Part shown: piece by piece, positions 1-64,000 of the stretch
How positions within the stretch are numbered: position 1 is the first letter of the stretch
Layout: every line of letters begins with the position of its first letter
Virus record (IMG/VR): IMGVR_UViG_3300024346_000020
From: a virus
Lineage: Duplodnaviria > Heunggongvirae > Uroviricota > Caudoviricetes
Length of the DNA: 64,000 nt
Direction: 5' to 3' (one strand)
Made by a program: the position numbers and the translations under genes
Notes under the pieces: generated by a model
What the model was told of the DNA's origin: nothing
Seen by the model: only the letters and a program-made list of their open reading frames with translations
Databases searched by the model: none

Positions 1-159
1 ACAAGTCATGTTCATTATGTGGTAGGAAATGACCAGATGAGATATTTTGGTGCTGATTTAGAAAGTTTTACTGAAAGTTCTATTCCATTTTCGAATGTAG
101 AGGCCTTGCAATATACAAATGTATTAAATACACCGGTAGAAATAAGAGTTTATAATTAA
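1..159 (+). CDS. C-terminal fragment of an upstream protein (partial at window start), hypothetical
   Basis: Open frame from position 1 to TAA at 157-159 with no internal stop; not in the ORF track because it lacks a start codon within the window. Confidence 0.4.
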   Translation, partial: TSHVHYVVGNDQMRYFGADLESFTESSIPFSNVEALQYTNVLNTPVEIRVYN

Positions 160-208
160 GTTGACTTACAATTTTTTATATATAGTTATATAAAAATATT
201 TTAATAAA

Positions 209-2356
209 ATGAGTTATAGTAGTGATAGTTTTTTAAAGCCAATAGGCTCTGATAAAAGTATAAGACTTTTTGATAATGGTGGAAATTTAACATTTACTTT
301 AAAACCAACATTCATTACAGATGTTACTTCAGAAGCAAATCTTTTAAAAGTTACACTAAAAAGTGGTAAGCTAATTACATTAGATTTTATCAACTTTGAT
401 GATACCATATTAGCACAATCTAAACTACAACAACAAATTTCAACATTATTACAAACAAATGATTATGTTGATAATTCAACTCAAGGAGTTGTTGGTTATG
501 TTACTGCACCATTTAGTTATAGTACATTTTTAAGACCCATAACCGAATCTGATAGAAATATTAAGATCATGGATGTTGATTTAATAGTAAAATATACTAT
601 CGATCCATTTTATATTATAAACACAAATGTATCTAATAATCTTTTAAAAATAAGTTTAAAAAGTAATAAAGGTGTTACGTTAGAATTCTCAACTTCTAAT
701 GAAGCTAAATTATCAATTATTAGATTAAAAGAACAAATAGATGTTCTAACCGATAAAGTTCCTTTAATTGTTGATAAAAATGTTTTAAATTATATAGAAA
801 GTAAAATTTTTAGTGGACCAACAGGACCCCAAGGAGCAGAAGGATTACAAGGTCCAGAAGGATTACAAGGTCCAGAAGGTCCACAGGGAATTGAAGGTCC
901 AGAAGGAATACAAGGACCACAAGGACCCCAAGGAGCAGAAGGACCACAAGGAATTGAAGGACCAGAAGGAATTGAAGGACCACAAGGACCACAAGGACTA
1001 CAAGGTCCACAAGGTCTGGAAGGTCCACAAGGTCCACAAGGACCACAAGGAATTGAAGGTCCACAAGGAATTGAAGGTCCACAAGGTACTGCTGGATTTG
1101 GTATAGAATTTCAAGGTCAATTAGGATCTACATCATCATTACCACAGTCATCTACACAAGGGTTTGCATATCTAATAGATAATGTACTTTGGATATATGA
1201 CTCATTTGGTAATTGGGTTGATGGTGGTAATATACAAGGTCCACAAGGAATACAAGGTCTTGAAGGTCCGCAAGGTCCAACAGGTCCAGATGGGATTCAA
1301 GGTCTTGAAGGTCCTACCGGTGCGACTGGTGCTGGTAATTTTTCAGTTGGATTTGAATATGTAATTGGTGTTTTTTCTGCAACTAATTCACTTGTAAATG
1401 GAACTATAAACTTTTCAGCAACCTCATCACTTTCTACAGGTACTTTATATGTAAATACAAATGATATAAATAGTACTTCACTTGCAACATACTTTAATAG
1501 TATAAGTGGAGCTGGATCTTTATCAAATAGGGGTACTTTAATGTTAAGTAAAAAAGGAAGTACTAATACATTTGCCGTTTATAATATATCAACAATAGCA
1601 AGCCTAACAACACATAGGAATTTTAGTGCAACTTATCTATCTGGAAATGGAACATTTAATCAAGGAGATTCAATTATATTCTCTTTTGTTAGAACAGGAA
1701 CTCAAGGTAGTCCAGGTAGTACGGGTGCTCAAGGTAGTCAAGGAATACAAGGTATTCAAGGACCTCAAGGTAACCAAGGAATTCAAGGTGATCAAGGACC
1801 ACAAGGACCAACAGGACCAGCAGGACCACAAGGACCACAAGGACCACAAGGTACAGGAGGTACAGGAGAAAGTATTTCATATCAATATATACAAGGTAGT
1901 TTAGAAACTTTGGTAGAAAGTACAATTGCCGAGCTATCTGGTTTAGTAACTAATGATAGAGGAGATGAATATAAAAAATATAAACTAAAGGGTAGGGCTA
2001 TATTTGATAACTCAGATTCAATCTATGCATTATTAGTTGGAGTTATCTCAATTGATGGTGATGCACCAAAAGAAATAATAAATAGTGCCAATTCATCAAC
2101 AATAGCTACAAAAGGAGTGAATACATTTGTGAATACAACAACTCCATTTACAGTAAATGGATTGGTTAAAGATTTTACTACTGGTAATATAATACCACTA
2201 ACAAATGCTTTCTTTATATTAGATAATAGTATTGCAAGTGAAAGTGATTTTTTTATAACATTATTTGCAGAATCTACTGAAATCTTTTCTGGTTATGTAG
2301 AAATTGATTTAGAAATACTAATTAGTGAAAGACTAAGTGTGACATATTCAAACTAA
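209..2356 (+). CDS. collagen-like (GXY triple-helix repeat) structural protein with a tandem N-terminal domain duplication
   Basis: Three blocks of uninterrupted G-P/E/Q-X triplets ([13 protein letters not shown]..., [19 protein letters not shown]..., [16 protein letters not shown]...[10 protein letters not shown]). Two related ~100-aa N-terminal domains (LTFTLKPTF...[13 protein letters not shown] and IVKYTIDPF...[13 protein letters not shown]). Non-collagen beta-rich C-terminus. Confidence 0.85.
818..1095. repeat. GXY-encoding nucleotide repeat block 1 (ggtccacaagga-type 9-nt periodicity)
   Basis: Directly visible tandem ggwccwcaagg units; accounts for the shadow ORFs 810..1082(-) and 813..1106(+). 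Confidence 0.8.
1222..1336. repeat. GXY-encoding repeat block 2
   Basis: caaggtccacaagg / caaggtcttgaaggtcc repeats. Confidence 0.7.
1693..1868. repeat. GXY-encoding repeat block 3
   Basis: caaggtagtcaagg...caaggaccacaagg tandem units. Confidence 0.7.
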
Positions 2357-2684
2357 AAAATATATAAAAATAATGGCTACAGAAACAAATCCACTAGAAA
2401 TAACTACAATAAATGGTTATTTTTCAAAAATATATGAAGGAAAGCAACTTGGAGACTTTTATGCTGCACTAAATGATAGACTATCTTCTTATGTACAAAA
2501 GTAGAGCATAGTGATCCGGTGGTTCCGCATGGAAGGGCCATCGCTCAAAGGATAAAAGAAGCTATAGAAAGATTTGTTATGGACGGAACTCCGATCCCTC
2601 AATCGATAATTGATGAAAGAGAAGAATTAAAAACACAATATCATAATACAATAAACTCTTTATAAAGATTTCTATATAAGTTAG

Positions 2685-5600
2685 ATGAAAGTTAGAGCAC
2701 ATACCTGTTATTTAGGTCATACTGGTTTTGCAGCACACGCAAGAAATTTTTTTAGAGAATTATCAAAACATGTTGATTTAAGAGTTAGAAATTATACTTG
2801 TGATACCAATCCTAAATTAGATGAAATTGACTATTCAATTTTAGATAAAATTACATTAAGTAATTCAGATAATACATATTCTGATTACCCTATATCACAC
2901 TCATTTCCAAATTTACCTTGGACACATAAACAAGATTTTGAACAAGATGTTGATATTGTACTTATGGATATGCACCATAACTATTTCTACCAAGATTATA
3001 AAGCTAAAATTAAAATAGCTTACACTGTTTGGGAAAGTACTGAGCTAGAGCAAGTATTTTTCAATCAACTTCTAAAGTTTGACTACATTTGGGTTGTTAC
3101 ACAATGGCACAAAGATATGATTATTAAACAAGGTTATCCTGCTGATAAAGTTTTTGTTGTAAATGAAGGAGTAAACTCTATATTTTTTGACCATATTGAG
3201 AGTAATAATGATAAATTCAAATTTATGTTTTTTGGTAGATGGGATTATAGAAAAGCAGTACCAGAGATAATTGATACCTTTTTAAAATCATTCCCGAATA
3301 ATGATAATGTAGAACTTATTTTAAGTGCAGATAATCTCTATTCAGTAGATGGATTTAATTCAACTGAGGAAAGATTAAAACATTATAACTTTAATGATGA
3401 TAGAATAAAAGTTCTTCATTTTCCAAAATATGAGGAGTATGTAAACTATATTAAAACCGGTAATGTCTTAATTACGTGTGCTCGTAGTGAAGGTTGGAAT
3501 ATCCCTTTGATAGAAGCTATGGCAGCAGGAACTCCAGTAATATACTCAAATTGGGGTGCTCAATTAGAATTTGCACAAGGATTAGGAAATCCAGTTTCTA
3601 TAAGAACAGAATTACCTGCAAACATTGGTAGAGACTTAGGACTTGCTGGGGATACACCTGGGCTATATGCGGAACCTGATTATAACGACTTACAGAGAGT
3701 TTTAGTTGATTGTTATGAAAACTATACTAATAAAAAAGAAACTGCCTTAAAAGATGCCGAAATAATTAAAAATAAATTTAATTGGACAAGGATAGGTCAA
3801 GATTCATTCAACATATTAAAAAGTTTAAACTTGATTACTAAATTAGATGCAGTTGTAATAATGTCACATGCAGATGACCAAGAGAAACTAAACTTATTAG
3901 AACAATGTATAAATGTAAATAAGAATAAGGGTTATACTGTTATTTTATCATCTCATATAAAAGTACCTGATTATATATCAGACTTGGTAGATTATGTAAT
4001 TATTGATAAAGATAATCCAACTATTAATTCAAAGGAAGCAAATTTATATGGTTATCTACCATATACATATTGGAATCACACTGACTGTGATATTACATTA
4101 CCATTTCAATATAATCATAGTTATGCTGCACTTAAACTAATAAAAAATGGGTTATCGCTTGCAATTGTTAATAGTTTTAAAAAGGTTCATTTTGTAAATT
4201 ATGATTATATAATAAATACCAATTTACTAGAAGAAAATTCACATTTATTAAATAAATATGAATTTGTTGGATATGGATTTAATATAGGAGAATCTATATC
4301 AGTCAATAGTGGGTTATTTTCAGTGCAGAGTAATTCTTTTTATAAAATCATAGAACCATTAAATTCAAAGAAAAATTATTTTAAATATAAAAATAAGGGA
4401 TTTTTAGAAGATGTTATTGGTTCTGCTTTAGAGGAATTTAATATAAAAACAAATATTAGTGATATAGAACTCTTAAAACCAAACAATATTATAAATGCAG
4501 TCGAGATAAATAATAGATGGTTGAGTAAGTCTGGTTGTATAGTAGGGAATTCAGAAGAAGACTATTATATTATATTTATGCAAAATAATAATCAAAAGTA
4601 TATAATAAACAATAAGTATGAAATTATTGCGGATATACCCCGAAAATTAGTTAAAATTGATAAAAGTGATATATTAAAAGGAATCACCATATCAGATGAA
4701 CAAGAAACATTTATCGATTTATTTAATAGTGATAACTCAAATGCAAATATTATCATTAAAAATCATTTAATAAAGAGAGATATTAATGATAATAAATTTG
4801 AAATCAAAAATAGAATTGATATAAAGTATTTAGATGGTCCATTTGTTGAGATACTTGGTGATTCTGGTTATAAATATCTTGTTAAGTTTATTGATTCTGA
4901 TAAAAATAAAGTATTATACGAATGTATAATATCATCAAATCAATGGACTAGATGCTCTATTAGATATTTTGTGAATTGGAGAATTCAAGTTGAAAATCTA
5001 ACAACTAAAGAGATAACTATAGATGAATTTAACTTAAATAATAAAATCGTTAGAGTTAGCTTAGAATCATCATCTTTAGGAGATACCTTAGCTTGGACAC
5101 CACATATAAATGAATTTGCAGAAAAAAATAACTGTATTGTGATTGTTAGTACATTCAAAAACTTTTTATTTGATACTGAGAAATATCCTAGATTAAATTT
5201 TGTAAATCCTGGAGCAACTTATGAGAATACTTATTGTAGTTATACGATAGGATGGTTTTATGATAATAATAAAATGAATGTTTATAAAAATCCAAGAGAA
5301 TTTAAAAATATTCCTTTACAAGCAACAACATCCGATATTTTAGGATTAGAAGAAAGTTCAATAAAACCATTTATTAAAGTAAATGATAAAAATTCTCCAT
5401 TAGATAATAAATATATCTGTATTGCAGTACACTCAACTGCACAAGCAAAGTATTGGAATAATCCAACTGGGTGGCAGGATATTGTAGACCATTATAAATT
5501 AAATGGTTATGAAGTAGTTATTGTAAGTTCAGAAGAAGATGGATATATGGGTAATAAAAATCCAGAAGGTGTTATTCATATGAAAGATACTTCAATGGAT

Positions 5601-5915
5601 ACCTTAATAACATATTTATACAATTGTGAGATGTTTATTGGTATAAGTTCAGGTATCAGTTGGTTATCTTGGGCTTTAAATAAAAAGACTGTGATTATAT
5701 CAGGATTTAGTAAACCTATTACTGAACCATTAGATGAAAATATTATTAGAATATTTAATGAATCTGTTTGTAATGGATGTTTTAATTCACATAGATTAGA
5801 TGCAGGTGATTGGAATTGGTGTCCTATAAATAAAGGAACTGATAAACAATTTGAATGTAGTAAATCAATTACATCTAAACAAGTAATCTCTACAATAGAG
5901 TCTAGTAAAAATTAA
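2685..5915 (+). CDS. large multidomain glycosyltransferase (GT4-like Rossmann domain plus a C-terminal GT9/heptosyltransferase-like domain)
   Basis: ITCARSEGWNIPLIEAMAAGTPVI is the canonical GT4/GT1 E-x7-E sugar-donor motif. The C-terminal CIAVHSTAQAKYWNNPTGWQDIVDHYKLNGYEVVIVS resembles the ADP-heptose transferase (GT9) fold. 1076 aa. Confidence 0.7.
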   Translation: MKVRAHTCYLGHTGFAAHARNFFRELSKHVDLRVRNYTCDTNPKLDEIDYSILDKITLSNSDNTYSDYPISHSFPNLPWTHKQDFEQDVDIVLMDMHHNYFYQDYKAKIKIAYTVWESTELEQVFFNQLLKFDYIWVVTQWHKDMIIKQGYPADKVFVVNEGVNSIFFDHIESNNDKFKFMFFGRWDYRKAVPEIIDTFLKSFPNNDNVELILSADNLYSVDGFNSTEERLKHYNFNDDRIKVLHFPKYEEYVNYIKTGNVLITCARSEGWNIPLIEAMAAGTPVIYSNWGAQLEFAQGLGNPVSIRTELPANIGRDLGLAGDTPGLYAEPDYNDLQRVLVDCYENYTNKKETALKDAEIIKNKFNWTRIGQDSFNILKSLNLITKLDAVVIMSHADDQEKLNLLEQCINVNKNKGYTVILSSHIKVPDYISDLVDYVIIDKDNPTINSKEANLYGYLPYTYWNHTDCDITLPFQYNHSYAALKLIKNGLSLAIVNSFKKVHFVNYDYIINTNLLEENSHLLNKYEFVGYGFNIGESISVNSGLFSVQSNSFYKIIEPLNSKKNYFKYKNKGFLEDVIGSALEEFNIKTNISDIELLKPNNIINAVEINNRWLSKSGCIVGNSEEDYYIIFMQNNNQKYIINNKYEIIADIPRKLVKIDKSDILKGITISDEQETFIDLFNSDNSNANIIIKNHLIKRDINDNKFEIKNRIDIKYLDGPFVEILGDSGYKYLVKFIDSDKNKVLYECIISSNQWTRCSIRYFVNWRIQVENLTTKEITIDEFNLNNKIVRVSLESSSLGDTLAWTPHINEFAEKNNCIVIVSTFKNFLFDTEKYPRLNFVNPGATYENTYCSYTIGWFYDNNKMNVYKNPREFKNIPLQATTSDILGLEESSIKPFIKVNDKNSPLDNKYICIAVHSTAQAKYWNNPTGWQDIVDHYKLNGYEVVIVSSEEDGYMGNKNPEGVIHMKDTSMDTLITYLYNCEMFIGISSGISWLSWALNKKTVIISGFSKPITEPLDENIIRIFNESVCNGCFNSHRLDAGDWNWCPINKGTDKQFECSKSITSKQVISTIESSKN

Positions 5916-5947
5916 ATAAAGTAAAATATATTTTTAATATATACTCT

Positions 5948-6901
5948 ATGATAAAGAAGTATTTAGAGTTTATTAAAGAATCTGAATTACAAGACTTCAA
6001 TTCACTTGGAGAGTGGGTTGAGTCTTTGTATGATGATGAATATGTTAAAAACATAGTAAATCGATTTTTAGGAGATATACCTTCTAATATAAGACTGTCT
6101 AATGCTATAAATACATTAGAACAATCTGAACAAGATGATATTAAATCACAAATTGATACTTATCTTCAAAATGGTATCGAAGAAAAAGAACCTGAGATTT
6201 TGGTTTCAACCGAAATCAATGAGTCTGCTGAAATTACAATTGCTGGTAAATCAATCTTTAATTCATTTTTAAAATCATTGACCGCACTAGGTCAAAAAGA
6301 GAAAGGCTCAAATGTTGAAAAATGTCCTTCTCATTTCTTATTATTTTATTATTATCCAGACCTATCATCAGAAGATGTTAAATCTGTATTTAGTAGATTC
6401 AAATCATTGACAAGATATTTAGATATGATTGATTATGGTAAAAATGAATGTGGTCTTTACTTTGGTATTAAATGTGATGGAACATTTGAATATGGTGTTA
6501 CTTATGATAAATTAAATCCAATTGGACAATTCAAACTAACTCCTTCAGTTTTAAGATGGTTAGTAACTATTGAATCTAAATCAGCAGCTTCTTTGAAAAA
6601 GGAAATAGTAAATATATCACATACTGATATGTTACTTCTTGGTAAGATTAAAACCGATATGAAAGATTTTAAACCTGGATATTTTGAGAAAGAATCTAAA
6701 CCAACAATTAGCGATAAGGTAATTTCATTTGGATACTATGGTATTGGTAAATGGGATAATGGTAAATTAGATGAAGGTGAGTTACTGAATATTAAAAATA
6801 ATTTCACTGCTTGGGTTATGACTAAAAAATGGGGTCAAAAAGTTCTGATTAGTGTTAAACCACACTCATTTTGGTTATATGTACATATTAAGTTGAAGTA
6901 A
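5948..6901 (+). CDS. hypothetical protein with a capsid-targeting-like N-terminus (MIKKYLEFIKE)
   Basis: Long ORF; N-terminal M-[IK]-K-Y-L-E-F-I-K-E contains I-x-E. TAA stop overlaps the next gene's start (ATGA). Confidence 0.6.
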   Translation: MIKKYLEFIKESELQDFNSLGEWVESLYDDEYVKNIVNRFLGDIPSNIRLSNAINTLEQSEQDDIKSQIDTYLQNGIEEKEPEILVSTEINESAEITIAGKSIFNSFLKSLTALGQKEKGSNVEKCPSHFLLFYYYPDLSSEDVKSVFSRFKSLTRYLDMIDYGKNECGLYFGIKCDGTFEYGVTYDKLNPIGQFKLTPSVLRWLVTIESKSAASLKKEIVNISHTDMLLLGKIKTDMKDFKPGYFEKESKPTISDKVISFGYYGIGKWDNGKLDEGELLNIKNNFTAWVMTKKWGQKVLISVKPHSFWLYVHIKLK

Positions 6902-7335
6902 TGAAGTATTTGAAGTTTTATAAATTATTTGAAAATTTTTATATTGAAGACTTTATAAATGAACTAAAGGAAATAAGTGAGATGTATTTGGCTTACTTAC
7001 TAGATGATAATAATATTGAGGTTGGTGTATATGAATATCAATTCATAGATGAGTGTATAGTAATAGAGGTCTACTCAGTAGATGATAAAAATATAAAATG
7101 GGATAAACTTAAAAATCATTTAATTCCATTTGTAGAAATTATAAATAAGAAATATAAGTTAGTTCCAGAGAATACGGATTTAGATGATGAACAAGTTTTA
7201 GATGATGAACAAGTTGTATTACTATGGGATAGTAATAGTGAAACTACTCCATTTACAATAGAGGAATTAAAATCACATCCTATAAAAGAAGCTTCAGGAA
7301 TGAGCATTTATGTAAAATATAATAATGAGATATGA
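6901..7335 (+). CDS. hypothetical acidic protein with a capsid-targeting-like N-terminus (MKYLKFYKLFE); internal DLDDEQVLDDEQV duplication
   Basis: Start is translationally coupled with the previous stop. Tandem peptide repeat. Acidic. Confidence 0.6.
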   Translation: MKYLKFYKLFENFYIEDFINELKEISEMYLAYLLDDNNIEVGVYEYQFIDECIVIEVYSVDDKNIKWDKLKNHLIPFVEIINKKYKLVPENTDLDDEQVLDDEQVVLLWDSNSETTPFTIEELKSHPIKEASGMSIYVKYNNEI

Positions 7336-7619
7336 GATATTTAAGAAAATATAACGAGAACACTTTTGATAAACATCATGCAGTTGTAAAGATTAAAGAA
7401 CAGTTCACAGAAGAAACTGTTTCTGAAATGCTTGCAGATGAGGTAAAAGAATGGGTTGAAGAAGGCGATTATGAAGCAGTCAGTAATGGCGAAGCAGAAG
7501 ATATTATCATTCATCAACTAATTTCTTGGTATAAAAAAGAGTTTAATAAACAATTAGATGAAGAACAAGAGTCTGAACTAGAAACTGAACTTAAACAAGA
7601 ATACAAAACTCTAAACTAA
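7332..7619 (+). CDS. hypothetical acidic protein with a capsid-targeting-like N-terminus (MRYLRKYNE)
   Basis: ATGA overlap with the upstream gene; highly acidic (EEGDYEAV...EEQESELETE). Confidence 0.55.
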   Translation: MRYLRKYNENTFDKHHAVVKIKEQFTEETVSEMLADEVKEWVEEGDYEAVSNGEAEDIIIHQLISWYKKEFNKQLDEEQESELETELKQEYKTLN

Positions 7620-7654
7620 AATGATAATTTTTCTATAATAAACAAATTTTTATT

Positions 7655-7978
7655 ATGAAACATTTAAAAAATACCAGAAAAGATACCCAGAATAAATGGG
7701 ATAATCTTATTGGAAATATAGGTCTAACTGGATCTAAAGCCACCTGGATGTCTCAGTATGTTGGTTTACAATCACAATCAATAACACAATCAAATTTTCC
7801 TAGTATGCTTCCAATTGCAATGAAAGTTGCTGCACAAACTGTAGGATTAGATTTAGTATCAGTTCAACCAATGTCTGCACCACTAGGTACTTTACATTAT
7901 ATGGACTATCAATATGGTGACATGAAACATATAACAAGAAAAAGAAAAATTAATAATATATTTAAAGTCAATGAGTAG
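7655..7978 (+). CDS. hypothetical protein
   Basis: ORF only. Confidence 0.45.
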   Translation: MKHLKNTRKDTQNKWDNLIGNIGLTGSKATWMSQYVGLQSQSITQSNFPSMLPIAMKVAAQTVGLDLVSVQPMSAPLGTLHYMDYQYGDMKHITRKRKINNIFKVNE

Positions 7979-8138
7979 ATATATAGCACCTGAAGTCAAG
8001 CTTTATGTGGGTAAAAGACTTAGAAAATATAATCGTTTAAAAAAATTGAGAAGATTATTAGGTCTACCGGAAAAGAATATGTTTATTAGTCCTGGAGTCT
8101 ATACAAGGGAATATGATTCTAGTTTTGTAGAAATGTAA
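7971..8138 (+). CDS. small basic hypothetical protein (55 aa, below the ORF-track cutoff)
   Basis: ATG at 7971 overlaps the previous stop; MSRYIAPEVKLYVGKRLRKYNRLKKLRRLLG...; fills an otherwise empty 190-nt gap. Confidence 0.25.
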   Translation: MSRYIAPEVKLYVGKRLRKYNRLKKLRRLLGLPEKNMFISPGVYTREYDSSFVEM

Positions 8139-8172
8139 AAAAGAGGATCATGAAGAAGTAATATATACTTCT

Positions 8173-8505
8173 ATGACAAACATATATTTAATTTGTGCGG
8201 ATATAGAAGGTGAAAAACTACATAAAATAGGTTTCACTAAAAGAAAGATTGAAACAAGACTAAAAGAGTTTAAGACTGGAAATGCAGCAGATCTTTATTT
8301 AGTAGATTCTTTCAAATCGAAATGGGGAACTAAGATAGAATCAAGTCTCCATAGAATCTTTAGAAGTAAAAGAGTTAGAGGTGAATGGTTTAATCTAACA
8401 AAAGAAGATGTACACTCATTTAATGGTTACTGTCAAACCTTACACGATAACTTTGAGTTTATCACTGAGCACAATACATACTACTTAGATAAACCCAACT
8501 TTTAG
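8173..8505 (+). CDS. T5orf172 / MUG113 (GIY-YIG-like) domain protein
   Basis: IYLI...KIGFTKRKIETRLKEF...LHRIF...RVRGEWFNL matches the T5orf172 domain signature (GIY-YIG superfamily), including the terminal GEWF. Confidence 0.6.
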   Translation: MTNIYLICADIEGEKLHKIGFTKRKIETRLKEFKTGNAADLYLVDSFKSKWGTKIESSLHRIFRSKRVRGEWFNLTKEDVHSFNGYCQTLHDNFEFITEHNTYYLDKPNF

Positions 8506-8537
8506 TAATAAATAAATATAAAAAATAAAATATAAGT

Positions 8538-8810
8538 ATGAGTTCACTTAAAGAATTTTCAATTAGAGAATATATTTCAAAAATTGACTTTGTAAATGAT
8601 GATTGGAAAATCTCACAAATTAAAGAAGATATGCGTAGATTTTTAGGAGAAGAACCTGGAATCGATGTAATCTATAAGAAAGACGTAATGGTAAACGAAT
8701 TTTCTGGAGAAGCAAAAGAGTTTGTTGATGTAGATAAAATACAAATCGTTTTTACGGATACTGATGATAAATTTAAAAAACTCGAATTTGTTGTTGGACA
8801 AAAATTATAA
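8538..8810 (+). CDS. hypothetical protein
   Basis: ORF only. Confidence 0.4.
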   Translation: MSSLKEFSIREYISKIDFVNDDWKISQIKEDMRRFLGEEPGIDVIYKKDVMVNEFSGEAKEFVDVDKIQIVFTDTDDKFKKLEFVVGQKL

Positions 8811-8816
8811 TTAAAT

Positions 8817-9041
8817 ATGAAACTAGAAGACTACTATTTAGACCTTGATAAAGTATCAAATCTAAAGACAGAAGAAGAAAAACAACACATACATAACTAT
8901 TATAAAGATATGATGTATGCTATCACAGATAATTTAACTGATAGAGCAAATAGTATTATGAATACCTTAGTTAGAGGAGGTTACTTGAAAAATGTAACAC
9001 AAGAAGAAAGACAAGAAAAAATTGAAACTATATTAGGATAA
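8817..9041 (+). CDS. hypothetical protein
   Basis: ORF only. Confidence 0.4.
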   Translation: MKLEDYYLDLDKVSNLKTEEEKQHIHNYYKDMMYAITDNLTDRANSIMNTLVRGGYLKNVTQEERQEKIETILG

Positions 9042-9325
9042 TGACCTTTGATATAATTGAATATTTAGGAAAATTTGAAGATGGTGTTTTAGTACTTATT
9101 TCATTAAATTATGAAGATAACTACTATGACACCACTTTTTATTATAAAGATAATTTTGTAACACTAACAATAGATGATGACTTAGAACAAATTATAGGTC
9201 AGGTGGAACTATGGTCAGGTTATAATAACTTAGTCTTAGATATAATGAAAAAAGTTATTCCTGGTGATGAAATTTTAGGAAGACTTGATGAAATTGACTT
9301 TTCAGGTTTCTTTGATGAAGAATAA
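9041..9325 (+). CDS. hypothetical acidic protein
   Basis: ORF; stop/start overlap with the upstream gene. Confidence 0.4.
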   Translation: MTFDIIEYLGKFEDGVLVLISLNYEDNYYDTTFYYKDNFVTLTIDDDLEQIIGQVELWSGYNNLVLDIMKKVIPGDEILGRLDEIDFSGFFDEE

Positions 9326-9373
9326 TCAACTTATATAAGCATTTACTATATAAATAAGAAATTATTATATTAA

Positions 9374-11071
9374 ATGCTAATTAGTGAAATAGGAATAAGA
9401 GGGTATAAATCCTTTGGAAATAATGAACAAGTATTAAAATTAAACACAGAAAAAGGAGAATTGGTTCTTCTTGTAGGAAATAATGGTAATGGTAAATCCT
9501 CATTACTTGAATCTTTTGAATATGCTATTTACGGAAAAGTAAAATCTGGAAAAGCAAAAAAATGGCACAAACTTTCTTCGTTACCAAATCGTATAAACGG
9601 TGAACTATTAAATCGTATAAAATTTATTTCAAATGGAACAGATGTAGAAATCAAAAGAGGTATTTCTCCATCAGTATTAGAATTGGTTGAAAATGGTATT
9701 CCAAACGAAAGAGCAGGTAAAGCAAACATAGATGATAAAATTGAAAAGTATATCGGGTTAGATATAGAAACATTCAAATCATTTATCTCAATGTCTATCA
9801 ATGACTTTAAAAACTTTATCTCTTTAACAAATGAAGAGAAACAATTACTACTAGATAAGTTATTTAATCTTGAGGTTATCAATATTTTAAATGGTATTCT
9901 TAAAGATATAAATAAGAATAACAAACTTAGAATGACTTCTTTAGATTCTGAAATTAGAACCTTAGAAGATTCTATTGGCTCAATAAAGAAATCTATTGAA
10001 AAAGCAATTGAAAAAGCAAAAGAGAATATACAACAAGAAATTGAAACTCTTACTGAGGAAATGAATTCTAAAAAAGAGGATTATAAGCTTCTTAAAGAAA
10101 AGGTAGATAAGATTAAAGAAAAAGATAAAATACTTACTGACGAACTAGATATTGAAAAAAGACAATTGAGTAATACTCAGAATGAAGTTAGAAATGTTCA
10201 AAAAGAAATAAGTCTTTATGATTCTGGTAAATGTCCTACTTGTAGTACAGATTTTAATTCAGACCACTTTATTAGTCTTAGAACCACTTTAGTTGAAAAG
10301 AAAGAAAGCTTTGAGTCAGTATTGTCAGAAATAAATGATAATATTACTTCAATTAAATTAAAACAAACAAAGTTAAAAACTATTTCAGATAGTACAACAA
10401 CTTCATTTAATGATTTAAACTATCTTCTTAGAAATTACAAAACACAAATTGATAATCTTAATAGTAAGAAATCAAAAGAAACTGGTGAATCAGTAAATGT
10501 ACAAGAATTTCAAAATACTATTGGAGAATTGGATTCTAAAAAAACTGTTAGTCAAGATCATATAACTATCTGTAAAGAGAAAGAATTATTCTATAAAGAA
10601 CTTACAAGAGTATTTAGTGAAGATGGTGCCAAAAAATCAATCATAGCAGGTATTATTAAACCAATAAATCATTTCATTGGTGAGAATATTAAGAAAATGG
10701 GACTACCATTTGATGTAAAATTAGATGAGACATTTAGTTCAGAAATTAAAACATTGGGTTCTGTTGTTGAACATGATTCATTATCAACCGGAGAATCCAA
10801 AAAAGTGAATATTGCAATTCTAATTGCTTATTTGAAACTAATCAGAACTAAGAAACATATCAATATTCTGTTCTTGGATGAGGTATTTTCATCAATTGAC
10901 ATCGAAGGTATAGATTCTATATTATTACTTCTTAAATCGTTTGCAAATGATTATAACATCAATATATTTGTTGTTCATCATGCTATTTTGAATCAAGAAA
11001 TGTTTGATAGAATTATCAAGATAAATAAAGAAGTATTTTCTTCTATTGAAGAGGTAGAATATGATAACTAA
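9374..11071 (+). CDS. Rad50/SbcC-like recombination ATPase (T4 gp46-like) with a central CxxC zinc hook
   Basis: N-terminal Walker A (GNNGNGKSS), a long coiled-coil, a mid-protein GKCPTCSTDF zinc-hook motif, and a C-terminal ILFLDEVFSSID Walker B/D-loop. 565 aa, close to T4 gp46 in length. Confidence 0.7.
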   Translation: MLISEIGIRGYKSFGNNEQVLKLNTEKGELVLLVGNNGNGKSSLLESFEYAIYGKVKSGKAKKWHKLSSLPNRINGELLNRIKFISNGTDVEIKRGISPSVLELVENGIPNERAGKANIDDKIEKYIGLDIETFKSFISMSINDFKNFISLTNEEKQLLLDKLFNLEVINILNGILKDINKNNKLRMTSLDSEIRTLEDSIGSIKKSIEKAIEKAKENIQQEIETLTEEMNSKKEDYKLLKEKVDKIKEKDKILTDELDIEKRQLSNTQNEVRNVQKEISLYDSGKCPTCSTDFNSDHFISLRTTLVEKKESFESVLSEINDNITSIKLKQTKLKTISDSTTTSFNDLNYLLRNYKTQIDNLNSKKSKETGESVNVQEFQNTIGELDSKKTVSQDHITICKEKELFYKELTRVFSEDGAKKSIIAGIIKPINHFIGENIKKMGLPFDVKLDETFSSEIKTLGSVVEHDSLSTGESKKVNIAILIAYLKLIRTKKHINILFLDEVFSSIDIEGIDSILLLLKSFANDYNINIFVVHHAILNQEMFDRIIKINKEVFSSIEEVEYDN

Positions 11072-11079
11072 ACAAATAA

Positions 11080-11271
11080 ATGAATAATAATATAACATTT
11101 GGACCAAAAGGTTTGGATGTAACACAGGGTTTAAATGGACCAATTGGAGTAACAGGTCCACAGGGTCAACCTGGTCCATTAGGAATGACACAAATAGAAT
11201 ATAGAAAATTTTTAAGAATAAGAAAAGTAAATAAATTAAGAAAAATATGGGATTTAACAAGCGCTATTTAA
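11080..11271 (+). CDS. mini collagen-like peptide (63 aa)
   Basis: GPKGLDVTQGLNGPIGVTGPQGQPGPLG, about 9 GXY triplets, followed by a basic tail. Confidence 0.35.
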   Translation: MNNNITFGPKGLDVTQGLNGPIGVTGPQGQPGPLGMTQIEYRKFLRIRKVNKLRKIWDLTSAI

Positions 11272-11462
11272 GTAAGGAAAAGATTTTAACGGTTTATCAG
11301 AGCCAAGGATTAAAGAAATTGATTTCTTTTATTGAGAATACCGATTGTTTAATAATTGAAGATGACTTTTCAGAAGATGTTTCTGATATTGTCTTAAACT
11401 ATGATTATATGATTATAGATGAAAAAATAACAGAACTAATAATAGCACATGAACTTAAATAA
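11247..11462 (+). CDS. hypothetical protein
   Basis: ORF only. Confidence 0.35.
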   Translation: MGFNKRYLSKEKILTVYQSQGLKKLISFIENTDCLIIEDDFSEDVSDIVLNYDYMIIDEKITELIIAHELK

Positions 11463-12156
11463 AAATTATTATTCTATACTTGGTGTGGCGAATACATCAA
11501 CTGAAAAAGAAATTAAGAAAGCTTATTATAAACTTTCGTTTGAGAACCATCCAGACAAAGGGGGTGATGCTGTCATCTTTGGTGAAATGACTGAAGCATA
11601 TGATATTTTATGTGGTGAAGAAAGAGAAGACTATGATAAGAAAAGTAAGTTTGGTAATTGTTATAACGAATACTTTGAACTTTTTGAAACAAACTTTGAC
11701 TACTCATATGATGATACTAAAGATAAATATGAAAAGTTTAAAAAGAATGAAGTTTATAATATTCATATTAAAGTTGATGATACCTTTGATGGTAAATTAG
11801 AATACGAAAGATGGGTTCGTTGTAAACCTTGTGATGGTACTGGAAAAGATCTTTCTTCTAAAATTGTTATCAAAGATAATGATGGTAATATTATGAAAAT
11901 ATTTGACTCAGAAGATGGTTGTGATTTGTGTGAAGGGACAGGAAAATATAGAGATCAAGATTGTCCATTTTGTCTTGGTAAAGGTAAAGTAGGTCTAAAT
12001 CCTTGTACAACTTGCAAAGGAGAAAGACGTATTTTAGGAAAGCAAAAACTTACTAAGATAAAACTAACTGGTGAAGAAACTAAAATCGATGCAATGGGTC
12101 ATTGTTCTAAAACTGAACCGGGTAAAGTAGGATATCTACTAATTATTAGTAATTAA
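11449..12156 (+). CDS. DnaJ-like co-chaperone: J domain plus a CR-type four-repeat zinc finger
   Basis: YYKLSFENHPDKGGD (HPD tripeptide of the J domain). Four CxxCxGxG repeats (CKPCDGTG, CDLCEGTG, CPFCLGKG, CTTCKGER). Confidence 0.75.
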   Translation: MNLNKNYYSILGVANTSTEKEIKKAYYKLSFENHPDKGGDAVIFGEMTEAYDILCGEEREDYDKKSKFGNCYNEYFELFETNFDYSYDDTKDKYEKFKKNEVYNIHIKVDDTFDGKLEYERWVRCKPCDGTGKDLSSKIVIKDNDGNIMKIFDSEDGCDLCEGTGKYRDQDCPFCLGKGKVGLNPCTTCKGERRILGKQKLTKIKLTGEETKIDAMGHCSKTEPGKVGYLLIISN

Positions 12157-12667
12157 TTAAAAGTGGAGTTTTATAAATATAACCACTTTTCATTTTATCT
12201 ATTTGTTTTGGACCAGAAGCTTTCCATGTAATTTTATATAAACTATCCGCAACTTTTACAGCAGATTTATACTCTCTCGTAATTTTATCATCTACTATCC
12301 ATTTGTTACTATGTATGTATATTTCATCTGTTTTAGTTTCTTCATCGGTATATGGGTTATAACTTACCTTATCATCCCAATGAATATCAAAGAATATACC
12401 ATACTTCTCTATACCTATTTTTGTACCTTGATAAATAACATTTTCAATATCTTCTATATTATGATTTCCTGCTAAAATAATATCAATATCAGTAGGAGTT
12501 CCAACATTATCAACTAATTTATCTAAAAAACTACCAGTTAAATAAACATCAAATTTTTCAGAATTAGGTATTTTAAAGAAGTCATCTCTCCAACTGAAAA
12601 ATGATACTATATTTGGTTCTAACCAAACTATATTATCTATTTCTATTTTACCATATTTTAAATTCAT
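12146..12667 (-). CDS. putative Pol-beta-superfamily nucleotidyltransferase-fold protein
   Basis: YLTGSFLDKLVDNVGTPTDIDIIL fits the hG[GS]-x(9-13)-DhDh NTase signature; convergent with, and overlapping, the DnaJ-like gene by 11 nt. Confidence 0.35.
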   Translation of the reverse strand: MNLKYGKIEIDNIVWLEPNIVSFFSWRDDFFKIPNSEKFDVYLTGSFLDKLVDNVGTPTDIDIILAGNHNIEDIENVIYQGTKIGIEKYGIFFDIHWDDKVSYNPYTDEETKTDEIYIHSNKWIVDDKITREYKSAVKVADSLYKITWKASGPKQIDKMKSGYIYKTPLLINY

Positions 12668-12682
12668 AATATATTGTAATTT

Positions 12683-15600
12683 TTATGGATAATCATAACC
12701 ATCATTATCTTGTCCTTGATCATCATAACCTTGATCTCCTTGATTATCATATTGATCTTCTTGTTCAAAATCCTGAATATAACCTTGATCTCCAGGTTGT
12801 GGAGTATTACCTTGAGGTGTCGTTCCGGCAACAGTTACAACAACCACTCCTTTAGTACAAAATAGACTCATAGTAATACCTGGAGATTGATTATTCGCAG
12901 TATCAATAATTAAATACCTAAATGTTGTGGTATAGGAAGAACCCTCTTCTGTAATATCAGCCAATGATCCAGAACCCTCCCCATAGTTATTGTCTACCGG
13001 ATTACCCCATGGGAAGTAATACATTTTGTAATTAGTTATATCAGAAATATTAATCTCACCGTTTACTTGTAAGTCTACATAAGTAACATTATTATAAATT
13101 AGTTTACCAACTGTTGGCAACGATATAATTTTTATTTTACTAGCAGCACCGGCAGTACTACTATACTGAGATAATAATTCAGTAGATAGAATATTTTTAC
13201 CCAATTGAGTAGGAATATCAGTTACACTATAAGTAATACCTTTAAGCTTAGATGGGTTACCAACTAGTATAGTAGGAACTTGCACAACTGATAAAATAAC
13301 ATTTATATTAATTCGGGCGGTATCTGTTATTGGAAATGGTAAATTACTTGAAGTAGCAGATACTGCAGTAACTAATAACTGATAGTTGCCTGAGCCCAAT
13401 CCCGATGCAATAGGGTTTAAAGTATTAGAACCACTAAGAGTTATTGTTGGACCAGTTGAGGTAGGAAGAGTTGTCCAAGTAACTAATGATGGTGTACTAA
13501 TATCATTAGATGCAATAATATAAGCATTTAATTGTAATGGAAGTGTGTCGTTCTTATTAATAACAAGTAATCGTGAATCTGTTGCAGTTGAACTTTGATT
13601 TGTAATTACCGCAAATGTGGATACTGTTGTTGGTGTACTACTAATTACTACTGCAGTTTGACAATCTGTAGCAAGAGAGTTATTTCCGTTTGCATCAATT
13701 GCATCAACACCAACTGTAATATTATCAACAAATACAAAGTCAGAGTTTAAGTAATCAATATTTGGAGCTTCTCCAATATATGGAATTTGTATTCCTTTAT
13801 AGATATTGTCTTCATCAAAATATTTAAAAAATGGAATCATATCTACCTCATACATATTAAGATTATCCAACACTAACATTGATGTACTGGCACCAGTTGC
13901 ACCATTACCGTTGATACTTAACATCATATCAGTTTTATTATAGAAATATTCATACTTTTTGGTCGGTTGATTTTTTCCATAGCCGCCCCACTTAGCAGGT
14001 GTGGATTCTTCAATAGAATCTAATCTAAATGTATTTTTTACTTTTAAGTGATTAACATTTTCTCTTATAGGTAAATAATTCATCTTTTTATAAATCTGTA
14101 CATTATCATAACCAGATAATTGTGTAGTAATATCATAATTAAGATTAGAAAGATTTAATATTGGTAATGTTGAAATTGGTTCTGTATCTATACTAACCAA
14201 ATCTTTATACTGAATACTTATTGACCAATTTACTAGATCACAAGGAATTGCTACAAGTGGATTATATTTAATGTATAATCTCCAAACACCATAGATTGTT
14301 CCACCACTTATTAATTCTGATAATGTAGTAACATCTGATACATAAGAAGGAACCACTGGTCCAACCGGTGGCTGAAATGATTCATCACCTTGATTCAATT
14401 GCTTATCCATCAAATATGTATCAATATAAGGTGTTGTACCTAATGAAATTTTAGTATATACATCTCTTAAACTAAACTTAGTATTTGATAATTCTGTACC
14501 TAAACCACTTCCATTTCTTTTAACATTTATAATTGAACCATTAGGTGCTTGTAAATTAATAATTGTACTAGTAACATCACCATATAAATTAATCGTAACT
14601 AAAATATCATCTACTTGTATACCTGGAGGACCTGGTGGACTCATACCAAGTGAATAACTACTTAGTATAGTATTATTTAATGATGCACTAGGTCCAGGAT
14701 AAATTGTCTCTATAAATGGTCCAGTACTATCAATACTCTTTACTAAATAAATATTAGGGTTTTTATAAGTAAAGTTTGTACTTGCAACACTATAGGTTAT
14801 AACATCAAATTCTACAATAGAATATCTAGATTTTGAAATATTTATATTATTATTATTTAATATCAATCCTGTATTACTTGCATTTACATATAACTCATCA
14901 CCAGTTACCCCGGAGTTTAAAAAATCAGTAGATAATTGGTTGTTTAGTGATATTATATTTTCGGTTCTTTTTAAAGAAAAGTTATTTATATTATTATATG
15001 ATGAAGTCCAACCCACATTTATAAAGTTACTAAAATCTAGCTCATTAAATGGCTCATTAAATTCGGAACCCGCTCCAATAAAATCAGTAAATGCTTTATA
15101 TTTAGTACCTAATTTATATAATTTATAATCTAAAGTATTACTATCTCTAAAACGTGATAAAGATGCCAAAACATCATAGGTTGGATATCCATATAGATTA
15201 TTTCTATTTATAGATTTTTTGGTAAGTGGTTCATACATTCTAAAATCTCTACCTAAAGTAACTGATCTAGTAGAATCATAGTTTACATCAATCCAAGAAT
15301 TAAAGCTAAATACTGCAGTAGATAATGGATTATCAATAGACTTTATCTTAGATCTATTATTATCATAGAATTTAAAATTTTGTATCAAACCAGTTGCAGT
15401 ATATCTTATTACAGAACCAATTGAAGTATTACCTACAGGAACAGTAATTGGTCTTCCATCAAATACTTTATCAATTGTAACAACATCAAACATTATACCG
15501 TTTGTTGGATCTATTTTATGTTCCACTGCGATAACTAGTGCGACACCTGCATATCCACCACCATCAACTACATTACTTTCAAAAGTAATTAAAATATAAT

Positions 15601-17332
15601 CACCTGGTAAAAGTGATGTATATTGTCCATTTGGATATCCTTGTGCAGCACCAAATGTTAAATTTATATAACCATTAGTACAAGCTTGACGTGCATCAAA
15701 TCCAGTAAAATAATATGTATCTGAATAATTAGAATTGAAATGACCACCATTAAAGAATCCGTCAATCCAGTGTGTATTAAACATCTCTGTTATACGAGGG
15801 AATCCTTTGAATAATCCATTATTCCAAACACCAGAGAAATAACCATTAAAGAAACCACCAGATAGCCAAATATTTTTAGTTACCTTTATCTTATGGTTTT
15901 GAGAATCCTTCTCAATTCTTCTATAAGGAAAAGTTGTATCTAGATTTACTCTCATCCAACCATAAGCAGACTGTGTTTCTCCAGTTACAGAATAATTATA
16001 TGCGATACCCAAGTTTTCTATCTTATAATAATCTTTCAAAAGTTTCCTATTATCATTTATATCTATTGCAACAATATTGCCGATTGATACTGCAGATCCA
16101 GTTGCAAAGTTTGCAATTGAATATGTAGAACCTCTAATTTCAATTTTCCATGAAATATCCGATTCCGTTAAAACTGAAAATGCAACATCATCAAAGTCTC
16201 TTGCTTCTTCATCATCTCTCCAACCACTATTCCAAACACCATTCTCCCAAATACCTGATCTAAATAAACCATTACCGATTCTAGATGTTAGTGTATAAGG
16301 AGTTCCGTTTTGAAGTAGTATATGTGAATAAGTTGCTTCAAGAATATCAACTATTATTGGTGTAGTACCAGAATAACTTCCACTACCATCACTAGTTAGT
16401 TGTAATAAGTTATTTTTAGGATGATAAGCTCCAACGATATTAATATTATCCAAACTTGCTGCATAATTACTACTTTGTGATGCTGAGATAACTAAATAGT
16501 TTTTAGAACCATTTGTATTTGTACCTATTAAACTAGTAGTTGCGAATATTGTTGAAGATGTAAAACTTACGATAGAAGGTCCCCAAGAAGTTGGAGTTTT
16601 TAGTAAATCATTTCTAACTATATAAATACTCATTCCGTCACTTGTATTACTGAATGTGGAAGATGTATATTTTAGTTCTAAACTAAAAGTATCATACTCT
16701 ATAGGTTTTGCAATAAAATTTTTAGTAACTATCGTATCTAAACCAGAACCAAATATAGAGTATGTTGGTGTTATACTAGTAGAATTGTAAATCCAATTAT
16801 ATGAAGAAACCTGACTTGAATTATTACCAAAATACCATCCACTTGGTTGAGTATTATCATTAATTGATCTATCTAAGTAACTAAACTCTCTATAACCATT
16901 TATTAAAAAGTCAAGTTCATTTAATATAGATTTTGTAATTATTGATTGTGTAAAAGAATCATTCGCACCATATCTAACTATTGATTTTGATTTCAATGTA
17001 GATAAAGGAGTAGTATAAGTATAAAATTCAACACCTGTTTGTGTAATACCAGACACATCTGTTGTAACTGATGCAATAGAGTCTTTGAAGGGTGCATTAA
17101 ATCTAATAGATAATTGTGCACCAATTGTTGAAGTTGAGCTTGATACACCAGTAACTATTTGGTAGTTTTTACCCTGAGTGTAAGTATATCCACTTGGATA
17201 ATTAGTATCTATAACTCTACTATCAATATACACTATATTATCAACATTATTGGAATTTCTATTAATACCAATTTGTGATGATATAGTCGATGTGGTCCAG
17301 GACTGAATTAAATTTGTATCTATAAATGGCAT
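12683..17332 (-). CDS. giant virion structural protein (tail fibre or baseplate-like) with W-x-NG-x-F-NGG-x-F repeats and an acidic Q/D/G/Y-rich C-terminal tail
   Basis: 1549 aa, beta-rich and S/T/N-rich. Repeats such as IWLSGGFFNGYFSGVWNNGLFKGF...WIDGFFNGGHFNS are shared with the 19222..24816 protein. Confidence 0.6.
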   Translation of the reverse strand: MPFIDTNLIQSWTTSTISSQIGINRNSNNVDNIVYIDSRVIDTNYPSGYTYTQGKNYQIVTGVSSSTSTIGAQLSIRFNAPFKDSIASVTTDVSGITQTGVEFYTYTTPLSTLKSKSIVRYGANDSFTQSIITKSILNELDFLINGYREFSYLDRSINDNTQPSGWYFGNNSSQVSSYNWIYNSTSITPTYSIFGSGLDTIVTKNFIAKPIEYDTFSLELKYTSSTFSNTSDGMSIYIVRNDLLKTPTSWGPSIVSFTSSTIFATTSLIGTNTNGSKNYLVISASQSSNYAASLDNINIVGAYHPKNNLLQLTSDGSGSYSGTTPIIVDILEATYSHILLQNGTPYTLTSRIGNGLFRSGIWENGVWNSGWRDDEEARDFDDVAFSVLTESDISWKIEIRGSTYSIANFATGSAVSIGNIVAIDINDNRKLLKDYYKIENLGIAYNYSVTGETQSAYGWMRVNLDTTFPYRRIEKDSQNHKIKVTKNIWLSGGFFNGYFSGVWNNGLFKGFPRITEMFNTHWIDGFFNGGHFNSNYSDTYYFTGFDARQACTNGYINLTFGAAQGYPNGQYTSLLPGDYILITFESNVVDGGGYAGVALVIAVEHKIDPTNGIMFDVVTIDKVFDGRPITVPVGNTSIGSVIRYTATGLIQNFKFYDNNRSKIKSIDNPLSTAVFSFNSWIDVNYDSTRSVTLGRDFRMYEPLTKKSINRNNLYGYPTYDVLASLSRFRDSNTLDYKLYKLGTKYKAFTDFIGAGSEFNEPFNELDFSNFINVGWTSSYNNINNFSLKRTENIISLNNQLSTDFLNSGVTGDELYVNASNTGLILNNNNINISKSRYSIVEFDVITYSVASTNFTYKNPNIYLVKSIDSTGPFIETIYPGPSASLNNTILSSYSLGMSPPGPPGIQVDDILVTINLYGDVTSTIINLQAPNGSIINVKRNGSGLGTELSNTKFSLRDVYTKISLGTTPYIDTYLMDKQLNQGDESFQPPVGPVVPSYVSDVTTLSELISGGTIYGVWRLYIKYNPLVAIPCDLVNWSISIQYKDLVSIDTEPISTLPILNLSNLNYDITTQLSGYDNVQIYKKMNYLPIRENVNHLKVKNTFRLDSIEESTPAKWGGYGKNQPTKKYEYFYNKTDMMLSINGNGATGASTSMLVLDNLNMYEVDMIPFFKYFDEDNIYKGIQIPYIGEAPNIDYLNSDFVFVDNITVGVDAIDANGNNSLATDCQTAVVISSTPTTVSTFAVITNQSSTATDSRLLVINKNDTLPLQLNAYIIASNDISTPSLVTWTTLPTSTGPTITLSGSNTLNPIASGLGSGNYQLLVTAVSATSSNLPFPITDTARININVILSVVQVPTILVGNPSKLKGITYSVTDIPTQLGKNILSTELLSQYSSTAGAASKIKIISLPTVGKLIYNNVTYVDLQVNGEINISDITNYKMYYFPWGNPVDNNYGEGSGSLADITEEGSSYTTTFRYLIIDTANNQSPGITMSLFCTKGVVVVTVAGTTPQGNTPQPGDQGYIQDFEQEDQYDNQGDQGYDDQGQDNDGYDYP

Positions 17333-17368
17333 AAACTATATATTAAATTTATATACTACTTATGATAA

Positions 17369-19201
17369 TTATTTCCTTCTTTTTTTTCTTTTAGTTGTTA
17401 TCAGTTTATAGATCAAAATAGAGAATTTACTACCAATATAATTTATAATCTTTCCAATTTTATTATCTTTCTGCAATACTCTCATTGTATAAGCCATATG
17501 TTCGCTCCAAGGCTTTACTATTAAATATAAATACTTTGAATATTGTGGATTTTTAGTTAAGAAACTAACCACTGGTTTTGCCCATGTTAAATATCCAAAT
17601 GAAACTTCCTTATTTTTCCTCAACATTAATCTTCCAAACTTCTCATCTGCTTCCCAAATTTCCTTAGATAAGAATCCTTGACTATATAATAAATTACATA
17701 TAATTTTTGGTCCACTACCTCCACTATAACCAATACCACCATAATTACCGCCACCTAAATCAAAATTAGAACAATATGTAGGAGTAATTGTTATAATTCC
17801 ATCATTATTAATTTTACAAAGTGCATAAATTTGATCTGTTTGTAATAAAGTAGTTATAAATACTCTATATGTTAAATCACCACCCGGAAATGGTGTACCT
17901 GAAGAATTTATACACACCTGATCACCTGATCCAACACCGATCGGATTAGCAGATCTTATATGACAAGATATTGTACTAGTACTAAGACAATTTGCATTTG
18001 GATCTGATCTAAAACCAGGTCTAATAAGTGAACATACTGTAACCTTGTTGACTATACTGACTATTACAGATGTATTTGCATTAGTACCAATTTGTACTAC
18101 TTTTGTTAAAGTTACTGATGTCGATACATCTATATATTCTACAATATAAAAGAGTTTGGCTCCGATAAATGGTGTAGTACAATCACTATCTGAAAATAAG
18201 TTAGTACCAACCGCAAAATTCGCAGTATTCCAATAAACATTATTAGTCAGTGGGAGTTCACAGAAACCCGCTGCAGTAGTACCTACTTTACCTGCCGAAA
18301 TACGTGCAGTTTTACCAACACCACATAAATAGGGAGTTTCAACAATAACACCAACAGAATTTATTTTACATGAGTAAAATAAACCTGAAGGACTTTTAAT
18401 TATCCAATACTGATTAGCCAGAAGTATCATACCATTAAAAGTATTTGTTTGTATACTATTTGTATAAACAATAACACCAAGTGCAGGTGGTTCACTACTA
18501 AGAAATATTGCAGTATTAAAGTTATTTGTATTTGATGTTGTAATTGGACAACTATTTGCTTCTCCACCCTGAAAACTATATTCACTTGATATTTGATAAT
18601 TTGAAGTAATTACATAATTGAAATATTTATATGTAGGACTAACCTCACCACCTGCATCCCGAATTCTTATTCTAAATTGGTGTGTGACTAGTTGTTGTGG
18701 AGTAAAACTATAACTTCCACTTGTCTGTGAAGAATTTATAAATGGAAGATCTTGCCAAGAACCTGTTGTTTTATATGATAATTCATAACCTACTATATTA
18801 TATTCTGCATCAAACGCATTAGACCATTGTAATAATATTGGTAGACTTGTTCCAGGTGCAGGAGGTGCAGGAGGTGCAACTCCATTTACTTCAAAGTTAG
18901 ACCAATCAGCAATATCTGTAAAATTTGGACCAAGTGCAAGAAAGTTTATAGACCAATCACCACTACCATTATCTGTTACATTCCAGAGAGAACCATAAGG
19001 ATCTAATGTAGTTCCACTATATAACTCACTCCATGGTGCTGATGATAATGATGGATGAACTATTGCACCAGATAAAAGTTCTAAAGTCAATGAGTAATGG
19101 TCTGCAATTATTACAGCAGCATCTACTGCAGATATGTGAAATATCCAACTACTATTGATATTCACTACTACATTTCTACTTAAAATTGTTATTGTTGCCA
19201 T
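17369..19201 (-). CDS. virion structural protein (610 aa) with a PPAPPAPG linker and a basic KRKKRRK C-terminus
   Basis: Beta-rich composition; sits between the two giant structural genes on the same strand. Confidence 0.5.
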   Translation of the reverse strand: MATITILSRNVVVNINSSWIFHISAVDAAVIIADHYSLTLELLSGAIVHPSLSSAPWSELYSGTTLDPYGSLWNVTDNGSGDWSINFLALGPNFTDIADWSNFEVNGVAPPAPPAPGTSLPILLQWSNAFDAEYNIVGYELSYKTTGSWQDLPFINSSQTSGSYSFTPQQLVTHQFRIRIRDAGGEVSPTYKYFNYVITSNYQISSEYSFQGGEANSCPITTSNTNNFNTAIFLSSEPPALGVIVYTNSIQTNTFNGMILLANQYWIIKSPSGLFYSCKINSVGVIVETPYLCGVGKTARISAGKVGTTAAGFCELPLTNNVYWNTANFAVGTNLFSDSDCTTPFIGAKLFYIVEYIDVSTSVTLTKVVQIGTNANTSVIVSIVNKVTVCSLIRPGFRSDPNANCLSTSTISCHIRSANPIGVGSGDQVCINSSGTPFPGGDLTYRVFITTLLQTDQIYALCKINNDGIITITPTYCSNFDLGGGNYGGIGYSGGSGPKIICNLLYSQGFLSKEIWEADEKFGRLMLRKNKEVSFGYLTWAKPVVSFLTKNPQYSKYLYLIVKPWSEHMAYTMRVLQKDNKIGKIINYIGSKFSILIYKLITTKRKKRRK

Positions 19202-19221
19202 TATTTATTATATTTTTTTAA

Positions 19222-22200
19222 TTATACATTGTCTATATTAGTACTATTACTAGTAGGTATGGATAAAGTACTACTTCTTGCGGTTATTTCTACTAAACAA
19301 CTAGATGCAGTAGAAGTAGGATTAAATACATATGAAGAACTTGCACTTCCTAAACTATTCAATGTAATAGTTCCTGTTCTACCTAAATGCAAAAAGTCTA
19401 TTGTCGCTACTGATACCGGAGATGAAAATGATATACCATTAAAAGTACCATCAACACTAGCCGTAAAATCAAGTGTTAGCACTTCATTCGGTTCTCCACC
19501 TGAGAAATCAAGTGTTCCTGCTCCTGAATTAGGTATCTCCGAGGTAATAGTCAATCCCCCACCTCCCGATGGTGTAGATGTTCTTGTATATTTTAAAACA
19601 TTAGAATGTGTTAAAGCTAGTGTTGGAGTTAAGGTAACAGTCGATTCAATTCTAAAATAAATATCTCCTGTTATAAGGAAGTCTGTAAAGTCATATAACT
19701 TATTAGTTGTAGTTACATCAGAATCAAAAAACCATGTTATATTATCTTCACTATATTGCCATTCTGCAGCAATTAGATTACTTAAACTACTTGTCAATAA
19801 AACGTCTACTAAACCAGAGATGTCCTCTATATCAGCATTTGAATTAGTATCAAGATATACTATAGTGATAGGAAGTACTGGTATACTAACCGCACCACCA
19901 AATGTTGAATTAGATTGCCAAACTGGTGGTGTATTAGTAGTCTCAGAAATTATAATAGTTGAATCATAAATTATATCTGTAGCATTTGAATCTATAGAAA
20001 TATTAATATTTGAAAGGGATTCATTTAGAAATATATTCCAAACATGACAAGATGAAGTAATACCTCTGGAAGGCCAATTCATACCTCTAAATAGAATTTG
20101 TTTTTCAAAATCACTGGTTATACTACCACCACTATCTAGATCAAAGCTAGATCCATACCAGTTACCATTTCTCCAAAGGCCATTTTCCCAAAAAATATTA
20201 TAAGCATTCATATAACTTACAATACCATTTTTCCAAATCATACCATATCCATTACCAGATATAAAGTTACCATTTTCCCATTCTGATATATAAAAATCAC
20301 TATCTATAAGTGTTCCATTTTTCCAAATACAAGTATCACTAATACTAAAAGTTGGTATAGATGTTGGTAGAAATATATTTCTATTTACATACGGATTAAA
20401 TGAACTTGACTTAAATGTACCATTTTCAAATGTACCATCTATCCAAACAGAGTTTTGTATAGTTCCACTTGGATGACTAAATGTTCCACCCATCCAAAGT
20501 ACATTTCTTAACACCACAGTTTTTAAATTTATATTGGTATCACTTGCTCTTTTTGAATCAATATATACCCCTCTATTGACGTATCTATCCTTAGTATCCG
20601 TTACAAATCCACTTTTCCAAATACCATAGCTATTTATACTTGAAGTTCCAAAAGATGTTATAAAGTTTTTTGCATTATTTGATTCAGTACCACCAATTGC
20701 ATAATAACCAGATTGTGTTCTACCTCCACCATCAAACTCTCCAACTGTAAATATACCATTATTCCAAACCTTGCCCTTAAAGTATCCACCATTAAATTCT
20801 CCATCAAACCAACTTGAATTACTTACAACAGAACTATTATTTAATATACTTAAATCCCCAATTCCAAACTCACCACCATTAAATACACCATATTCCCAAG
20901 AATAATTAGCTTTAATATCTGATGTAGAATATAATATAAGTTGTGATGAATTATAATATGACGTAAATTTACCACCATTAAATACACCATTTAACCATTT
21001 AGCTGTTCCAGTAAACTCACCACCATTAAATACCCCTCCAGACCAAGTAGCTAAATTAAGATTGTTGTATGTACTAAAAATTCCACCATTAAATATACCA
21101 TTTCTCCATTGTATAAGACCATTTCTATTTATCCCTGGTGCTCCTAAAATTCCTAGTGGTAATTTTAGATTTGTCTGTGCAATAAGTTCTGCATTTTCAA
21201 CAGTTGTATAATTTATAATACCATTATAAACTTTTGTATATCCAGTTGTTATGGAAGAATCTCCTATTATACCACCATTTATCGTACCGTTATAGAATTT
21301 TGAATAGTAAAATTTACCACCATTAAAGTCTCCACCTTCCCAATCACTTTTATAAAACTCTCCATTTATAAATTTACCTTTTTGCCAAGACCATCTATTA
21401 TTCATTACTTCAGAAGCACGTGGACGTGGGGTGAATAAACCGACGGAAGCAAATATTATAATTTCTTTTGTTAAACCACTTTTATAAAAGTCATTTCTAT
21501 TATTGTCATTATATGAGAAATCAATAATATTACCATCAAAAGAATTTGAACTATAGAATAACCCATTATTAAATACACCATCTAACCAAGTTGAAGATTT
21601 AACCAAACCATCATTAAATGTCATACCATTCCAAATAGAATTATATAAAATACCATTTTCCCATATATCATTACCACCTACAAAAAATGAATTCATATAA
21701 GTTGCCTTAGATAAAATATTTGAGTTTTTAGAAAATATAGAATCTATTATTAATAAACTCTTTATTTTTTCAACATTATTAAATTCTCTATCACTAACAT
21801 CATATAACTCATTTTTTATTAAAGATGTATTAAAATATGCTTTTTTAAATATACCAGATAATATTTTTGATCTATAAAATTTAGTTTTGTGTAAATATCC
21901 ATATCTATTATTCGCACCATAAGAACTAAATTTACCACCACCCGTTAAACCAGGCAAAATACTTGTTGAACCAATTGCAATAATTTCTTGTAGTTGATAA
22001 TTACCCTGTGGTAGATCTTTAACTATTTTATATTGATCTGGTAATCTAGTCAAAGAACCTGTTATACCAGTTACTGAGAATGTTGCATTGTTTCCTGAAT
22101 TAGGTTGAATAATTGTTAGTATATCACCATTTGAATATCCTAAACCAGGATAATTAATATTTACTGATAAAACTGCACCATTATTTACTGAAGTAATAAG

Positions 22201-24816
22201 AATAATATCATCACTACCACCACCTTGTTGAACTCTTTGCATAGATACTGTAGATCCTACTGAATATCCAGATTGTCCAGTTCCAGGTACAATAGCAATT
22301 GAACTTGTATTTCCTGCAAACATACTAAATTGTAGTAGTCCATTTCCACCATTAACACCACTATCAGTAGAATATATATTATAGCCCAAATTTGGAATAC
22401 CACTACCTTCAGATATTAAAGTGAAACCAGTCACCTGACCTATAACACTTGCAGTAATATCAACAGTTAGTCCTGTTCCTTCCCCAGTCACTGAAGTTTT
22501 TGATGCTGATGCTGTATTATAATATGATCCAGTACCAGAGAAAGAAATGCCTGTCACTTTTCCTCTAGAATCATAATCGACTGCATTTAAGAATACTACT
22601 TCACCTAATGCTAAGTAGTCATTTTCTACTTCTTGATATCGGTCATTTGTAGTGGAATAAAGTGTTTTAACATTTATAGACGATGTTCCACCAACTAATG
22701 ATATATTATAATATCCACCTCTGTTAGAAAGATCTCCATACTTATCATCTGAATTCCAAATCTGTGCTGAGTCATCAAGCTTTATATTCACATCATTACT
22801 AAAATTGAAATAATTTCCACTATTCCAATTAGAATTTTCAAAAATACCACTTTCAAAGTCAGAGTTTAAAATATAAGCATCCGAATAATCAATAGTAAGA
22901 TCTGGTAATGTAACAGATAAATTTTGAATATCTGAAAGAGTAACAAAGATATCAATAGAATATCCGAAATTATCTTTAATAGTCGCAATATTTGGATTTA
23001 AAGAATTTGCAGTATAATTAACATCTGATAAGTAATCATTATCTTTTGGAGTTGAGAGCATACAGTTATACTCAAATCCTCTTTTATACCATTTTTTACC
23101 AGAGAAAGATGGAGATAAATCAAATTTATCAGTATATTCAACATAAGGTCCTATTTTAAATTTTTTATCAAAGAAGTTAAGTAATAAATTATCATTACTA
23201 TTTATCTTCAATCCTTTTATATAAAAGGTATCTTTAAACTTAAACTTCTCATAACTTCTTTTATTTATATAAAATTTATAAATCTTATGTGATGCAGACT
23301 GTGCACTAGCTTGACTAAACTCTGTTTCCTCAAAATGTAATATTCTTATTGAATTATCACTAATATAATTAGAGTTTTTAAATAAAGACTTTTTATACTG
23401 TGTATTTATTGACTTAACATTATAAAATCTACTATTTTCTACTCTTGAGTTTTTTACAACTGAGTTTTGTATATTTGCATTTTGAATACCACAACTTTCA
23501 AAATAAGCTTTATTTATAAGTGTGTCACTAAAATTATTCTGTATAAACTGTGTGGTCAGTGTTCCTCTTAAATGCTCTTCTACAATTGAATATGATGTAG
23601 ATGATGTACCTAATATTGAGTTACTAACATTCGCATTATTTATAATTGCATTTCTTATTTCTGAATTTATAACAAAATTATAACCATATCCATCATTATC
23701 TGGATTAGTTGATTTTTGATATGGTGCACCAAAAGTACCCACAATATTATCAAACTCAGAAACATAACTTTGTAGTTGACTTTGTTTAGATTCCATTATT
23801 CCTCTTTCCCAAATAGTATTTAATAAAGTACCTGAGTTCCAAATAGATGAGGTAGAGCCCCAAGTAATTCTTTTATCATTACTACCATAAATACCACCAT
23901 TCCAATTTCCATTGAAAGTACCATTTCTAAAATTAGATTTAGATATTAAAGGAACATTTTTATTTTCATGTTTTACATTTACTTGCCAACTTGAAAAAGT
24001 ACCAAATGTTTCATAACTATAAACTAAATTCTCTTGAAAATCTACTCCATAATAGTTAAAACTATTATTTAATATTAGTATTTTGTCTGCACTCGCAGTA
24101 GCCGCAATAGAATATGAACCAATCATAAAATCAATACTTATATTGATCCAACTTGAAGTTCCATTTTTAATAAAAAATCCAGGTCCACCATTTAAACCCA
24201 GTGATTCACCCCAAGGGCCAGTTACACTATGACTTGGTTCTGATGTAAATATTATATTATTTTGATTTTTATTAAATCTATAATCAAAATCCCCTCCACG
24301 AGTTGTAATCTGTCTATTTACATGAATAAAGTCATTCTGATCTTTAACATAATAAACTTTAATTAGATTATCTAAGTCATCACTTGGCTCTGTTGCTTCG
24401 TTACTAGGTAAACTACCATTGAACTCTATATCCAATACAACTTGACACTTATCTACAAATAAAACTTTATAACCATCATGACCTTTTTTATACTTATCAC
24501 TTGCTATTAGTAAATTACTATCATAAGTACCATTGATTATAAATACTCTATCTCCTATACTAAATCCAGAGTTAACTTCTGTATAGAATAAAGTATAATC
24601 AACACCCGCTATTTTATAAGGTTCAACCCAATTTAAAAGTTTAGGACTACAAGGTATACCATATTTTAAAACTACATTTGTATCATCACTTGTTAGATTT
24701 AATTGTGGGTCATATCCTACTAGATTAATATCTTGACCAATTTGATTTAATTCTTCTGTGGTTATTAAATAAGGTTTGGTGAATAGATTCTTTTTCACTA
24801 AATTTGTTGAACTCAT
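19222..24816 (-). CDS. giant virion structural protein (1864 aa) with numerous W-x-(N/D)G-x-F-NGG-x-F repeats
   Basis: WSGGVFNGGEFTGTAKWLNGVFNGGKFT..., WEYGVFNGGEFG..., WFDGEFNGGYFKGKVWNNGIFTVGEFDGGG. Glycine/aromatic periodicity suggests a beta-helix or fibre. Confidence 0.6.
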   Translation of the reverse strand: MSSTNLVKKNLFTKPYLITTEELNQIGQDINLVGYDPQLNLTSDDTNVVLKYGIPCSPKLLNWVEPYKIAGVDYTLFYTEVNSGFSIGDRVFIINGTYDSNLLIASDKYKKGHDGYKVLFVDKCQVVLDIEFNGSLPSNEATEPSDDLDNLIKVYYVKDQNDFIHVNRQITTRGGDFDYRFNKNQNNIIFTSEPSHSVTGPWGESLGLNGGPGFFIKNGTSSWINISIDFMIGSYSIAATASADKILILNNSFNYYGVDFQENLVYSYETFGTFSSWQVNVKHENKNVPLISKSNFRNGTFNGNWNGGIYGSNDKRITWGSTSSIWNSGTLLNTIWERGIMESKQSQLQSYVSEFDNIVGTFGAPYQKSTNPDNDGYGYNFVINSEIRNAIINNANVSNSILGTSSTSYSIVEEHLRGTLTTQFIQNNFSDTLINKAYFESCGIQNANIQNSVVKNSRVENSRFYNVKSINTQYKKSLFKNSNYISDNSIRILHFEETEFSQASAQSASHKIYKFYINKRSYEKFKFKDTFYIKGLKINSNDNLLLNFFDKKFKIGPYVEYTDKFDLSPSFSGKKWYKRGFEYNCMLSTPKDNDYLSDVNYTANSLNPNIATIKDNFGYSIDIFVTLSDIQNLSVTLPDLTIDYSDAYILNSDFESGIFENSNWNSGNYFNFSNDVNIKLDDSAQIWNSDDKYGDLSNRGGYYNISLVGGTSSINVKTLYSTTNDRYQEVENDYLALGEVVFLNAVDYDSRGKVTGISFSGTGSYYNTASASKTSVTGEGTGLTVDITASVIGQVTGFTLISEGSGIPNLGYNIYSTDSGVNGGNGLLQFSMFAGNTSSIAIVPGTGQSGYSVGSTVSMQRVQQGGGSDDIILITSVNNGAVLSVNINYPGLGYSNGDILTIIQPNSGNNATFSVTGITGSLTRLPDQYKIVKDLPQGNYQLQEIIAIGSTSILPGLTGGGKFSSYGANNRYGYLHKTKFYRSKILSGIFKKAYFNTSLIKNELYDVSDREFNNVEKIKSLLIIDSIFSKNSNILSKATYMNSFFVGGNDIWENGILYNSIWNGMTFNDGLVKSSTWLDGVFNNGLFYSSNSFDGNIIDFSYNDNNRNDFYKSGLTKEIIIFASVGLFTPRPRASEVMNNRWSWQKGKFINGEFYKSDWEGGDFNGGKFYYSKFYNGTINGGIIGDSSITTGYTKVYNGIINYTTVENAELIAQTNLKLPLGILGAPGINRNGLIQWRNGIFNGGIFSTYNNLNLATWSGGVFNGGEFTGTAKWLNGVFNGGKFTSYYNSSQLILYSTSDIKANYSWEYGVFNGGEFGIGDLSILNNSSVVSNSSWFDGEFNGGYFKGKVWNNGIFTVGEFDGGGRTQSGYYAIGGTESNNAKNFITSFGTSSINSYGIWKSGFVTDTKDRYVNRGVYIDSKRASDTNINLKTVVLRNVLWMGGTFSHPSGTIQNSVWIDGTFENGTFKSSSFNPYVNRNIFLPTSIPTFSISDTCIWKNGTLIDSDFYISEWENGNFISGNGYGMIWKNGIVSYMNAYNIFWENGLWRNGNWYGSSFDLDSGGSITSDFEKQILFRGMNWPSRGITSSCHVWNIFLNESLSNINISIDSNATDIIYDSTIIISETTNTPPVWQSNSTFGGAVSIPVLPITIVYLDTNSNADIEDISGLVDVLLTSSLSNLIAAEWQYSEDNITWFFDSDVTTTNKLYDFTDFLITGDIYFRIESTVTLTPTLALTHSNVLKYTRTSTPSGGGGLTITSEIPNSGAGTLDFSGGEPNEVLTLDFTASVDGTFNGISFSSPVSVATIDFLHLGRTGTITLNSLGSASSSYVFNPTSTASSCLVEITARSSTLSIPTSNSTNIDNV

Positions 24817-24896
24817 TAAAACGGTTTAGTTTTTATCTATATATAAATTTATTAATAGTATCTAAACAAATTTTACCCTTTTAACTATAATTAAAT

Positions 24897-25622
24897 ATGA
24901 ATAAACGAAAAAAAATATTAGTATTCTCTGGTGCAGGACTCTCGAAAGAAAGCGGGATTGAAACCTTTAGAGACTCTAAGGAAAGCTTATGGAACAATTT
25001 CAAGATTGAAGATGTTGCTACCATCGATGCATGGAGAAAAGATAAAGAATTAGTACTAAAATTCTACAATGAACGTAGGGCACAATTAAAAGAAGTAAAA
25101 ACAAATCTAGCACATAGACTTATAGCAGAGTTAGAGAATGAATTTGATGTAACTGTAGTTACACAGAATGTAGATAACTTACACGAAAGAGCAGGATCTA
25201 CTAACATAATACACTTACACGGAGAACTAACCAAAGTACGTTCAACATTAGACCCAAGACTAATCTACGATTGGACAGAAGACGTAAATATAGGAGATAA
25301 ATGTGATAAGGGATCTCAACTAAGACCACATATCGTTTGGTTTGGTGAGGCATTAAATCCAGATTATATGAGTAAAGCAGTAAAAGCAGCAGAACAATGT
25401 GACTATTGTATAATAGTCGGAACTTCTTTACAAGTTTTACCTGCAAATGAAATTCCATTTTTAACAGATGTAGAAGTACCCGTATATTATATTGAACCAT
25501 CTAATATAGATATGGTTATGTATGATATACCAGACTATAAATTACCTTATTTCCACCATGTGAAAAAGGTTGCCACAAAAGGAATGCAATATATTTTTAA
25601 CCAATTAAACAAACAAATATAA
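24897..25622 (+). CDS. Sir2-family NAD-dependent protein deacylase / ADP-ribosyltransferase (CobB-like)
   Basis: GAGLSKESGIETFRD (GAGIS-ESGI-TFR), QNVDNLHERAG (QNID-LH), HGELTKVRS and IVWFGE motifs, all characteristic of sirtuins. Confidence 0.8.
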   Translation: MNKRKKILVFSGAGLSKESGIETFRDSKESLWNNFKIEDVATIDAWRKDKELVLKFYNERRAQLKEVKTNLAHRLIAELENEFDVTVVTQNVDNLHERAGSTNIIHLHGELTKVRSTLDPRLIYDWTEDVNIGDKCDKGSQLRPHIVWFGEALNPDYMSKAVKAAEQCDYCIIVGTSLQVLPANEIPFLTDVEVPVYYIEPSNIDMVMYDIPDYKLPYFHHVKKVATKGMQYIFNQLNKQI

Positions 25623-25625
25623 ATA

Positions 25626-25880
25626 ATGGAAGATAGAGATTATATTTTTGATAATTTTAGAAAGTCATATAGTATAAAAGATAAATACTACGATTTAGGT
25701 AATTATATGAAAGTAGATAAGTATGGTAATTATACCAGTGCTCTTGAAGACTTTTTAGGTTACTACAAAGCAGATAAGTCTGCAAAACGTGAAGAAACTC
25801 CGCAAGAAAGAGAGGCTCGTTTATTAAGAGAGAAAGCAGAAGCCAGAGAAGCTAAAATTGATCAAATACTTAAAAAATAG
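25626..25880 (+). CDS. hypothetical small protein with a charged helical C-terminus
   Basis: ORF; REETPQEREARLLREKAEAREAKIDQ. Confidence 0.4.
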   Translation: MEDRDYIFDNFRKSYSIKDKYYDLGNYMKVDKYGNYTSALEDFLGYYKADKSAKREETPQEREARLLREKAEAREAKIDQILKK

Positions 25881-26129
25881 TATGGATAGTGGAGCAACTA
25901 CTTATAATGATGTTATGAAAAACTTTCATTTGACTATAAATAATTTAATGAGACCTATTAAAAGAAAAAAGATAATAAAAAGTGTACTTATTAAAACCGA
26001 GAAGAATAGGTAGTACTTATATGAACATAAAAAGAATAATGGATTCATATAAGTCATATAAGAGATATTCTCGTAAAGAAAGTATAAAAAGAATATTTAA
26101 TATATAGTTTATCAAAAATAATTAAATAA

Positions 26130-26687
26130 ATGGATTTACAAGAACTATTAAACGAATGGAATATTAAATGTGATGTTACTACACTACTTGCTATGTGGAA
26201 TGAATCACATAGATCTTATCACACTTTAAATCATCTAAATGATTTAATCGAACAAATAAATGAGGGAAAATCTAAATACTCTCAAAAGGAATATGAGAAA
26301 TTACTAATTACTGCACTTTTTCATGATTGTATTTATGATCCAATGAAAACTGATAATGAAGAAAGATCTGCAGACTTCTTTATAGAATGTTGTCAAGATA
26401 AAGATAGTAAAGATAATAAAGAAATTAGACAAATGATTTTAGATACTAAAAATCATGAAGCTACTACAAACTTATCTGAATCATTTAACTACTATGATAT
26501 GAATATTGTTGAAAGAGATTTCGATCAGTTGCTAGAGTGGGAGAAAGGTATCTCAGAAGAATATAAAGGATATGGTGATTCATATAAAGATGGTAGATTG
26601 AAATTTTTAGAATCTTTATTAGATAAATATCCAAATAATACAGAAAACTTATTAAAATTAGTTGACTGGATAAAAGAAAATTACTAA
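26130..26687 (+). CDS. HD-domain phosphohydrolase-like protein
   Basis: H...H (HTLNH) followed by ALFHDCIYDP (HD dyad) at the correct spacing. Confidence 0.5.
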   Translation: MDLQELLNEWNIKCDVTTLLAMWNESHRSYHTLNHLNDLIEQINEGKSKYSQKEYEKLLITALFHDCIYDPMKTDNEERSADFFIECCQDKDSKDNKEIRQMILDTKNHEATTNLSESFNYYDMNIVERDFDQLLEWEKGISEEYKGYGDSYKDGRLKFLESLLDKYPNNTENLLKLVDWIKENY

Positions 26688-26692
26688 AAGAA

Positions 26693-26718
26693 AAACCACT
26701 CATTTGAGTGGTTTTTTT
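26693..26718. terminator. bidirectional rho-independent terminator between convergent genes
   Basis: aaaaCCACTCAttTGAGTGGttttttt. Confidence 0.8.
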
Positions 26719-26719
26719 A

Positions 26720-27460
26720 TTAAAATCTATTAAATTTTGTAATTAAACTTTCTGCAACTACAGGTTCTTGTGTCTCAGCTGGTTTTTCAACACCTGAATG
26801 ATGTTTTGAAATAATATCTACAATATCAGCTCTTTTGTTACATTCATCAATAAATGTTTTATAAGGTGTAACTAACTCTTGATTCCAAACAGTACCTGAT
26901 AAGGCATCCGCAAGATTTTTTTCAGTTTCTGGATTTACTTCACCATCAAGTACTTCAACACTACCCATACTTACTTTATCATTTTTTACCCAAGTTCCTT
27001 TTTCTATATCAAAAAGTAATCCATTTGAAAATGTTAGAGTTGGATTTTCTGCAGCTAAATCAAATTTATAATCAAATTTAATTACTGCACTTGACCAAAT
27101 ACGACCATGCTCTTCCAATTCTGTTTTTCCTTCTGCCGCAATTTCTTTATCTAACATTGGAATTATATTTACAACTTTCTTATCATTAAATGTTTCATCA
27201 GTTAGTAAAAGTTTACCTCCTTCAACTTTTAACTTTCCTTCATTTGGTTTATAATTTACCAAATATGAAATAGGATGACTTTTTTCTTCATCAGTAAGAT
27301 CGGAACCACCCATAAATCTAAATGTATAAGCAAATCCTTGTTCTGCAATATTTTGTTTTTTTAACATTTCTCCAATAAGTTTTCCTTTATCAGATTTACC
27401 TTTAACAGCAGCTTCTAATCTATCTAGGAAACTCTCGTTGAATTTTTTAATATATCTCAT
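26720..27460 (-). CDS. hypothetical protein with a capsid-targeting-like N-terminus (MRYIKKFNESF)
   Basis: ORF; N-terminus matches the recurring M[KR]Y[LI]K motif. Confidence 0.55.
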   Translation of the reverse strand: MRYIKKFNESFLDRLEAAVKGKSDKGKLIGEMLKKQNIAEQGFAYTFRFMGGSDLTDEEKSHPISYLVNYKPNEGKLKVEGGKLLLTDETFNDKKVVNIIPMLDKEIAAEGKTELEEHGRIWSSAVIKFDYKFDLAAENPTLTFSNGLLFDIEKGTWVKNDKVSMGSVEVLDGEVNPETEKNLADALSGTVWNQELVTPYKTFIDECNKRADIVDIISKHHSGVEKPAETQEPVVAESLITKFNRF

Positions 27461-27534
27461 ATTACAATAATAATTTTTTATTATATATTAAAAAAAATAT
27501 AAAAAAAATTCACTTTTTAAGGTGGATTTTAAAA

Positions 27535-28644
27535 TTATTTCTTAAATTCTTTTTTATCAGAAGAAATGTAGAACTTATCGAAGTCATAATACTTAGAATA
27601 AACTTCTTTAATCTTTTTCAAAGTAACCTCTTCTAATATATCATACACCGACCAACCCGTGGGATTTATCCATTGATTCACAGAAGCATATCTATTGATT
27701 TCATCTTTTTGTTTTCTAACACCATAGTATTCTTTAACAAGGTTAAATCTTTCTTTAGTTAAAAACTTATCTGGATTTGTAATAACTTTCTTAACTGCTT
27801 CTACAACCTCATCAAAGTTTTTATTTGAAGTCAATGTTGAAATAGAATTTAATCCTTTATCATTTACTCTTGACTGATAACAATGAACGAAATAAACTAA
27901 TCCTTTTTTCTCTCGTATCTCTTGATATAATGGAGATTTCAATCCTAATGATAACATAGCATTGATAAAATGAACATATGCAAAGTCTTCTTCAATTACT
28001 GGTGAAAGAATTACAACAGAAGTTTTATCTTTAAAATCATTGTTTAATTCTAAATCTGTATCGTGATTACCAAAACTTAAATTAGTTACGATTTTTCTTT
28101 CTTGAAACTCAACCGCTTTATTTTTATAATCTTTGTTTTTAGATACATTGATAATTTTAGTTGGTTTTGCATATTGTAATTCAAAGAAGTTAAGACAATC
28201 CATAAATTTTAGATTCTCTAAATCTTTTTTCAATCCAATTGGATCATAATCATTAAATAACTTTCTAGAAAGATTTAACATATGAGATTGAGATTGATCA
28301 TTGAAACAATCCATATACTCTTCAAGAACAATTTTTCTTTCGTTTTCAAATTCCTCTTTAGTAACTTTAAAAGAAGTTAGTAAGTCGACAAATTGATTTT
28401 TATATTTATTTACCTTTTCATCTAATCCAGTTAAATAGAATACAATTTCATTTGATGAAGTATAAGCATTCCAGTCGATGCCGTCTCTATCAAAGTCTTC
28501 TTGTAAGTGATCGAATGATTTGCATAAAAGGTGTTCCATAATATGACTTATCCCATACCAACCCGGTTTTTCTAAGTTTGTTGAACCCTCATACACAACA
28601 TAGAATCCACTTAAATCAGTTGGACTTTTTAAATTTACTATCAT
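27535..28644 (-). CDS. M16-family (insulinase/pitrilysin-like) zinc metallopeptidase
   Basis: GISHIMEHLLCKSF contains the inverted zincin motif HxxEH, at the N-terminal position typical of M16 peptidases. Confidence 0.6.
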   Translation of the reverse strand: MIVNLKSPTDLSGFYVVYEGSTNLEKPGWYGISHIMEHLLCKSFDHLQEDFDRDGIDWNAYTSSNEIVFYLTGLDEKVNKYKNQFVDLLTSFKVTKEEFENERKIVLEEYMDCFNDQSQSHMLNLSRKLFNDYDPIGLKKDLENLKFMDCLNFFELQYAKPTKIINVSKNKDYKNKAVEFQERKIVTNLSFGNHDTDLELNNDFKDKTSVVILSPVIEEDFAYVHFINAMLSLGLKSPLYQEIREKKGLVYFVHCYQSRVNDKGLNSISTLTSNKNFDEVVEAVKKVITNPDKFLTKERFNLVKEYYGVRKQKDEINRYASVNQWINPTGWSVYDILEEVTLKKIKEVYSKYYDFDKFYISSDKKEFKK

Positions 28645-28748
28645 ATTTTAATTGTTTTATTTATTTATATAATTAAATTTTTATTAGTTTAGTTTTGTTT
28701 TATCAAAAGATAGTTGTATATTTGTATTTCAAAATATAAAAACGAAAT

Positions 28749-29396
28749 ATGATTACATTAGGATTATCAGGTAGTAGATACTCGGGAAAGAAAACAACTG
28801 TTGAGGTATTCAAGAGAATAGGTATACCCGTGTTTGATGCAGACCTTATTTTAAAGTTTATCTTAAATCATAATCACGAGTTATTAAGTGATGTAAGAAA
28901 AGAGATAGGTTCTGATTTCTTCATAAATCACCAATTGAATTTTCGTGGAATGAAGAAAGCTACTTTTGATAAAGTTCTTGATATCATTGAAGATGATCTC
29001 TTCAATGCCTTTACTAAGTTCTGTGATAGATATGAAAGAAAGGGTGCTATCTATACCATTTTTCATTCATCACTTTTATTTGAAAGGGAATGGGATAAAA
29101 AAATTGATTTAAGTATTACTGTATTTTCTCCAGAAGGAGATAGATTAAAAAGAGCTCGTTATCAAACTAATGAAGGTTTATTAAACATTAGAGATAGAAT
29201 GAAAACTGAAATGGATCCACTTCAGAAAAATCAAATGGCAGACTATATTATAAACAACTACAATAATGGTGAAGTAGTAGGTCATATCGGTTTACAACCT
29301 ACTAAATTACCAAGTTTAGTAAAACAAGTAAATCAAATCGATCAAAAAGTTATTGATGAATATTTATATAAAGAAAGCTTAATACTTTGTGTGTAA
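28749..29396 (+). CDS. P-loop nucleotide kinase, T4 gp1 dNMP kinase-like (or dephospho-CoA kinase-like)
   Basis: N-terminal MITLGLSGSRYSGKKTT matches the L-SG-x-x-SGK-TT P-loop of T4 dNMP kinase and CoaE. Size about 215 aa. Confidence 0.45.
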   Translation: MITLGLSGSRYSGKKTTVEVFKRIGIPVFDADLILKFILNHNHELLSDVRKEIGSDFFINHQLNFRGMKKATFDKVLDIIEDDLFNAFTKFCDRYERKGAIYTIFHSSLLFEREWDKKIDLSITVFSPEGDRLKRARYQTNEGLLNIRDRMKTEMDPLQKNQMADYIINNYNNGEVVGHIGLQPTKLPSLVKQVNQIDQKVIDEYLYKESLILCV

Positions 29397-29490
29397 TGAA
29401 AAATGTAATAAGAATAAAACTTATCAACCAATGTGCTGGTAAATTACAATTTGTAAAAAAATAAAATCAATTTGTACCAATTTAGGTTTA

Positions 29491-29871
29491 ATGGAAGTCA
29501 AAGACATTGTTGATAATATCTGTACTCAACCATTTAAGTATGTTGAGTTTGAAATTCCAAATAATAGCAGTATTTATGATGTTAAAAAAGTTTTAGATGA
29601 TTTGTCTTGGACTAACATACATGGTGACGGATGGTCGACGCACTCACCGGATGAAATGGCTTTTTACAACTACGAGATAAATGGTGGTGTACAATGGCAG
29701 AGAGAGGCAAATATGTTAAAATTAGGAATAGGTTCGCGAGAAGATTATTTAGACTTTATTAAGCAATCTATTCAAACAAATTTTGGTAACTCAGAAGAAT
29801 TGATTACATTTGTACTCAATAAATTATCAGACGAACAATTAAAAGAAACATTAGAAAAAATAGAATATTAA
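29491..29871 (+). CDS. hypothetical protein
   Basis: ORF only. Confidence 0.4.
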   Translation: MEVKDIVDNICTQPFKYVEFEIPNNSSIYDVKKVLDDLSWTNIHGDGWSTHSPDEMAFYNYEINGGVQWQREANMLKLGIGSREDYLDFIKQSIQTNFGNSEELITFVLNKLSDEQLKETLEKIEY

Positions 29872-30288
29872 ATGGCAAACGCACATATACATTCAGTATC
29901 TTCCGCTCGTAGATTTGGTGGTCAACCAGAGGATTACTTAACAATTCACATAAAAATGGATTGTTCTAAAGCTTATTTATCAGATAATAGACATAGAGCT
30001 TTAACACACCACGGGTTTTGGATACACGAGGTGATGATACCTATATTCGGATACACAATCACAAACTCAGATGATAAAGTTGTATCTGTGAAAGATATAT
30101 GTGAACAACATATATTAGAAGACTTTGGAATGAGGTTTATTCCAACCGCACAAGATTATCTTGAAAATTTGGAATTCAAAGAATGGATGCAAAACGGATT
30201 AAAGGATAATCCATCTTCTGCGATAAAAATTACACAAAAAAATAAAATCGGACAAATACCTAGTCCAACTAATACAATTTTAGACTAA
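29872..30288 (+). CDS. hypothetical protein
   Basis: ORF; ATG immediately follows the upstream TAA. Confidence 0.4.
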   Translation: MANAHIHSVSSARRFGGQPEDYLTIHIKMDCSKAYLSDNRHRALTHHGFWIHEVMIPIFGYTITNSDDKVVSVKDICEQHILEDFGMRFIPTAQDYLENLEFKEWMQNGLKDNPSSAIKITQKNKIGQIPSPTNTILD

Positions 30289-31013
30289 TGATAGTAATAT
30301 GTAAGAAAGGTAGTACCCGATTAGTAAAGGGACTTAGATATGAAGTAGTTGCTATGAATAATAGTCCTGCTAGTAGCTACAATAGTGTACGAATTAAAGA
30401 CTTCGGTGCGTACTCTGTAAAAAACTTTACCACTATTGATGGTAAAGAACTACCAAAAATTGATATACCATTACCACAGAACTTTTATAGATCTAGACTA
30501 TTAAAACCAGAAGAGGTTACTAAAGGTGATGTAATTGTTTGTACCCGAGACACATATAAAACATTAGTACAAGATGGTATGTATCGAATTGAAGAAATTA
30601 CCGTTAAATCAACACCTAGAACTTCTTATAATGGTACTATACTAACACCAAATGTAGAACATTTCATTAAGCTTGAAGGTGTTAAAAGAAAATTAAAGTT
30701 CAATGGTTGGACTTTTAGAAAATTGACAACTGCAGAAGCACGTGAAATGGCATTAGGTCAGTTACTCTTTGATGAAGAAACTGGAATTATCACTACAAAT
30801 GATGTAAGAAAAATTGACTTAGTACAGAATAAAAATTTAGAACTAATTAGATTGGTATCAAAATCTATATTAGACCCTAATAGACATGGATTAAAAATAC
30901 TTGACTGGGGTATTCAACAAGTGTCAAAGAAAACAGAAGTAAAGGCGGATGATTATGAAGCACTTTTAAATATGTCTTTAAAAGATATATTAGAACTAAT
31001 CGAAACTAATTAA
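30288..31013 (+). CDS. hypothetical protein
   Basis: ORF; overlaps the upstream stop. Confidence 0.4.
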   Translation: MIVICKKGSTRLVKGLRYEVVAMNNSPASSYNSVRIKDFGAYSVKNFTTIDGKELPKIDIPLPQNFYRSRLLKPEEVTKGDVIVCTRDTYKTLVQDGMYRIEEITVKSTPRTSYNGTILTPNVEHFIKLEGVKRKLKFNGWTFRKLTTAEAREMALGQLLFDEETGIITTNDVRKIDLVQNKNLELIRLVSKSILDPNRHGLKILDWGIQQVSKKTEVKADDYEALLNMSLKDILELIETN

Positions 31014-31024
31014 GAATAAGTAAT

Positions 31025-31052
31025 ACAATTAAAAACAATTAAAACAATTAAA
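31025..31052 (+). promoter_or_regulatory. tandem ACAATTAAAA repeats (x3) immediately upstream of the flotillin-like gene start
   Basis: acaattaaaa acaattaaaa caattaaa, ending 2 nt before the ATG at 31055. Confidence 0.35.
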
Positions 31053-31054
31053 TT

Positions 31055-32953
31055 ATGGTAGATCAGATTTTGGGTTATTGGCCCGTACTTTTAACGCTCG
31101 TATGTATCGTTATGTACAAATTTATTTTTCGTGTATTTTTCGGACTAGTCATTGTTCCTGAGGACAAGGTTGGTTTGGTTACGAAAAAATTCGTTCTTTT
31201 TGGAGACAATAAAGAACTTAGTGGTGATAGAATCATCGCAGTAAACGGTGAAGCAGGTTTACAAGCTAAAATGCTTTCTCCTGGTTTACATTGGTGGATG
31301 TGGCCTTGGCAGTATTCTGTTGATATGCAAGCATTTATCGTTATTCCAGAGGGACATATTGGACTAGTTTCTTCTAAAGATGGTAGAGTTCCTAAAACTG
31401 GACGTATCTTAGCACGTAGAGTTGAGTGTGATAACTTCCAAGATGCAGTAGCTTTCCTTAATAACGAAGGACAAAAAGGACGTCAGTCTGCATATATTAC
31501 GAATGGTACTTATAAAATCAACACTCACTTATTTGAAGTGTCTGCCGTTAAACAAGTAAGTGTACAAGAGAATATGGTTGGTATTGTAACTACAATGGAT
31601 GGTGAACCACTTAACACTGGTCAAATTGCCGGAGAACCTGTAACAGGACACAATAACTTCCAAGATTTTGATACATTCTTATCTGAGGGTGGTAACAGAG
31701 GTTTGCAACAACAAGTAATCCTTGCGGGTTCTTATAACTTAAATCCTTGGGCTGTTCAAGTTGAAGAAGTACAAATGACTGAAATTCCTATTGGTAATGT
31801 TGGTGTTGTTATTTCTTATGTTGGTGCTGATGGTGTTGACTTAACTGGTGATAACTTCAAACACGGTAACTTAGTGTCAAAAGGACAAAAAGGTGTTTGG
31901 GCTGAGCCACTTGGACCCGGTAAGTATGCAATCAATAGATATACTAATCGTATTGAAGTTGTACCTACTACTAACTTAGTTCTTAACTGGGCTAATGCTA
32001 GAACAGAGTCTCACAACTTAGACAAAGGATTGAGTACGATTACAGTACGTTCTAAAGATGGTTTCCCATTTAACTTAGACGTTTCTCAAATCATTCACAT
32101 TCCAATGACAGAAGCACCAAAAGTAATCGCTCGTTTCGGTTCTATGTTAAATCTTGTATCACAAGTATTAGAGCCTACAATTGGTAACTACTTCCGTAAC
32201 TCTGCACAAGATTCAGACGTTATTGCGTTCTTATCTACTCGTCAAATTAGACAAGATGCTGCCAAAGCTTCTATCTCTGCTGTACTTGATGAATATAACG
32301 TTCACGCTGTAGATACATTGATTGGAGATATTACTCCACCAGAGTCTTTGATGAAAACTCTTACTGATCGTAAGATTGCAGAAGAGCAACAAGTGACTTA
32401 CGAGACACAGAAAAAAGCTCAAGTTCAAAGACAGACTCTTGAAAAAGAAACTGCAATTGCAGATATGCAAGGTGAATTAGTAAAAGCAGATCAAGGTGTT
32501 CAGATTTCTGAAAGATTGGCAGACTCAGCAGTTAAAGATGCAACTGGTAAAGCTCGTTCAGTAAAAATTGCAGCAGAAGCTAACGCAGAATCTACAACAT
32601 TGAATGCTAAAGCAGAAGCTACAAGAAAAACTCTTATTGGAGATGCTGAAGCGAATGCCATCTTAGCAGTGGGTAAGTCAACCGCTGAATCTTACAGATT
32701 AGCTGTTGACGCAATGGGTCAAGATAACTTCACGACTTATAAAGTAACAGAAGAAATCGGTAAAGGTAATGTGAAAATTATGCCAGACTTACTTATCAAT
32801 GGTGGTGGTCAAGGTGGAAATGGTTCATTAGATGGATTACTTGGAGTTCAAATCATGAATATGATGGGTAAAGGTTTCAAAAATCTTGAGACAACAGAAA
32901 TTCCTGCTGAAGTGGTAGTAACAACTACCGAAGATAAAAAAGGAAAAAAATAA
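31055..32953 (+). CDS. flotillin / YqiK-like SPFH-domain membrane protein
   Basis: N-terminal TM helix (WPVLLTLVCIVMYKFIFRVFFGLVIV), a central SPFH-like region, and a C-terminal Ala/Glu-rich flotillin repeat region (AEANAESTTLNAKAEATRKTLIGDAEANAILAVGKSTAES). Confidence 0.65.
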   Translation: MVDQILGYWPVLLTLVCIVMYKFIFRVFFGLVIVPEDKVGLVTKKFVLFGDNKELSGDRIIAVNGEAGLQAKMLSPGLHWWMWPWQYSVDMQAFIVIPEGHIGLVSSKDGRVPKTGRILARRVECDNFQDAVAFLNNEGQKGRQSAYITNGTYKINTHLFEVSAVKQVSVQENMVGIVTTMDGEPLNTGQIAGEPVTGHNNFQDFDTFLSEGGNRGLQQQVILAGSYNLNPWAVQVEEVQMTEIPIGNVGVVISYVGADGVDLTGDNFKHGNLVSKGQKGVWAEPLGPGKYAINRYTNRIEVVPTTNLVLNWANARTESHNLDKGLSTITVRSKDGFPFNLDVSQIIHIPMTEAPKVIARFGSMLNLVSQVLEPTIGNYFRNSAQDSDVIAFLSTRQIRQDAAKASISAVLDEYNVHAVDTLIGDITPPESLMKTLTDRKIAEEQQVTYETQKKAQVQRQTLEKETAIADMQGELVKADQGVQISERLADSAVKDATGKARSVKIAAEANAESTTLNAKAEATRKTLIGDAEANAILAVGKSTAESYRLAVDAMGQDNFTTYKVTEEIGKGNVKIMPDLLINGGGQGGNGSLDGLLGVQIMNMMGKGFKNLETTEIPAEVVVTTTEDKKGKK

Positions 32954-33018
32954 TACCAGAATAATCAGGAATACATACTCCATAATAAAAGATTATTTTT
33001 ATCCTTTTTTAAAAAATT

Positions 33019-33048
33019 ACACCCCTATTTTCTAATAGGGGTGTTTTT
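33019..33048 (+). terminator. rho-independent terminator after the flotillin-like gene
   Basis: ACACCCCTAttttctaaTAGGGGTGTttttt. Confidence 0.8.
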
Positions 33049-33074
33049 ATTTATAATTTTTAATATATACAATT

Positions 33075-33821
33075 ATGTACAACAAAATATATGACTTCTG
33101 TAAAGTAAGAAATGAAGGAACTATCTATGATAATAATTCACAGACTCCACCTCCAAGAGTTCAATTTCTAATGGAACTTTTAGAGTCAGAAGGTATTAAA
33201 TACGAATTAGATAAATTCTATACTGCTGAAGTAACAGGATATAATATTATCTTACAAGGTACATCAAACAGAATGGTTGTCGCACATCATGATGTAAGTA
33301 ATCCTAAAATAGATAATGCAAATGATAATAGTGCGTCAGTAATCAATTCTATAATGATTAAGAAGCTTTTGCCAACAATGAATGTAATTCTATTAGATGG
33401 TGAAGAAGTTGGGGGAGTGGGCTCTAATAGAGCTTCAGAACTAATCAATAATGGTAAATTTGGTGATATAGAATGGGTACTTAATTTAGAGTTAAGTGGT
33501 AAAGGTGGTAAACACTTTTTTATTGGAGATTATCCAGGTCCTTTAACAAATCATATTAAAACTCTTTTTGATTGTCCAATAGTTAAAACACCTTTTAATG
33601 ACTCAGTTACATTTAGAAGAAATGGAATTGATTCAGTAGTAATAAATCCTTTACCTCCTGTTTTGGAAGGTAAAACAAATGTCAAATGGAATGAAGATAC
33701 ATATTTAGATTACTCTATGTTATTTAATTGTCATTCATCAAAAGACACGATTGCAACAATTGATCCAACAGATATGAAAGAATTTGTTGAGGATGTTGTT
33801 TTAAAAATATTAACATATTAA
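33075..33821 (+). CDS. putative M28/M20-like zinc peptidase-fold protein
   Basis: MVVAHHDVSNPKIDNANDNSASV...LLDGEEVGGVGSN resembles the H-D...D...EE metal-ligand pattern of M28 aminopeptidases; weak. Confidence 0.3.
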   Translation: MYNKIYDFCKVRNEGTIYDNNSQTPPPRVQFLMELLESEGIKYELDKFYTAEVTGYNIILQGTSNRMVVAHHDVSNPKIDNANDNSASVINSIMIKKLLPTMNVILLDGEEVGGVGSNRASELINNGKFGDIEWVLNLELSGKGGKHFFIGDYPGPLTNHIKTLFDCPIVKTPFNDSVTFRRNGIDSVVINPLPPVLEGKTNVKWNEDTYLDYSMLFNCHSSKDTIATIDPTDMKEFVEDVVLKILTY

Positions 33822-35021
33822 ATGAGAAGTTTAACCAAGTATGATGAGTTCATAGTGGAGAAACTTATATTAGAACAACTTTTGTTAGAGTCTAACATAA
33901 TTTATTCTAGTAAGTTTAAAAAAGCACTTACAAAATTACCGGAGAATGAAATGGCTCAAAAACTATTAGAGATAGAAAATCAAGATTTAGATGTAGTTTC
34001 TAATTTCTTTGATATAAAAATTGATAATGATAATATATTGACATTTACTCCAGATAGAGTTGCACAACAAATACTCGAAGATACAAGAGAGTATGTAAAT
34101 TATGTTGGTCGTAGAGGTGGTTGGTTGACTAATAATGTTAGAACTAACGGAGCTATCTTTGCAAGACTTGGATTTACTCCTGCGACAGAAGAAGTATTTC
34201 ATCCAAATAATAATCTTATTGGTGAAGTAATTAGTGAGGTAACTTCTGAAAAAACTCATAAAACTTGGTGTTATGTTAAGTTTCCAACTGGTGAAGGTGT
34301 TTATAATAGAGAAAAGTTAAGAACTATTGTTGATGATAAACAAAAGATAGTATTTACTAAAAGTAGACAAGAAATAAGAATTGGTAGAGCAGTTAGACTT
34401 CTATTGACTGCTTACAACTTCAATCCAACCGCTGCGGCTATAGAAACATTTGTAAATGAGTTTAGAGCAGTCTTATCAATTATGAATGATGTATTCTCTC
34501 GATTTGAGATAGTAGAAGGTGATGATTTGGGATTCTGGTATCATAGAAGAAACTATGAGTTTCCACATAATGGTACATTAGGTGGTTCTTGTCAGGCAGT
34601 TGGAAATCTTGATTGGTTAGAAATCTATACTAGTAATCCACAAACAGTTAAACTACTTATGTTAAAGTCAGAAAACTTTGATAATAAAATTATTGGTAGG
34701 GCACTTCTTTGGACGTTAGATGATGGTAGACAAGTAATGGATAGTATTTATACAAGTAAAGATTCAGATAGAAATGTATTTATTGAGTACGGTAATGCAA
34801 AAGGATACTTACAAATGAATTATAGTGATACCTTTGTTGCACATATAAATCCTGGTGAATTTGATCAATATCCATCAGTTGATAATATGAATAATTGGGA
34901 TCCAACAACGGGTAAAATTAGTAATAAGTCTTTCCCAGGATCAAGAGGTATAATATGGAGTGAGAATGATGGAGATGAAGAGTGGGATGAAGAGTGGGAT
35001 GATGATCCAGATAATGACTGA
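33822..35021 (+). CDS. hypothetical protein; N-terminus MRSLTKYDEFIVE (capsid-targeting-like), C-terminus EWDEEWDEEWDDDPDND
   Basis: ORF; ATG directly after the upstream TAA; acidic W/D/E-rich tail. Confidence 0.5.
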   Translation: MRSLTKYDEFIVEKLILEQLLLESNIIYSSKFKKALTKLPENEMAQKLLEIENQDLDVVSNFFDIKIDNDNILTFTPDRVAQQILEDTREYVNYVGRRGGWLTNNVRTNGAIFARLGFTPATEEVFHPNNNLIGEVISEVTSEKTHKTWCYVKFPTGEGVYNREKLRTIVDDKQKIVFTKSRQEIRIGRAVRLLLTAYNFNPTAAAIETFVNEFRAVLSIMNDVFSRFEIVEGDDLGFWYHRRNYEFPHNGTLGGSCQAVGNLDWLEIYTSNPQTVKLLMLKSENFDNKIIGRALLWTLDDGRQVMDSIYTSKDSDRNVFIEYGNAKGYLQMNYSDTFVAHINPGEFDQYPSVDNMNNWDPTTGKISNKSFPGSRGIIWSENDGDEEWDEEWDDDPDND

Positions 35022-35040
35022 TAAAAATAATATATACTAA

Positions 35041-35217
35041 GTGAAATATTTAAAACTTTTTGAAGCATTTGTAGCAGACATGCCACAAGTAGAATTATCG
35101 GATAAAACAATTGATGATGTTCTTAATCCTGATTTCTTTGAAGAAGATATTGAGGATGAAGGTTCTACAATAGATTCAAATGGTGTTATACATATAAAAA
35201 ATTGGAACACATACTAA
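35041..35217 (+). CDS. small hypothetical protein (58 aa, GTG start) with a capsid-targeting-like N-terminus (V/M)KYLKLFEAF
   Basis: GTG at 35041 to TAA at 35215-35217 is an open frame; the motif is shared with five or six other ORFs; not in the ORF track (non-ATG start, under 60 aa). Confidence 0.3.
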   Translation: MKYLKLFEAFVADMPQVELSDKTIDDVLNPDFFEEDIEDEGSTIDSNGVIHIKNWNTY

Positions 35218-35222
35218 GAGAA

Positions 35223-35250
35223 AAAGCTATCAAAATGATAGCTTTTTTTA
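35223..35250 (+). terminator. rho-independent terminator (perfect 10-bp stem)
   Basis: AAAGCTATCAaaaTGATAGCTTTttttatttt. Confidence 0.75.
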
Positions 35251-35253
35251 TTT

Positions 35254-35664
35254 TTATACTTCTACAACCCATGTGTCAGTTTTAAAATCATCCTTTGTCA
35301 TTACTGTTATTACAGTTAGTGTAAATTCATTTGCACCAGGTGTTAGTACACAAACTATATTTAGTTTTGTTCTCTTATCTCTAATAACAAATCTATTTGG
35401 ATTACCATACTCATCCATAATATCAAATTGATCTTGCATTAAAGCAATTGTTATTTCCTCAATTGCAGATTCTACCAATCCTCTAATATCATCATCATCA
35501 ATCTTACCTGTATCTTTATTAAAACCATGTCTATATTGTTGAATAGCTGCATGTTCTACCTTTTCAAGATCAATTCTAATCTCAACTCTTTTTTGAATCG
35601 GACCTAAATCTGTTACTCTTGGTCTAAAACCACCTCTAAAGTTTTCAAAATTTTTAATTACCAT
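35254..35664 (-). CDS. hypothetical protein
   Basis: ORF only. Confidence 0.4.
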   Translation of the reverse strand: MVIKNFENFRGGFRPRVTDLGPIQKRVEIRIDLEKVEHAAIQQYRHGFNKDTGKIDDDDIRGLVESAIEEITIALMQDQFDIMDEYGNPNRFVIRDKRTKLNIVCVLTPGANEFTLTVITVMTKDDFKTDTWVVEV

Positions 35665-35700
35665 CTTAATAAATTATTTTTATTAAACTATATATTAAAT

Positions 35701-35736
35701 AAAAAACCCTAGATTTCTCTAGGGTTCATTTTTTTA
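35701..35736 (-). terminator. rho-independent terminator downstream of the S1-domain gene (hairpin flanked by A/T runs on both sides)
   Basis: aaaaAACCCTAGatttctCTAGGGTTcattttttt. Confidence 0.7.
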
Positions 35737-35754
35737 AAATCGGTCGTTTTTATT

Positions 35755-36843
35755 TTATCCTATAGTAAGAAAAATCTTACGACTTTGTCTATCTACTGAT
35801 AAAACTTTTACTTTGATGTCTTGTCCAGATACAAACTTTTTACCTAGTTTCTCCATTTCTGAAGTGTGAATTAGTCCAACTGTTTCAGAATCTAAGATTA
35901 CCAAAGTTCCAAATTGTTTCACATCTTTCACTCGACCATCAATAACTTGACCATTTTTGATGTTATCCCAAAGTGTTTCTCTTAGAACTTGAGTAAGAAT
36001 AATCTTCTCTTTGATGATTTCTTTTACATAGAATTCAATCTCTTGTCCTGGTTTAATTTCGGAGATTCTGTTTTGCCAATCTTCTGTAACATTAGCTTTG
36101 TGTATCATACCAGTTAAGCACTCATTGAACTCAACAAAGATACCGAATGGTGTTGTTCCAGTTACTCTACCACCATATAAGGTGTTAAACTCAAGATTAC
36201 CAATTTCTTGAGGAATCAATGTTTGTAGATACTTTCTACGACTTACGATATAGGTTCCTTCATGTTCTGAGAAAGACTCAATCATTACTTGGAACGTATC
36301 ACCAACGATTGAAGTTGGATCATAAAGTTTGTTGATACCGGCTAAGGTATTTGGCATAAATCCAGGAAGAGTTACTCCTCCATTTGTGATTTCAACATCG
36401 TAACCAGCTGGGTTAAGTGATCTTACATAAGCAGTTACTGATTCTCCTTCCTCTAAAGATTTAAGGTTTTCGTGAGCTCTTGACTCATATAGTGAAGCAA
36501 TGCTTCCTTTGATGAAATATTGACCTTGATTTATCTCGGTAATTAAAACATCAACCTCATCTCCAGTGTTGCAATTTTTAAGGTACTTAGCCTCGTTTGG
36601 TTTGTCTTCAACTCTGACATCATCTTTGAATCCGTCAACACTGAATACAAACTGATTAGCCATAATACCTCGGTAGTTTGATCTAACTACATTACCTACT
36701 TGTGGTATTTCTAATTTAATAGAGTTATAAAGAGAATCTAAGTCTTTATCACTCATATTCTTACCCTTTCTGTAACTTTTTTCTTCAAATAAAAGCTCAA
36801 AGTCTGGGTTTCCTACTTCTGGGTTTAAAATTTCGTTTGTCAT
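35755..36843 (-). CDS. S1 RNA-binding-domain repeat protein (truncated ribosomal protein S1-like, about 4 S1 domains)
   Basis: Repeated S1 OB-fold signatures (GQVIDGRVKDVKQFGTLVILDSETVGLIHTSEM, GRVTGTTPFGIFVEFNECLTGMIHKANV, GDTFQVMIESFSEHEGTYIVSRR). 362 aa. Confidence 0.65.
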   Translation of the reverse strand: MTNEILNPEVGNPDFELLFEEKSYRKGKNMSDKDLDSLYNSIKLEIPQVGNVVRSNYRGIMANQFVFSVDGFKDDVRVEDKPNEAKYLKNCNTGDEVDVLITEINQGQYFIKGSIASLYESRAHENLKSLEEGESVTAYVRSLNPAGYDVEITNGGVTLPGFMPNTLAGINKLYDPTSIVGDTFQVMIESFSEHEGTYIVSRRKYLQTLIPQEIGNLEFNTLYGGRVTGTTPFGIFVEFNECLTGMIHKANVTEDWQNRISEIKPGQEIEFYVKEIIKEKIILTQVLRETLWDNIKNGQVIDGRVKDVKQFGTLVILDSETVGLIHTSEMEKLGKKFVSGQDIKVKVLSVDRQSRKIFLTIG

Positions 36844-36894
36844 AATTTTTTTTTAGTGTTTAAGTTTTAGTGTGAATTATTAAAAAGTTTTAAA

Positions 36895-37260
36895 TTATTT
36901 AATTCTTTTTATAGATTTCTTTAGCATATAGTCTCTAAGCTTTGCAGCTTCTTCAAACTTTTCATTTTTAATAAGCTCATCCATTTTATCATTTACTTCT
37001 TTAGTAACTTCTTCTAAAGTTTTATTACCTATTTTTACAGGATCTAAAATAGAATTATAAAAGTCATCCATCTCTGAAATACTACTTAGATAAACATCCT
37101 GAGCTTTAGGATTATTTAGTTTAGCACTCTTTATTATTTTATTTAAGAATGGTTTATTTAGAGCGGAGTTTTCGATCAGGTATTTTGCTAGATGATAAGG
37201 TCTATTCTTAAACATCTTTAAAAAGTTTGCTAAAATTTCATTTAATTCCTCGTTATTCAT
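36895..37260 (-). CDS. small protein with a C-terminal UVR (UvrB/UvrC-like) motif
   Basis: FEEAAKLRDYMLKK matches the UVR helix motif FE.AA.LRD. Confidence 0.35.
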   Translation of the reverse strand: MNNEELNEILANFLKMFKNRPYHLAKYLIENSALNKPFLNKIIKSAKLNNPKAQDVYLSSISEMDDFYNSILDPVKIGNKTLEEVTKEVNDKMDELIKNEKFEEAAKLRDYMLKKSIKRIK

Positions 37261-37292
37261 ACTACATATTATAAGTAATTAAATGATAAGGT

Positions 37293-37991
37293 TTATATTT
37301 TCTCAAATAAAATATTGAAGTAATAATCAAATTTATAAGAAGAACTTGGTTTTTCTTGATTAAACATTATTTTAATTGAAGATTGGTCAAACTCTGTCTC
37401 ACTTTGAATCTTAACTACTTTATACGTAGGATCTATTATGTTTGTTGACCAACTATTGTTATACCTAAGTAAGTTTTGATTTCTTAAATCTTGGTATCTT
37501 ATATAAAGTTCTACACCTTTATACTTATATCTATCTAAAATATTTGAACGTATATAACTTGTTACTGCAACATTTACATCATTAAACATTGTCATATCAT
37601 TTCTAACACCTTCAAAAGATCTATACTTTTTAAGTGTTGCAAATAAGTAATTAGTAAGTATTGTTTTTAGATCAATGGTTAGTATCCATCTAGTATTAGA
37701 ATCTAGTTGAAATTTTGGTTGTGTCGCATCAATAACTAAAGTATGATTTTTAAACTTATCACCAGTGTTACTACCTGGTGAATAAATATATGAATCTAAT
37801 GATGTTTCGGTCGAACTATCTAATTGTTCTCCACTTGTTCTTTGATAATAAATAATATCTTGATTATCGATACTTATAGTATCTTCTACCTCAAGCATTT
37901 TTGCCCCAAAGAAGGTACTTTCTTCAACCATGTTTAATGTTCCATAAACAGCTCTATTTTGATATTCTGGTGATATATAGCTTCTTCTCAT
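37293..37991 (-). CDS. virion structural protein (first gene of a four-gene minus-strand structural block)
   Basis: ORF; its stop is 1 nt from the start of the next giant gene. Confidence 0.4.
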   Translation of the reverse strand: MRRSYISPEYQNRAVYGTLNMVEESTFFGAKMLEVEDTISIDNQDIIYYQRTSGEQLDSSTETSLDSYIYSPGSNTGDKFKNHTLVIDATQPKFQLDSNTRWILTIDLKTILTNYLFATLKKYRSFEGVRNDMTMFNDVNVAVTSYIRSNILDRYKYKGVELYIRYQDLRNQNLLRYNNSWSTNIIDPTYKVVKIQSETEFDQSSIKIMFNQEKPSSSYKFDYYFNILFEKI

Positions 37992-37992
37992 T

Positions 37993-40900
37993 TTAATTAT
38001 CTTGTGTTTTTCCTATATAAGATGGTATTACAATTGGAGTTACTATATCAAATGTGTTTATTACATTTTCATCAAAAGTATATTTTTGTAAATAATCTTT
38101 ATTTTTACTAACTGAAGTAGTTTCTAAATAATACTTTAAATCCCAGGTTGATGAAAATATAAAAAAATCATAGATAGAATATCCGAATTCATCTAACATA
38201 GGATATATTGATTTTTCGTCATTTACATTACCCAATCTTAATATGTTTCCTTTTCTATTTACTTTTCTAATTTTTCTTTCTTTCATTAAACCGAAATCGT
38301 TTAATAAAGTATCAAATTTATAATTACCACCAGATGGTATTCCGTTAGAATCTCTTTCAAATAGTTGAACATCATAGAATACAGGACTGTAATATCCACT
38401 ATATCTATGAATTTCATTTTTTATAATATTTGTACCACCATGATAGTTTTCTAACACTTTAGGTGGAAATTGATTTTCGATAATATTTGCGGCAACTGGA
38501 ATATTATTATAATAATTTAGTTGAGTTATATCTACTATTCTTCCAGAGTCCAACTTTCTAATTGGATTTAGTGTATTTGGAAGTTCAACAGCTCTTTTAA
38601 ATAATGAATTTACTTTAATATCTAATTTATCAGGTTCTTCACATTGTAATAAATATGTTAAGTCTTTAATATTACCACCATCAATATCTGAATAACTATA
38701 TCTTCTAATATTATTATTTTCATCAATAACAACATATGATAGGTAGTTACTAAATCCATATTTATTACTAATATCATTGATAGCATTTATAAAATTACCT
38801 GCCGTTAGTTTTTGGTTTATATCATTATATAAACTATCCCTATTTGAGTTAGATATATTTGGTGTTGTTCCATCACTTATATTTATATTTACTAAAATAT
38901 TTTTCCACTTTTTATTTATATAAATAATAATACCATTATTAAGATCAGATACAGTAGATTTACCACCACCTACTAAGATATTATATTTATTATTCAATTT
39001 TATTATTGAATTTGTTCCACTTATTGTATTAAATGACTTTGAATCATTTCGAAACCAGTAATCTTTCGATTTAACTGGTTCAGTACCAACTGGGGGTTGT
39101 TCTGTAGATAATGATATATTTTCTGAATTTGATGTATAAAGTTTATATACACTTTCATTATAAACAACATTATCATTCCAATAATACTGTTTTGTTGGGT
39201 TCCATGATTCTATTATTTTCCATTTTGATGATGTGACTACAGAAGATGCCGTCCAAGTATTCATTGTTGGTTTAAAGTAATTATTATCTTTTAGTGATGT
39301 ATAGTAATTATTCTTATAAATAACTGTATCTTGCGTCATATAACCAGTTGAAATAGATTTTCTTGGATTCCAAAAGTCAATAACATTAGATTGTGATGCA
39401 CAAAAGTAATATTCACCAGAATTATATACAATTGATGGTTTATTAGGTTCTTGAGGTTTATAACCAAGTGGTAAAATAACTCCGTCATCTGCAGCAGTTG
39501 GTCCCACTAATGATGTATAACTATTATAGGTAGGTGACCAAAAAACAGAATACTCGTTACTAATATAATTACTCCAACCCTGTGTATATGGTGCAGAAGG
39601 TATTGTAACTCCATATGTTGCAAATATTGGATTATTAGTAGTAATTGAGTTACCATACTTAGCATATAAAATATCATCATGTAAAACTTTTGATGCATTA
39701 GCAAAACTCGTACCACCACCACTATATCTTTTATCCATCTTCCATTCATCAATAACAGACCATACAAGATTATTAGTTGAATCTATAAGTCCTGTTATTT
39801 TACTGCTATCTACAGTATCAAATATTGGTGAACTATTATTATCAGATAATAAAACCGAGAATTTATAATCATCAAATGAATTAGATGACTTTATATTGAT
39901 TTTATCAATTTTATTATTTGTATTGAGTGTAATACTACTAACCTCATAAATATCAAATTTTATACCTCTAAACAAAGTATGATTTGGTACAGACTCATCA
40001 CCTACATTAAAATAAGAATACTTATTAGAATTTTCTTTAATTTTACCATTAAAAAATTTATTAGATTTACTAAATAAATATGTAAAATAATCATATGGAT
40101 ATGGAGATGTTGATTGTGTTGTTGATGAAACACTATCGAAATATGAATAAGTAAAGTTTAAATACTTATTTAACTCAAACTTAAATTTAGTATCTATATT
40201 GTTATTGTTATCTACATTTTCTATATGTAAACTATGATAAACATATGATGATGTTGCCGAGTTTATTGTATAGAAGTAATCTAGATTTCTTTCAGATCTT
40301 GTAGGATATGGCTCATAAACATTAGTAGTTCTATTAAAATCATCAAAGATTAAAGAGTTATTTAATGAGTATGGTAAATCATTTACAGAAAGTGATTTAT
40401 GAAATCCCCATTTACAATAAACTGGATTTTTCCTCCATATCTCAGATAAATCATTACCATCTATTTTGAATGTCTCATAGTTAGCGGTATATTCAGAAGA
40501 GGTTGGTATATTAACGATTTTATTTTGATAACTAAAGTCATCTAGATTTACAGGATCAGTCAAGCTTCTTATATCTTCTAAATACATTTTTGTCTCATCT
40601 GTATTAGTAATATTTGTAGATTCTTCATATTCATATTTAGAATAACCAGTATCAACGATTCTTGTATCAAAATCTTTTATATCACAAAAATTAAGCTTAT
40701 AAATTGAAAACTTTTTAGGTGCATTATTAAAATCAACTACGGTGCTAACTTTTTTTGATTCTCCACGAACTTTATATATGAAATCATTTTGGTTAAAAAT
40801 AAAAGAGTAGTCTGTATTAAGCATTATATAATTATCTATATTAACTAAGTTATGGTATAAACCATCAATTTCAATTATCCAGACATCTGCACTGTCAAAT

Positions 40901-42270
40901 CCTGCTATCTGAAAATCTTTTACTGCACTACCATCACTAGTAATTAGTTTATTAGTAGGATCTATTTCAGCATAGTTCTGATTAAAACTTGACGCAGTTA
41001 AACCGGTCAAATTTAAGTTAGTTATTATTTTATATTTAGTAACAATAACATTACCAAAATCTTCTACAGCTGATTTAGCATTTGTAGTAACTGATTTTTT
41101 AATAACACTTGCATTTTTATTAAATTTTGATGAACTAAATCCTAAGTCTTTAGACATTCTACTTTCTGTATTAGTAAATGTATTAGCAATTTTAATCAAT
41201 TGATTGGAAGTAGTTTCAGTAAATTGTTCTACTTTATAGTAGTTTCCGTCATACTCTACATAAAATGGTTTTTTATTCGACCAATCTTGAAGAAACGGAT
41301 TTTCATTACTTGGTGAGTAAATTATATTTGATACCGAATTTACATCACCACCAATCACAGCATTGTTCTGAATAATAATATCACTTCTTAAAGGTATTGA
41401 TAAATATGGTGAAACAGTTTTGACCAATTCTAAATCGTTTAAGTAAAATCCATAATATCTGTTTATAGACCATTTCCTCTTAATTTCTGGAGTTGATGGA
41501 GTATCATCAAATAAAAATGAAAAATTTATTATATTAGGAAAAACAACCTTATTATTTTTATAAGAGTCAAATATAAACTTTTCAAGTTCAAATATTTCTT
41601 TTTCCTCATCTAATATATCATCAATAAATAAAGATTTATATGTATATCCACCATTCTGATAATCTATACCATTCCATCTACAAAATTCTAAATTTCTAAA
41701 ATCTATATCTAATGGTGAGTCTGGAAAGTATTTATTATCTGTAAAATTCTTTGTTAACCACTCACCTAATATACTTTGTTTACTCAAATCAAATAGTTTA
41801 ACTGTCTTTAGTTTCTTAATTATTTCACTATTAAAATTATTCCTATCTAAAGTTCCGATACCAGAACCATCAACTCTGAAAATAATAAAGCTTTTAGGTA
41901 AACCATTTTTAGTAATGTATAAAGGAGCAAAATATTCATACTCTTCACTATAGTTTTTATTATTAACTATATTACGAGCACCATAACTATATAACTCATC
42001 ATATTGATTTTTAAAATCATTTGACATTGTATCAACATCATTCTCATATTTAATTAAGAATGCCGTATCTGCAGGCAAGGTTTTATAGAAGTATGGAATC
42101 AACTCATCATAGTAATTATCTTTAGTAAAACTAACTTTTTTAAATTTATCGAAAGATAAGTTAGGATCAGATTCAATACTATCTAAACTAAATTTATAGT
42201 TAGTATCAATCGTAACCTTAATATTTGTTGTCAATCCAACATTTGTTCTTAATAAACCAAAACTTTTCAA
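37993..42270 (-). CDS. giant virion structural protein (1425 aa; baseplate or tail-associated)
   Basis: Long beta-rich, N/S/T/Y-rich ORF tightly coupled to its neighbours. Confidence 0.55.
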   Translation of the reverse strand: MKSFGLLRTNVGLTTNIKVTIDTNYKFSLDSIESDPNLSFDKFKKVSFTKDNYYDELIPYFYKTLPADTAFLIKYENDVDTMSNDFKNQYDELYSYGARNIVNNKNYSEEYEYFAPLYITKNGLPKSFIIFRVDGSGIGTLDRNNFNSEIIKKLKTVKLFDLSKQSILGEWLTKNFTDNKYFPDSPLDIDFRNLEFCRWNGIDYQNGGYTYKSLFIDDILDEEKEIFELEKFIFDSYKNNKVVFPNIINFSFLFDDTPSTPEIKRKWSINRYYGFYLNDLELVKTVSPYLSIPLRSDIIIQNNAVIGGDVNSVSNIIYSPSNENPFLQDWSNKKPFYVEYDGNYYKVEQFTETTSNQLIKIANTFTNTESRMSKDLGFSSSKFNKNASVIKKSVTTNAKSAVEDFGNVIVTKYKIITNLNLTGLTASSFNQNYAEIDPTNKLITSDGSAVKDFQIAGFDSADVWIIEIDGLYHNLVNIDNYIMLNTDYSFIFNQNDFIYKVRGESKKVSTVVDFNNAPKKFSIYKLNFCDIKDFDTRIVDTGYSKYEYEESTNITNTDETKMYLEDIRSLTDPVNLDDFSYQNKIVNIPTSSEYTANYETFKIDGNDLSEIWRKNPVYCKWGFHKSLSVNDLPYSLNNSLIFDDFNRTTNVYEPYPTRSERNLDYFYTINSATSSYVYHSLHIENVDNNNNIDTKFKFELNKYLNFTYSYFDSVSSTTQSTSPYPYDYFTYLFSKSNKFFNGKIKENSNKYSYFNVGDESVPNHTLFRGIKFDIYEVSSITLNTNNKIDKINIKSSNSFDDYKFSVLLSDNNSSPIFDTVDSSKITGLIDSTNNLVWSVIDEWKMDKRYSGGGTSFANASKVLHDDILYAKYGNSITTNNPIFATYGVTIPSAPYTQGWSNYISNEYSVFWSPTYNSYTSLVGPTAADDGVILPLGYKPQEPNKPSIVYNSGEYYFCASQSNVIDFWNPRKSISTGYMTQDTVIYKNNYYTSLKDNNYFKPTMNTWTASSVVTSSKWKIIESWNPTKQYYWNDNVVYNESVYKLYTSNSENISLSTEQPPVGTEPVKSKDYWFRNDSKSFNTISGTNSIIKLNNKYNILVGGGKSTVSDLNNGIIIYINKKWKNILVNINISDGTTPNISNSNRDSLYNDINQKLTAGNFINAINDISNKYGFSNYLSYVVIDENNNIRRYSYSDIDGGNIKDLTYLLQCEEPDKLDIKVNSLFKRAVELPNTLNPIRKLDSGRIVDITQLNYYNNIPVAANIIENQFPPKVLENYHGGTNIIKNEIHRYSGYYSPVFYDVQLFERDSNGIPSGGNYKFDTLLNDFGLMKERKIRKVNRKGNILRLGNVNDEKSIYPMLDEFGYSIYDFFIFSSTWDLKYYLETTSVSKNKDYLQKYTFDENVINTFDIVTPIVIPSYIGKTQDN

Positions 42271-42279
42271 TTTAAACTA

Positions 42280-45200
42280 TTATTTTTTACTTGATGTTGA
42301 CCAATCATCTATATATGCAGGACTACCACCAGTTGAGTTGAACTTTCTAACAACAACTTTATTTCTACTTAGATTAAATTTCAAAGTAAATATAAATGGT
42401 CTATTCTCTGATTCATTTTCCAAGAAAAATTTAATTTTCTTAACGTGTTTTACAGTTCTTGTTGAATTATTAAGATCAATATATTGATAATTTAATCCTG
42501 TTTGGCTATTATCTAATGAATTAAGTTTGAAATAAATATTTAGTGGAACTATAATAGAGTTTTTATCACCAACATTTACAGTCTTAACTTTATCACTATT
42601 GTTTTCTTGTATGTTTTCTAAACTTTTAACCACCGGATGTATAGTTGTTAAAAACTTGGTCGTTGATGCAATCGAAACAGTCACATCACTCCATTTAGAT
42701 GGATCTAATAAAGATTTATTATTACCAATAAATTTTAATATACCTGACTCATTATAACCAACATTATAATCACTAGTTCCAAGTACATTTGTTATTGAGT
42801 TTGAATTCACATCAATATTATCAAATGTATTACCTATGTTCTCGGATAATTTTGCCACAGTATTCTGTGTAATAGAATCATAGTTCATTTGCCAAACAAA
42901 TTGATTATCTAAGTGAGTTCTGGTTTGACCAGTTTCAATAACATCATTTGTCAATAACTCATCTTGACTATTTACCCAAAAACTTTGAGGTGCTTGTGTA
43001 TTATATACTGCACTACTTTGTAAATATGTTCTATTAGATAGTAAACCTAATAATGACTCTTTTGCATTATTTTTAATTTTCATAACAAAATCTTTAATAA
43101 CATAAATATTGTTTTCATAAACTCTACCAGTTGGTGCACCCTGTCCATTGAATAAAGTTAAATAATCTTCACACTCAACATTAAATGTTGTTTCAGAACC
43201 ATTATTTACTATAAACTCTTGATTATTTCTAAGAATAATAATTTGAAGTTCACCTTTTGCTCTTGTAATTTTCTCTTCTAATGATGCAATTCTATCAGAT
43301 AACTTTTGTATATAGGAATATAAGTCAAGTGAAACACCGTTCTCATCTTGAAAACCAGATAAAATCTTTTTTGCTTCGTGATGGAATGTAACGTTATTTA
43401 CAGTTACTGTGTCTGCCAAGTGATTATCTAATCCTTTTGCAGATAGTTCTGAATTCATACTTATTTTTAAGTCTTCCTTAGTTGCTGCAGTTAAGATAAA
43501 ATCATTTTCATTAGCAATTGTGTTTAAATCATCTGGAAAATCAATTGTAATAATTTCAGAATAATCAGATTCAACTGCAGATTCCGGCCATCCAACCTCG
43601 GAAATAGATTTAATTCTAATTTCAACTCTTTCATTAGATTGAATTGGAATATCTATTTGATTAATATTTGGTGTATCTGCATTAGTAACATCTTCAATTG
43701 CCCAAGTATATTCACCTGTTGATGTATTATACTCTCTTTTTCTTGCATCAGTTTTAAATTCTGTCCAGTTAGAAAAAGACGCTTTACTTTGAGAGTCTGT
43801 AATTGTAAATGTATCTACTGGTGCTTCTCTACCATCTTTACTAGTATATTTATATTGAACTCTAAATTGTACAATCTCTTGTGGTTTAGTACCAGTAGTA
43901 ACTACAGAACTTGGAATTGGCCAAAAACCTCTTACACTAAATTTAGGAGTAACTTTATTTTTTGGATCTTTAGATAAGTCAATAACTTCTTGAGTAACAG
44001 ATGCAAGTAATTTACTTTTACTATCTTTCTTATTTGTTAGTTCTTCAACTTCTAAGTCTGCTTGTTTTTTTGCAGAGTCTGATTTAAACTTAGTAAATTT
44101 TGCAGTTTTATTTCTTGATAAAATAGCTTCTTGTAATTGTTGTATTTCTGACTTTAAAGATAATTGATAATTATGTTTTTGTTTAACTAAGTTAGAATCA
44201 GGAGTATCAGTAAGATGTTTATTGATCTGAACTACTTTAAAGTTTTCCAATGCTAATATTGGTGAACCAGGTGTTCCTGCTAAAGAGTTTGGTGTTTTCT
44301 TTGCAACCAAATCTTGTAAAACAACACCATAATCATAAACATAGTCAATATAGAATTGTTCCATTGATAATCCATTTGCACTAGAGTCAGAAGTAAGTCT
44401 CAAGTCATTTGTATAATAACCAGTACCTAAACTCCATTTTTTTGCGACTAAATTATTATCAGCATTTACTGGCTTAACAAAAAGAACATTTCTTTCATTA
44501 TAACCAACACTTACTCTAACTTTCTTAGTATAGATAACAGATGAATAAACTTTTAAAGTTCCAATTCCAACAGGAATTGGTTCAATACCTTCAAGTCTTT
44601 CTACTCTAATTCTAGGATTAGATTCTGCCGTTGAAACTTCTAATATCTTATATCTTGTTGATGTTTTTTCTGAATTTATAATAACTTCATCTCCAATAGA
44701 TAATCTTCTAGTTGAATTTGTATCAACTACTAAATAATCTAAAGTATCTAAAACATAAAAAAGCTTTCTATTTAACCTATCTTCTTGTATTCTTAAAACA
44801 CTAAATTGACCATCATATAATAAATTATTAGGTTCTAAATCAAACATTTGCTCATCATATTTAGGATTTGTTGGATTTAATAATCCAGTAGTTGTAGTAT
44901 ACCAGTTTTCAAATTCTGATATAATAATATTAGCATTTCCTCTAAATAACTGATTATAACTATTTAAAGCAGATTGACCTAGTGTAGTAAAAGAACCATC
45001 TGCATTTTTTGCAAAATCAACAATATATCTTCTAATCAAACACTTTCTAACATTATCTTCAATTTTACCGGATAAATCAAGTTCTACTGAGACCATAGGG
45101 TCCATAAGAGAATCGAAAAACCAATTAGGTGCGGATTTAAAAGTACTTAAAGTACCTAAACTACCAATAGGAGTGGGGTCTCTGTTTAAATCAACTGTAA

Positions 45201-45486
45201 TAATCTTTTTGTATTTATTTTGTGTTGAAGTTTGAATTAAAGCTCCTGCTGCATCAATACTATAAAGTGAATTAATATTATTATTTAATCTATCAATATC
45301 TGCTTTTAATGATGTAAAAGAAGGTAATGTGAAATTTCTCAATACACCATTCTCATCATATACTTGAAGAGTAACAGAAGAGTCTGTTGTTGTAGTTAGA
45401 GAATTGATTTTAGATAAAATCTCAACAATATTTTTATTATACGTTATTATTTGATCCGCTACTTTTGGAAATGAACTTTGAACCAT
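42280..45486 (-). CDS. large virion structural protein (1068 aa)
   Basis: Long ORF, 9 nt upstream of the next gene on the same strand. Confidence 0.55.
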   Translation of the reverse strand: MVQSSFPKVADQIITYNKNIVEILSKINSLTTTTDSSVTLQVYDENGVLRNFTLPSFTSLKADIDRLNNNINSLYSIDAAGALIQTSTQNKYKKIITVDLNRDPTPIGSLGTLSTFKSAPNWFFDSLMDPMVSVELDLSGKIEDNVRKCLIRRYIVDFAKNADGSFTTLGQSALNSYNQLFRGNANIIISEFENWYTTTTGLLNPTNPKYDEQMFDLEPNNLLYDGQFSVLRIQEDRLNRKLFYVLDTLDYLVVDTNSTRRLSIGDEVIINSEKTSTRYKILEVSTAESNPRIRVERLEGIEPIPVGIGTLKVYSSVIYTKKVRVSVGYNERNVLFVKPVNADNNLVAKKWSLGTGYYTNDLRLTSDSSANGLSMEQFYIDYVYDYGVVLQDLVAKKTPNSLAGTPGSPILALENFKVVQINKHLTDTPDSNLVKQKHNYQLSLKSEIQQLQEAILSRNKTAKFTKFKSDSAKKQADLEVEELTNKKDSKSKLLASVTQEVIDLSKDPKNKVTPKFSVRGFWPIPSSVVTTGTKPQEIVQFRVQYKYTSKDGREAPVDTFTITDSQSKASFSNWTEFKTDARKREYNTSTGEYTWAIEDVTNADTPNINQIDIPIQSNERVEIRIKSISEVGWPESAVESDYSEIITIDFPDDLNTIANENDFILTAATKEDLKISMNSELSAKGLDNHLADTVTVNNVTFHHEAKKILSGFQDENGVSLDLYSYIQKLSDRIASLEEKITRAKGELQIIILRNNQEFIVNNGSETTFNVECEDYLTLFNGQGAPTGRVYENNIYVIKDFVMKIKNNAKESLLGLLSNRTYLQSSAVYNTQAPQSFWVNSQDELLTNDVIETGQTRTHLDNQFVWQMNYDSITQNTVAKLSENIGNTFDNIDVNSNSITNVLGTSDYNVGYNESGILKFIGNNKSLLDPSKWSDVTVSIASTTKFLTTIHPVVKSLENIQENNSDKVKTVNVGDKNSIIVPLNIYFKLNSLDNSQTGLNYQYIDLNNSTRTVKHVKKIKFFLENESENRPFIFTLKFNLSRNKVVVRKFNSTGGSPAYIDDWSTSSKK

Positions 45487-45590
45487 TTTATGATCTTTGA
45501 TTTTTTAGTATATATTAAATTGTCAGTTTTCTTTAATGGTTTATTTGTTATTAAAAATAAAATTCGTATATTTGTAGAAATATAATAATT

Positions 45591-47426
45591 ATGATAGATA
45601 GAATAGTAGCAAAATTAGAAGAGGCTAATGAAGCTTATAGAACTGGTAATGCAATCATCTCAGATAAAGATTATGATGAGATGGTCGATTTACTATTTTC
45701 ATATGATCCAGAGAATGAATTTTTCTCAAAAGTAGGTATTGAAGTTCTTGATGAAACAAGAAAATCAAAACTACCTATTGATATGGCTTCTATGAATAAA
45801 ATTAAAACCATCGAAGATGTACGCACATGGTTAAGATTAAAAGGTATCAATCCGAATACCGAAATCGTATGTACCCCAAAATATGACGGACTTTCTTTAT
45901 GCCATGATGAAATCAATACAAACACCTGGACTAGAGGTGATGGTGAATTCGGCCAGAAGTCAGATGCACACTACAAACTAATACAAAATCACTTATCTTT
46001 AAAAAGTGATGTATTTACATATACTTATGGTGAGGTTATAATGCCTAAACAAGTTTTTTTAGACAAATACTCCGCAGAGTTTGCTAATCCAAGAAACTTA
46101 GTTGCGGGCTTACTTAACTCAAAAGAAGTAACACAACCATTAAAAGACTTACAATTTATTAAATACGGTGCAATACCAAATGAAGGATTTAACTTTAAAA
46201 CCAAGTCAGACATATTAGATATGTTAAACTCTGGTCAAGAAGTTAAAGTAAACTACCATTTATTTGAAGCAGAAGATATTACCGAAGACTTATTAGTAGA
46301 ATTATTTAAAAGATGGTCTACTGATTATGAAATCGATGGTATAATTCTTGAAGTAAATGACCTTAATCTACAAGAAAGTTTAGGTCGTGAGACTTCTTCT
46401 AATAATCCTTGTTACGCAAGAGCATTTAAACACGACTCATTTGAACAAAAAGCAGAATCGACAGTAGTAGGTATTTCTTGGAATATCTCTAAACACGGTC
46501 TCTTAAAACCTGTTTTACACATTACTCCTATTAAATTAGACGGTGTCACTGTTTCTAACGTAACTGGTAACAATGCTAAATTCGTAAAAGATATGGGTTT
46601 AGGAATTGGTGCGAAAGTTGTAGTTAAAAGAAGTGGTATGGTTATTCCATTGATTGTAGAAGTGTTAGAAACAGTTGAATTTGTTATGCCAGTTGTTGAA
46701 GGTACTGATATTGATTGGAATGAAAATGGTATTGAGTTAGTTACTTTAACGGAAACTGATGATCAAAAGATAAGACAAAATATTGCGTTCTTTGAAATAT
46801 TAGAAGCAGACAATGTGTCAGAAGGTATTATCACTCAATTATGGGATGCTGGTTACAAAACTATCGAAGATATTTTAAATGTTACTACTACTCAATTAGA
46901 GAAGATTGATAGATTTGGTAAAAGAAAAGCTCAGATAGTTTATAACTCAATTCAAAAATCTGTTACGGATGTTCAATTATCTAAACTTCAACACGCCACA
47001 GGTTTGTTTAGAGGTCTAGGTAGTAAGAAATTATTATTACTTGAACACTTCACAACTAAACCTACAGTCAATCAAGTTATGGAGATTGAAGGATTTGCCG
47101 AAATTTCTGCAAAAGTTTTTGTGGATAACTATGATAACTTCTTTACCTTTGTAGGAAATCTTCCTATAACGATTGCTAAAAAAGTAGAAGCAGTTAAAGT
47201 TGGTACAGATTTAGAAGATAAATCATTTGTGTTCACAGGTTTACGTAGAAAAGATTTAGAAGAAGTAATTGAGTCACGTGGTGGTAAGATTTCTGGTTCT
47301 GTATCTAAAACAACAACATATTTGGTAATGAAAGCAAAAGGTTCTGGTTCAAGTAAAGAAACAAAAGCAGTTTCACTTGGAGTAGTAATATTGACAGTAG
47401 AAGAATTAGAAAACTTATTATCATAA
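45591..47426 (+). CDS. ligA: NAD-dependent DNA ligase (LigA)
   Basis: Adenylation motif KYDGLSL (KxDG), the Ia region, an OB-fold, HhH repeats and a C-terminal BRCT (SFVFTGLRRKDLEEVIESRGGKISGSVSKTTTYLV). 611 aa. Confidence 0.85.
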   Translation: MIDRIVAKLEEANEAYRTGNAIISDKDYDEMVDLLFSYDPENEFFSKVGIEVLDETRKSKLPIDMASMNKIKTIEDVRTWLRLKGINPNTEIVCTPKYDGLSLCHDEINTNTWTRGDGEFGQKSDAHYKLIQNHLSLKSDVFTYTYGEVIMPKQVFLDKYSAEFANPRNLVAGLLNSKEVTQPLKDLQFIKYGAIPNEGFNFKTKSDILDMLNSGQEVKVNYHLFEAEDITEDLLVELFKRWSTDYEIDGIILEVNDLNLQESLGRETSSNNPCYARAFKHDSFEQKAESTVVGISWNISKHGLLKPVLHITPIKLDGVTVSNVTGNNAKFVKDMGLGIGAKVVVKRSGMVIPLIVEVLETVEFVMPVVEGTDIDWNENGIELVTLTETDDQKIRQNIAFFEILEADNVSEGIITQLWDAGYKTIEDILNVTTTQLEKIDRFGKRKAQIVYNSIQKSVTDVQLSKLQHATGLFRGLGSKKLLLLEHFTTKPTVNQVMEIEGFAEISAKVFVDNYDNFFTFVGNLPITIAKKVEAVKVGTDLEDKSFVFTGLRRKDLEEVIESRGGKISGSVSKTTTYLVMKAKGSGSSKETKAVSLGVVILTVEELENLLS

Positions 47427-47706
47427 TGAAAGGAGATATAACAGAAGCTATTATTAGAGAAACTTCAAAAGGACGTATTAGATTTACAAGACTTTTCAAT
47501 TAGAGCCAAGAACTTTGGTTCTAACATTGAGGCAGCAGCTTTCAAAAATATTGAAGAAGGCATAGTAAAAAATCTTCACAAAGCTAATAAAGAACAACTA
47601 CATGTAATGTTAAATGGTTGGAAGTTTCGATACTATACCGAATTCAATAAAGACAAAAGCTTGATTGTTAGAGAATTAAGAGAAAATAGATTAAAAGATA
47701 TATTAA

Positions 47707-48300
47707 ATGGCAAAGAAAAGAAATAAAATATTTGTATTAGGTGATTCTGTATATAGATCAGAGACAACCTTTTTAAATAATATAAAACGAATGATTTCAA
47801 GACAAGATTTTGAAAACAGTTATGCTGCAAGAATGACTTATCAAATTTTTGAAGTTAGTGAGTCTGGTACACTTGTTGATTATAAAACAAGAGTAGATCA
47901 AGTTAAAGTTAGTAATGAGAGAGATTTACAGTTAAAATCTTTATTAGATCAATTAGATCCAATGGATAATGCAGTATTGACAATTATCAATATGTATCCT
48001 ACATTAGAGAAAGATGATAAAAAAAGAAGAAATGTTTTACATGGATTGAACAACATAAAGTTCGAGATTGATAATTTCAAAAAATATATTATTGATAATA
48101 AATCTTACTTTTTAAATATATCTACTGATTTAGAGTGGATGAAAGCAATTTTAACTATTCACAATTTTAGAGATTGTAGTTCTAATAGATACTATGATTA
48201 CTCTCAAAGAAAATATGTTACTACACAACCTAGTGATGAATTACTTTCAGTATTTAAACAAGCAAAGCTAGAATTAAGAAAAAAACGTAAAAAAAAATAA
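47707..48300 (+). CDS. hypothetical protein (basic LRKKRKKK C-terminus)
   Basis: ORF only. Confidence 0.4.
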   Translation: MAKKRNKIFVLGDSVYRSETTFLNNIKRMISRQDFENSYAARMTYQIFEVSESGTLVDYKTRVDQVKVSNERDLQLKSLLDQLDPMDNAVLTIINMYPTLEKDDKKRRNVLHGLNNIKFEIDNFKKYIIDNKSYFLNISTDLEWMKAILTIHNFRDCSSNRYYDYSQRKYVTTQPSDELLSVFKQAKLELRKKRKKK

Positions 48301-48301
48301 T

Positions 48302-48679
48302 ATGATTTGGTTAGGGATATTGATAGGACTCATACTAGGTGTGAGTTCTACTTGTCTTTACTTCTTATCGAATTCAAAAGATAAGAAGGTTAAAGATAAA
48401 TTTTTAAGAAGAGGTATTTGGACAAATACTTATACTACTGTTGCTGGTAGACCATTTCACGTTCAATTTGAATTAGGAGAGTTAGAAAAAACTTCTACAA
48501 GATCCAAAGTAGAGATTATTTCTATGACTGCGGATCAATCAGAATTTAATACAGATTTAACTAAAAAACGTATCAGTGAAATGGTCAATAATACTTGGAT
48601 CAATTCAGAAGGGATTGAATGGATTGAAGACGACTTAGCAAAGAAAAGAAACGATAGAATTGAAGAAATACTTAAATAA
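48302..48679 (+). CDS. small membrane protein (N-terminal TM helix)
   Basis: MIWLGILIGLILGVSSTCLYFL hydrophobic segment. Confidence 0.4.
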   Translation: MIWLGILIGLILGVSSTCLYFLSNSKDKKVKDKFLRRGIWTNTYTTVAGRPFHVQFELGELEKTSTRSKVEIISMTADQSEFNTDLTKKRISEMVNNTWINSEGIEWIEDDLAKKRNDRIEEILK

Positions 48680-48681
48680 AT

Positions 48682-49173
48682 ATGACATTAAAAGAAATTA
48701 GAGAGTTTATGTTTAGTCATTTAGGTACACCTGTGTATGATGGTAGTGATTATTATGACGACGATGGTCATTGTGGAGACACATTATATGACGAAATCGT
48801 AGAGTTTTGGAAAGATTTCAATAAAGATGAAGATTTTTACTATCTTGTATTTGGAACTTTTGAAGGTGATTTAGACTTACATGGTGGTAGATCTTATTTA
48901 CTACCAGAAGAAGAACTCGCTCCTATGTGCTTTGAATATCTTGTAAGTAAAGGATTCACTGCAGATAGATTTAGTAAACTAATTTACAATGGTAATGAAT
49001 TAAATGAGCTTATTGAAGAATTATTTGAAAGTAAATCGTATATTAGAGATATTAAAATAAATGAAGTTCTTAAAGAAGAAACTACTCCTATAAACATTTG
49101 GTCGAGTTATAACTTTGAAACTCCAGAAAAACATACGTTCATAGATTGGATAAGAAAATTAAATAAAGTGTAA
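48682..49173 (+). CDS. hypothetical acidic protein
   Basis: ORF only. Confidence 0.4.
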   Translation: MTLKEIREFMFSHLGTPVYDGSDYYDDDGHCGDTLYDEIVEFWKDFNKDEDFYYLVFGTFEGDLDLHGGRSYLLPEEELAPMCFEYLVSKGFTADRFSKLIYNGNELNELIEELFESKSYIRDIKINEVLKEETTPINIWSSYNFETPEKHTFIDWIRKLNKV

Positions 49174-49244
49174 GGAAATAACAACTTTTTAATATATATA
49201 TAATATAATATTATTACGGCAATTAGAATAAATAACAAGCATAC

Positions 49245-49280
49245 AATCAATCAAATCAATCAAAAGCAATTGACGGCATG
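49245..49280 (+). promoter_or_regulatory. CAATCAA direct repeats and a GCAATTGACGGC element upstream of the sigma-factor gene
   Basis: acaatcaatcaaatcaatcaaaagcaattgacggcatg, about 30 nt upstream of the ATG at 49307; candidate operator or promoter. Confidence 0.25.
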
Positions 49281-49306
49281 TCAAAAAGAAAAATGAAAAG
49301 CAATCT

Positions 49307-49909
49307 ATGGAATTAAGTAAAGTCCCATTCTCTGAACAAGAGAAAATTTTTAAAGAAAGAACTGGTAAAGACTTCGCAACACTTTATCAAAAGTACTACC
49401 CAAAACTAATCTACTTTACATCAAGAATTTGTAATGATGTACAAAAAGCAGAAGACATTTCAACAGACTCATTTATGATAGCTCTGGAAAAAATAGAAAT
49501 GTATCAAAAAGAAAAATCACAATTCTCAACGTGGTTATTCACAATTGCAAAAAACTTATCTTTACAAGATAAAAAACTGGTAAACAGAAACATATCACTA
49601 GACATTGAGTTTGATGATGAAGGTACTACCTTAAAAGATTTCTTACAAGAAACTGAAAGTAATGAAGCCATCTATGATGTTTTCACACAGAAAGCAGATG
49701 TAATGAAGAAACATATCGACGAATTAAAAGAGCCGTATAAAACAGTTATTATAATGAGAGAGATAGAAAGAATGCAATATAAAGATATAGCAGATACCTT
49801 AGGAAAGAATTTATCTACAATAAAATCTCAAATTAGAAATGGTCGTCAAATTTTAATGGAACAGTCTAAAAAAGAGTTTGAACAGATAGATGAAATGTAC
49901 TTAGACTAA
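49307..49909 (+). CDS. sigma-70-family (ECF-like) RNA polymerase sigma factor
   Basis: Region 2-like ...DISTDSFMIALEKIEMY...FSTWLFTIAKN. Region 4 HTH TVIIMREIERMQYKDIADTLGKNLSTIKSQIRNGRQIL. Confidence 0.75.
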   Translation: MELSKVPFSEQEKIFKERTGKDFATLYQKYYPKLIYFTSRICNDVQKAEDISTDSFMIALEKIEMYQKEKSQFSTWLFTIAKNLSLQDKKLVNRNISLDIEFDDEGTTLKDFLQETESNEAIYDVFTQKADVMKKHIDELKEPYKTVIIMREIERMQYKDIADTLGKNLSTIKSQIRNGRQILMEQSKKEFEQIDEMYLD

Positions 49910-49954
49910 AGTAAAATGAATTTTTTTTAAATTAAATACTAAAATAGAAAAGTA

Positions 49955-51208
49955 ATGAACGTAGAACAGTTGGCAAAGAATGCGATTGAGAAAATAAAAT
50001 CAAATTGGGGTTTACCTAAAAGAGGGTTTATCGCAGGTGGTTCTATTGCAAATATTATATGGGAAGAAGTTTCTGGAACAAAAGCAATCATCAATGACAT
50101 CGATGTTTTTTTGTTTGATGGTCTTTTAGAAAATTATAACGAAGATAAAAAAGAATACTATTTTTCATTTAAAGAAGATGAACAAAATGTTTGGTATGAT
50201 GATTACGCGGGTCTAAGATTTATTGATAGAGCTAAAAACTATTACTCTATTTGTGAATCAACTACTGATGGTATATTCAACTACGTTAGTTACAAGTCAA
50301 ATACTCATAATCCAGAGATTATTATCAAATCATTTGATATAAACTGTACTGCGGTTGGTTATTCGATCGAAGAAGATAAGTTTTATTGGACACCAGAGTT
50401 TGAGAAGTTCTTAAAAACTGGTGAGTTGAAAATATCTAATTTGAAAACACCTTGTCATACTGCAATTCGGATTGTAAAGAAATCAGAAGAACTTGATGTT
50501 AAGTTAGATTTATTTGAATTAGAGATTGTTCAAGGTGTCTTATCACGTCAACTACAAGATGTTTATAAAGTTAGATTTCAAGATAGGTATTTCAACCTAT
50601 TTAATAATCATAAAATACTTGAAAACTATTTTACAATAGAAAAAGATTTAGATTGTATGACACACGTCAAAACAACATATGACAAAGATGTAAATCTATG
50701 GACTTTAAAAACTAAGAAAGAATCTGTTTGGTCAGGTGATAATAATCTTCTTGCAATTCACAAAGGTGAAGATTTCTTATTTTATTTAAGAAACATTTAT
50801 ACTAAACCAGAATTGATAGATGTATGGAATAAGTTAAGACCATTATTTATAAATGAAGATTATGTAGATGGTGGTGTTGATGTAGAAGATATGAAATTAT
50901 TATCAAGTACAATTCAATTTCTACCAAAAACAATTCTTAATCTAAGAGGTTATAAACTAACTGAACAAGTTTCAATAGTTAAATCATTATTAGAAAGATA
51001 TAAAGAAGATCCCGCAATTGCTTTTTCGGTATTGGAAAAACATACGATTGAACCAAATCAAGAGATTGATGATTCAACTGCACTTCTTTATGAACTTTCA
51101 GTAAGAAAAGAAATTGTTGATGAAAGACATAATTCTATGGTCGAAAGTATATTATCTAAGGTAGAATATAATGATAGTGATGCATGTTATGCAACTTGTG
51201 TGGATTAA
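49955..51208 (+). CDS. hypothetical protein with an N-terminal nucleotidyltransferase-like motif
   Basis: GFIAGGSIANIIWEEVSGTKAIINDIDVFLF (GGS ... DIDV), compatible with a Pol-beta NTase or CCA-adding-enzyme-type head; weak. Confidence 0.3.
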   Translation: MNVEQLAKNAIEKIKSNWGLPKRGFIAGGSIANIIWEEVSGTKAIINDIDVFLFDGLLENYNEDKKEYYFSFKEDEQNVWYDDYAGLRFIDRAKNYYSICESTTDGIFNYVSYKSNTHNPEIIIKSFDINCTAVGYSIEEDKFYWTPEFEKFLKTGELKISNLKTPCHTAIRIVKKSEELDVKLDLFELEIVQGVLSRQLQDVYKVRFQDRYFNLFNNHKILENYFTIEKDLDCMTHVKTTYDKDVNLWTLKTKKESVWSGDNNLLAIHKGEDFLFYLRNIYTKPELIDVWNKLRPLFINEDYVDGGVDVEDMKLLSSTIQFLPKTILNLRGYKLTEQVSIVKSLLERYKEDPAIAFSVLEKHTIEPNQEIDDSTALLYELSVRKEIVDERHNSMVESILSKVEYNDSDACYATCVD

Positions 51209-51253
51209 ACTTTTCAATAAAATATAATATAAATAAAAACTAAATATAAAACT

Positions 51254-51574
51254 ATGGGATTTATAACAGAATTAAATGAAACAAACTATAACGGATTTGT
51301 AGAAAGTGGAGTGGCTTTAGTAGACATATATGCGATTTGGTGCGGTCCGTGCAAACAAATTGCACCTATTGTAGATCAATTTTCAATTGATTTTCAAGGA
51401 AGAGTAGCAGTAGGTAAATTAGACGCATCTCCAAATGGAGATAAAGTAGCTGAGTTAGGTATCAGAAACATTCCTACAATCTTGATTTATAAAGATGGAG
51501 AAATTGTAGATAAAAGTGTTGGTATGACAACTAAAGAAAAATTGTCTGAACTTGTTGAGCAATACTTAAACTAA
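51254..51574 (+). CDS. trxA: thioredoxin
   Basis: WCGPCK active site, 106 aa, canonical spacing (VDIYAIWCGPCKQIAP...IPTILIYKDGE). Confidence 0.85.
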   Translation: MGFITELNETNYNGFVESGVALVDIYAIWCGPCKQIAPIVDQFSIDFQGRVAVGKLDASPNGDKVAELGIRNIPTILIYKDGEIVDKSVGMTTKEKLSELVEQYLN

Positions 51575-52149
51575 TGGAAGAAATAGATTATTTATATGAT
51601 CTAATTAGTAAAACTGAGACAACCTTAATTGGTTATCGATTTTCAGATGAAAGAATTAAAGATGAAATTATTTCTAATCTTGGAAAAACCAAGACAATAG
51701 ATTTAAGTTCATCTTTTTCTATGAAGTCGATCCTTAGAGATATAAAAATTGATCAAGTTTTAAATGAAGAAGAAAAAATTGATTATCTACTATTAGATAT
51801 AAATGATATAAGAAATTCTTATATTGAACAAAGAAACTTTACTAATGAAGATATAAGTCGAGCAGGTATAATAAAAAATATTATTTACGATGTAAGAGAT
51901 TGTTTAAGAGATAGTAGAAATGGTAAAGATATTAGTGATATTAAATTGATACTTACTTGTCCACTACAATCTAATGGTTTAAATAGAGATGGTAATATGA
52001 TTGATGCTTTTATGGGTGGTTCGACACCTTTATATTATGCAGATTTAGCAATGATTATAACTCAACAAAGTAATGATAAGATAATACAAGTCATTAAGAA
52101 CAGAGAATCAGATTCTCACAAAATTATAAAATATGATAGCATTAAATAG
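51574..52149 (+). CDS. hypothetical protein
   Basis: ORF; ATG overlaps the upstream TAA. Confidence 0.4.
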   Translation: MEEIDYLYDLISKTETTLIGYRFSDERIKDEIISNLGKTKTIDLSSSFSMKSILRDIKIDQVLNEEEKIDYLLLDINDIRNSYIEQRNFTNEDISRAGIIKNIIYDVRDCLRDSRNGKDISDIKLILTCPLQSNGLNRDGNMIDAFMGGSTPLYYADLAMIITQQSNDKIIQVIKNRESDSHKIIKYDSIK

Positions 52150-52564
52150 AAGAGCTCGTTACGAATATACTTTTATAGAGGAATTTGACTGCGGGATAAT
52201 ATTGGTTGGTAGTGAGGTAAAATCCGTTAGAATGGGTAATGTTACTTTAATAGATGCATTTATTTTTATAAAAGATAATGAGGTTTGGATAAAAAACTTA
52301 AAGATTGCTGCTTATAAATCAGCACATACTTTAGACATACACGAAGAAAATCGTGATAAGAAACTTCTTTTAAATAAAAAAGAGATTACTCGAATCAAAC
52401 GAAAATTGGAAGACAAAGGTATAACCGCGATTCCACTTGGTATGTTTGTTAAGAATAATAGAATTAAAATCAAAATAGCAGTTGCTAAGGGGAAGAAAAC
52501 TTGGGATAAAAGAGCTTCAATTAAGGAGAGAGACCTTACCAGAGAGATGCAAAGAAATATATAA
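52133..52564 (+). CDS. smpB: SsrA-binding protein SmpB
   Basis: NRRARYEYTFIEEFDCGIILVGSEVKS...LLLNKKEI...IKIKIAVAKGKKTWDKRASIKERD matches the SmpB family along its full length (143 aa). Confidence 0.85.
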   Translation: MIALNRRARYEYTFIEEFDCGIILVGSEVKSVRMGNVTLIDAFIFIKDNEVWIKNLKIAAYKSAHTLDIHEENRDKKLLLNKKEITRIKRKLEDKGITAIPLGMFVKNNRIKIKIAVAKGKKTWDKRASIKERDLTREMQRNI

Positions 52565-52567
52565 TGT

Positions 52568-52921
52568 ATGAAATTGACCTTATTAGAATATCTCGATAAG
52601 CTACATCTTTCAACTACTGAGGAGCAAGCCATTGATACACTCAAAAAACTTATGAAGAACTTTAGTTCTAATAATTATAAAAGTGTTATTATGACTAATC
52701 CATATTTTAAATCATTAGCACTTGATTTAAAAGAAGAGGTGAGTAAAGAAATGAATTTAATGAGAAATTTAATAACTGTTGAAATTGATAATCTTAATTC
52801 ACAATTAAATAAAACTAAAAATACAGCAGACTTTTTAAAATTAAAGGATCTAAGAAGAGAGTGTGTTCATCTTTTAACAGATTTAGAAGCCAGACAACAT
52901 GACTTATACCTACTATCTTAA
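52568..52921 (+). CDS. hypothetical coiled-coil protein
   Basis: ORF only. Confidence 0.4.
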   Translation: MKLTLLEYLDKLHLSTTEEQAIDTLKKLMKNFSSNNYKSVIMTNPYFKSLALDLKEEVSKEMNLMRNLITVEIDNLNSQLNKTKNTADFLKLKDLRRECVHLLTDLEARQHDLYLLS

Positions 52922-54586
52922 AAGGTCTTTAAATACTTTTTCAAGTTTATCTAATCTTTTAACATCACTATTATACTCTTCTTCACTATATCTTAATCTA
53001 CTCATAATTAGTTTTAATGATGAAGTATCAGCATCTAAGTTTATAAGAATATTTTTAGTATTTCTAGAAAGTATAAAAATATCATCTTGTACTAATTCAT
53101 ACAATGATGCTAGTCTAACTTGTATTGATTTAAGATCTTCAATAGTTTCTATATTTCTATTTTTAATTGAATTTGATAAAAGTTGACCTATATTAGTTAT
53201 TCTGTCAATTACATCAGACATTCTTTCTGCATTTTGATTATCAGTATCTTTAATAATTTTAATACTATAGGAGTAAGCAGTAGTTTGTTTTAAACGTCTT
53301 TTCTTAATAGTTTTAAACAATTCATATGTTTTCTCAAAGTTATATGAGTTATCACTTTCTGACATCAATCTATACAAAAATGTAATAAAGTCTGATAATC
53401 TATCAATATAAGAACTACTATTATAAAGAGCAATTATAAAATAATCTCCAATAATTGATGATAAAACAACTGAGTTGAGATTTTTAAATTCTTGTTTATC
53501 TTTTTCAATTCCTAATTTTGTAAATAAAGTAGTTAAATACCTTTCAACATTTTCTTTTCTAATATCATCTGGTTTCCTTAAAGCGAGAGCATCCTTTTTA
53601 ACAGACTTTCTTCTTTTTATAATATCAGATGTAGTATCATCAACATTTTTAATGATTATATCATCAAGAAAAAGAACGATTGCGAAGTTTGCTTCTTTAT
53701 TTACTTTATTAAAAATTGAAGTTTTTCTCTGATTCCATTCTTCCAAAGTAGTTCCATCTAATGGTAAATTGAAATCCCAAACAGATTCTTCTGTTTTATT
53801 CATTTTATCCAAATCTTCATCCTTAAATCTTAATGGATTTTCATCAAGTATTACTTTATGTAACATAAGATGATCATCATTCTCACTTTCTGGACTTCCT
53901 AATGACCAAGCATATTGATAAGCTGCATTACCTGCATATAGATTATATCTGTCTGGTAACACGATATTATTTCTAGTTGAACCAGGATCTGATCCTTCAT
54001 GTTCATTTTGATAAAAGTAATATTGAAGTTCATCATCATTTCTTCTATTATCAGCATATATTTCACCAAAAGTTAAATAAGAAGGATCTCCATTGAAATC
54101 ATCACCACAAACCATTACTACTTTATCACCTGTTACTAAATCTCCTAATCTCGCTGGAGTAATAACACCACCTATTCTATATTCTCTAGCTAGGTAAGCC
54201 AAATGTGATTGATCTAAACCTTCGCCATTACTCATCATAGAACCATTATAAGAATTATACTTGTTATAATCCATAGTTTTATTTCCAGATCCAGTACTAC
54301 ATAAATAACCTTTTTCTAATGAAAACCAATATTTAATACAGTAAGTACCAGATGGATTCATTGCTTCTTCACCTTTACCAACAACTAAAGCTTTATTTAC
54401 CGGTAAGTATTGTATTTCTTTATCGCTTAATGTACTTAGTGGGAAATCAAATTTATCAGCAAGTTTTTTTAATACTTTTAAAAACTCTCTTGTTGGATTA
54501 TCACTCTTTATCTTTTTATTTAGAAATGAAAGTATTGCACTAACTCTATCAGATTCAAACCCTTCGTATAATTTTAAGTATTTCAT
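52913..54586 (-). CDS. hypothetical 557-aa protein with a capsid-targeting-like N-terminus (MKYLKLYEGFE)
   Basis: Long ORF, convergent with the upstream plus-strand block; N-terminal motif shared with other ORFs. Confidence 0.55.
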   Translation of the reverse strand: MKYLKLYEGFESDRVSAILSFLNKKIKSDNPTREFLKVLKKLADKFDFPLSTLSDKEIQYLPVNKALVVGKGEEAMNPSGTYCIKYWFSLEKGYLCSTGSGNKTMDYNKYNSYNGSMMSNGEGLDQSHLAYLAREYRIGGVITPARLGDLVTGDKVVMVCGDDFNGDPSYLTFGEIYADNRRNDDELQYYFYQNEHEGSDPGSTRNNIVLPDRYNLYAGNAAYQYAWSLGSPESENDDHLMLHKVILDENPLRFKDEDLDKMNKTEESVWDFNLPLDGTTLEEWNQRKTSIFNKVNKEANFAIVLFLDDIIIKNVDDTTSDIIKRRKSVKKDALALRKPDDIRKENVERYLTTLFTKLGIEKDKQEFKNLNSVVLSSIIGDYFIIALYNSSSYIDRLSDFITFLYRLMSESDNSYNFEKTYELFKTIKKRRLKQTTAYSYSIKIIKDTDNQNAERMSDVIDRITNIGQLLSNSIKNRNIETIEDLKSIQVRLASLYELVQDDIFILSRNTKNILINLDADTSSLKLIMSRLRYSEEEYNSDVKRLDKLEKVFKDLLR

Positions 54587-54842
54587 AAACTATATATTAA
54601 AATATATTTTTTAAATTGAAACTTTATTGTATATTTGCATAATAAATAATGAGCTACTACAACTGACCTGTTAGAGAATAAGTTTTGGTCACATAGTTAT
54701 AGTTAGTGTTTATGGTAGTAATTAGCTGGGAAATACGTTTTCTTATACACTTTTAATAAAAACAGTGAACTACCTCGATATTAAATATAAAATATGAAAA
54801 TAAAAGTGTATTTTTTTTTAGAAATTATTAAAAATAAATATT

Positions 54843-55247
54843 ATGAATTTAAAAGAACAAATTAGCAAAGACTACATGACCGCTTTCAAAGAAAGAAATG
54901 TCGTAGCAAAGAACTTACTTTCTGTAGTGAAAGGAGAGATCCAAACTATTGAAAAAAATACAGGAGTAGATTGTCTTTCTGATGTAGAGGTAATTAAAAT
55001 TCTTAATAAAACTGCAAAATCTCTTAAAGAAGTTATCGAAATTTCTGGAGACGCTGAATCTATAACTCAATTAGAAATGGTTGAATCTTTACTTCCAGCT
55101 GCTATGACAAGAGAAGATGTTGTTGTAAAAGTTAGTGCACTTGTTGCATCAGGTATTACCAATGTTGGTGGAATTATGAAAGAGTTTGCTACTTTACAAG
55201 TGGATAGAAAAGTTGTATCAGAAGTTATTAAAGAAGTATTAGCATAA
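54843..55247 (+). CDS. yqeY: GatB/YqeY-domain protein
   Basis: MNLKEQISKDYMTAFKERNVVAKNLLSVVKGEIQ...TREDVVVKV... matches the YqeY family. Confidence 0.7.
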   Translation: MNLKEQISKDYMTAFKERNVVAKNLLSVVKGEIQTIEKNTGVDCLSDVEVIKILNKTAKSLKEVIEISGDAESITQLEMVESLLPAAMTREDVVVKVSALVASGITNVGGIMKEFATLQVDRKVVSEVIKEVLA

Positions 55248-56503
55248 TGAAAAATATAGTAGAAGAATTAAAATGGCGTGGGTTGGTACACGATATAATA
55301 CCAGGAACGGAGGATCAACTTTTAAAAGAAGCCACCACCTCTTATATTGGTTTTGATCCAACGTCAGATTCTCTACATATCGGTAGTTTAGTTCCAATCA
55401 TTCTTTTAAAACACATGAAGAATTTTGGACACAATCCTATCGCACTTGTTGGAGGTGCCACTGGTATGATCGGTGACCCCTCTGGTAAGTCAAATGAGAG
55501 AAATCTATTAGACGAAGAAGAACTTAATAAAAATGTTGAAGGTATTAAAAATACTCTTGAAAGATTTTTAGGTGATACTCCTGTGGTAAATAACTACGAT
55601 TGGATGTCAAAGTTTAGTTTCATAGACTTTGTAAGAGACATCGGTAAAAGAATTACTGTAAATTACATGTTATCTAAACAATCTGTAAAAAATCGTATAG
55701 AAGGTGAGGGAATGTCTTTCACTGAATTTACATACCAGTTGATTCAAGGATACGATTTCTACCATCTAAACAAAGAACATAACTGTTTATTACAAATGGG
55801 TGGTTCAGATCAATGGGGTAACATTACAACAGGAACTGAACTAATTCATAAAATGAATCCTGGTAGGGAAGCATTTGCTATGACATGCCCTTTACTAACT
55901 AAATCGGATGGTTCTAAGTTCGGAAAATCTGAAGGAGGTACAAATATATGGTTAGATAAAGATAAGACCTCTGTGTACAAGTTTTACCAATTTTGGATAA
56001 ATACTGATGATAATGATGCAGAGAAATACATTAAAATCTTTACATTTTTAGATAAAGAAACTATTGATAATTTAATAGAAGAACATAATAAAGCAAAGAA
56101 CTTATTTTTGTTACAAAAAACATTAGCAAGAGAAATAACTATTATGGTTCACGGTCAGCAAGAGTTTGAAAAGGCAGTAGAAGCTTCTAACATTTTATTT
56201 AATGGTGGAGATTTAAACTTACTTGATGAAGAATTATTTCTAGATATATTTAATGGAATACCACAAGCGAAAGTTCCTATGGAAGACATTCTTTCTGGTA
56301 TTACAATGACAGACATTCTATTTAAAACAGGTTTCTTAAAATCAAATAATGAAGCTAGAAGAGCTTTAAAAGAAAATTCAGTTGCAATAAATAAAATAAA
56401 AAGAGAAGAGGATTATATCGTAACAGATGTTGATTTGATAAATGATAAGTTTATCATACTACAAAGAGGTAAGAAAAGTTACTTCTTAGTTGAAGCATCA
56501 TAG
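55247..56503 (+). CDS. tyrS: tyrosyl-tRNA synthetase
   Basis: HIGH motif (LHIGSL), KMSKS motif (KFGKS), a TyrRS catalytic core (GGSDQWGNI) and a C-terminal S4-like domain. TAG stop. Confidence 0.85.
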   Translation: MKNIVEELKWRGLVHDIIPGTEDQLLKEATTSYIGFDPTSDSLHIGSLVPIILLKHMKNFGHNPIALVGGATGMIGDPSGKSNERNLLDEEELNKNVEGIKNTLERFLGDTPVVNNYDWMSKFSFIDFVRDIGKRITVNYMLSKQSVKNRIEGEGMSFTEFTYQLIQGYDFYHLNKEHNCLLQMGGSDQWGNITTGTELIHKMNPGREAFAMTCPLLTKSDGSKFGKSEGGTNIWLDKDKTSVYKFYQFWINTDDNDAEKYIKIFTFLDKETIDNLIEEHNKAKNLFLLQKTLAREITIMVHGQQEFEKAVEASNILFNGGDLNLLDEELFLDIFNGIPQAKVPMEDILSGITMTDILFKTGFLKSNNEARRALKENSVAINKIKREEDYIVTDVDLINDKFIILQRGKKSYFLVEAS

Positions 56504-56682
56504 TTTTCACTTACATAAGTTTGAAAACTTTTAACTTTGGTTGGTAACCCACTGGCTTTAACGTCTTGGGTCCAATCTTCGTTAAATACCCACTTCATAT
56601 GTTTGGGTGCATTCTTTTCAGTTTTATATTTACGACGCATCGCAAAAATGTACTTTAATTGCTGTTTTGAAGAAGCTGGCAT
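56479..56682 (-). CDS. small basic hypothetical protein (67 aa), convergent and overlapping the tyrS 3' end
   Basis: ORF only; could be a shadow ORF. Confidence 0.25.
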   Translation of the reverse strand: MPASSKQQLKYIFAMRRKYKTEKNAPKHMKWVFNEDWTQDVKASGLPTKVKSFQTYVSENYDASTKK

Positions 56683-56727
56683 TTTTAAAGATTTTTTCTT
56701 TTATATATAAAAAACATAAAATACAAT

Positions 56728-56994
56728 ATGGAAATGACTAAAATTAGTAAGGAGGAAAAACTAGTTCGCGACATTCATAGACAATTGTTTAAAGAAACAA
56801 TGCCTATTGCGAATTATGATGAACTCATTAAAGATGAAAAAACAAACTTTAAAAGTTATATTATATCAATGTGGACTTACCACACTATTGTAGAAGAAAA
56901 CTTAACTGGTAAAAAACTAACACCTTTAAAAAAAGCAGTTATTCGTAATATGCTTAACTCAAGCGAAACTTTACCTGACATTAAAAGACTTTAA
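56728..56994 (+). CDS. hypothetical protein
   Basis: ORF only. Confidence 0.4.
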   Translation: MEMTKISKEEKLVRDIHRQLFKETMPIANYDELIKDEKTNFKSYIISMWTYHTIVEENLTGKKLTPLKKAVIRNMLNSSETLPDIKRL

Positions 56995-57008
56995 AAAATA
57001 AAAATAAA

Positions 57009-57326
57009 ATGAAATTCATAAATCCCTTCAGAAGTAAGAAAAAAATAGATAAAGAGTCAATACTAAAGTTAGTAGATAAGGATACGGTATATGTAAATTA
57101 TATAAATAAAAATGGTGATGAAGAAGGATGTTTATTTAATGAATGGTCTTTAAGTAAAAGAGGAACTAATAAATTAAGTGATATTACTAGATATTATTTA
57201 TATGATGGTTCTGATTTGAAGTATATAATAAGAATTAAATCTAATATATTAGTATGTTGTGTTGATGAAGTCAAACTAGTAATAGATAATGAATTTATTC
57301 AACAAATCACAGATAAATTACTTTAA
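57009..57326 (+). CDS. hypothetical protein
   Basis: ORF only. Confidence 0.4.
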   Translation: MKFINPFRSKKKIDKESILKLVDKDTVYVNYINKNGDEEGCLFNEWSLSKRGTNKLSDITRYYLYDGSDLKYIIRIKSNILVCCVDEVKLVIDNEFIQQITDKLL

Positions 57327-57579
57327 TATGGTTTTAAAAATATTCTGTATAGTAGAACCAGACATTTCCTATACAAGAAACAAAGCATTAGTTGTAAATG
57401 AAACTTATTATGGTGTATATACCGAAGCCACACTAGGTGACTATGGTATTTGTCCTATATATGATGTTTATGATGAAAGAAAAAACAAGCTTGGTCAATA
57501 CTATGCTAGAGACTTTATAACTTTAGAAGAGTATAGAGATAGAAAACTTGAAGAAATTTTAGGTTTAAGTTTGGTATAA
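57289..57579 (+). CDS. hypothetical protein
   Basis: ORF; overlaps the upstream gene. Confidence 0.35.
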   Translation: MNLFNKSQINYFNMVLKIFCIVEPDISYTRNKALVVNETYYGVYTEATLGDYGICPIYDVYDERKNKLGQYYARDFITLEEYRDRKLEEILGLSLV

Positions 57580-57624
57580 TCAAATTAAGTTATATCTTTG
57601 TAATCTAAATAAGAAGAATGAGTA

Positions 57625-57861
57625 ATGACTTCTAAAAATAAAAGTAAACTAACATTAGTTACAGGTATAACAGCAATATTTATGATGTTTGTATTACCAT
57701 TCTTTTTACCTAATAGTATTTGTAATAATAAAACATATACTTTGATTTACTTTATAGTGTTCCTTAGCTTAGTTGGATGGTCTAACTATACTAATGAAAA
57801 GATAGATAAAATGTCTGTAGAAGAGAAGAGAGAAGAGAAATTAAAAGAAATACTAAAATAA
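57625..57861 (+). CDS. small membrane protein (two predicted TM helices)
   Basis: LVTGITAIFMMFVLPFFLP and LIYFIVFLSLVGW hydrophobic segments. Confidence 0.4.
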   Translation: MTSKNKSKLTLVTGITAIFMMFVLPFFLPNSICNNKTYTLIYFIVFLSLVGWSNYTNEKIDKMSVEEKREEKLKEILK

Positions 57862-58093
57862 ATTAGGTAGATAAGTAAACTTTTATTACTTTTGTACTAT
57901 AAAAATAACAAAAAAAACAAAAAGAGAGAATAAACTTTTAATATATAATAACAATGAGAACAAATTCAATACATACAAGCTTTAGTAAGTCGTTCAAGTG
58001 GTTTAGCCACAAGTTCGGATGTATGAGTATGTCGTTCTCAAAAGAAGATGTTATTGTAGGATAATGTCATAAAAGAGAATAAAACATAAACGT

Positions 58094-58127
58094 AAACCCG
58101 AACTTATAAAAAAGTTCGGGTTTTTTT
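58094..58127 (+). terminator. rho-independent terminator preceding the tRNA array
   Basis: aaaCCCGAACttataaaaaaGTTCGGGttttttt. Confidence 0.75.
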
Positions 58128-58136
58128 ATTTTATAA

Positions 58137-58222
58137 TCCCTCTTAGCTCAGTTGGTTTGCATTATGCTTAGAGCAATCGTCTTTTAAACGATGGGTCACA
58201 GGTTCGAATCCTGTAGGGGGAA
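58137..58222 (+). tRNA. tRNA-Lys (anticodon TTT) with an abnormally long D-loop (about 21 nt, extra GCAttaTGC mini-hairpin)
   Basis: Acceptor TCCCTCT/AGGGGGA; D-stem GCTC/GAGC; anticodon arm ATCGT-CTTTTAA-ACGAT; T-arm ACAGG-TTCGAAT-CCTGT; hand-folded. Confidence 0.55.
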
Positions 58223-58225
58223 CAA

Positions 58226-58723
58226 GACTTTTAATATATAAATAAAATTAAAAGTCAATTATGGAAAAATATTGTGGTACATGTAAAGAAGTTAAAAATA
58301 AAACTGAATTCAATAAAAATAAAGGTAGAAAAGATGGTTTAAACTCTATATGTAGAGTTTGTAGTAGGACTAATTCATATAATTATTATAAGGATAATAA
58401 GGAAATAATGAAGCCTATGATAAATGATAGTAAAAGGAAAAGAAAAATTGAAAGAATTAGATATATCTATCACTATTTTATGAAAAATCCTTGTATCGAT
58501 TGTGGGGAAACTAATCCGATAGTATTAGAATTCGATCATAGAGATAATGTTGAAAAGATAGATAATCTATGTGATATGATTAGTGAAGGTGCTGGTCTAG
58601 ATAAAATTAAAAATGAAATAGAAAAATGTGATGTTAGATGTGCGAATTGTCACCGAATAAGAACATCCATACAACAAAATTGGACTATGTTACAATTTAT
58701 ACAATAAAAAAGATTATTAAAAT
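58226..58723 (+). mobile_element. putative freestanding HNH homing-endonuclease insertion within the tRNA array
   Basis: HNH ORF at 58261..58707 sits between tRNA-Lys and the next tRNA; inference from phage precedent. Confidence 0.3.
58261..58707 (+). CDS. HNH endonuclease
   Basis: N-terminal CxxC...CxxC zinc finger (CGTCKEV...CRVCS) and an HNH core (LEFDHRDNVEKIDN...CANCHRIRT). Confidence 0.75.
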   Translation: MEKYCGTCKEVKNKTEFNKNKGRKDGLNSICRVCSRTNSYNYYKDNKEIMKPMINDSKRKRKIERIRYIYHYFMKNPCIDCGETNPIVLEFDHRDNVEKIDNLCDMISEGAGLDKIKNEIEKCDVRCANCHRIRTSIQQNWTMLQFIQ

Positions 58724-58796
58724 ACAGGTCAGCATAATGGTATGCACCAGGTCTCCAAAACCTCGGATGGAAAGAGTTCGACTCTCTTGGCTTGTG
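58724..58796 (+). tRNA. probable tRNA, anticodon CCA (Trp), atypical D-region
   Basis: T-arm AAGAG-TTCGACT-CTCTT; acceptor ACAGGTC/GGCTTGT with two G-U pairs; anticodon arm (C)AGGT-CTCCAAA-ACCT(C); needs software confirmation. Confidence 0.35.
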
Positions 58797-58806
58797 CAAA
58801 TATAAT

Positions 58807-58879
58807 GGACCTTTCGTATAGCTGGTGCGTACGTTGGACTGAAAATCCAAAGGACAGGGCTCGATTCCCTGAGGGTCCA
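58807..58879 (+). tRNA. tRNA-Phe (GAA)
   Basis: Acceptor GGACCTT/AGGGTCC; D-loop with GG; anticodon arm TTGGA-CTGAAAA-TCCAA; T-arm CAGGG-CTCGATT-CCCTG. Confidence 0.6.
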
Positions 58880-58891
58880 CTTTGATGGTAG

Positions 58892-58954
58892 CTTAATGGT
58901 TAAAGCACTTGGTTGTGAACCAAGGGATTGCGGGTTCGAGTCCCGTCTGTCAAC
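58892..58954 (+). tRNA. tRNA with anticodon GTG (His-type) but no G-1; canonical 73-nt fold
   Basis: Acceptor TTGATGG/CTGTCAA; D GCTT-AATGGTTA-AAGC; anticodon arm CTTGG-TTGTGAA-CCAAG; T-arm GCGGG-TTCGAGT-CCCGT; discriminator C. Confidence 0.5.
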
Positions 58955-58961
58955 CCAAAAT

Positions 58962-59034
58962 GGTGATTGTCGTCCAAAGGTCAGGATGCCTCCCTGTGAA
59001 GGAGGAGATGTGGTTTCGAGATCCATCATTCACC
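58962..59034 (+). tRNA. tRNA-His (GTG) with G-1:C73
   Basis: G at -1; acceptor GTGATTG/CATTCAC (one U-U); anticodon arm CCTCC-CTGTGAA-GGAGG; T-arm GTGGT-TTCGAGA-TCCAT; 3' ...C-CA encoded. Confidence 0.5.
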
Positions 59035-59041
59035 CAAATTC

Positions 59042-59115
59042 TCTCCCGTAGCTTAAATGGAGAAAGCCGCATACTTTTAATATGCAGACTACCGGATCGT
59101 ACCCGGTCGGGGGAA
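59042..59115 (+). tRNA. tRNA-Lys (TTT), second copy, with an unusual T-loop ATCGTAC (A54/T58 swapped)
   Basis: Acceptor TCTCCCG/CGGGGGA; D GCTT-AAATGGAGA-AAGC; anticodon arm GCATA-CTTTTAA-TATGC; T-arm ACCGG-ATCGTAC-CCGGT. Confidence 0.45.
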
Positions 59116-59123
59116 CAAAAATT

Positions 59124-59195
59124 GCGGATTTAGCTGAGACGGTTTAGCGTATGGTTGAAGCCCATAAGAGGTCAATTCGATTTTGACAATCCGCA
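59124..59195 (+). tRNA. tRNA-Phe (GAA), second copy (G37)
   Basis: Perfect acceptor GCGGATT/AATCCGC; D GCTG-AGACGGTT-TAGC; anticodon arm TATGG-TTGAAGC-CCATA; T-arm GTCAA-TTCGATT-TTGAC. Confidence 0.6.
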
Positions 59196-59199
59196 CAAA

Positions 59200-64000: not shown

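What the first reader, a model, noticed from the sequence alone, without database searches (positions are those of the whole stretch)
49307..56503. Dense set of translation and host-takeover genes (sigma factor, thioredoxin, SmpB, YqeY, TyrRS) next to a tRNA array in a phage-like context
smpB, tyrS, a GatB/YqeY-domain gene, trxA and a sigma-70-family factor all sit within about 7 kb. Upstream is an S1-domain repeat protein (35755-36843) and downstream about 13 tRNAs, embedded among giant virion proteins. SmpB is the obligate partner of tmRNA. A virus-encoded SmpB implies either a phage tmRNA elsewhere in the genome or hijacking of the host tmRNA for ribosome rescue during infection. This gene set is typical only of huge phages and is rarely characterised
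Basis: partly seen in the sequence, partly recalled or inferred. Interest (0 to 1): 0.75.

Follow-up and report, generated by a model that had tools for sequence, protein, structure and literature searches.

The report
Megaphage translation genes with tRNA-sensing attenuators
The genes are real and sit in a roughly 0.6-Mb "megaphage" genome, which is a known kind of thing, but the adjacent tRNA genes appear to be switched on by short leader peptides that sense shortage of the same tRNAs, a control I did not find described.

Summary
Window 49307-56503 encodes an ECF-type sigma factor, thioredoxin, full-length SmpB, YqeY and TyrRS. It also encodes a Gad2-like nucleotidyltransferase and three unknown proteins.

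The window is collinear with the curated 634,780-bp Mahaphage-clade genome LR745206.1, so this is a megaphage, not a bacterium. Such gene sets were already reported in huge phages (Al-Shayeb 2020).

- **SmpB:** it is old, vertically inherited in the clade and under strong purifying selection (dN/dS 0.05). No tmRNA was found in the window or anywhere in LR745206.1, so use of the host tmRNA is the likelier reading.
- **TyrRS:** it is about 70% identical to Flavobacteriaceae TyrRS. It fills a variable slot after yqeY that holds a non-discriminating AspRS in LR745206.1 and is empty in other relatives.
- **New finding:** each tRNA sub-array is preceded by a short ORF plus a strong terminator. This applies to window 57954-58130 and 59374-59511.
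  - The ORF codons match the tRNAs downstream: His/Phe/Lys/Trp in the first, Ser/Arg in the second.
  - An ORF segment pairs with the terminator's 5' arm and covaries with it.
  - The same design precedes seven tRNA arrays and about six aaRS genes in LR745206.1, and arrays in other IMG/VR megaphage contigs.

I read these as leader-peptide attenuators that supply tRNA on demand. This is inferred from sequence, not shown experimentally.

The parts
35755..36843 (-). Multi-S1-domain RNA-binding protein (362 aa)
   Evidence: NCBIfam hits to ribosomal protein S1 models at 1e-28 to 1e-33, all below the equivalog cutoffs. 66% identical orthologue in LR745206.1.
49307..49909 (+). ECF-type sigma-70 family factor (regions 2 and 4 only)
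   Evidence: Pfam PF04542 and PF08281. TIGR02937 at 66.6 bits, above the 42.9 cutoff; best subfamily is Sig70_bacteroi1. dN/dS 0.07. 77% identical in LR745206.1.
49955..51208 (+). 417-aa polymerase-beta-type nucleotidyltransferase, Gad2-like (candidate anti-Gabija protein)
   Evidence: Precomputed Pfam PF26128 Gad2 on identical proteins. Only a weak NTP_transf_6 match in my Pfam copy. No PDB or BLAST match to Bacillus phage Gad2. Family described in 10.1101/2023.05.01.538930.
51254..51574 (+). Thioredoxin (CGPC active site)
   Evidence: PF00085 at 3.8e-24. TIGR01068 at 91 bits, just below its 96.8 cutoff.
51574..52149 (+). Conserved unknown 191-aa protein; its 3' end overlaps the smpB start by 17 nt
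   Evidence: No Pfam, NCBIfam or PHROG match. Syntenic orthologues at 30-41% identity in all relatives.
52133..52564 (+). SmpB, full length including the C-terminal tail
   Evidence: PF01668 at 2.7e-51; NF003843 at 176 bits and TIGR00086 at 165 bits, both above cutoff. Aligns end to end with Aquifex SmpB 1p6v, including the GKKxxDKR tail. The tail is conserved across 124 phage homologues. dN/dS 0.05.
52568..52921 (+). Conserved unknown 117-aa protein directly after smpB
   Evidence: No family match. Syntenic in relatives.
52913..54586 (-). Conserved unknown 557-aa protein on the opposite strand
   Evidence: No family match. 28-31% identical syntenic orthologues.
54843..55247 (+). YqeY / GatB-C-terminal-like protein; its stop overlaps the tyrS start by 1 nt
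   Evidence: PF09424 at 2e-9. PHROG 1460 at 1.8e-16. Conserved in all relatives, whatever follows it.
55247..56503 (+). Tyrosyl-tRNA synthetase, bacterial type with S4-like C-terminal domain
   Evidence: TIGR00234 at 389 bits. 69-70% identical to Tenacibaculum and Flavobacterium TyrRS. Absent from LR745206.1. dN/dS 0.05-0.08.
57954..58064 (+). Leader ORF 1: MRTNSIHTSFSKSFKWFSHKFGCMSMSFSKEDVIVG (His, Phe, Lys and Trp codons)
   Evidence: Conserved as an ORF in more than 13 lineages. Codons 19-22 (AAGTTCGG) pair with the terminator 5' arm at dG -11.9; 0.3% of shuffles do as well. Covariation on alignment A2.
58094..58130 (+). Intrinsic terminator 1 (12-bp stem plus T-run)
   Evidence: scan_promoters_terminators. 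93% paired, with 7 of 9 pairs compensatory across 13 sequences.
58261..58707 (+). HNH homing-type endonuclease inserted between leader 1 and its tRNAs
   Evidence: PHROG 2255 at 4.7e-31. Absent at this position in relatives L109, L113 and LR745206.1.
58724..59196 (+). tRNA genes Trp(CCA), Phe(GAA), His(GUG), His(GUG), Lys(UUU), Phe(GAA)
   Evidence: ARAGORN and Rfam.
59200..59331 (+). tRNA(CAU)-like gene with an insertion of about 51 nt in the anticodon region
   Evidence: ARAGORN with the intron option. Sequence read directly: 7-bp acceptor stem, D arm and T arm are intact.
59374..59451 (+). Leader ORF 2: MKTIITTSSSSSSRSSNLREVLLCS (Ser codons TCG/TCA/TCT/AGT and Arg CGC)
   Evidence: The Ser/Arg run is conserved as amino acids, with switches between TCN and AGY codons. 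Its 3' part varies together with the terminator.
59472..59511 (+). Intrinsic terminator 2 (14-bp stem plus T-run)
   Evidence: The strongest terminator-like site in 49000-60200. dG -19.1.
59516..59966 (+). tRNA genes Arg(ACG), Ser(UGA) x2, Ser(GGA), Ser(GCU)
   Evidence: ARAGORN at default and at -ps90, and Rfam.

Best explanation
This is the translation-maintenance block of a roughly 0.6-Mb Mahaphage-clade megaphage. The host is probably a member of the Bacteroidota, possibly Flavobacteriia.

**Shown**
- The block order is sigma, Gad2-like nucleotidyltransferase, thioredoxin, p191, SmpB, p117, p557 (opposite strand), YqeY, then a tRNA array. It is conserved in every relative examined.
- The slot after yqeY varies: TyrRS here, non-discriminating AspRS in LR745206.1, and empty in others.
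- SmpB is intact and strongly constrained.
- No tmRNA is detectable in the window or in the closest complete genome.

**Inferred for SmpB.** It works with the host tmRNA to free ribosomes that stall during infection.

**Shown for the tRNA array.** It is divided into sub-operons. Each starts with a short ORF followed by a strong intrinsic terminator, and the tRNAs begin a few bases later. The ORF is enriched in codons read by those downstream tRNAs. A segment just 3' of these codons is complementary to the terminator's 5' arm and covaries with it.

**Inferred mechanism.** This is ribosome-mediated attenuation.
1. When the cognate charged tRNAs are scarce, the ribosome stalls on the regulatory codons.
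2. The antiterminator then forms before the terminator's 3' arm is transcribed.
3. RNA polymerase reads through into the tRNA genes.
4. When those tRNAs are plentiful, the ribosome runs over the antiterminator segment and transcription stops.

The same logic precedes the aaRS genes of LR745206.1. The phage would therefore adjust tRNA and synthetase supply to demand.
For: **Gene identities:**

**Megaphage context and synteny:**. Al-Shayeb 2020 (PMC7162821) places genomes above 634 kb in Mahaphage, with predicted Bacteroidetes hosts.

**Constraint:** dN/dS is 0.05 for SmpB, 0.05-0.08 for TyrRS and 0.07 for sigma. The SmpB tail is conserved.

**No tmRNA**
- Window.
- All of LR745206.1: ARAGORN and Rfam.
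- Zero hits in 1.15 Mb of phage loci, against 56 of 80 bacterial smpB loci as a positive control.

**TyrRS origin:** 69-70% identity to Flavobacteriaceae enzymes, and no homologue in LR745206.1.

**Attenuators**
- Leader, terminator and tRNA architecture in the window and in relatives.
- Seven tRNA leaders in LR745206.1 match their arrays. The true assignment ranks 1 of 5040. It ranks 1 of 362,880 for nine distinct leader-array pairs, which include L133 (YTTYQKQYQPKGGKPYGMTGY upstream of Pro, Gln, Lys, Tyr, Thr, Gly).
- Complementarity between ORF and terminator 5' arm beats dinucleotide shuffles in 8 of 9 leaders, at 0.3-3.3%.
- When the transcript is cut before the 3' arm, the 5' arm is sequestered with probability 0.5-0.9 only while the ribosome is at or before the cognate codons.
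- Covariation: the antiterminator core is 94.9% paired with 3 of 6 pairs compensatory; the terminator is 93% paired with 7 of 9 pairs compensatory.
- aaRS leaders match their enzymes (Val, Ile, Asn, Leu, Phe and Asp/Asn).
Against: - The window's own genome could not be read in full, so a phage tmRNA elsewhere is not excluded. A very divergent tmRNA could also escape both ARAGORN and Rfam.
- Nothing shows that SmpB binds the host tmRNA.
- All attenuator evidence is computational.
  - At equilibrium the full leader always folds into the terminator, so the switch has to be kinetic.
  - For leaders with long 3' tails (W1, G1, G5), the antiterminator segment is exposed again once the ribosome reaches the stop codon. 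Timing, or even polarity, is therefore uncertain.
  - For the window's leader 2, the antiterminator duplex is no better than shuffles (25%).
  - Several single-leader enrichments are modest (P 0.03-0.09).
  - Covariation in the antiterminator comes from few lineages.
- An HNH gene sits between leader 1 and its tRNAs in this window.
- No convincing leader was found for yqeY-tyrS itself.
Confidence: 0.72

Rival explanations
1. Ordinary bacterial housekeeping genes: the contig is a bacterial chromosome or a mis-binned fragment.
For: TyrRS is 69-70% identical to Flavobacteriaceae enzymes. SmpB, thioredoxin and sigma are universal bacterial genes.
Against: - Collinear over about 47 kb with a curated circular 634,780-bp phage genome.
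- Tail-fibre PHROGs at both ends of the window.
- No rRNA.
- No bacterial genome in the GTDB representatives carries an SmpB more than about 47% identical.
- Homing endonucleases and dense tRNA arrays are present.
Confidence: 0.02
2. The phage encodes its own tmRNA elsewhere in its genome, and SmpB is its dedicated partner.
For: Al-Shayeb 2020 reports tmRNAs in some huge phages. Only 64 kb of this genome was available.
Against: No tmRNA by ARAGORN or by any Rfam tmRNA family in the complete, syntenic LR745206.1, which has the orthologous SmpB. None in 1.15 Mb of related loci, while the bacterial positive control works.
Confidence: 0.13
3. SmpB is a decoy that sequesters host tmRNA to block trans-translation or tmRNA-dependent host responses, rather than a rescue factor.
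For: It is an orphan with no partner RNA. Phages are known to interact with the tmRNA system (Janssen and Hayes review, cited).
Against: The C-terminal tail acts inside the ribosome, and a mere RNA sponge would not need it. Yet the tail is retained and conserved across the clade. dN/dS of 0.05 over the whole length argues for the complete function.
Confidence: 0.1
4. The short ORFs in the tRNA array are fortuitous or encode small peptides. The terminators merely insulate tRNA sub-operons, with no sensing of tRNA.
For: AT-rich intergenic DNA produces many short ORFs. Equilibrium folding always gives the terminator. Some enrichments are weak.
Against: - The leader-array assignment is the single best of 362,880 permutations. 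For aaRS leaders it is the best of 5040.
- Cognate runs are conserved as amino acids, with synonymous and TCN/AGY switches.
- The 3' part of each ORF covaries with the terminator arm.
- A terminator placed directly upstream of the genes it precedes would otherwise silence them.
Confidence: 0.1

Closest known systems
Translation gene sets of huge phages (Al-Shayeb et al. 2020, Nature; Mahaphage clade, including Lak megaphages; LR745206.1 = Ig12092_scaffold_5)
   Same: Same clade and same gene order. SmpB, S1-domain protein, aaRS and large tRNA arrays are all reported there. The orthologous SmpB is annotated in the published GenBank file.
   Different: - This lineage is not in the phage collection at the nucleotide level.
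- It carries TyrRS where LR745206.1 carries AspRS-ND.
- The paper's main text has no 'leader peptide' hit (one search lists only one other paper), and my other literature searches found no description of the leaders.
- Whether the paper comments on a missing tmRNA in this subclade was not checked.
Bacterial SmpB-tmRNA trans-translation
   Same: Full-length SmpB fold and tail motif (GKK-x-aromatic-DKR-xx-IK-x-RD), aligned with 1p6v and 5zey.
   Different: No cognate ssrA was found in the phage. In bacteria, ssrA often lies next to smpB (56 of 80 control loci).
Leader-peptide transcription attenuators (E. coli trp, his, thr, leu, ilv and pheA leaders; the pheST leader for an aaRS)
   Same: Short ORF with a run of cognate codons, a downstream intrinsic terminator, and an alternative antiterminator that overlaps the terminator 5' arm. 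Multi-amino-acid leaders exist, as in thr and ilv. The aaRS leaders of LR745206.1 parallel pheST.
   Different: - The genes directly controlled are tRNA genes, not enzymes.
- The system is encoded by a virus.
- The leaders combine up to six or seven amino acids, mirroring the composition of the array.
- There is no Rfam match above threshold; the only hit is a weak His_leader match at E = 0.04.
T-box riboswitches
   Same: Functionally analogous: they sense tRNA charging and control aaRS and related genes through a choice between terminator and antiterminator.
   Different: T-boxes bind uncharged tRNA directly and need no translation. No T-box match was found here, and a translated ORF is conserved instead.
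Gad2 anti-Gabija nucleotidyltransferase (Yirmiya et al., bioRxiv 10.1101/2023.05.01.538930)
   Same: About 400 aa, phage-borne, with a predicted nucleotidyltransferase fold. Precomputed Pfam PF26128 hit.
   Different: No detectable BLAST similarity to Bacillus phage Gad2. Activity and target are untested, and the host is not known to carry Gabija.

Membership tests
SmpB (PF01668 / TIGR00086) | Full-length match above the curated cutoff | tested here: met
   TIGR00086 at 165 bits (cutoff 119.1); NF003843 at 176 bits (cutoff 130). Profile covered 1-140 of 143.
SmpB (PF01668 / TIGR00086) | Basic C-terminal tail needed for action in the ribosomal decoding centre | tested here: met
   The tail AKGKKTWDKRASIKERDLTREMQRN aligns with the Aquifex tail AKGKKLYDRRRELKEKAMKRELERE. 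It is conserved across 124 phage sequences.
SmpB (PF01668 / TIGR00086) | A cognate tmRNA (ssrA) in the same genome | tested here: not met
   None in the window. None in the complete syntenic relative LR745206.1. The positive control works. The window's own full genome was not available.
SmpB (PF01668 / TIGR00086) | Binds the tmRNA tRNA-like domain and supports trans-translation | not testable with these tools
   Requires biochemistry or genetic complementation.
Bacterial-type tyrosyl-tRNA synthetase (TIGR00234) | Class I catalytic core with HIGH and KMSKS motifs, plus the C-terminal S4-like tRNA-binding domain | tested here: met
   TIGR00234 at 389 bits (cutoff 113.8). PF00579 and PF22421 both match. 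HIGS and KFGKS are read in the translation.
Mahaphage / Lak-like megaphages | Collinear gene order and protein similarity with curated genomes of the clade | tested here: met
   33 of 57 window ORFs have syntenic matches in LR745206.1 at 290-337 kb. The same module is in LR756502.1. SmpB is 46-50% identical to Lak phage SmpB. No capsid or terminase phylogeny was done.
Leader-peptide (ribosome-mediated) transcription attenuator | Short translated ORF with a run of codons cognate to the regulated function | tested here: met
   W1 carries His, Phe, Lys and Trp codons; W2 carries Ser and Arg codons. Permutation tests give 1 of 5040 and 1 of 362,880. Conservation is at the amino-acid level with synonymous variation. 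Translation itself is not shown.
Leader-peptide (ribosome-mediated) transcription attenuator | Intrinsic terminator between the leader and the regulated genes | tested here: met
   Stems at 58094-58123 and 59472-59503, each followed by a T-run. Compensatory changes in 7 of 9 pairs.
Leader-peptide (ribosome-mediated) transcription attenuator | Mutually exclusive antiterminator whose formation depends on ribosome position | tested here: inconclusive
   Supported by duplex statistics in 8 of 9 leaders, by covariation and by ribosome-mask folding. It holds only in a kinetic model with a truncated transcript. Equilibrium folding favours the terminator, and W2 is weak.
Leader-peptide (ribosome-mediated) transcription attenuator | Read-through rises when the cognate charged tRNA is limiting | not testable with these tools
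   Needs reporter assays, in vitro coupled transcription-translation, or Term-seq.
Gad2 (PF26128) | Match to the family profile, and a nucleotidyltransferase active site | tested here: inconclusive
   Precomputed Pfam hit with E at or below 1e-5 on identical proteins. The model is absent from my Pfam copy, where only a weak NTP_transf_6 match at 5.9e-5 was seen. A GGS...DIDVF motif is read in the sequence. No structural test was run.
ECF (group 4) sigma factors | Only sigma regions 2 and 4 are present | tested here: met
   PF04542 and PF08281 only, in 200 aa. TIGR02937 is above its cutoff.

The most novel reading that the evidence does not exclude
Mahaphage-clade megaphages, including the published Lak phages, run a virus-encoded, demand-sensing translation-supply regulon.
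- Every tRNA sub-array and most aaRS genes sit behind leader-peptide attenuators whose codon content mirrors the product they gate.
- The phage would therefore top up exactly those tRNAs and synthetases that become limiting. Causes could be codon-usage mismatch, host shut-off, or host anticodon-nuclease defences.
- An orphan SmpB recruits the host tmRNA to clear the stalled ribosomes that such shortages create.

As far as my searches show, this would be the first case of tRNA genes controlled by ribosome-mediated attenuation, and the first such regulon in a virus.
Probability: 0.55. Interest if true: 0.85.

Novelty: new variant of a known kind. Interest (0 to 1): 0.7.

Why it matters
Why phages carry tRNA genes is a long-standing question. 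The proposed answers are codon-usage compensation, sustaining translation as the host decays, and evasion of tRNA-targeting defences.

If the leaders work as inferred, the genome itself states the rule: each tRNA set is made when ribosomes run short of exactly those charged tRNAs. The question then becomes directly testable with small reporter constructs and with existing metatranscriptomes.

The finding also extends a textbook bacterial mechanism to a virus and to RNA genes. It provides a sequence signature (leader composition equals array composition) that can be used to annotate megaphage genomes and to infer which tRNAs are co-transcribed.

Its added value is threefold:
- a host clue: the Flavobacteriia-like TyrRS, the Bacteroidota-type sigma factor and promoter boxes;
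- the evidence that SmpB is an orphan;
- the swappable aaRS slot next to yqeY.

Tried and rejected
- **Megablast of the 7.2-kb block against 50,697 phage records:** no match. Relatives are reachable only at the protein level.
- **Relaxed ARAGORN tmRNA search (-ps80):** gave only implausible permuted 'tmRNAs' overlapping tRNA genes and ORFs, 3 in the window and 44 in LR745206.1. Rejected as noise.
- **The 17-nt RF00023 hit at 59306-59322 (13 bits):** this is the T-loop of the tRNA-like gene. Its acceptor has G3:C70, not the G3:U70 alanine identity, so it is not tmRNA-like.
- **GTDB scan for the SmpB donor:** the back-translated patterns pulled in mainly Actinomycetota at 38-47% identity. This shows there is no close cellular donor but gives no phylogeny. 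No SmpB tree was built.
- **Supplement search of Al-Shayeb 2020 for tmRNA tables:** only 200 of 257 files were searchable, and none mention tmRNA.
- **Equilibrium folding of whole leaders with ribosome masks:** the terminator always wins. I replaced this with folding of the transcript truncated before the 3' arm.
- **A Tyr leader for yqeY-tyrS:** the mini-ORF MSYYN (54649-54666) reads MSCYN in a 95% relative and has no convincing terminator. My fold started 17 nt too far downstream of the mini-ORF, and it was not significantly structured. Not claimed.
- **The conserved ~170-nt element upstream of yqeY in relatives:** no Rfam match, and it is absent from the window.
- **Independent confirmation of Gad2:** BLAST and PDB sequence searches were negative.
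- **Not done:** structure prediction was not used. A whole Lak genome was not fetched for a tmRNA scan.

Full report
**1. The observation**

- ECF-type sigma factor: 49307-49909.
- Thioredoxin: 51254-51574.
- SmpB: 52133-52564. The match is full length and above the NCBIfam equivalog cutoffs.
- YqeY: 54843-55247.
- TyrRS: 55247-56503. TIGR00234 scores 389 bits, and the HIGS and KFGKS motifs are present.

The interval holds four further ORFs:
- A 417-aa nucleotidyltransferase (49955-51208). Precomputed Pfam annotation of identical metagenomic proteins calls it Gad2.
- Three conserved proteins with no family match: 51574-52149, 52568-52921 and 52913-54586 on the minus strand.

The S1-repeat protein at 35755-36843 is real.

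ARAGORN finds 9 tRNAs and Rfam adds 2. The count reaches 13 only at relaxed threshold.

Three of the four giant ORFs have no PHROG match, so calling them virion proteins is unverified.

**2. Context**

The block has no nucleotide match in 50,697 phage records. However, tblastn with SmpB hits the 634,780-bp uncultured phage LR745206.1 at 63% identity, LR756502.1 at 53% and the Lak Prevotella megaphages at 46-50%.

[quoted passage not shown] 2020. SmpB is already annotated in that record. That paper places genomes above 634 kb in the Mahaphage clade, with predicted Bacteroidetes hosts. It lists SmpB, tmRNAs, S1-domain proteins, aaRS and tRNAs among huge-phage genes.

I fetched all of LR745206.1. 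The window is collinear with its 290-337 kb region at 30-80% amino-acid identity.

The protein database holds more than 100 SmpB clusters 85-100% identical to the window's. They lie on contigs of up to 648,731 bp. Identical gene clusters occur on ENA and JGI contigs.

The window is therefore part of a megaphage genome. The bacterial-chromosome alternative is excluded.

**3. Anatomy and evolution of the block**

The order is ligase, sigma, nucleotidyltransferase, thioredoxin, p191, SmpB, p117, p557 (minus strand), YqeY, then a tRNA array. This order is conserved in the window's subclade, in four IMG/VR lineages at 59-66% SmpB identity, in LR745206.1 and in LR756502.1. Some variants carry insertions of GIY-YIG or HNH homing endonucleases.

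Against 88-96% identical relatives, dN/dS is 0.05 for SmpB, 0.05-0.08 for TyrRS and 0.07 for sigma. These are the lowest values in the block.

The slot after yqeY is variable:
- TyrRS in the window's subclade.
- A non-discriminating aspartate-tRNA(Asn) ligase in LR745206.1 (NF003483 at 474 bits, cutoff 353).
- Nothing in the others.

TyrRS has no homologue anywhere in LR745206.1. It is 69-70% identical to Tenacibaculum and Flavobacterium TyrRS. This points to a comparatively recent capture from a Flavobacteriia-like host.

By contrast, no GTDB representative genome recovered by the scan had an SmpB more than about 47% identical. SmpB identity across phage lineages falls in step with neighbouring genes. 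This fits old, vertical inheritance within the clade.

**4. SmpB and tmRNA**

The phage SmpB aligns end to end with solved SmpB structures, including the basic C-terminal tail. That tail is conserved across 124 phage homologues.

No tmRNA was found in the window:
- ARAGORN at default settings, Rfam at gathering thresholds, and Rfam with permissive filters over 49000-60200 all found none.
- The only RF00023 signal is a 17-nt T-loop match inside a tRNA-like gene.

No tmRNA was found in the whole of LR745206.1 either. ARAGORN reported 59 tRNAs and no tmRNA. Rfam over all 634,780 bp found tRNAs, a GOLLD RNA and a DUF805b motif, but no tmRNA family.

As a positive control, ARAGORN found a tmRNA within 3 kb of smpB in 56 of 80 bacterial loci, and none in 1.15 Mb of phage loci.

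I therefore favour an orphan SmpB that uses the host tmRNA. This is an inference. The conserved tail argues against a mere tmRNA-sequestering decoy. The window's own genome was not fully accessible, so a phage tmRNA elsewhere keeps some probability.

**5. What the tRNA array hides**

The 320-nt gap between tRNA-Phe (59196) and tRNA-Arg (59516) contains two features:
- A tRNA(CAU)-like gene with an insertion of about 51 nt (59200-59331).
- A 25-codon ORF at 59374-59451, MKTIITTSSSSSSRSSNLREVLLCS.

The strongest intrinsic terminator of the region follows the ORF (59472-59503 plus T-run). Five bases after the T-run come tRNA-Arg(ACG), Ser(UGA) twice, Ser(GGA) and Ser(GCU).

The ORF's codons are TCG, TCA, TCT, AGT and CGC. 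By standard wobble rules (my inference, not computed), these four downstream anticodon types should read them.

A second unit lies upstream:
- ORF 57954-58064, MRTNSIHTSFSKSFKWFSHKFGCMSMSFSKEDVIVG.
- Terminator 58094-58123.
- Then, after an inserted HNH gene, tRNA Trp, Phe, His, His, Lys, Phe.

Both units are conserved in every relative that has the module.

The cognate run is conserved as amino acids, with synonymous changes and TCN/AGY switches. The 3' part of each ORF changes together with the terminator.

**6. Generality**

In LR745206.1, seven tRNA sub-arrays are each preceded by such a unit:

| Leader motif | tRNAs downstream |
|---|---|
| HKNFSKSHKWF | His, Phe, Trp, Lys |
| SKSSSRSSS | Arg, Ser |
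| SYESYYEE | Glu, Tyr |
| ISIAVIGNGAGAI | Ile, Gly, Met |
| MNLNMTMNLTLNVVNITL | Asn, Arg, Leu, Val, Ile, Thr |
| PVNPQPQDQDP | Pro, Asp |
| QQIQQQQ | Gln |

The true leader-array assignment is the best of all 5040 permutations.

IMG/VR scans anchored on tRNA sequences recovered further megaphage contigs with differently composed arrays. Their leaders track the array composition:
- YTTYQKQYQPKGGKPYGMTGY precedes Pro, Gln, Lys, Tyr, Thr, Gly.
- QAVAGQGQAG precedes Val, Gly, Ala.

Over nine distinct leader-array pairs, the true assignment is the single best of 362,880.

Lak-A1 and Lak-B5 carry a conserved 37-codon leader plus terminator in front of their array.

A genome-wide scan of LR745206.1 also found cognate leaders in front of aaRS genes:
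- A Val-rich leader before a ValRS-like gene.
- An Ile-rich leader before IleRS.
- An Asn leader before AsnRS.
- A Leu leader before a LeuRS-like gene.
- A Phe-rich leader before a PheS-related ligase.
- An Asn/Asp leader before the AspRS-ND next to yqeY.

For these aaRS leaders the true assignment is the best of 5040.

**7. Mechanism**

In 8 of 9 tRNA leaders, a segment just 3' of the cognate codons is complementary to the terminator's 5' arm. The duplex energy is -9 to -13 kcal/mol, and only 0.3-3.3% of dinucleotide shuffles do as well. The window's leader 2 is the exception, at 25%.

This pairing covaries across lineages:
- AAGTTCGG pairs with CCGAACTT.
- AACTTGG pairs with CCAAGTT.
- TCGATTCGA pairs with TCGAATTGA.
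- In leader 2, GAGATTCGA pairs with TCGAATCT, while GAGGTTCGA pairs with TCGAACTT.

On a 13-sequence alignment:
- The antiterminator core is 94.9% paired, with 3 of 6 pairs compensatory. Between 1 and 5 of 500 shuffles reach the observed values.
- The terminator is 93% paired, with 7 of 9 pairs compensatory. None of 500 shuffles reaches the observed values.

At equilibrium the complete leader always folds into the terminator, as expected for a kinetic switch.

I then folded the transcript as it exists before the 3' arm is made, masking a ribosome footprint at each codon. The 5' arm is sequestered with probability 0.5-0.9 while the A site is at or before the cognate codons. It is released (0-0.4) once the ribosome passes them.

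The aaRS leaders show the three-state profile expected of an attenuator. The antiterminator forms only with the ribosome on the cognate codons, and not without a ribosome or with one at the stop codon.

I infer ribosome-mediated attenuation: shortage of the cognate charged tRNAs leads to a stall, then to read-through, then to more of those tRNAs or that synthetase.

Caveats:
- For leaders with long 3' tails, the antiterminator is re-exposed when the ribosome reaches the stop codon. Timing, or even polarity, needs experiment.
- The window's leader 2 duplex is statistically weak.
- All evidence is computational.

**8. Comparison with what is known**

The gene set belongs to a known kind (Al-Shayeb 2020). 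Leader-peptide attenuation is textbook for amino-acid operons and for pheST.

Six full-text searches found no report of leader-peptide attenuation of tRNA genes, or of such leaders in phages. The library is incomplete, so prior description cannot be excluded.

No Rfam family matches the leaders above threshold. The only signal is a weak His_leader hit at E = 0.04.

**9. Verdict**

Taken alone it is a new member of a known kind, of modest interest.

Following the adjacent tRNA array revealed a conserved, apparently undescribed regulatory layer. This raises the interest. I rate the whole as a new variant of a known kind.

Noticed in passing
LR745206.1 record 34378-35852 (-), 336524-336586, 381899-384254, 390375-391700, 404566-406099, 613818-615030 (-) (loci L002, L008, L009, L010, L014): aaRS genes of the related complete megaphage each carry a short upstream ORF enriched in the cognate amino acid, plus a terminator. 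Examples: MNFNTIIIIRYSIPWSIPIG before IleRS, MKTINLNNLVVVNVSV before a ValRS-like gene, and MNTNTTFNFFFSHKMV before a PheS-related ligase. Ribosome-position folding gives textbook attenuator profiles.
   Followed up: yes
L024 21251-21470 (Lak-B5) and L025 20859-21075 (Lak-A1): The published Lak Prevotella megaphages have a conserved 37-codon leader (M[KR]QFNNIYKNNVDIYADSFNWYEQ...) plus a terminator in front of tRNA-Trp and a 14-15-tRNA array. The attenuator design may therefore extend across the clade.
   Followed up: partly
L001 23614-24978 (LR745206.1 record 336580-337944): The slot after yqeY holds a non-discriminating aspartate-tRNA(Asn) ligase in LR745206.1. YqeY is a homologue of the GatB tail domain, so the pairing hints at a link with tRNA-dependent Asn formation, or at a general tRNA-binding helper role.
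   Followed up: partly
window 54649-54666: Mini-ORF MSYYN (two Tyr codons), just downstream of a Bacteroidota-like promoter box and upstream of yqeY-tyrS. It reads MSCYN in a 95% relative, and no convincing terminator follows. Possibly a degenerate Tyr leader; not claimed.
   Followed up: partly
L109 about 13740-13925; also L110, L112, L113, L001 and L023 upstream of yqeY: A conserved, structured-looking element of about 170 nt (…AGAATGGTAACAC…GGTTCTCGGATTCCGGCC…) lies upstream of yqeY in relatives but is absent from the window. No Rfam match even at E = 1.
   Followed up: partly
L010 22475-22880 (LR745206.1 about 420875-421280): A full-length GOLLD RNA (Rfam RF02032, 287 bits) sits among tRNA genes of the related megaphage.
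   Followed up: no
window 59200-59331; LR745206.1 343293-343558; L023 21065-21334: Unusual tRNA genes. The window has a tRNA(CAU)-like gene with an insertion of about 51 nt. The relatives have 84-89-nt tRNA-Lys genes, which have long extra arms or insertions.
   Followed up: no
window 5935, 8159, 26098, 33061, 49190, 57939, 58232, 59360: The motif TTTTAATATATA lies 5-8 nt upstream of the ATG of both leaders and of several protein genes. It could be a phage promoter giving near-leaderless mRNAs, or an initiation signal. A Bacteroidota-type -7 box (TAtaTTTG within ACTTTTATCTATATTTGTA) precedes leaders W1, G1, G5 and G6; a similar box (ACTTTATTGTATATTTGCA) precedes yqeY.
   Followed up: partly
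window 58261-58707; L019 8340-9083 and 2964-3638: Homing endonucleases are scattered through the block. An HNH gene lies between leader 1 and its tRNAs in the window. GIY-YIG and NUMOD genes lie between the nucleotidyltransferase and thioredoxin, and after the ligase, in a 95% relative.
   Followed up: partly
window 49955-51208: The 417-aa nucleotidyltransferase is labelled Gad2 (anti-Gabija) by precomputed Pfam. It is conserved next to the sigma factor in all relatives. I could not confirm the label independently.
   Followed up: partly
window 9374-11071, 11449-12156, 24897-25622, 27535-28644, 33075-33821, 45591-47426: Other cellular-type genes in the window: SbcC-like nuclease subunit, DnaJ, Sir2-family protein, M16 and M28 peptidases, and NAD-dependent DNA ligase.
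   Followed up: no
window 12683-17332, 19222-24816, 37993-42270: Three giant ORFs (1549, 1864 and 1425 aa) have no PHROG match. They are conserved at 34-52% identity in LR745206.1. Their function, and whether they are virion components, is unknown.
   Followed up: partly

What the first reader, a model, noticed from the sequence alone, without database searches (positions are those of the whole stretch)
52133..52564. Full-length SmpB homolog without a visible tmRNA in the window
The SmpB family match spans the full length of the ORF (see feature evidence). None of the noncoding gaps in this window (2357-2684, 54587-54842, 57862-58136, 59331-59514) contains the tmRNA tRNA-like ends (5' GGGG...GAUUCGAC, 3' T-arm plus ...CCACCA) or a plausible tag-peptide reading frame
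Basis: seen in the sequence. Interest (0 to 1): 0.6.

Follow-up and report, generated by a model that had tools for sequence, protein, structure and literature searches.

The report
Megaphage SmpB gene lacking a tmRNA
A giant freshwater bacteriophage carries an intact, strongly conserved copy of the bacterial ribosome-rescue protein SmpB, but neither it nor its fully sequenced relatives encode the partner RNA (tmRNA), so the phage protein most likely works with the host's tmRNA to keep ribosomes free during infection.

Summary
ORF 52133-52564(+) is a full-length SmpB: Pfam 173.7 bits, NCBIfam equivalog 176 bits against a cut-off of 130. It keeps the residues defined as functional (Tyr24, aromatic at 55 and 136, LLL patch, KGKK, DKR, basic tail). 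dN/dS across its clade is 0.05-0.19.

The window is about a tenth of a freshwater megaphage genome; contigs of the same lineage reach 612-649 kb, and the closest records are the huge phages LR745206 and LR756502. ARAGORN, Rfam covariance models and a tmRNA profile HMM find no tmRNA in the window or in 77 kb more of the same phage, which includes three further tRNA arrays. ARAGORN and the profile HMM find none in either complete relative (635 and 642 kb); Rfam covered only LR745206. Positive controls worked, including six phage tmRNAs at about 30% GC. The one weak tmRNA-like hit is the T-arm of an intron-bearing tRNA-Met.

SmpB sits in a conserved operon (thioredoxin, RecA-fold ORF, SmpB, 117-aa ORF, YqeY) next to tRNA arrays. 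Best reading (inferred, about 0.6): a working SmpB that partners the host's tmRNA. Phage SmpB was already mentioned by Al-Shayeb et al. 2020. The lineage-wide lack of a tmRNA is a modest new point. Only about 120 kb of this phage's own genome could be scanned.

The parts
52133..52564 (+). smpB: full-length phage-encoded SmpB (143 aa)
   Evidence: Pfam 173.7 bits. NCBIfam equivalog 176.2 bits against a cut-off of 130. PDB 1p6v at 6e-36. Functional residues retained and 60 of 143 columns >=98% conserved in 122 clade sequences. dN/dS 0.05-0.19.
51574..52149 (+). Conserved upstream ORF (191 aa) whose end overlaps the smpB start by 17 nt. RecA-superfamily fold without a Walker A motif; function unknown.
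52568..52921 (+). Conserved downstream ORF (117 aa), 4 nt after the smpB stop; predicted helical, function unknown
   Evidence: Follows smpB directly in most clade loci (one 284-aa ORF intervenes in L039) and in LR745206 and LR756502 at 37-40% identity. Only coiled-coil noise in Pfam and PDB.
51254..51574 (+). Thioredoxin, first recognisable gene of the conserved block
   Evidence: Pfam PF00085 at 85.1 bits. Position conserved in all relatives.
52913..54586 (-). Conserved 557-aa ORF of unknown function on the opposite strand
   Evidence: No family hit. Homolog at the same position in both complete relatives at 28% identity.
54843..55247 (+). YqeY/GatB-like protein (translation-related)
   Evidence: PF09424 precomputed hit. 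PHROG 1460 'tRNA amidotransferase' at 61.5 bits. Conserved in relatives at 59-62% identity.
55247..56503 (+). Tyrosyl-tRNA synthetase, specific to the window's subclade
   Evidence: PHROG 9270 at 469 bits. PF00579. No homolog in LR745206 or LR756502.
58137..59965 (+). tRNA array (Trp, Phe, 2x His, Lys, Phe, Met with insertion, Arg, several Ser, and a Lys-like tRNA with a D-loop insertion), interrupted by an HNH endonuclease gene. It contains no tmRNA.
   Evidence: ARAGORN. Rfam. HNH endonuclease at 58261-58707 matches PHROG 2255. Syntenic arrays in relatives.
59200..59331 (+). tRNA-Met(CAT) with a 51-nt insertion after position 37; the source of the only tmRNA-like partial hit
   Evidence: aragorn -i. 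The Rfam tmRNA hit at 59306-59322 is its T-arm. Conserved in the clade, with compensatory acceptor-stem changes and a 51-84-nt insert. G3-C70 and U73 mean it lacks alanine identity (read from the sequence).

Best explanation
This is a functional SmpB encoded by a freshwater megaphage with a genome of roughly 620-650 kb. It is a long-resident, selected core gene of the lineage and sits in a conserved operon beside translation genes and tRNA arrays. The phage appears to encode no tmRNA. The most likely mechanism is this. During infection the phage SmpB binds the tRNA-like domain of the HOST's alanyl-tmRNA. The complex enters ribosomes stalled on truncated (non-stop) mRNAs, with the SmpB tail in the empty mRNA channel, and carries out ordinary trans-translation. 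That would maintain or boost ribosome rescue when host gene expression is shut down and host or phage mRNAs are being cleaved. Shown here: identity, intactness, purifying selection, phage context, and absence of a detectable tmRNA. Inferred: the partnership with host tmRNA and the benefit to the phage.
For: The SmpB call passes curated equivalog cut-offs over its full length. Residues defined as functional in E. coli (PMC4151336, PMC8363625) are kept and nearly invariant in 122 clade sequences. They are Tyr24 and an aromatic at 55 (contacts upstream of the tmRNA resume codon), Leu90-92 (packs on tmRNA G19), K131-G-K-K134 with the Gly132 hinge, an aromatic at 136 (G530 stacking), D137-K-R139, K143, R145 and R153. 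The retention of tmRNA-specific contacts argues for a tmRNA partner. dN/dS is 0.05-0.19 at dS 0.5-0.8. Phage context: the best phage hits are the huge phages LR745206 (63% aa identity), LR756502 (53%) and the Lak phages (46-50%). More than 100 homolog clusters at 67-100% identity lie on contigs up to 612-649 kb. Synteny is conserved. No tmRNA was found in the window, in a 7.8-kb flank, in 77.5 kb of the same phage species' IMG/VR contig with four tRNA arrays, in 5 + 8 other clade loci, or in two complete relatives of 634,780 and 642,428 bp. Detectors were validated on E. coli ssrA, on 35 of 80 bacterial smpB loci from many phyla and on six phage tmRNAs at about 30% GC. Portability: H. pylori SmpB, only 34.6% identical to E. 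coli SmpB, restores growth and lambda-immP22 plating to E. coli lacking smpB, whereas H. pylori tmRNA does not restore plating. Loss of smpB or ssrA lowers that phage's plating 10,000-fold (PMC2862035). So a diverged SmpB can use a foreign tmRNA and ribosome, and phages can depend on ribosome rescue.
Against: No experiment or expression data exist. The host is unknown, so compatibility with its tmRNA cannot be checked. Only about 120 kb of this phage's own genome (roughly 620-650 kb) was scanned; the genome-wide absence rests on relatives whose SmpB is 63% and 53% identical. LR756502 was scanned with ARAGORN and nhmmer only, and Rfam was run at gathering threshold on LR745206, so a very divergent tmRNA could escape. 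In bacteria tmRNA and SmpB act 1:1, so extra SmpB helps only if host SmpB becomes limiting, which is unproven. E. coli Trp147 is Leu/Ile here and the tail is about 5 residues shorter. Both are within natural variation (Aquifex and M. tuberculosis SmpB aligned), but the effect is untested.
Confidence: 0.6

Rival explanations
On this view 'SmpB without tmRNA' is a sampling artefact.
For: Only the window plus about 57 kb more of the same species could be scanned. Al-Shayeb et al. report both tmRNAs and SmpB among huge phages. Other IMG/VR phages at about 30% GC do carry tmRNAs.
Against: Two complete relatives with the same SmpB operon and tRNA-array layout have none across 635 and 642 kb. The four tRNA arrays of the window's own phage, the most likely location, have none.
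Confidence: 0.12
2. The SmpB is neofunctionalised or antagonistic. It might act without productive trans-translation, for example by sequestering host tmRNA, occupying the A site of stalled ribosomes, altering RNase R stability, or acting with its two conserved operon partners in a phage-specific process.
For: No cognate RNA is encoded. Two lineage-specific ORFs of unknown function have stayed fused to smpB at 30-40% identity, one of them a RecA-fold protein lacking a P-loop. The nearest cellular SmpBs are only 37-48% identical, so there has been time to diverge in function.
Against: Every residue class needed for productive trans-translation is conserved under strong purifying selection, including the resume-codon contacts Tyr24 and aromatic 55 and the DKR/basic tail needed for accommodation. 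A pure decoy would not need these. The gene scores well above the equivalog cut-offs.
Confidence: 0.13
3. The phage encodes a non-canonical partner RNA that current tmRNA detectors do not recognise, for example a highly divergent or split tmRNA or a tRNA-like RNA from the arrays.
For: The arrays contain unusual tRNA-like genes: a tRNA-Met with a 51-84-nt conserved insertion, a tRNA with a D-loop insertion, and odd anticodon loops in the relatives. Relatives also carry large structured RNAs such as GOLLD. Detectors are tuned to known tmRNAs.
Against: The inserted tRNA-Met has a normal D-arm, a U-CAU-A anticodon loop, G3-C70 and U73, so it lacks the alanine identity that tmRNA needs. Relaxed ARAGORN gives only artefacts inside ORFs or over tRNAs. 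Rfam at E <= 10 on the window and nhmmer with --max find nothing beyond T-arms.
Confidence: 0.08
4. The SmpB gene is bacterial DNA that was mis-binned or chimerically assembled into a phage contig, or host flank as in prophage records.
For: Many 'phage' database hits to SmpB are host flanks of prophages integrated at ssrA, for example L022, where E. coli smpB and ssrA sit beside a prophage.
Against: The same gene in the same operon is found on independent assemblies from many samples, including 624-640-kb contigs and two manually closed genomes. GC content is about 28%, like the rest of the window. Neighbours are phage-lineage ORFs. No bacterial genome carries a copy above 48% identity.
Confidence: 0.01

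Closest known systems
Bacterial SmpB (SsrA-binding protein; PF01668 / TIGR00086), e.g. E. coli P0A832 and Aquifex aeolicus 1p6v
   Same: Alignable over the full length, 40% identical to E. coli SmpB, E = 6e-36 to 1p6v. Same functional motifs: Tyr24, aromatic 55, LLL patch, KGKK, aromatic 136, DKR and a basic C-terminal helix.
   Different: Encoded by a phage, not a cell. No tmRNA gene nearby or, in the relatives, anywhere in the genome, whereas 35 of 80 bacterial smpB loci have ssrA within 3 kb. His22 is Tyr, His136 is Trp, Trp147 is Leu. The N-terminal extension is absent and the tail is about 5 residues shorter than in E. coli. At most 48% identical to any cellular SmpB sampled.
SmpB genes of huge phages (Al-Shayeb et al. 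2020, PMC7162821): LR745206.1 (Ig12092_scaffold_5), LR756502.1 (LacPavin_0818_WC45), and the Lak megaphages
   Same: Same gene family and the same conserved operon (ligase, sigma70, Gad2-like, thioredoxin, unk191, SmpB, unk117, YqeY) followed by tRNA arrays. Similar genome size and about 29-31% GC. Those SmpBs are annotated in the paper's supplementary GenBank files.
   Different: The window's SmpB is only 63%, 53% and 46-50% identical to them. Its subclade has additionally gained a TyrRS. The paper mentions 'tmRNAs and SmpB' together and does not say that these SmpB-bearing genomes lack a tmRNA.
Phage-encoded tmRNAs (here: IMG/VR contigs behind L223, L225, L226, L230, L232; tags ATEEVTVA/ATEQVTVA)
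   Same: These phages also intervene in the trans-translation pathway, and have similar low GC (about 30%).
   Different: The arrangement is the opposite. They carry the RNA but no SmpB within +-10 kb, whereas this lineage carries the protein but not the RNA.
Host smpB-ssrA loci flanking prophages (e.g. Escherichia phage 500465-1 record NC_049342, L022)
   Same: They appear as 'SmpB in a phage record'.
   Different: There smpB and ssrA are host chromosomal genes beside an integrated prophage, next to recN, bamE and ratA, and the tmRNA is present. They are not phage genes.

Membership tests
SmpB protein family (PF01668 / TIGR00086 / NF003843) | Full-length match to the family model above the curated cut-off | tested here: met
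   Pfam 173.7 bits (cut-off 27), profile positions 1-140 of 143. NF003843 at 176.2 bits (cut-off 130). TIGR00086 at 165 bits (cut-off 119.1).
SmpB protein family (PF01668 / TIGR00086 / NF003843) | Sequence homology to structurally solved SmpB over the core and tail | tested here: met
   15 distinct PDB SmpB sequences matched. Best is 1p6v_A at E = 6e-36, query residues 2-142 on chain residues 9-149. The fold itself was not modelled here.
SmpB protein family (PF01668 / TIGR00086 / NF003843) | C-terminal tail motifs required for function: KGKK at 131-134 with the Gly132 hinge, an aromatic at 136, DKR at 137-139, and downstream basic residues (PMC4151336, PMC8363625) | tested here: met
   K119-G-K-K122, W124, D125-K-R127, K131, R133 and R141 in the window protein. 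All are nearly invariant in 122 clade sequences. Trp147 is replaced by Leu/Ile.
SmpB protein family (PF01668 / TIGR00086 / NF003843) | tmRNA-contact residues: Tyr24 and an aromatic at 55 (upstream of the resume codon), and the Leu90-92 patch (tmRNA G19) (PMC8363625) | tested here: met
   Y12, F43 and L78-L80 in the window protein. In the clade: Y in 119 of 122, F in 122 of 122, L in 122 of 122.
SmpB protein family (PF01668 / TIGR00086 / NF003843) | Binds tmRNA and supports trans-translation on stalled ribosomes | not testable with these tools
   This needs biochemistry or complementation. The only indirect support is residue conservation and purifying selection.
Self-contained tmRNA-SmpB trans-translation system (both partners in one genome) | A tmRNA (ssrA) gene with an Ala-identity tRNA-like domain and a tag reading frame in the same genome | tested here: not met
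   None in the window, in about 57 kb more of the same phage, or in two complete relatives, by ARAGORN, Rfam CMs and nhmmer (LR756502 by ARAGORN and nhmmer only), with working positive controls. Caveat: the window phage's own genome is only about 20% covered.
Huge-phage (Mahaphage/Lak-related) translation-gene island | Located on a phage genome above 500 kb, with synteny to the LR745206 and LR756502 SmpB region and adjacent tRNA arrays | tested here: met
   Best phage hits. Clade contigs of 612-649 kb. 11 of 16 neighbouring window proteins have a syntenic match in LR745206 and 11 in LR756502. tRNA arrays are in the same order.

The most novel reading that the evidence does not exclude
The megaphage lineage keeps SmpB, together with its two always-linked unknown partners (a P-loop-less RecA-fold protein and a 117-aa helical protein), not simply to top up host ribosome rescue but to re-programme it. 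It could capture the host's tmRNA for a phage-specific outcome such as altered tagging, selective rescue of ribosomes for phage mRNAs, or countering RNase-based abortive-infection defences. Alternatively it could work with an unrecognised phage-encoded partner RNA from the tRNA arrays. Either would be a new mode of viral takeover of bacterial translation quality control.
Probability: 0.1. Interest if true: 0.75.

Novelty: new member of a known kind. Interest (0 to 1): 0.4.

Why it matters
Trans-translation is nearly universal in bacteria and is an antibiotic target. Some phages need it; lambda-immP22 plates 10,000-fold worse without smpB or ssrA (PMC2862035). A widespread megaphage lineage maintains only the protein half of the system, under strong selection and apparently without the RNA half. 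This suggests that SmpB supply, not tmRNA, becomes limiting or worth controlling during long infections by very large phages. Some other phages do the reverse and carry only the tmRNA. The prediction is cheap to test: complement an smpB deletion strain with the phage gene, and test binding to tmRNA. It also warns annotators that a 'missing tmRNA' next to a phage smpB can be real, not an assembly gap. The finding is incremental, because phage SmpB genes were already reported in 2020.

Tried and rejected
1. The weak Rfam tmRNA hit at 59306-59322 (13 bits) is the T-arm of an intron-bearing tRNA-Met. That RNA has G3-C70 and U73, not alanine identity.

2. Relaxed ARAGORN (ps80-90) gave only 'permuted' candidates, inside long ORFs or overlapping tRNA arrays. 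These were rejected as artefacts.

3. nhmmer with a 42-tmRNA profile and with a phage-only profile gave only hits with E > 0.8, mostly short tRNA T-arm matches.

4. The supplement of Al-Shayeb et al. was searched for per-genome tmRNA calls. No 'tmRNA' term occurs in the 200 files held; only SmpB CDS annotations were found.

5. Host or origin inference from the nearest cellular SmpBs failed. Identities are 37-48%, spread over Treponema, Flavobacteriales, Actinomycetota, Chlamydiota, Chitinophagaceae and others, with no usable signal.

6. The flanking ORFs were tested as possible rescue factors. There were no Pfam, PHROG or PDB sequence hits. The unk191 model gives only a generic RecA-superfamily fold. 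No GGQ motif is visible in either sequence, so neither looks ArfB-like. unk117 was not modelled.

7. Leftward walking from the window failed because the first ORF (209-2356) is not on record.

8. The review PMC3358797 is not held. Residue roles were taken from PMC4151336 and PMC8363625 instead.

9. Bacterial contamination or a prophage host flank was rejected on synteny, GC content and recurrence in closed genomes.

Full report
OBSERVATION. The ORF at 52133-52564 (+) encodes a 143-aa protein. It matches the SmpB family from end to end: Pfam PF01668 at 173.7 bits over profile positions 1-140 of 143, and the NCBIfam equivalog models NF003843 (176.2 bits, cut-off 130) and TIGR00086 (165 bits, cut-off 119.1). 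It also matches 15 distinct solved SmpB sequences, best Aquifex 1p6v at E = 6e-36. ARAGORN and Rfam at gathering threshold find tRNAs but no tmRNA in the 64-kb window.

WHAT THE WINDOW IS. GC content is about 28% throughout. There is no nucleotide-level match to catalogued phages. By protein, the best SmpB matches are the 'huge phages' LR745206.1 (634,780 bp, 63% identity) and LR756502.1 (642,428 bp, 53%), followed by the Lak megaphages (46-50%). The exact protein occurs on metagenomic contigs from ENA and JGI samples; the longest returned is 94 kb, and one search lists 99 kb for its cluster. More than 100 homolog clusters at 67-100% identity lie on contigs up to 611,835, 623,734, 639,601 and 648,731 bp. 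The window is thus about a tenth of a megaphage genome, so absence of a tmRNA from the window alone says little.

IS A tmRNA HIDDEN IN THE WINDOW? Rfam at E <= 10 gave one tmRNA-model hit: 17 nt at 59306-59322, 13 bits, model positions 347-363, which is the T-arm. It lies in a roughly 320-nt 'hole' in the tRNA array. ARAGORN with introns enabled calls 59200-59331 as tRNA-Met(CAT) with a 51-nt insertion after position 37. The same gene, with inserts of 51-84 nt, is present in four other clade members. The acceptor stem shows compensatory changes (TAGAAAG/CTTTCTA, TAGAGAG/CTCTCTA, TAGAAGG/CCTTCTA). It has a normal D-arm, a U-CAU-A anticodon context, a G3-C70 pair and U73, so it lacks the alanine identity a tmRNA requires. 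ARAGORN at 80-90% of its thresholds gives only 'permuted' candidates over coding sequence or over tRNAs.

IS A tmRNA ELSEWHERE IN THE GENOME? I reassembled the closest complete relative, LR745206.1, from 13 overlapping pieces. ARAGORN in circular mode finds 59 tRNAs and no tmRNA. Rfam at gathering threshold over all 634,780 bp finds tRNAs, one GOLLD RNA and one DUF805b motif, and no tmRNA model hit. Relaxed ARAGORN again yields only artefacts. The second complete relative, LR756502.1, reassembled, has 46 tRNAs and no tmRNA even at 90% threshold.

For the window's own phage I walked along IMG/VR contig IMGVR_UViG_3300027749_005140 (131,933 bp, SmpB 99% identical) from position 14 kb to 92 kb. 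That stretch contains four tRNA arrays, the first shared with the window and the other three in the same order as in LR745206. ARAGORN finds no tmRNA there, and Rfam finds none in four loci covering 22.9-91.6 kb. Five further clade loci and eight IMG/VR SmpB loci also have none. A profile HMM built from 42 tmRNAs found nothing better than E = 0.8 in all these sequences; most of those hits are short T-arm matches.

CONTROLS. ARAGORN finds E. coli ssrA next to smpB in L022 at every threshold. It finds a tmRNA within 3 kb of smpB in 35 of 80 bacterial loci from many phyla. It also finds six tmRNAs in unrelated IMG/VR phage contigs of about 30% GC, fetched by chance through a Clp homolog (tags ATEEVTVA/ATEQVTVA). 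The negative result is therefore not a sensitivity problem for ordinary tmRNAs in AT-rich phage DNA. Three limits remain. Only about 120 kb of the window phage's own genome could be read. LR756502 was not scanned with Rfam. A very aberrant partner RNA would escape all three methods.

IS THE PROTEIN INTACT? Residue roles come from PMC4151336 and PMC8363625, and E. coli SmpB was translated from L022 as the ruler. The window protein and 121 clade relatives retain the following:
- Tyr24 (Y in 119 of 122) and the always-aromatic position 55 (F in 122 of 122). These hold the nucleotides upstream of the tmRNA resume codon.
- The Leu90-92 patch that packs on tmRNA G19 (122 of 122).
- K131-G-K-K134 with the Gly132 hinge (G in 122 of 122).
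- An aromatic at 136 (W, F, Y or H).
- D137-K-R139, K143, R145 and R153.

His22 is Tyr. Trp147 is Leu/Ile. Trp122 is Arg/Lys, as it is Lys in the Aquifex and Mycobacterium proteins aligned. The tail ends about five residues earlier than in E. coli. Sixty of 143 columns are at least 98% conserved. Pairwise dN/dS is 0.05-0.19 where dS is unsaturated (0.5-0.8). This is not a decaying copy. The conservation of contacts specific to tmRNA argues that a tmRNA is still its substrate.

CONTEXT. The order DNA ligase, sigma-70 factor, Gad2-like nucleotidyltransferase, thioredoxin, a ~190-aa ORF, SmpB, a 117-aa ORF, a ~550-aa ORF on the opposite strand, YqeY and then a tRNA array is conserved across the clade and in both distant complete relatives. 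TyrRS (55247-56503) is an addition of the window's subclade.

The nearest cellular SmpBs are only 37-48% identical and scattered over many phyla. The gene is therefore an old resident of the phage lineage and gives no host clue. About 57 kb downstream the same phage encodes a two-ring ClpC-like Hsp100 ATPase.

MECHANISM. Shown: a complete, selected SmpB in a megaphage that, as far as can be detected, has no tmRNA. Inferred: it acts on the host's tmRNA. Three points support this. First, tmRNA is close to universal in bacteria (trans-translation is found in more than 95% of bacterial genomes according to the abstract of PMC11257542 listed). Second, SmpB is portable: H. pylori SmpB, 34.6% identical to the E. 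coli protein, restores both growth and lambda-immP22 plating to E. coli lacking smpB. H. pylori tmRNA does not restore plating, and the authors conclude that tmRNAs co-evolve with the host translation machinery (PMC2862035). Third, phages can depend heavily on ribosome rescue, as shown by the 10,000-fold plating defect in the same paper.

A phage that shuts off host transcription and provokes mRNA cleavage would produce many non-stop complexes while host SmpB is no longer renewed. Supplying SmpB would keep the host's existing tmRNA pool working and return ribosomes to phage mRNAs. That last step is my inference and is untested.

RIVALS. A tmRNA in the unsampled part of the genome (0.12). A neofunctionalised or antagonistic SmpB, perhaps acting with its two linked partners (0.13). 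An unrecognised partner RNA (0.08). Bacterial contamination (0.01, rejected on synteny, composition and recurrence in closed genomes).

COMPARISON WITH WHAT IS KNOWN. Al-Shayeb et al. [quoted passage not shown] PHROGs already contains an unannotated SmpB family, phrog_6791. Phage-encoded SmpB is therefore known, and this gene is a new member of that kind. I did not find the following stated in the searchable literature: that these SmpB-bearing megaphage genomes lack a tmRNA altogether, that the gene is a selected core gene in a fixed operon, and that other phages show the reverse arrangement, with a tmRNA but no SmpB within 10 kb.

VERDICT. The feature is real but only moderately novel: interest 0.4, classed as a new member of a known kind.

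Noticed in passing
window 59200-59331 (also L036 15969-16109, L038 17990-18154, L039 17667-17803, L040 16499-16657): tRNA-Met(CAT) with a 51-84-nt insertion after position 37, conserved across the clade. The insert flanks are invariant, the central hairpin varies in length, and the acceptor stem shows compensatory changes. The insert is too short for a group I intron, and how (or whether) it is removed is unknown.
   Followed up: partly
window 58137-58222, 59788-59871, 59879-59965: Three more tRNA-like genes missed by default ARAGORN. One looks like Lys(UUU) with an ~11-nt mini-hairpin inserted in the D-loop (Rfam tRNA 33.6 bits). Two are long-variable-arm tRNAs whose anticodon loops read GGA and GCU (Ser?); one of them scores 42.7 bits on the tRNA-Sec model, below its cut-off of 47.
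   Followed up: partly
window 5932, 27482(-), 33058, 49187, 54591(-), 57936, 58229, 59357 (exact copies): The motif TTTTAATATATA has 8 exact copies and 20 copies with at most 1 mismatch, against 8.5 expected; no shuffle out of 100 reached 20. Most exact copies lie shortly (about 5-35 nt) upstream of start codons, and two precede short units in the tRNA array. It is probably a phage promoter element.
   Followed up: partly
window 57936-58130 and 59357-59512: Two paralogous units lie inside or beside the tRNA array. Each has the promoter-like motif, a 25-37-codon ORF and a strong GC-stem/T-run terminator. The second gives a weak His_leader hit (32 bits, cut-off 49). They could be small RNAs or leader-like peptides.
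   Followed up: no
window 58261-58707: An HNH homing-type endonuclease gene is inserted within the tRNA array (PHROG 2255, 108.9 bits). GIY-YIG endonucleases are inserted at variable places in the SmpB operon of relatives (L036, L039, L040).
   Followed up: partly
L017 28875-29280 (LR745206.1, about 420,875-421,280): A full-length GOLLD RNA (Rfam RF02032, 287 bits, cut-off 150) sits next to a tRNA cluster in the closest complete relative.
   Followed up: no
L212 8573-10678 (IMGVR_UViG_3300027749_005140, about 57 kb downstream of smpB): The same phage encodes a 701-aa two-ring Clp/Hsp100 ATPase (AAA, AAA_lid_9, UVR, AAA_2, ClpB_D2-small; ClpC-like). Next to it is an NAD-epimerase gene interrupted by an intein (Hint/Intein_splicing hits).
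   Followed up: partly
L223 4544-4929, L225 13715-14125, L226 15284-15693, L230 12952-13356, L232 8859-9244: Other IMG/VR phage contigs (about 30% GC, Clp homolog 58-62% identical) carry bona fide tmRNAs with the short tags ATEEVTVA/ATEQVTVA and have no SmpB within +-10 kb. This is the reverse of the window's arrangement.
   Followed up: partly
LR745206.1 407364-407437 and 419836-419923; L153 18701-18775: ARAGORN reports tRNA-like genes with 8-nt or 6-nt anticodon loops ('gtag', 'gt') within megaphage tRNA arrays. They could be frameshift-suppressor-like tRNAs or degenerate copies.
   Followed up: no
window 55247-56503: Tyrosyl-tRNA synthetase is present in the window's subclade but has no homolog in LR745206 or LR756502, so it is a recent gain next to the conserved YqeY gene.
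   Followed up: partly
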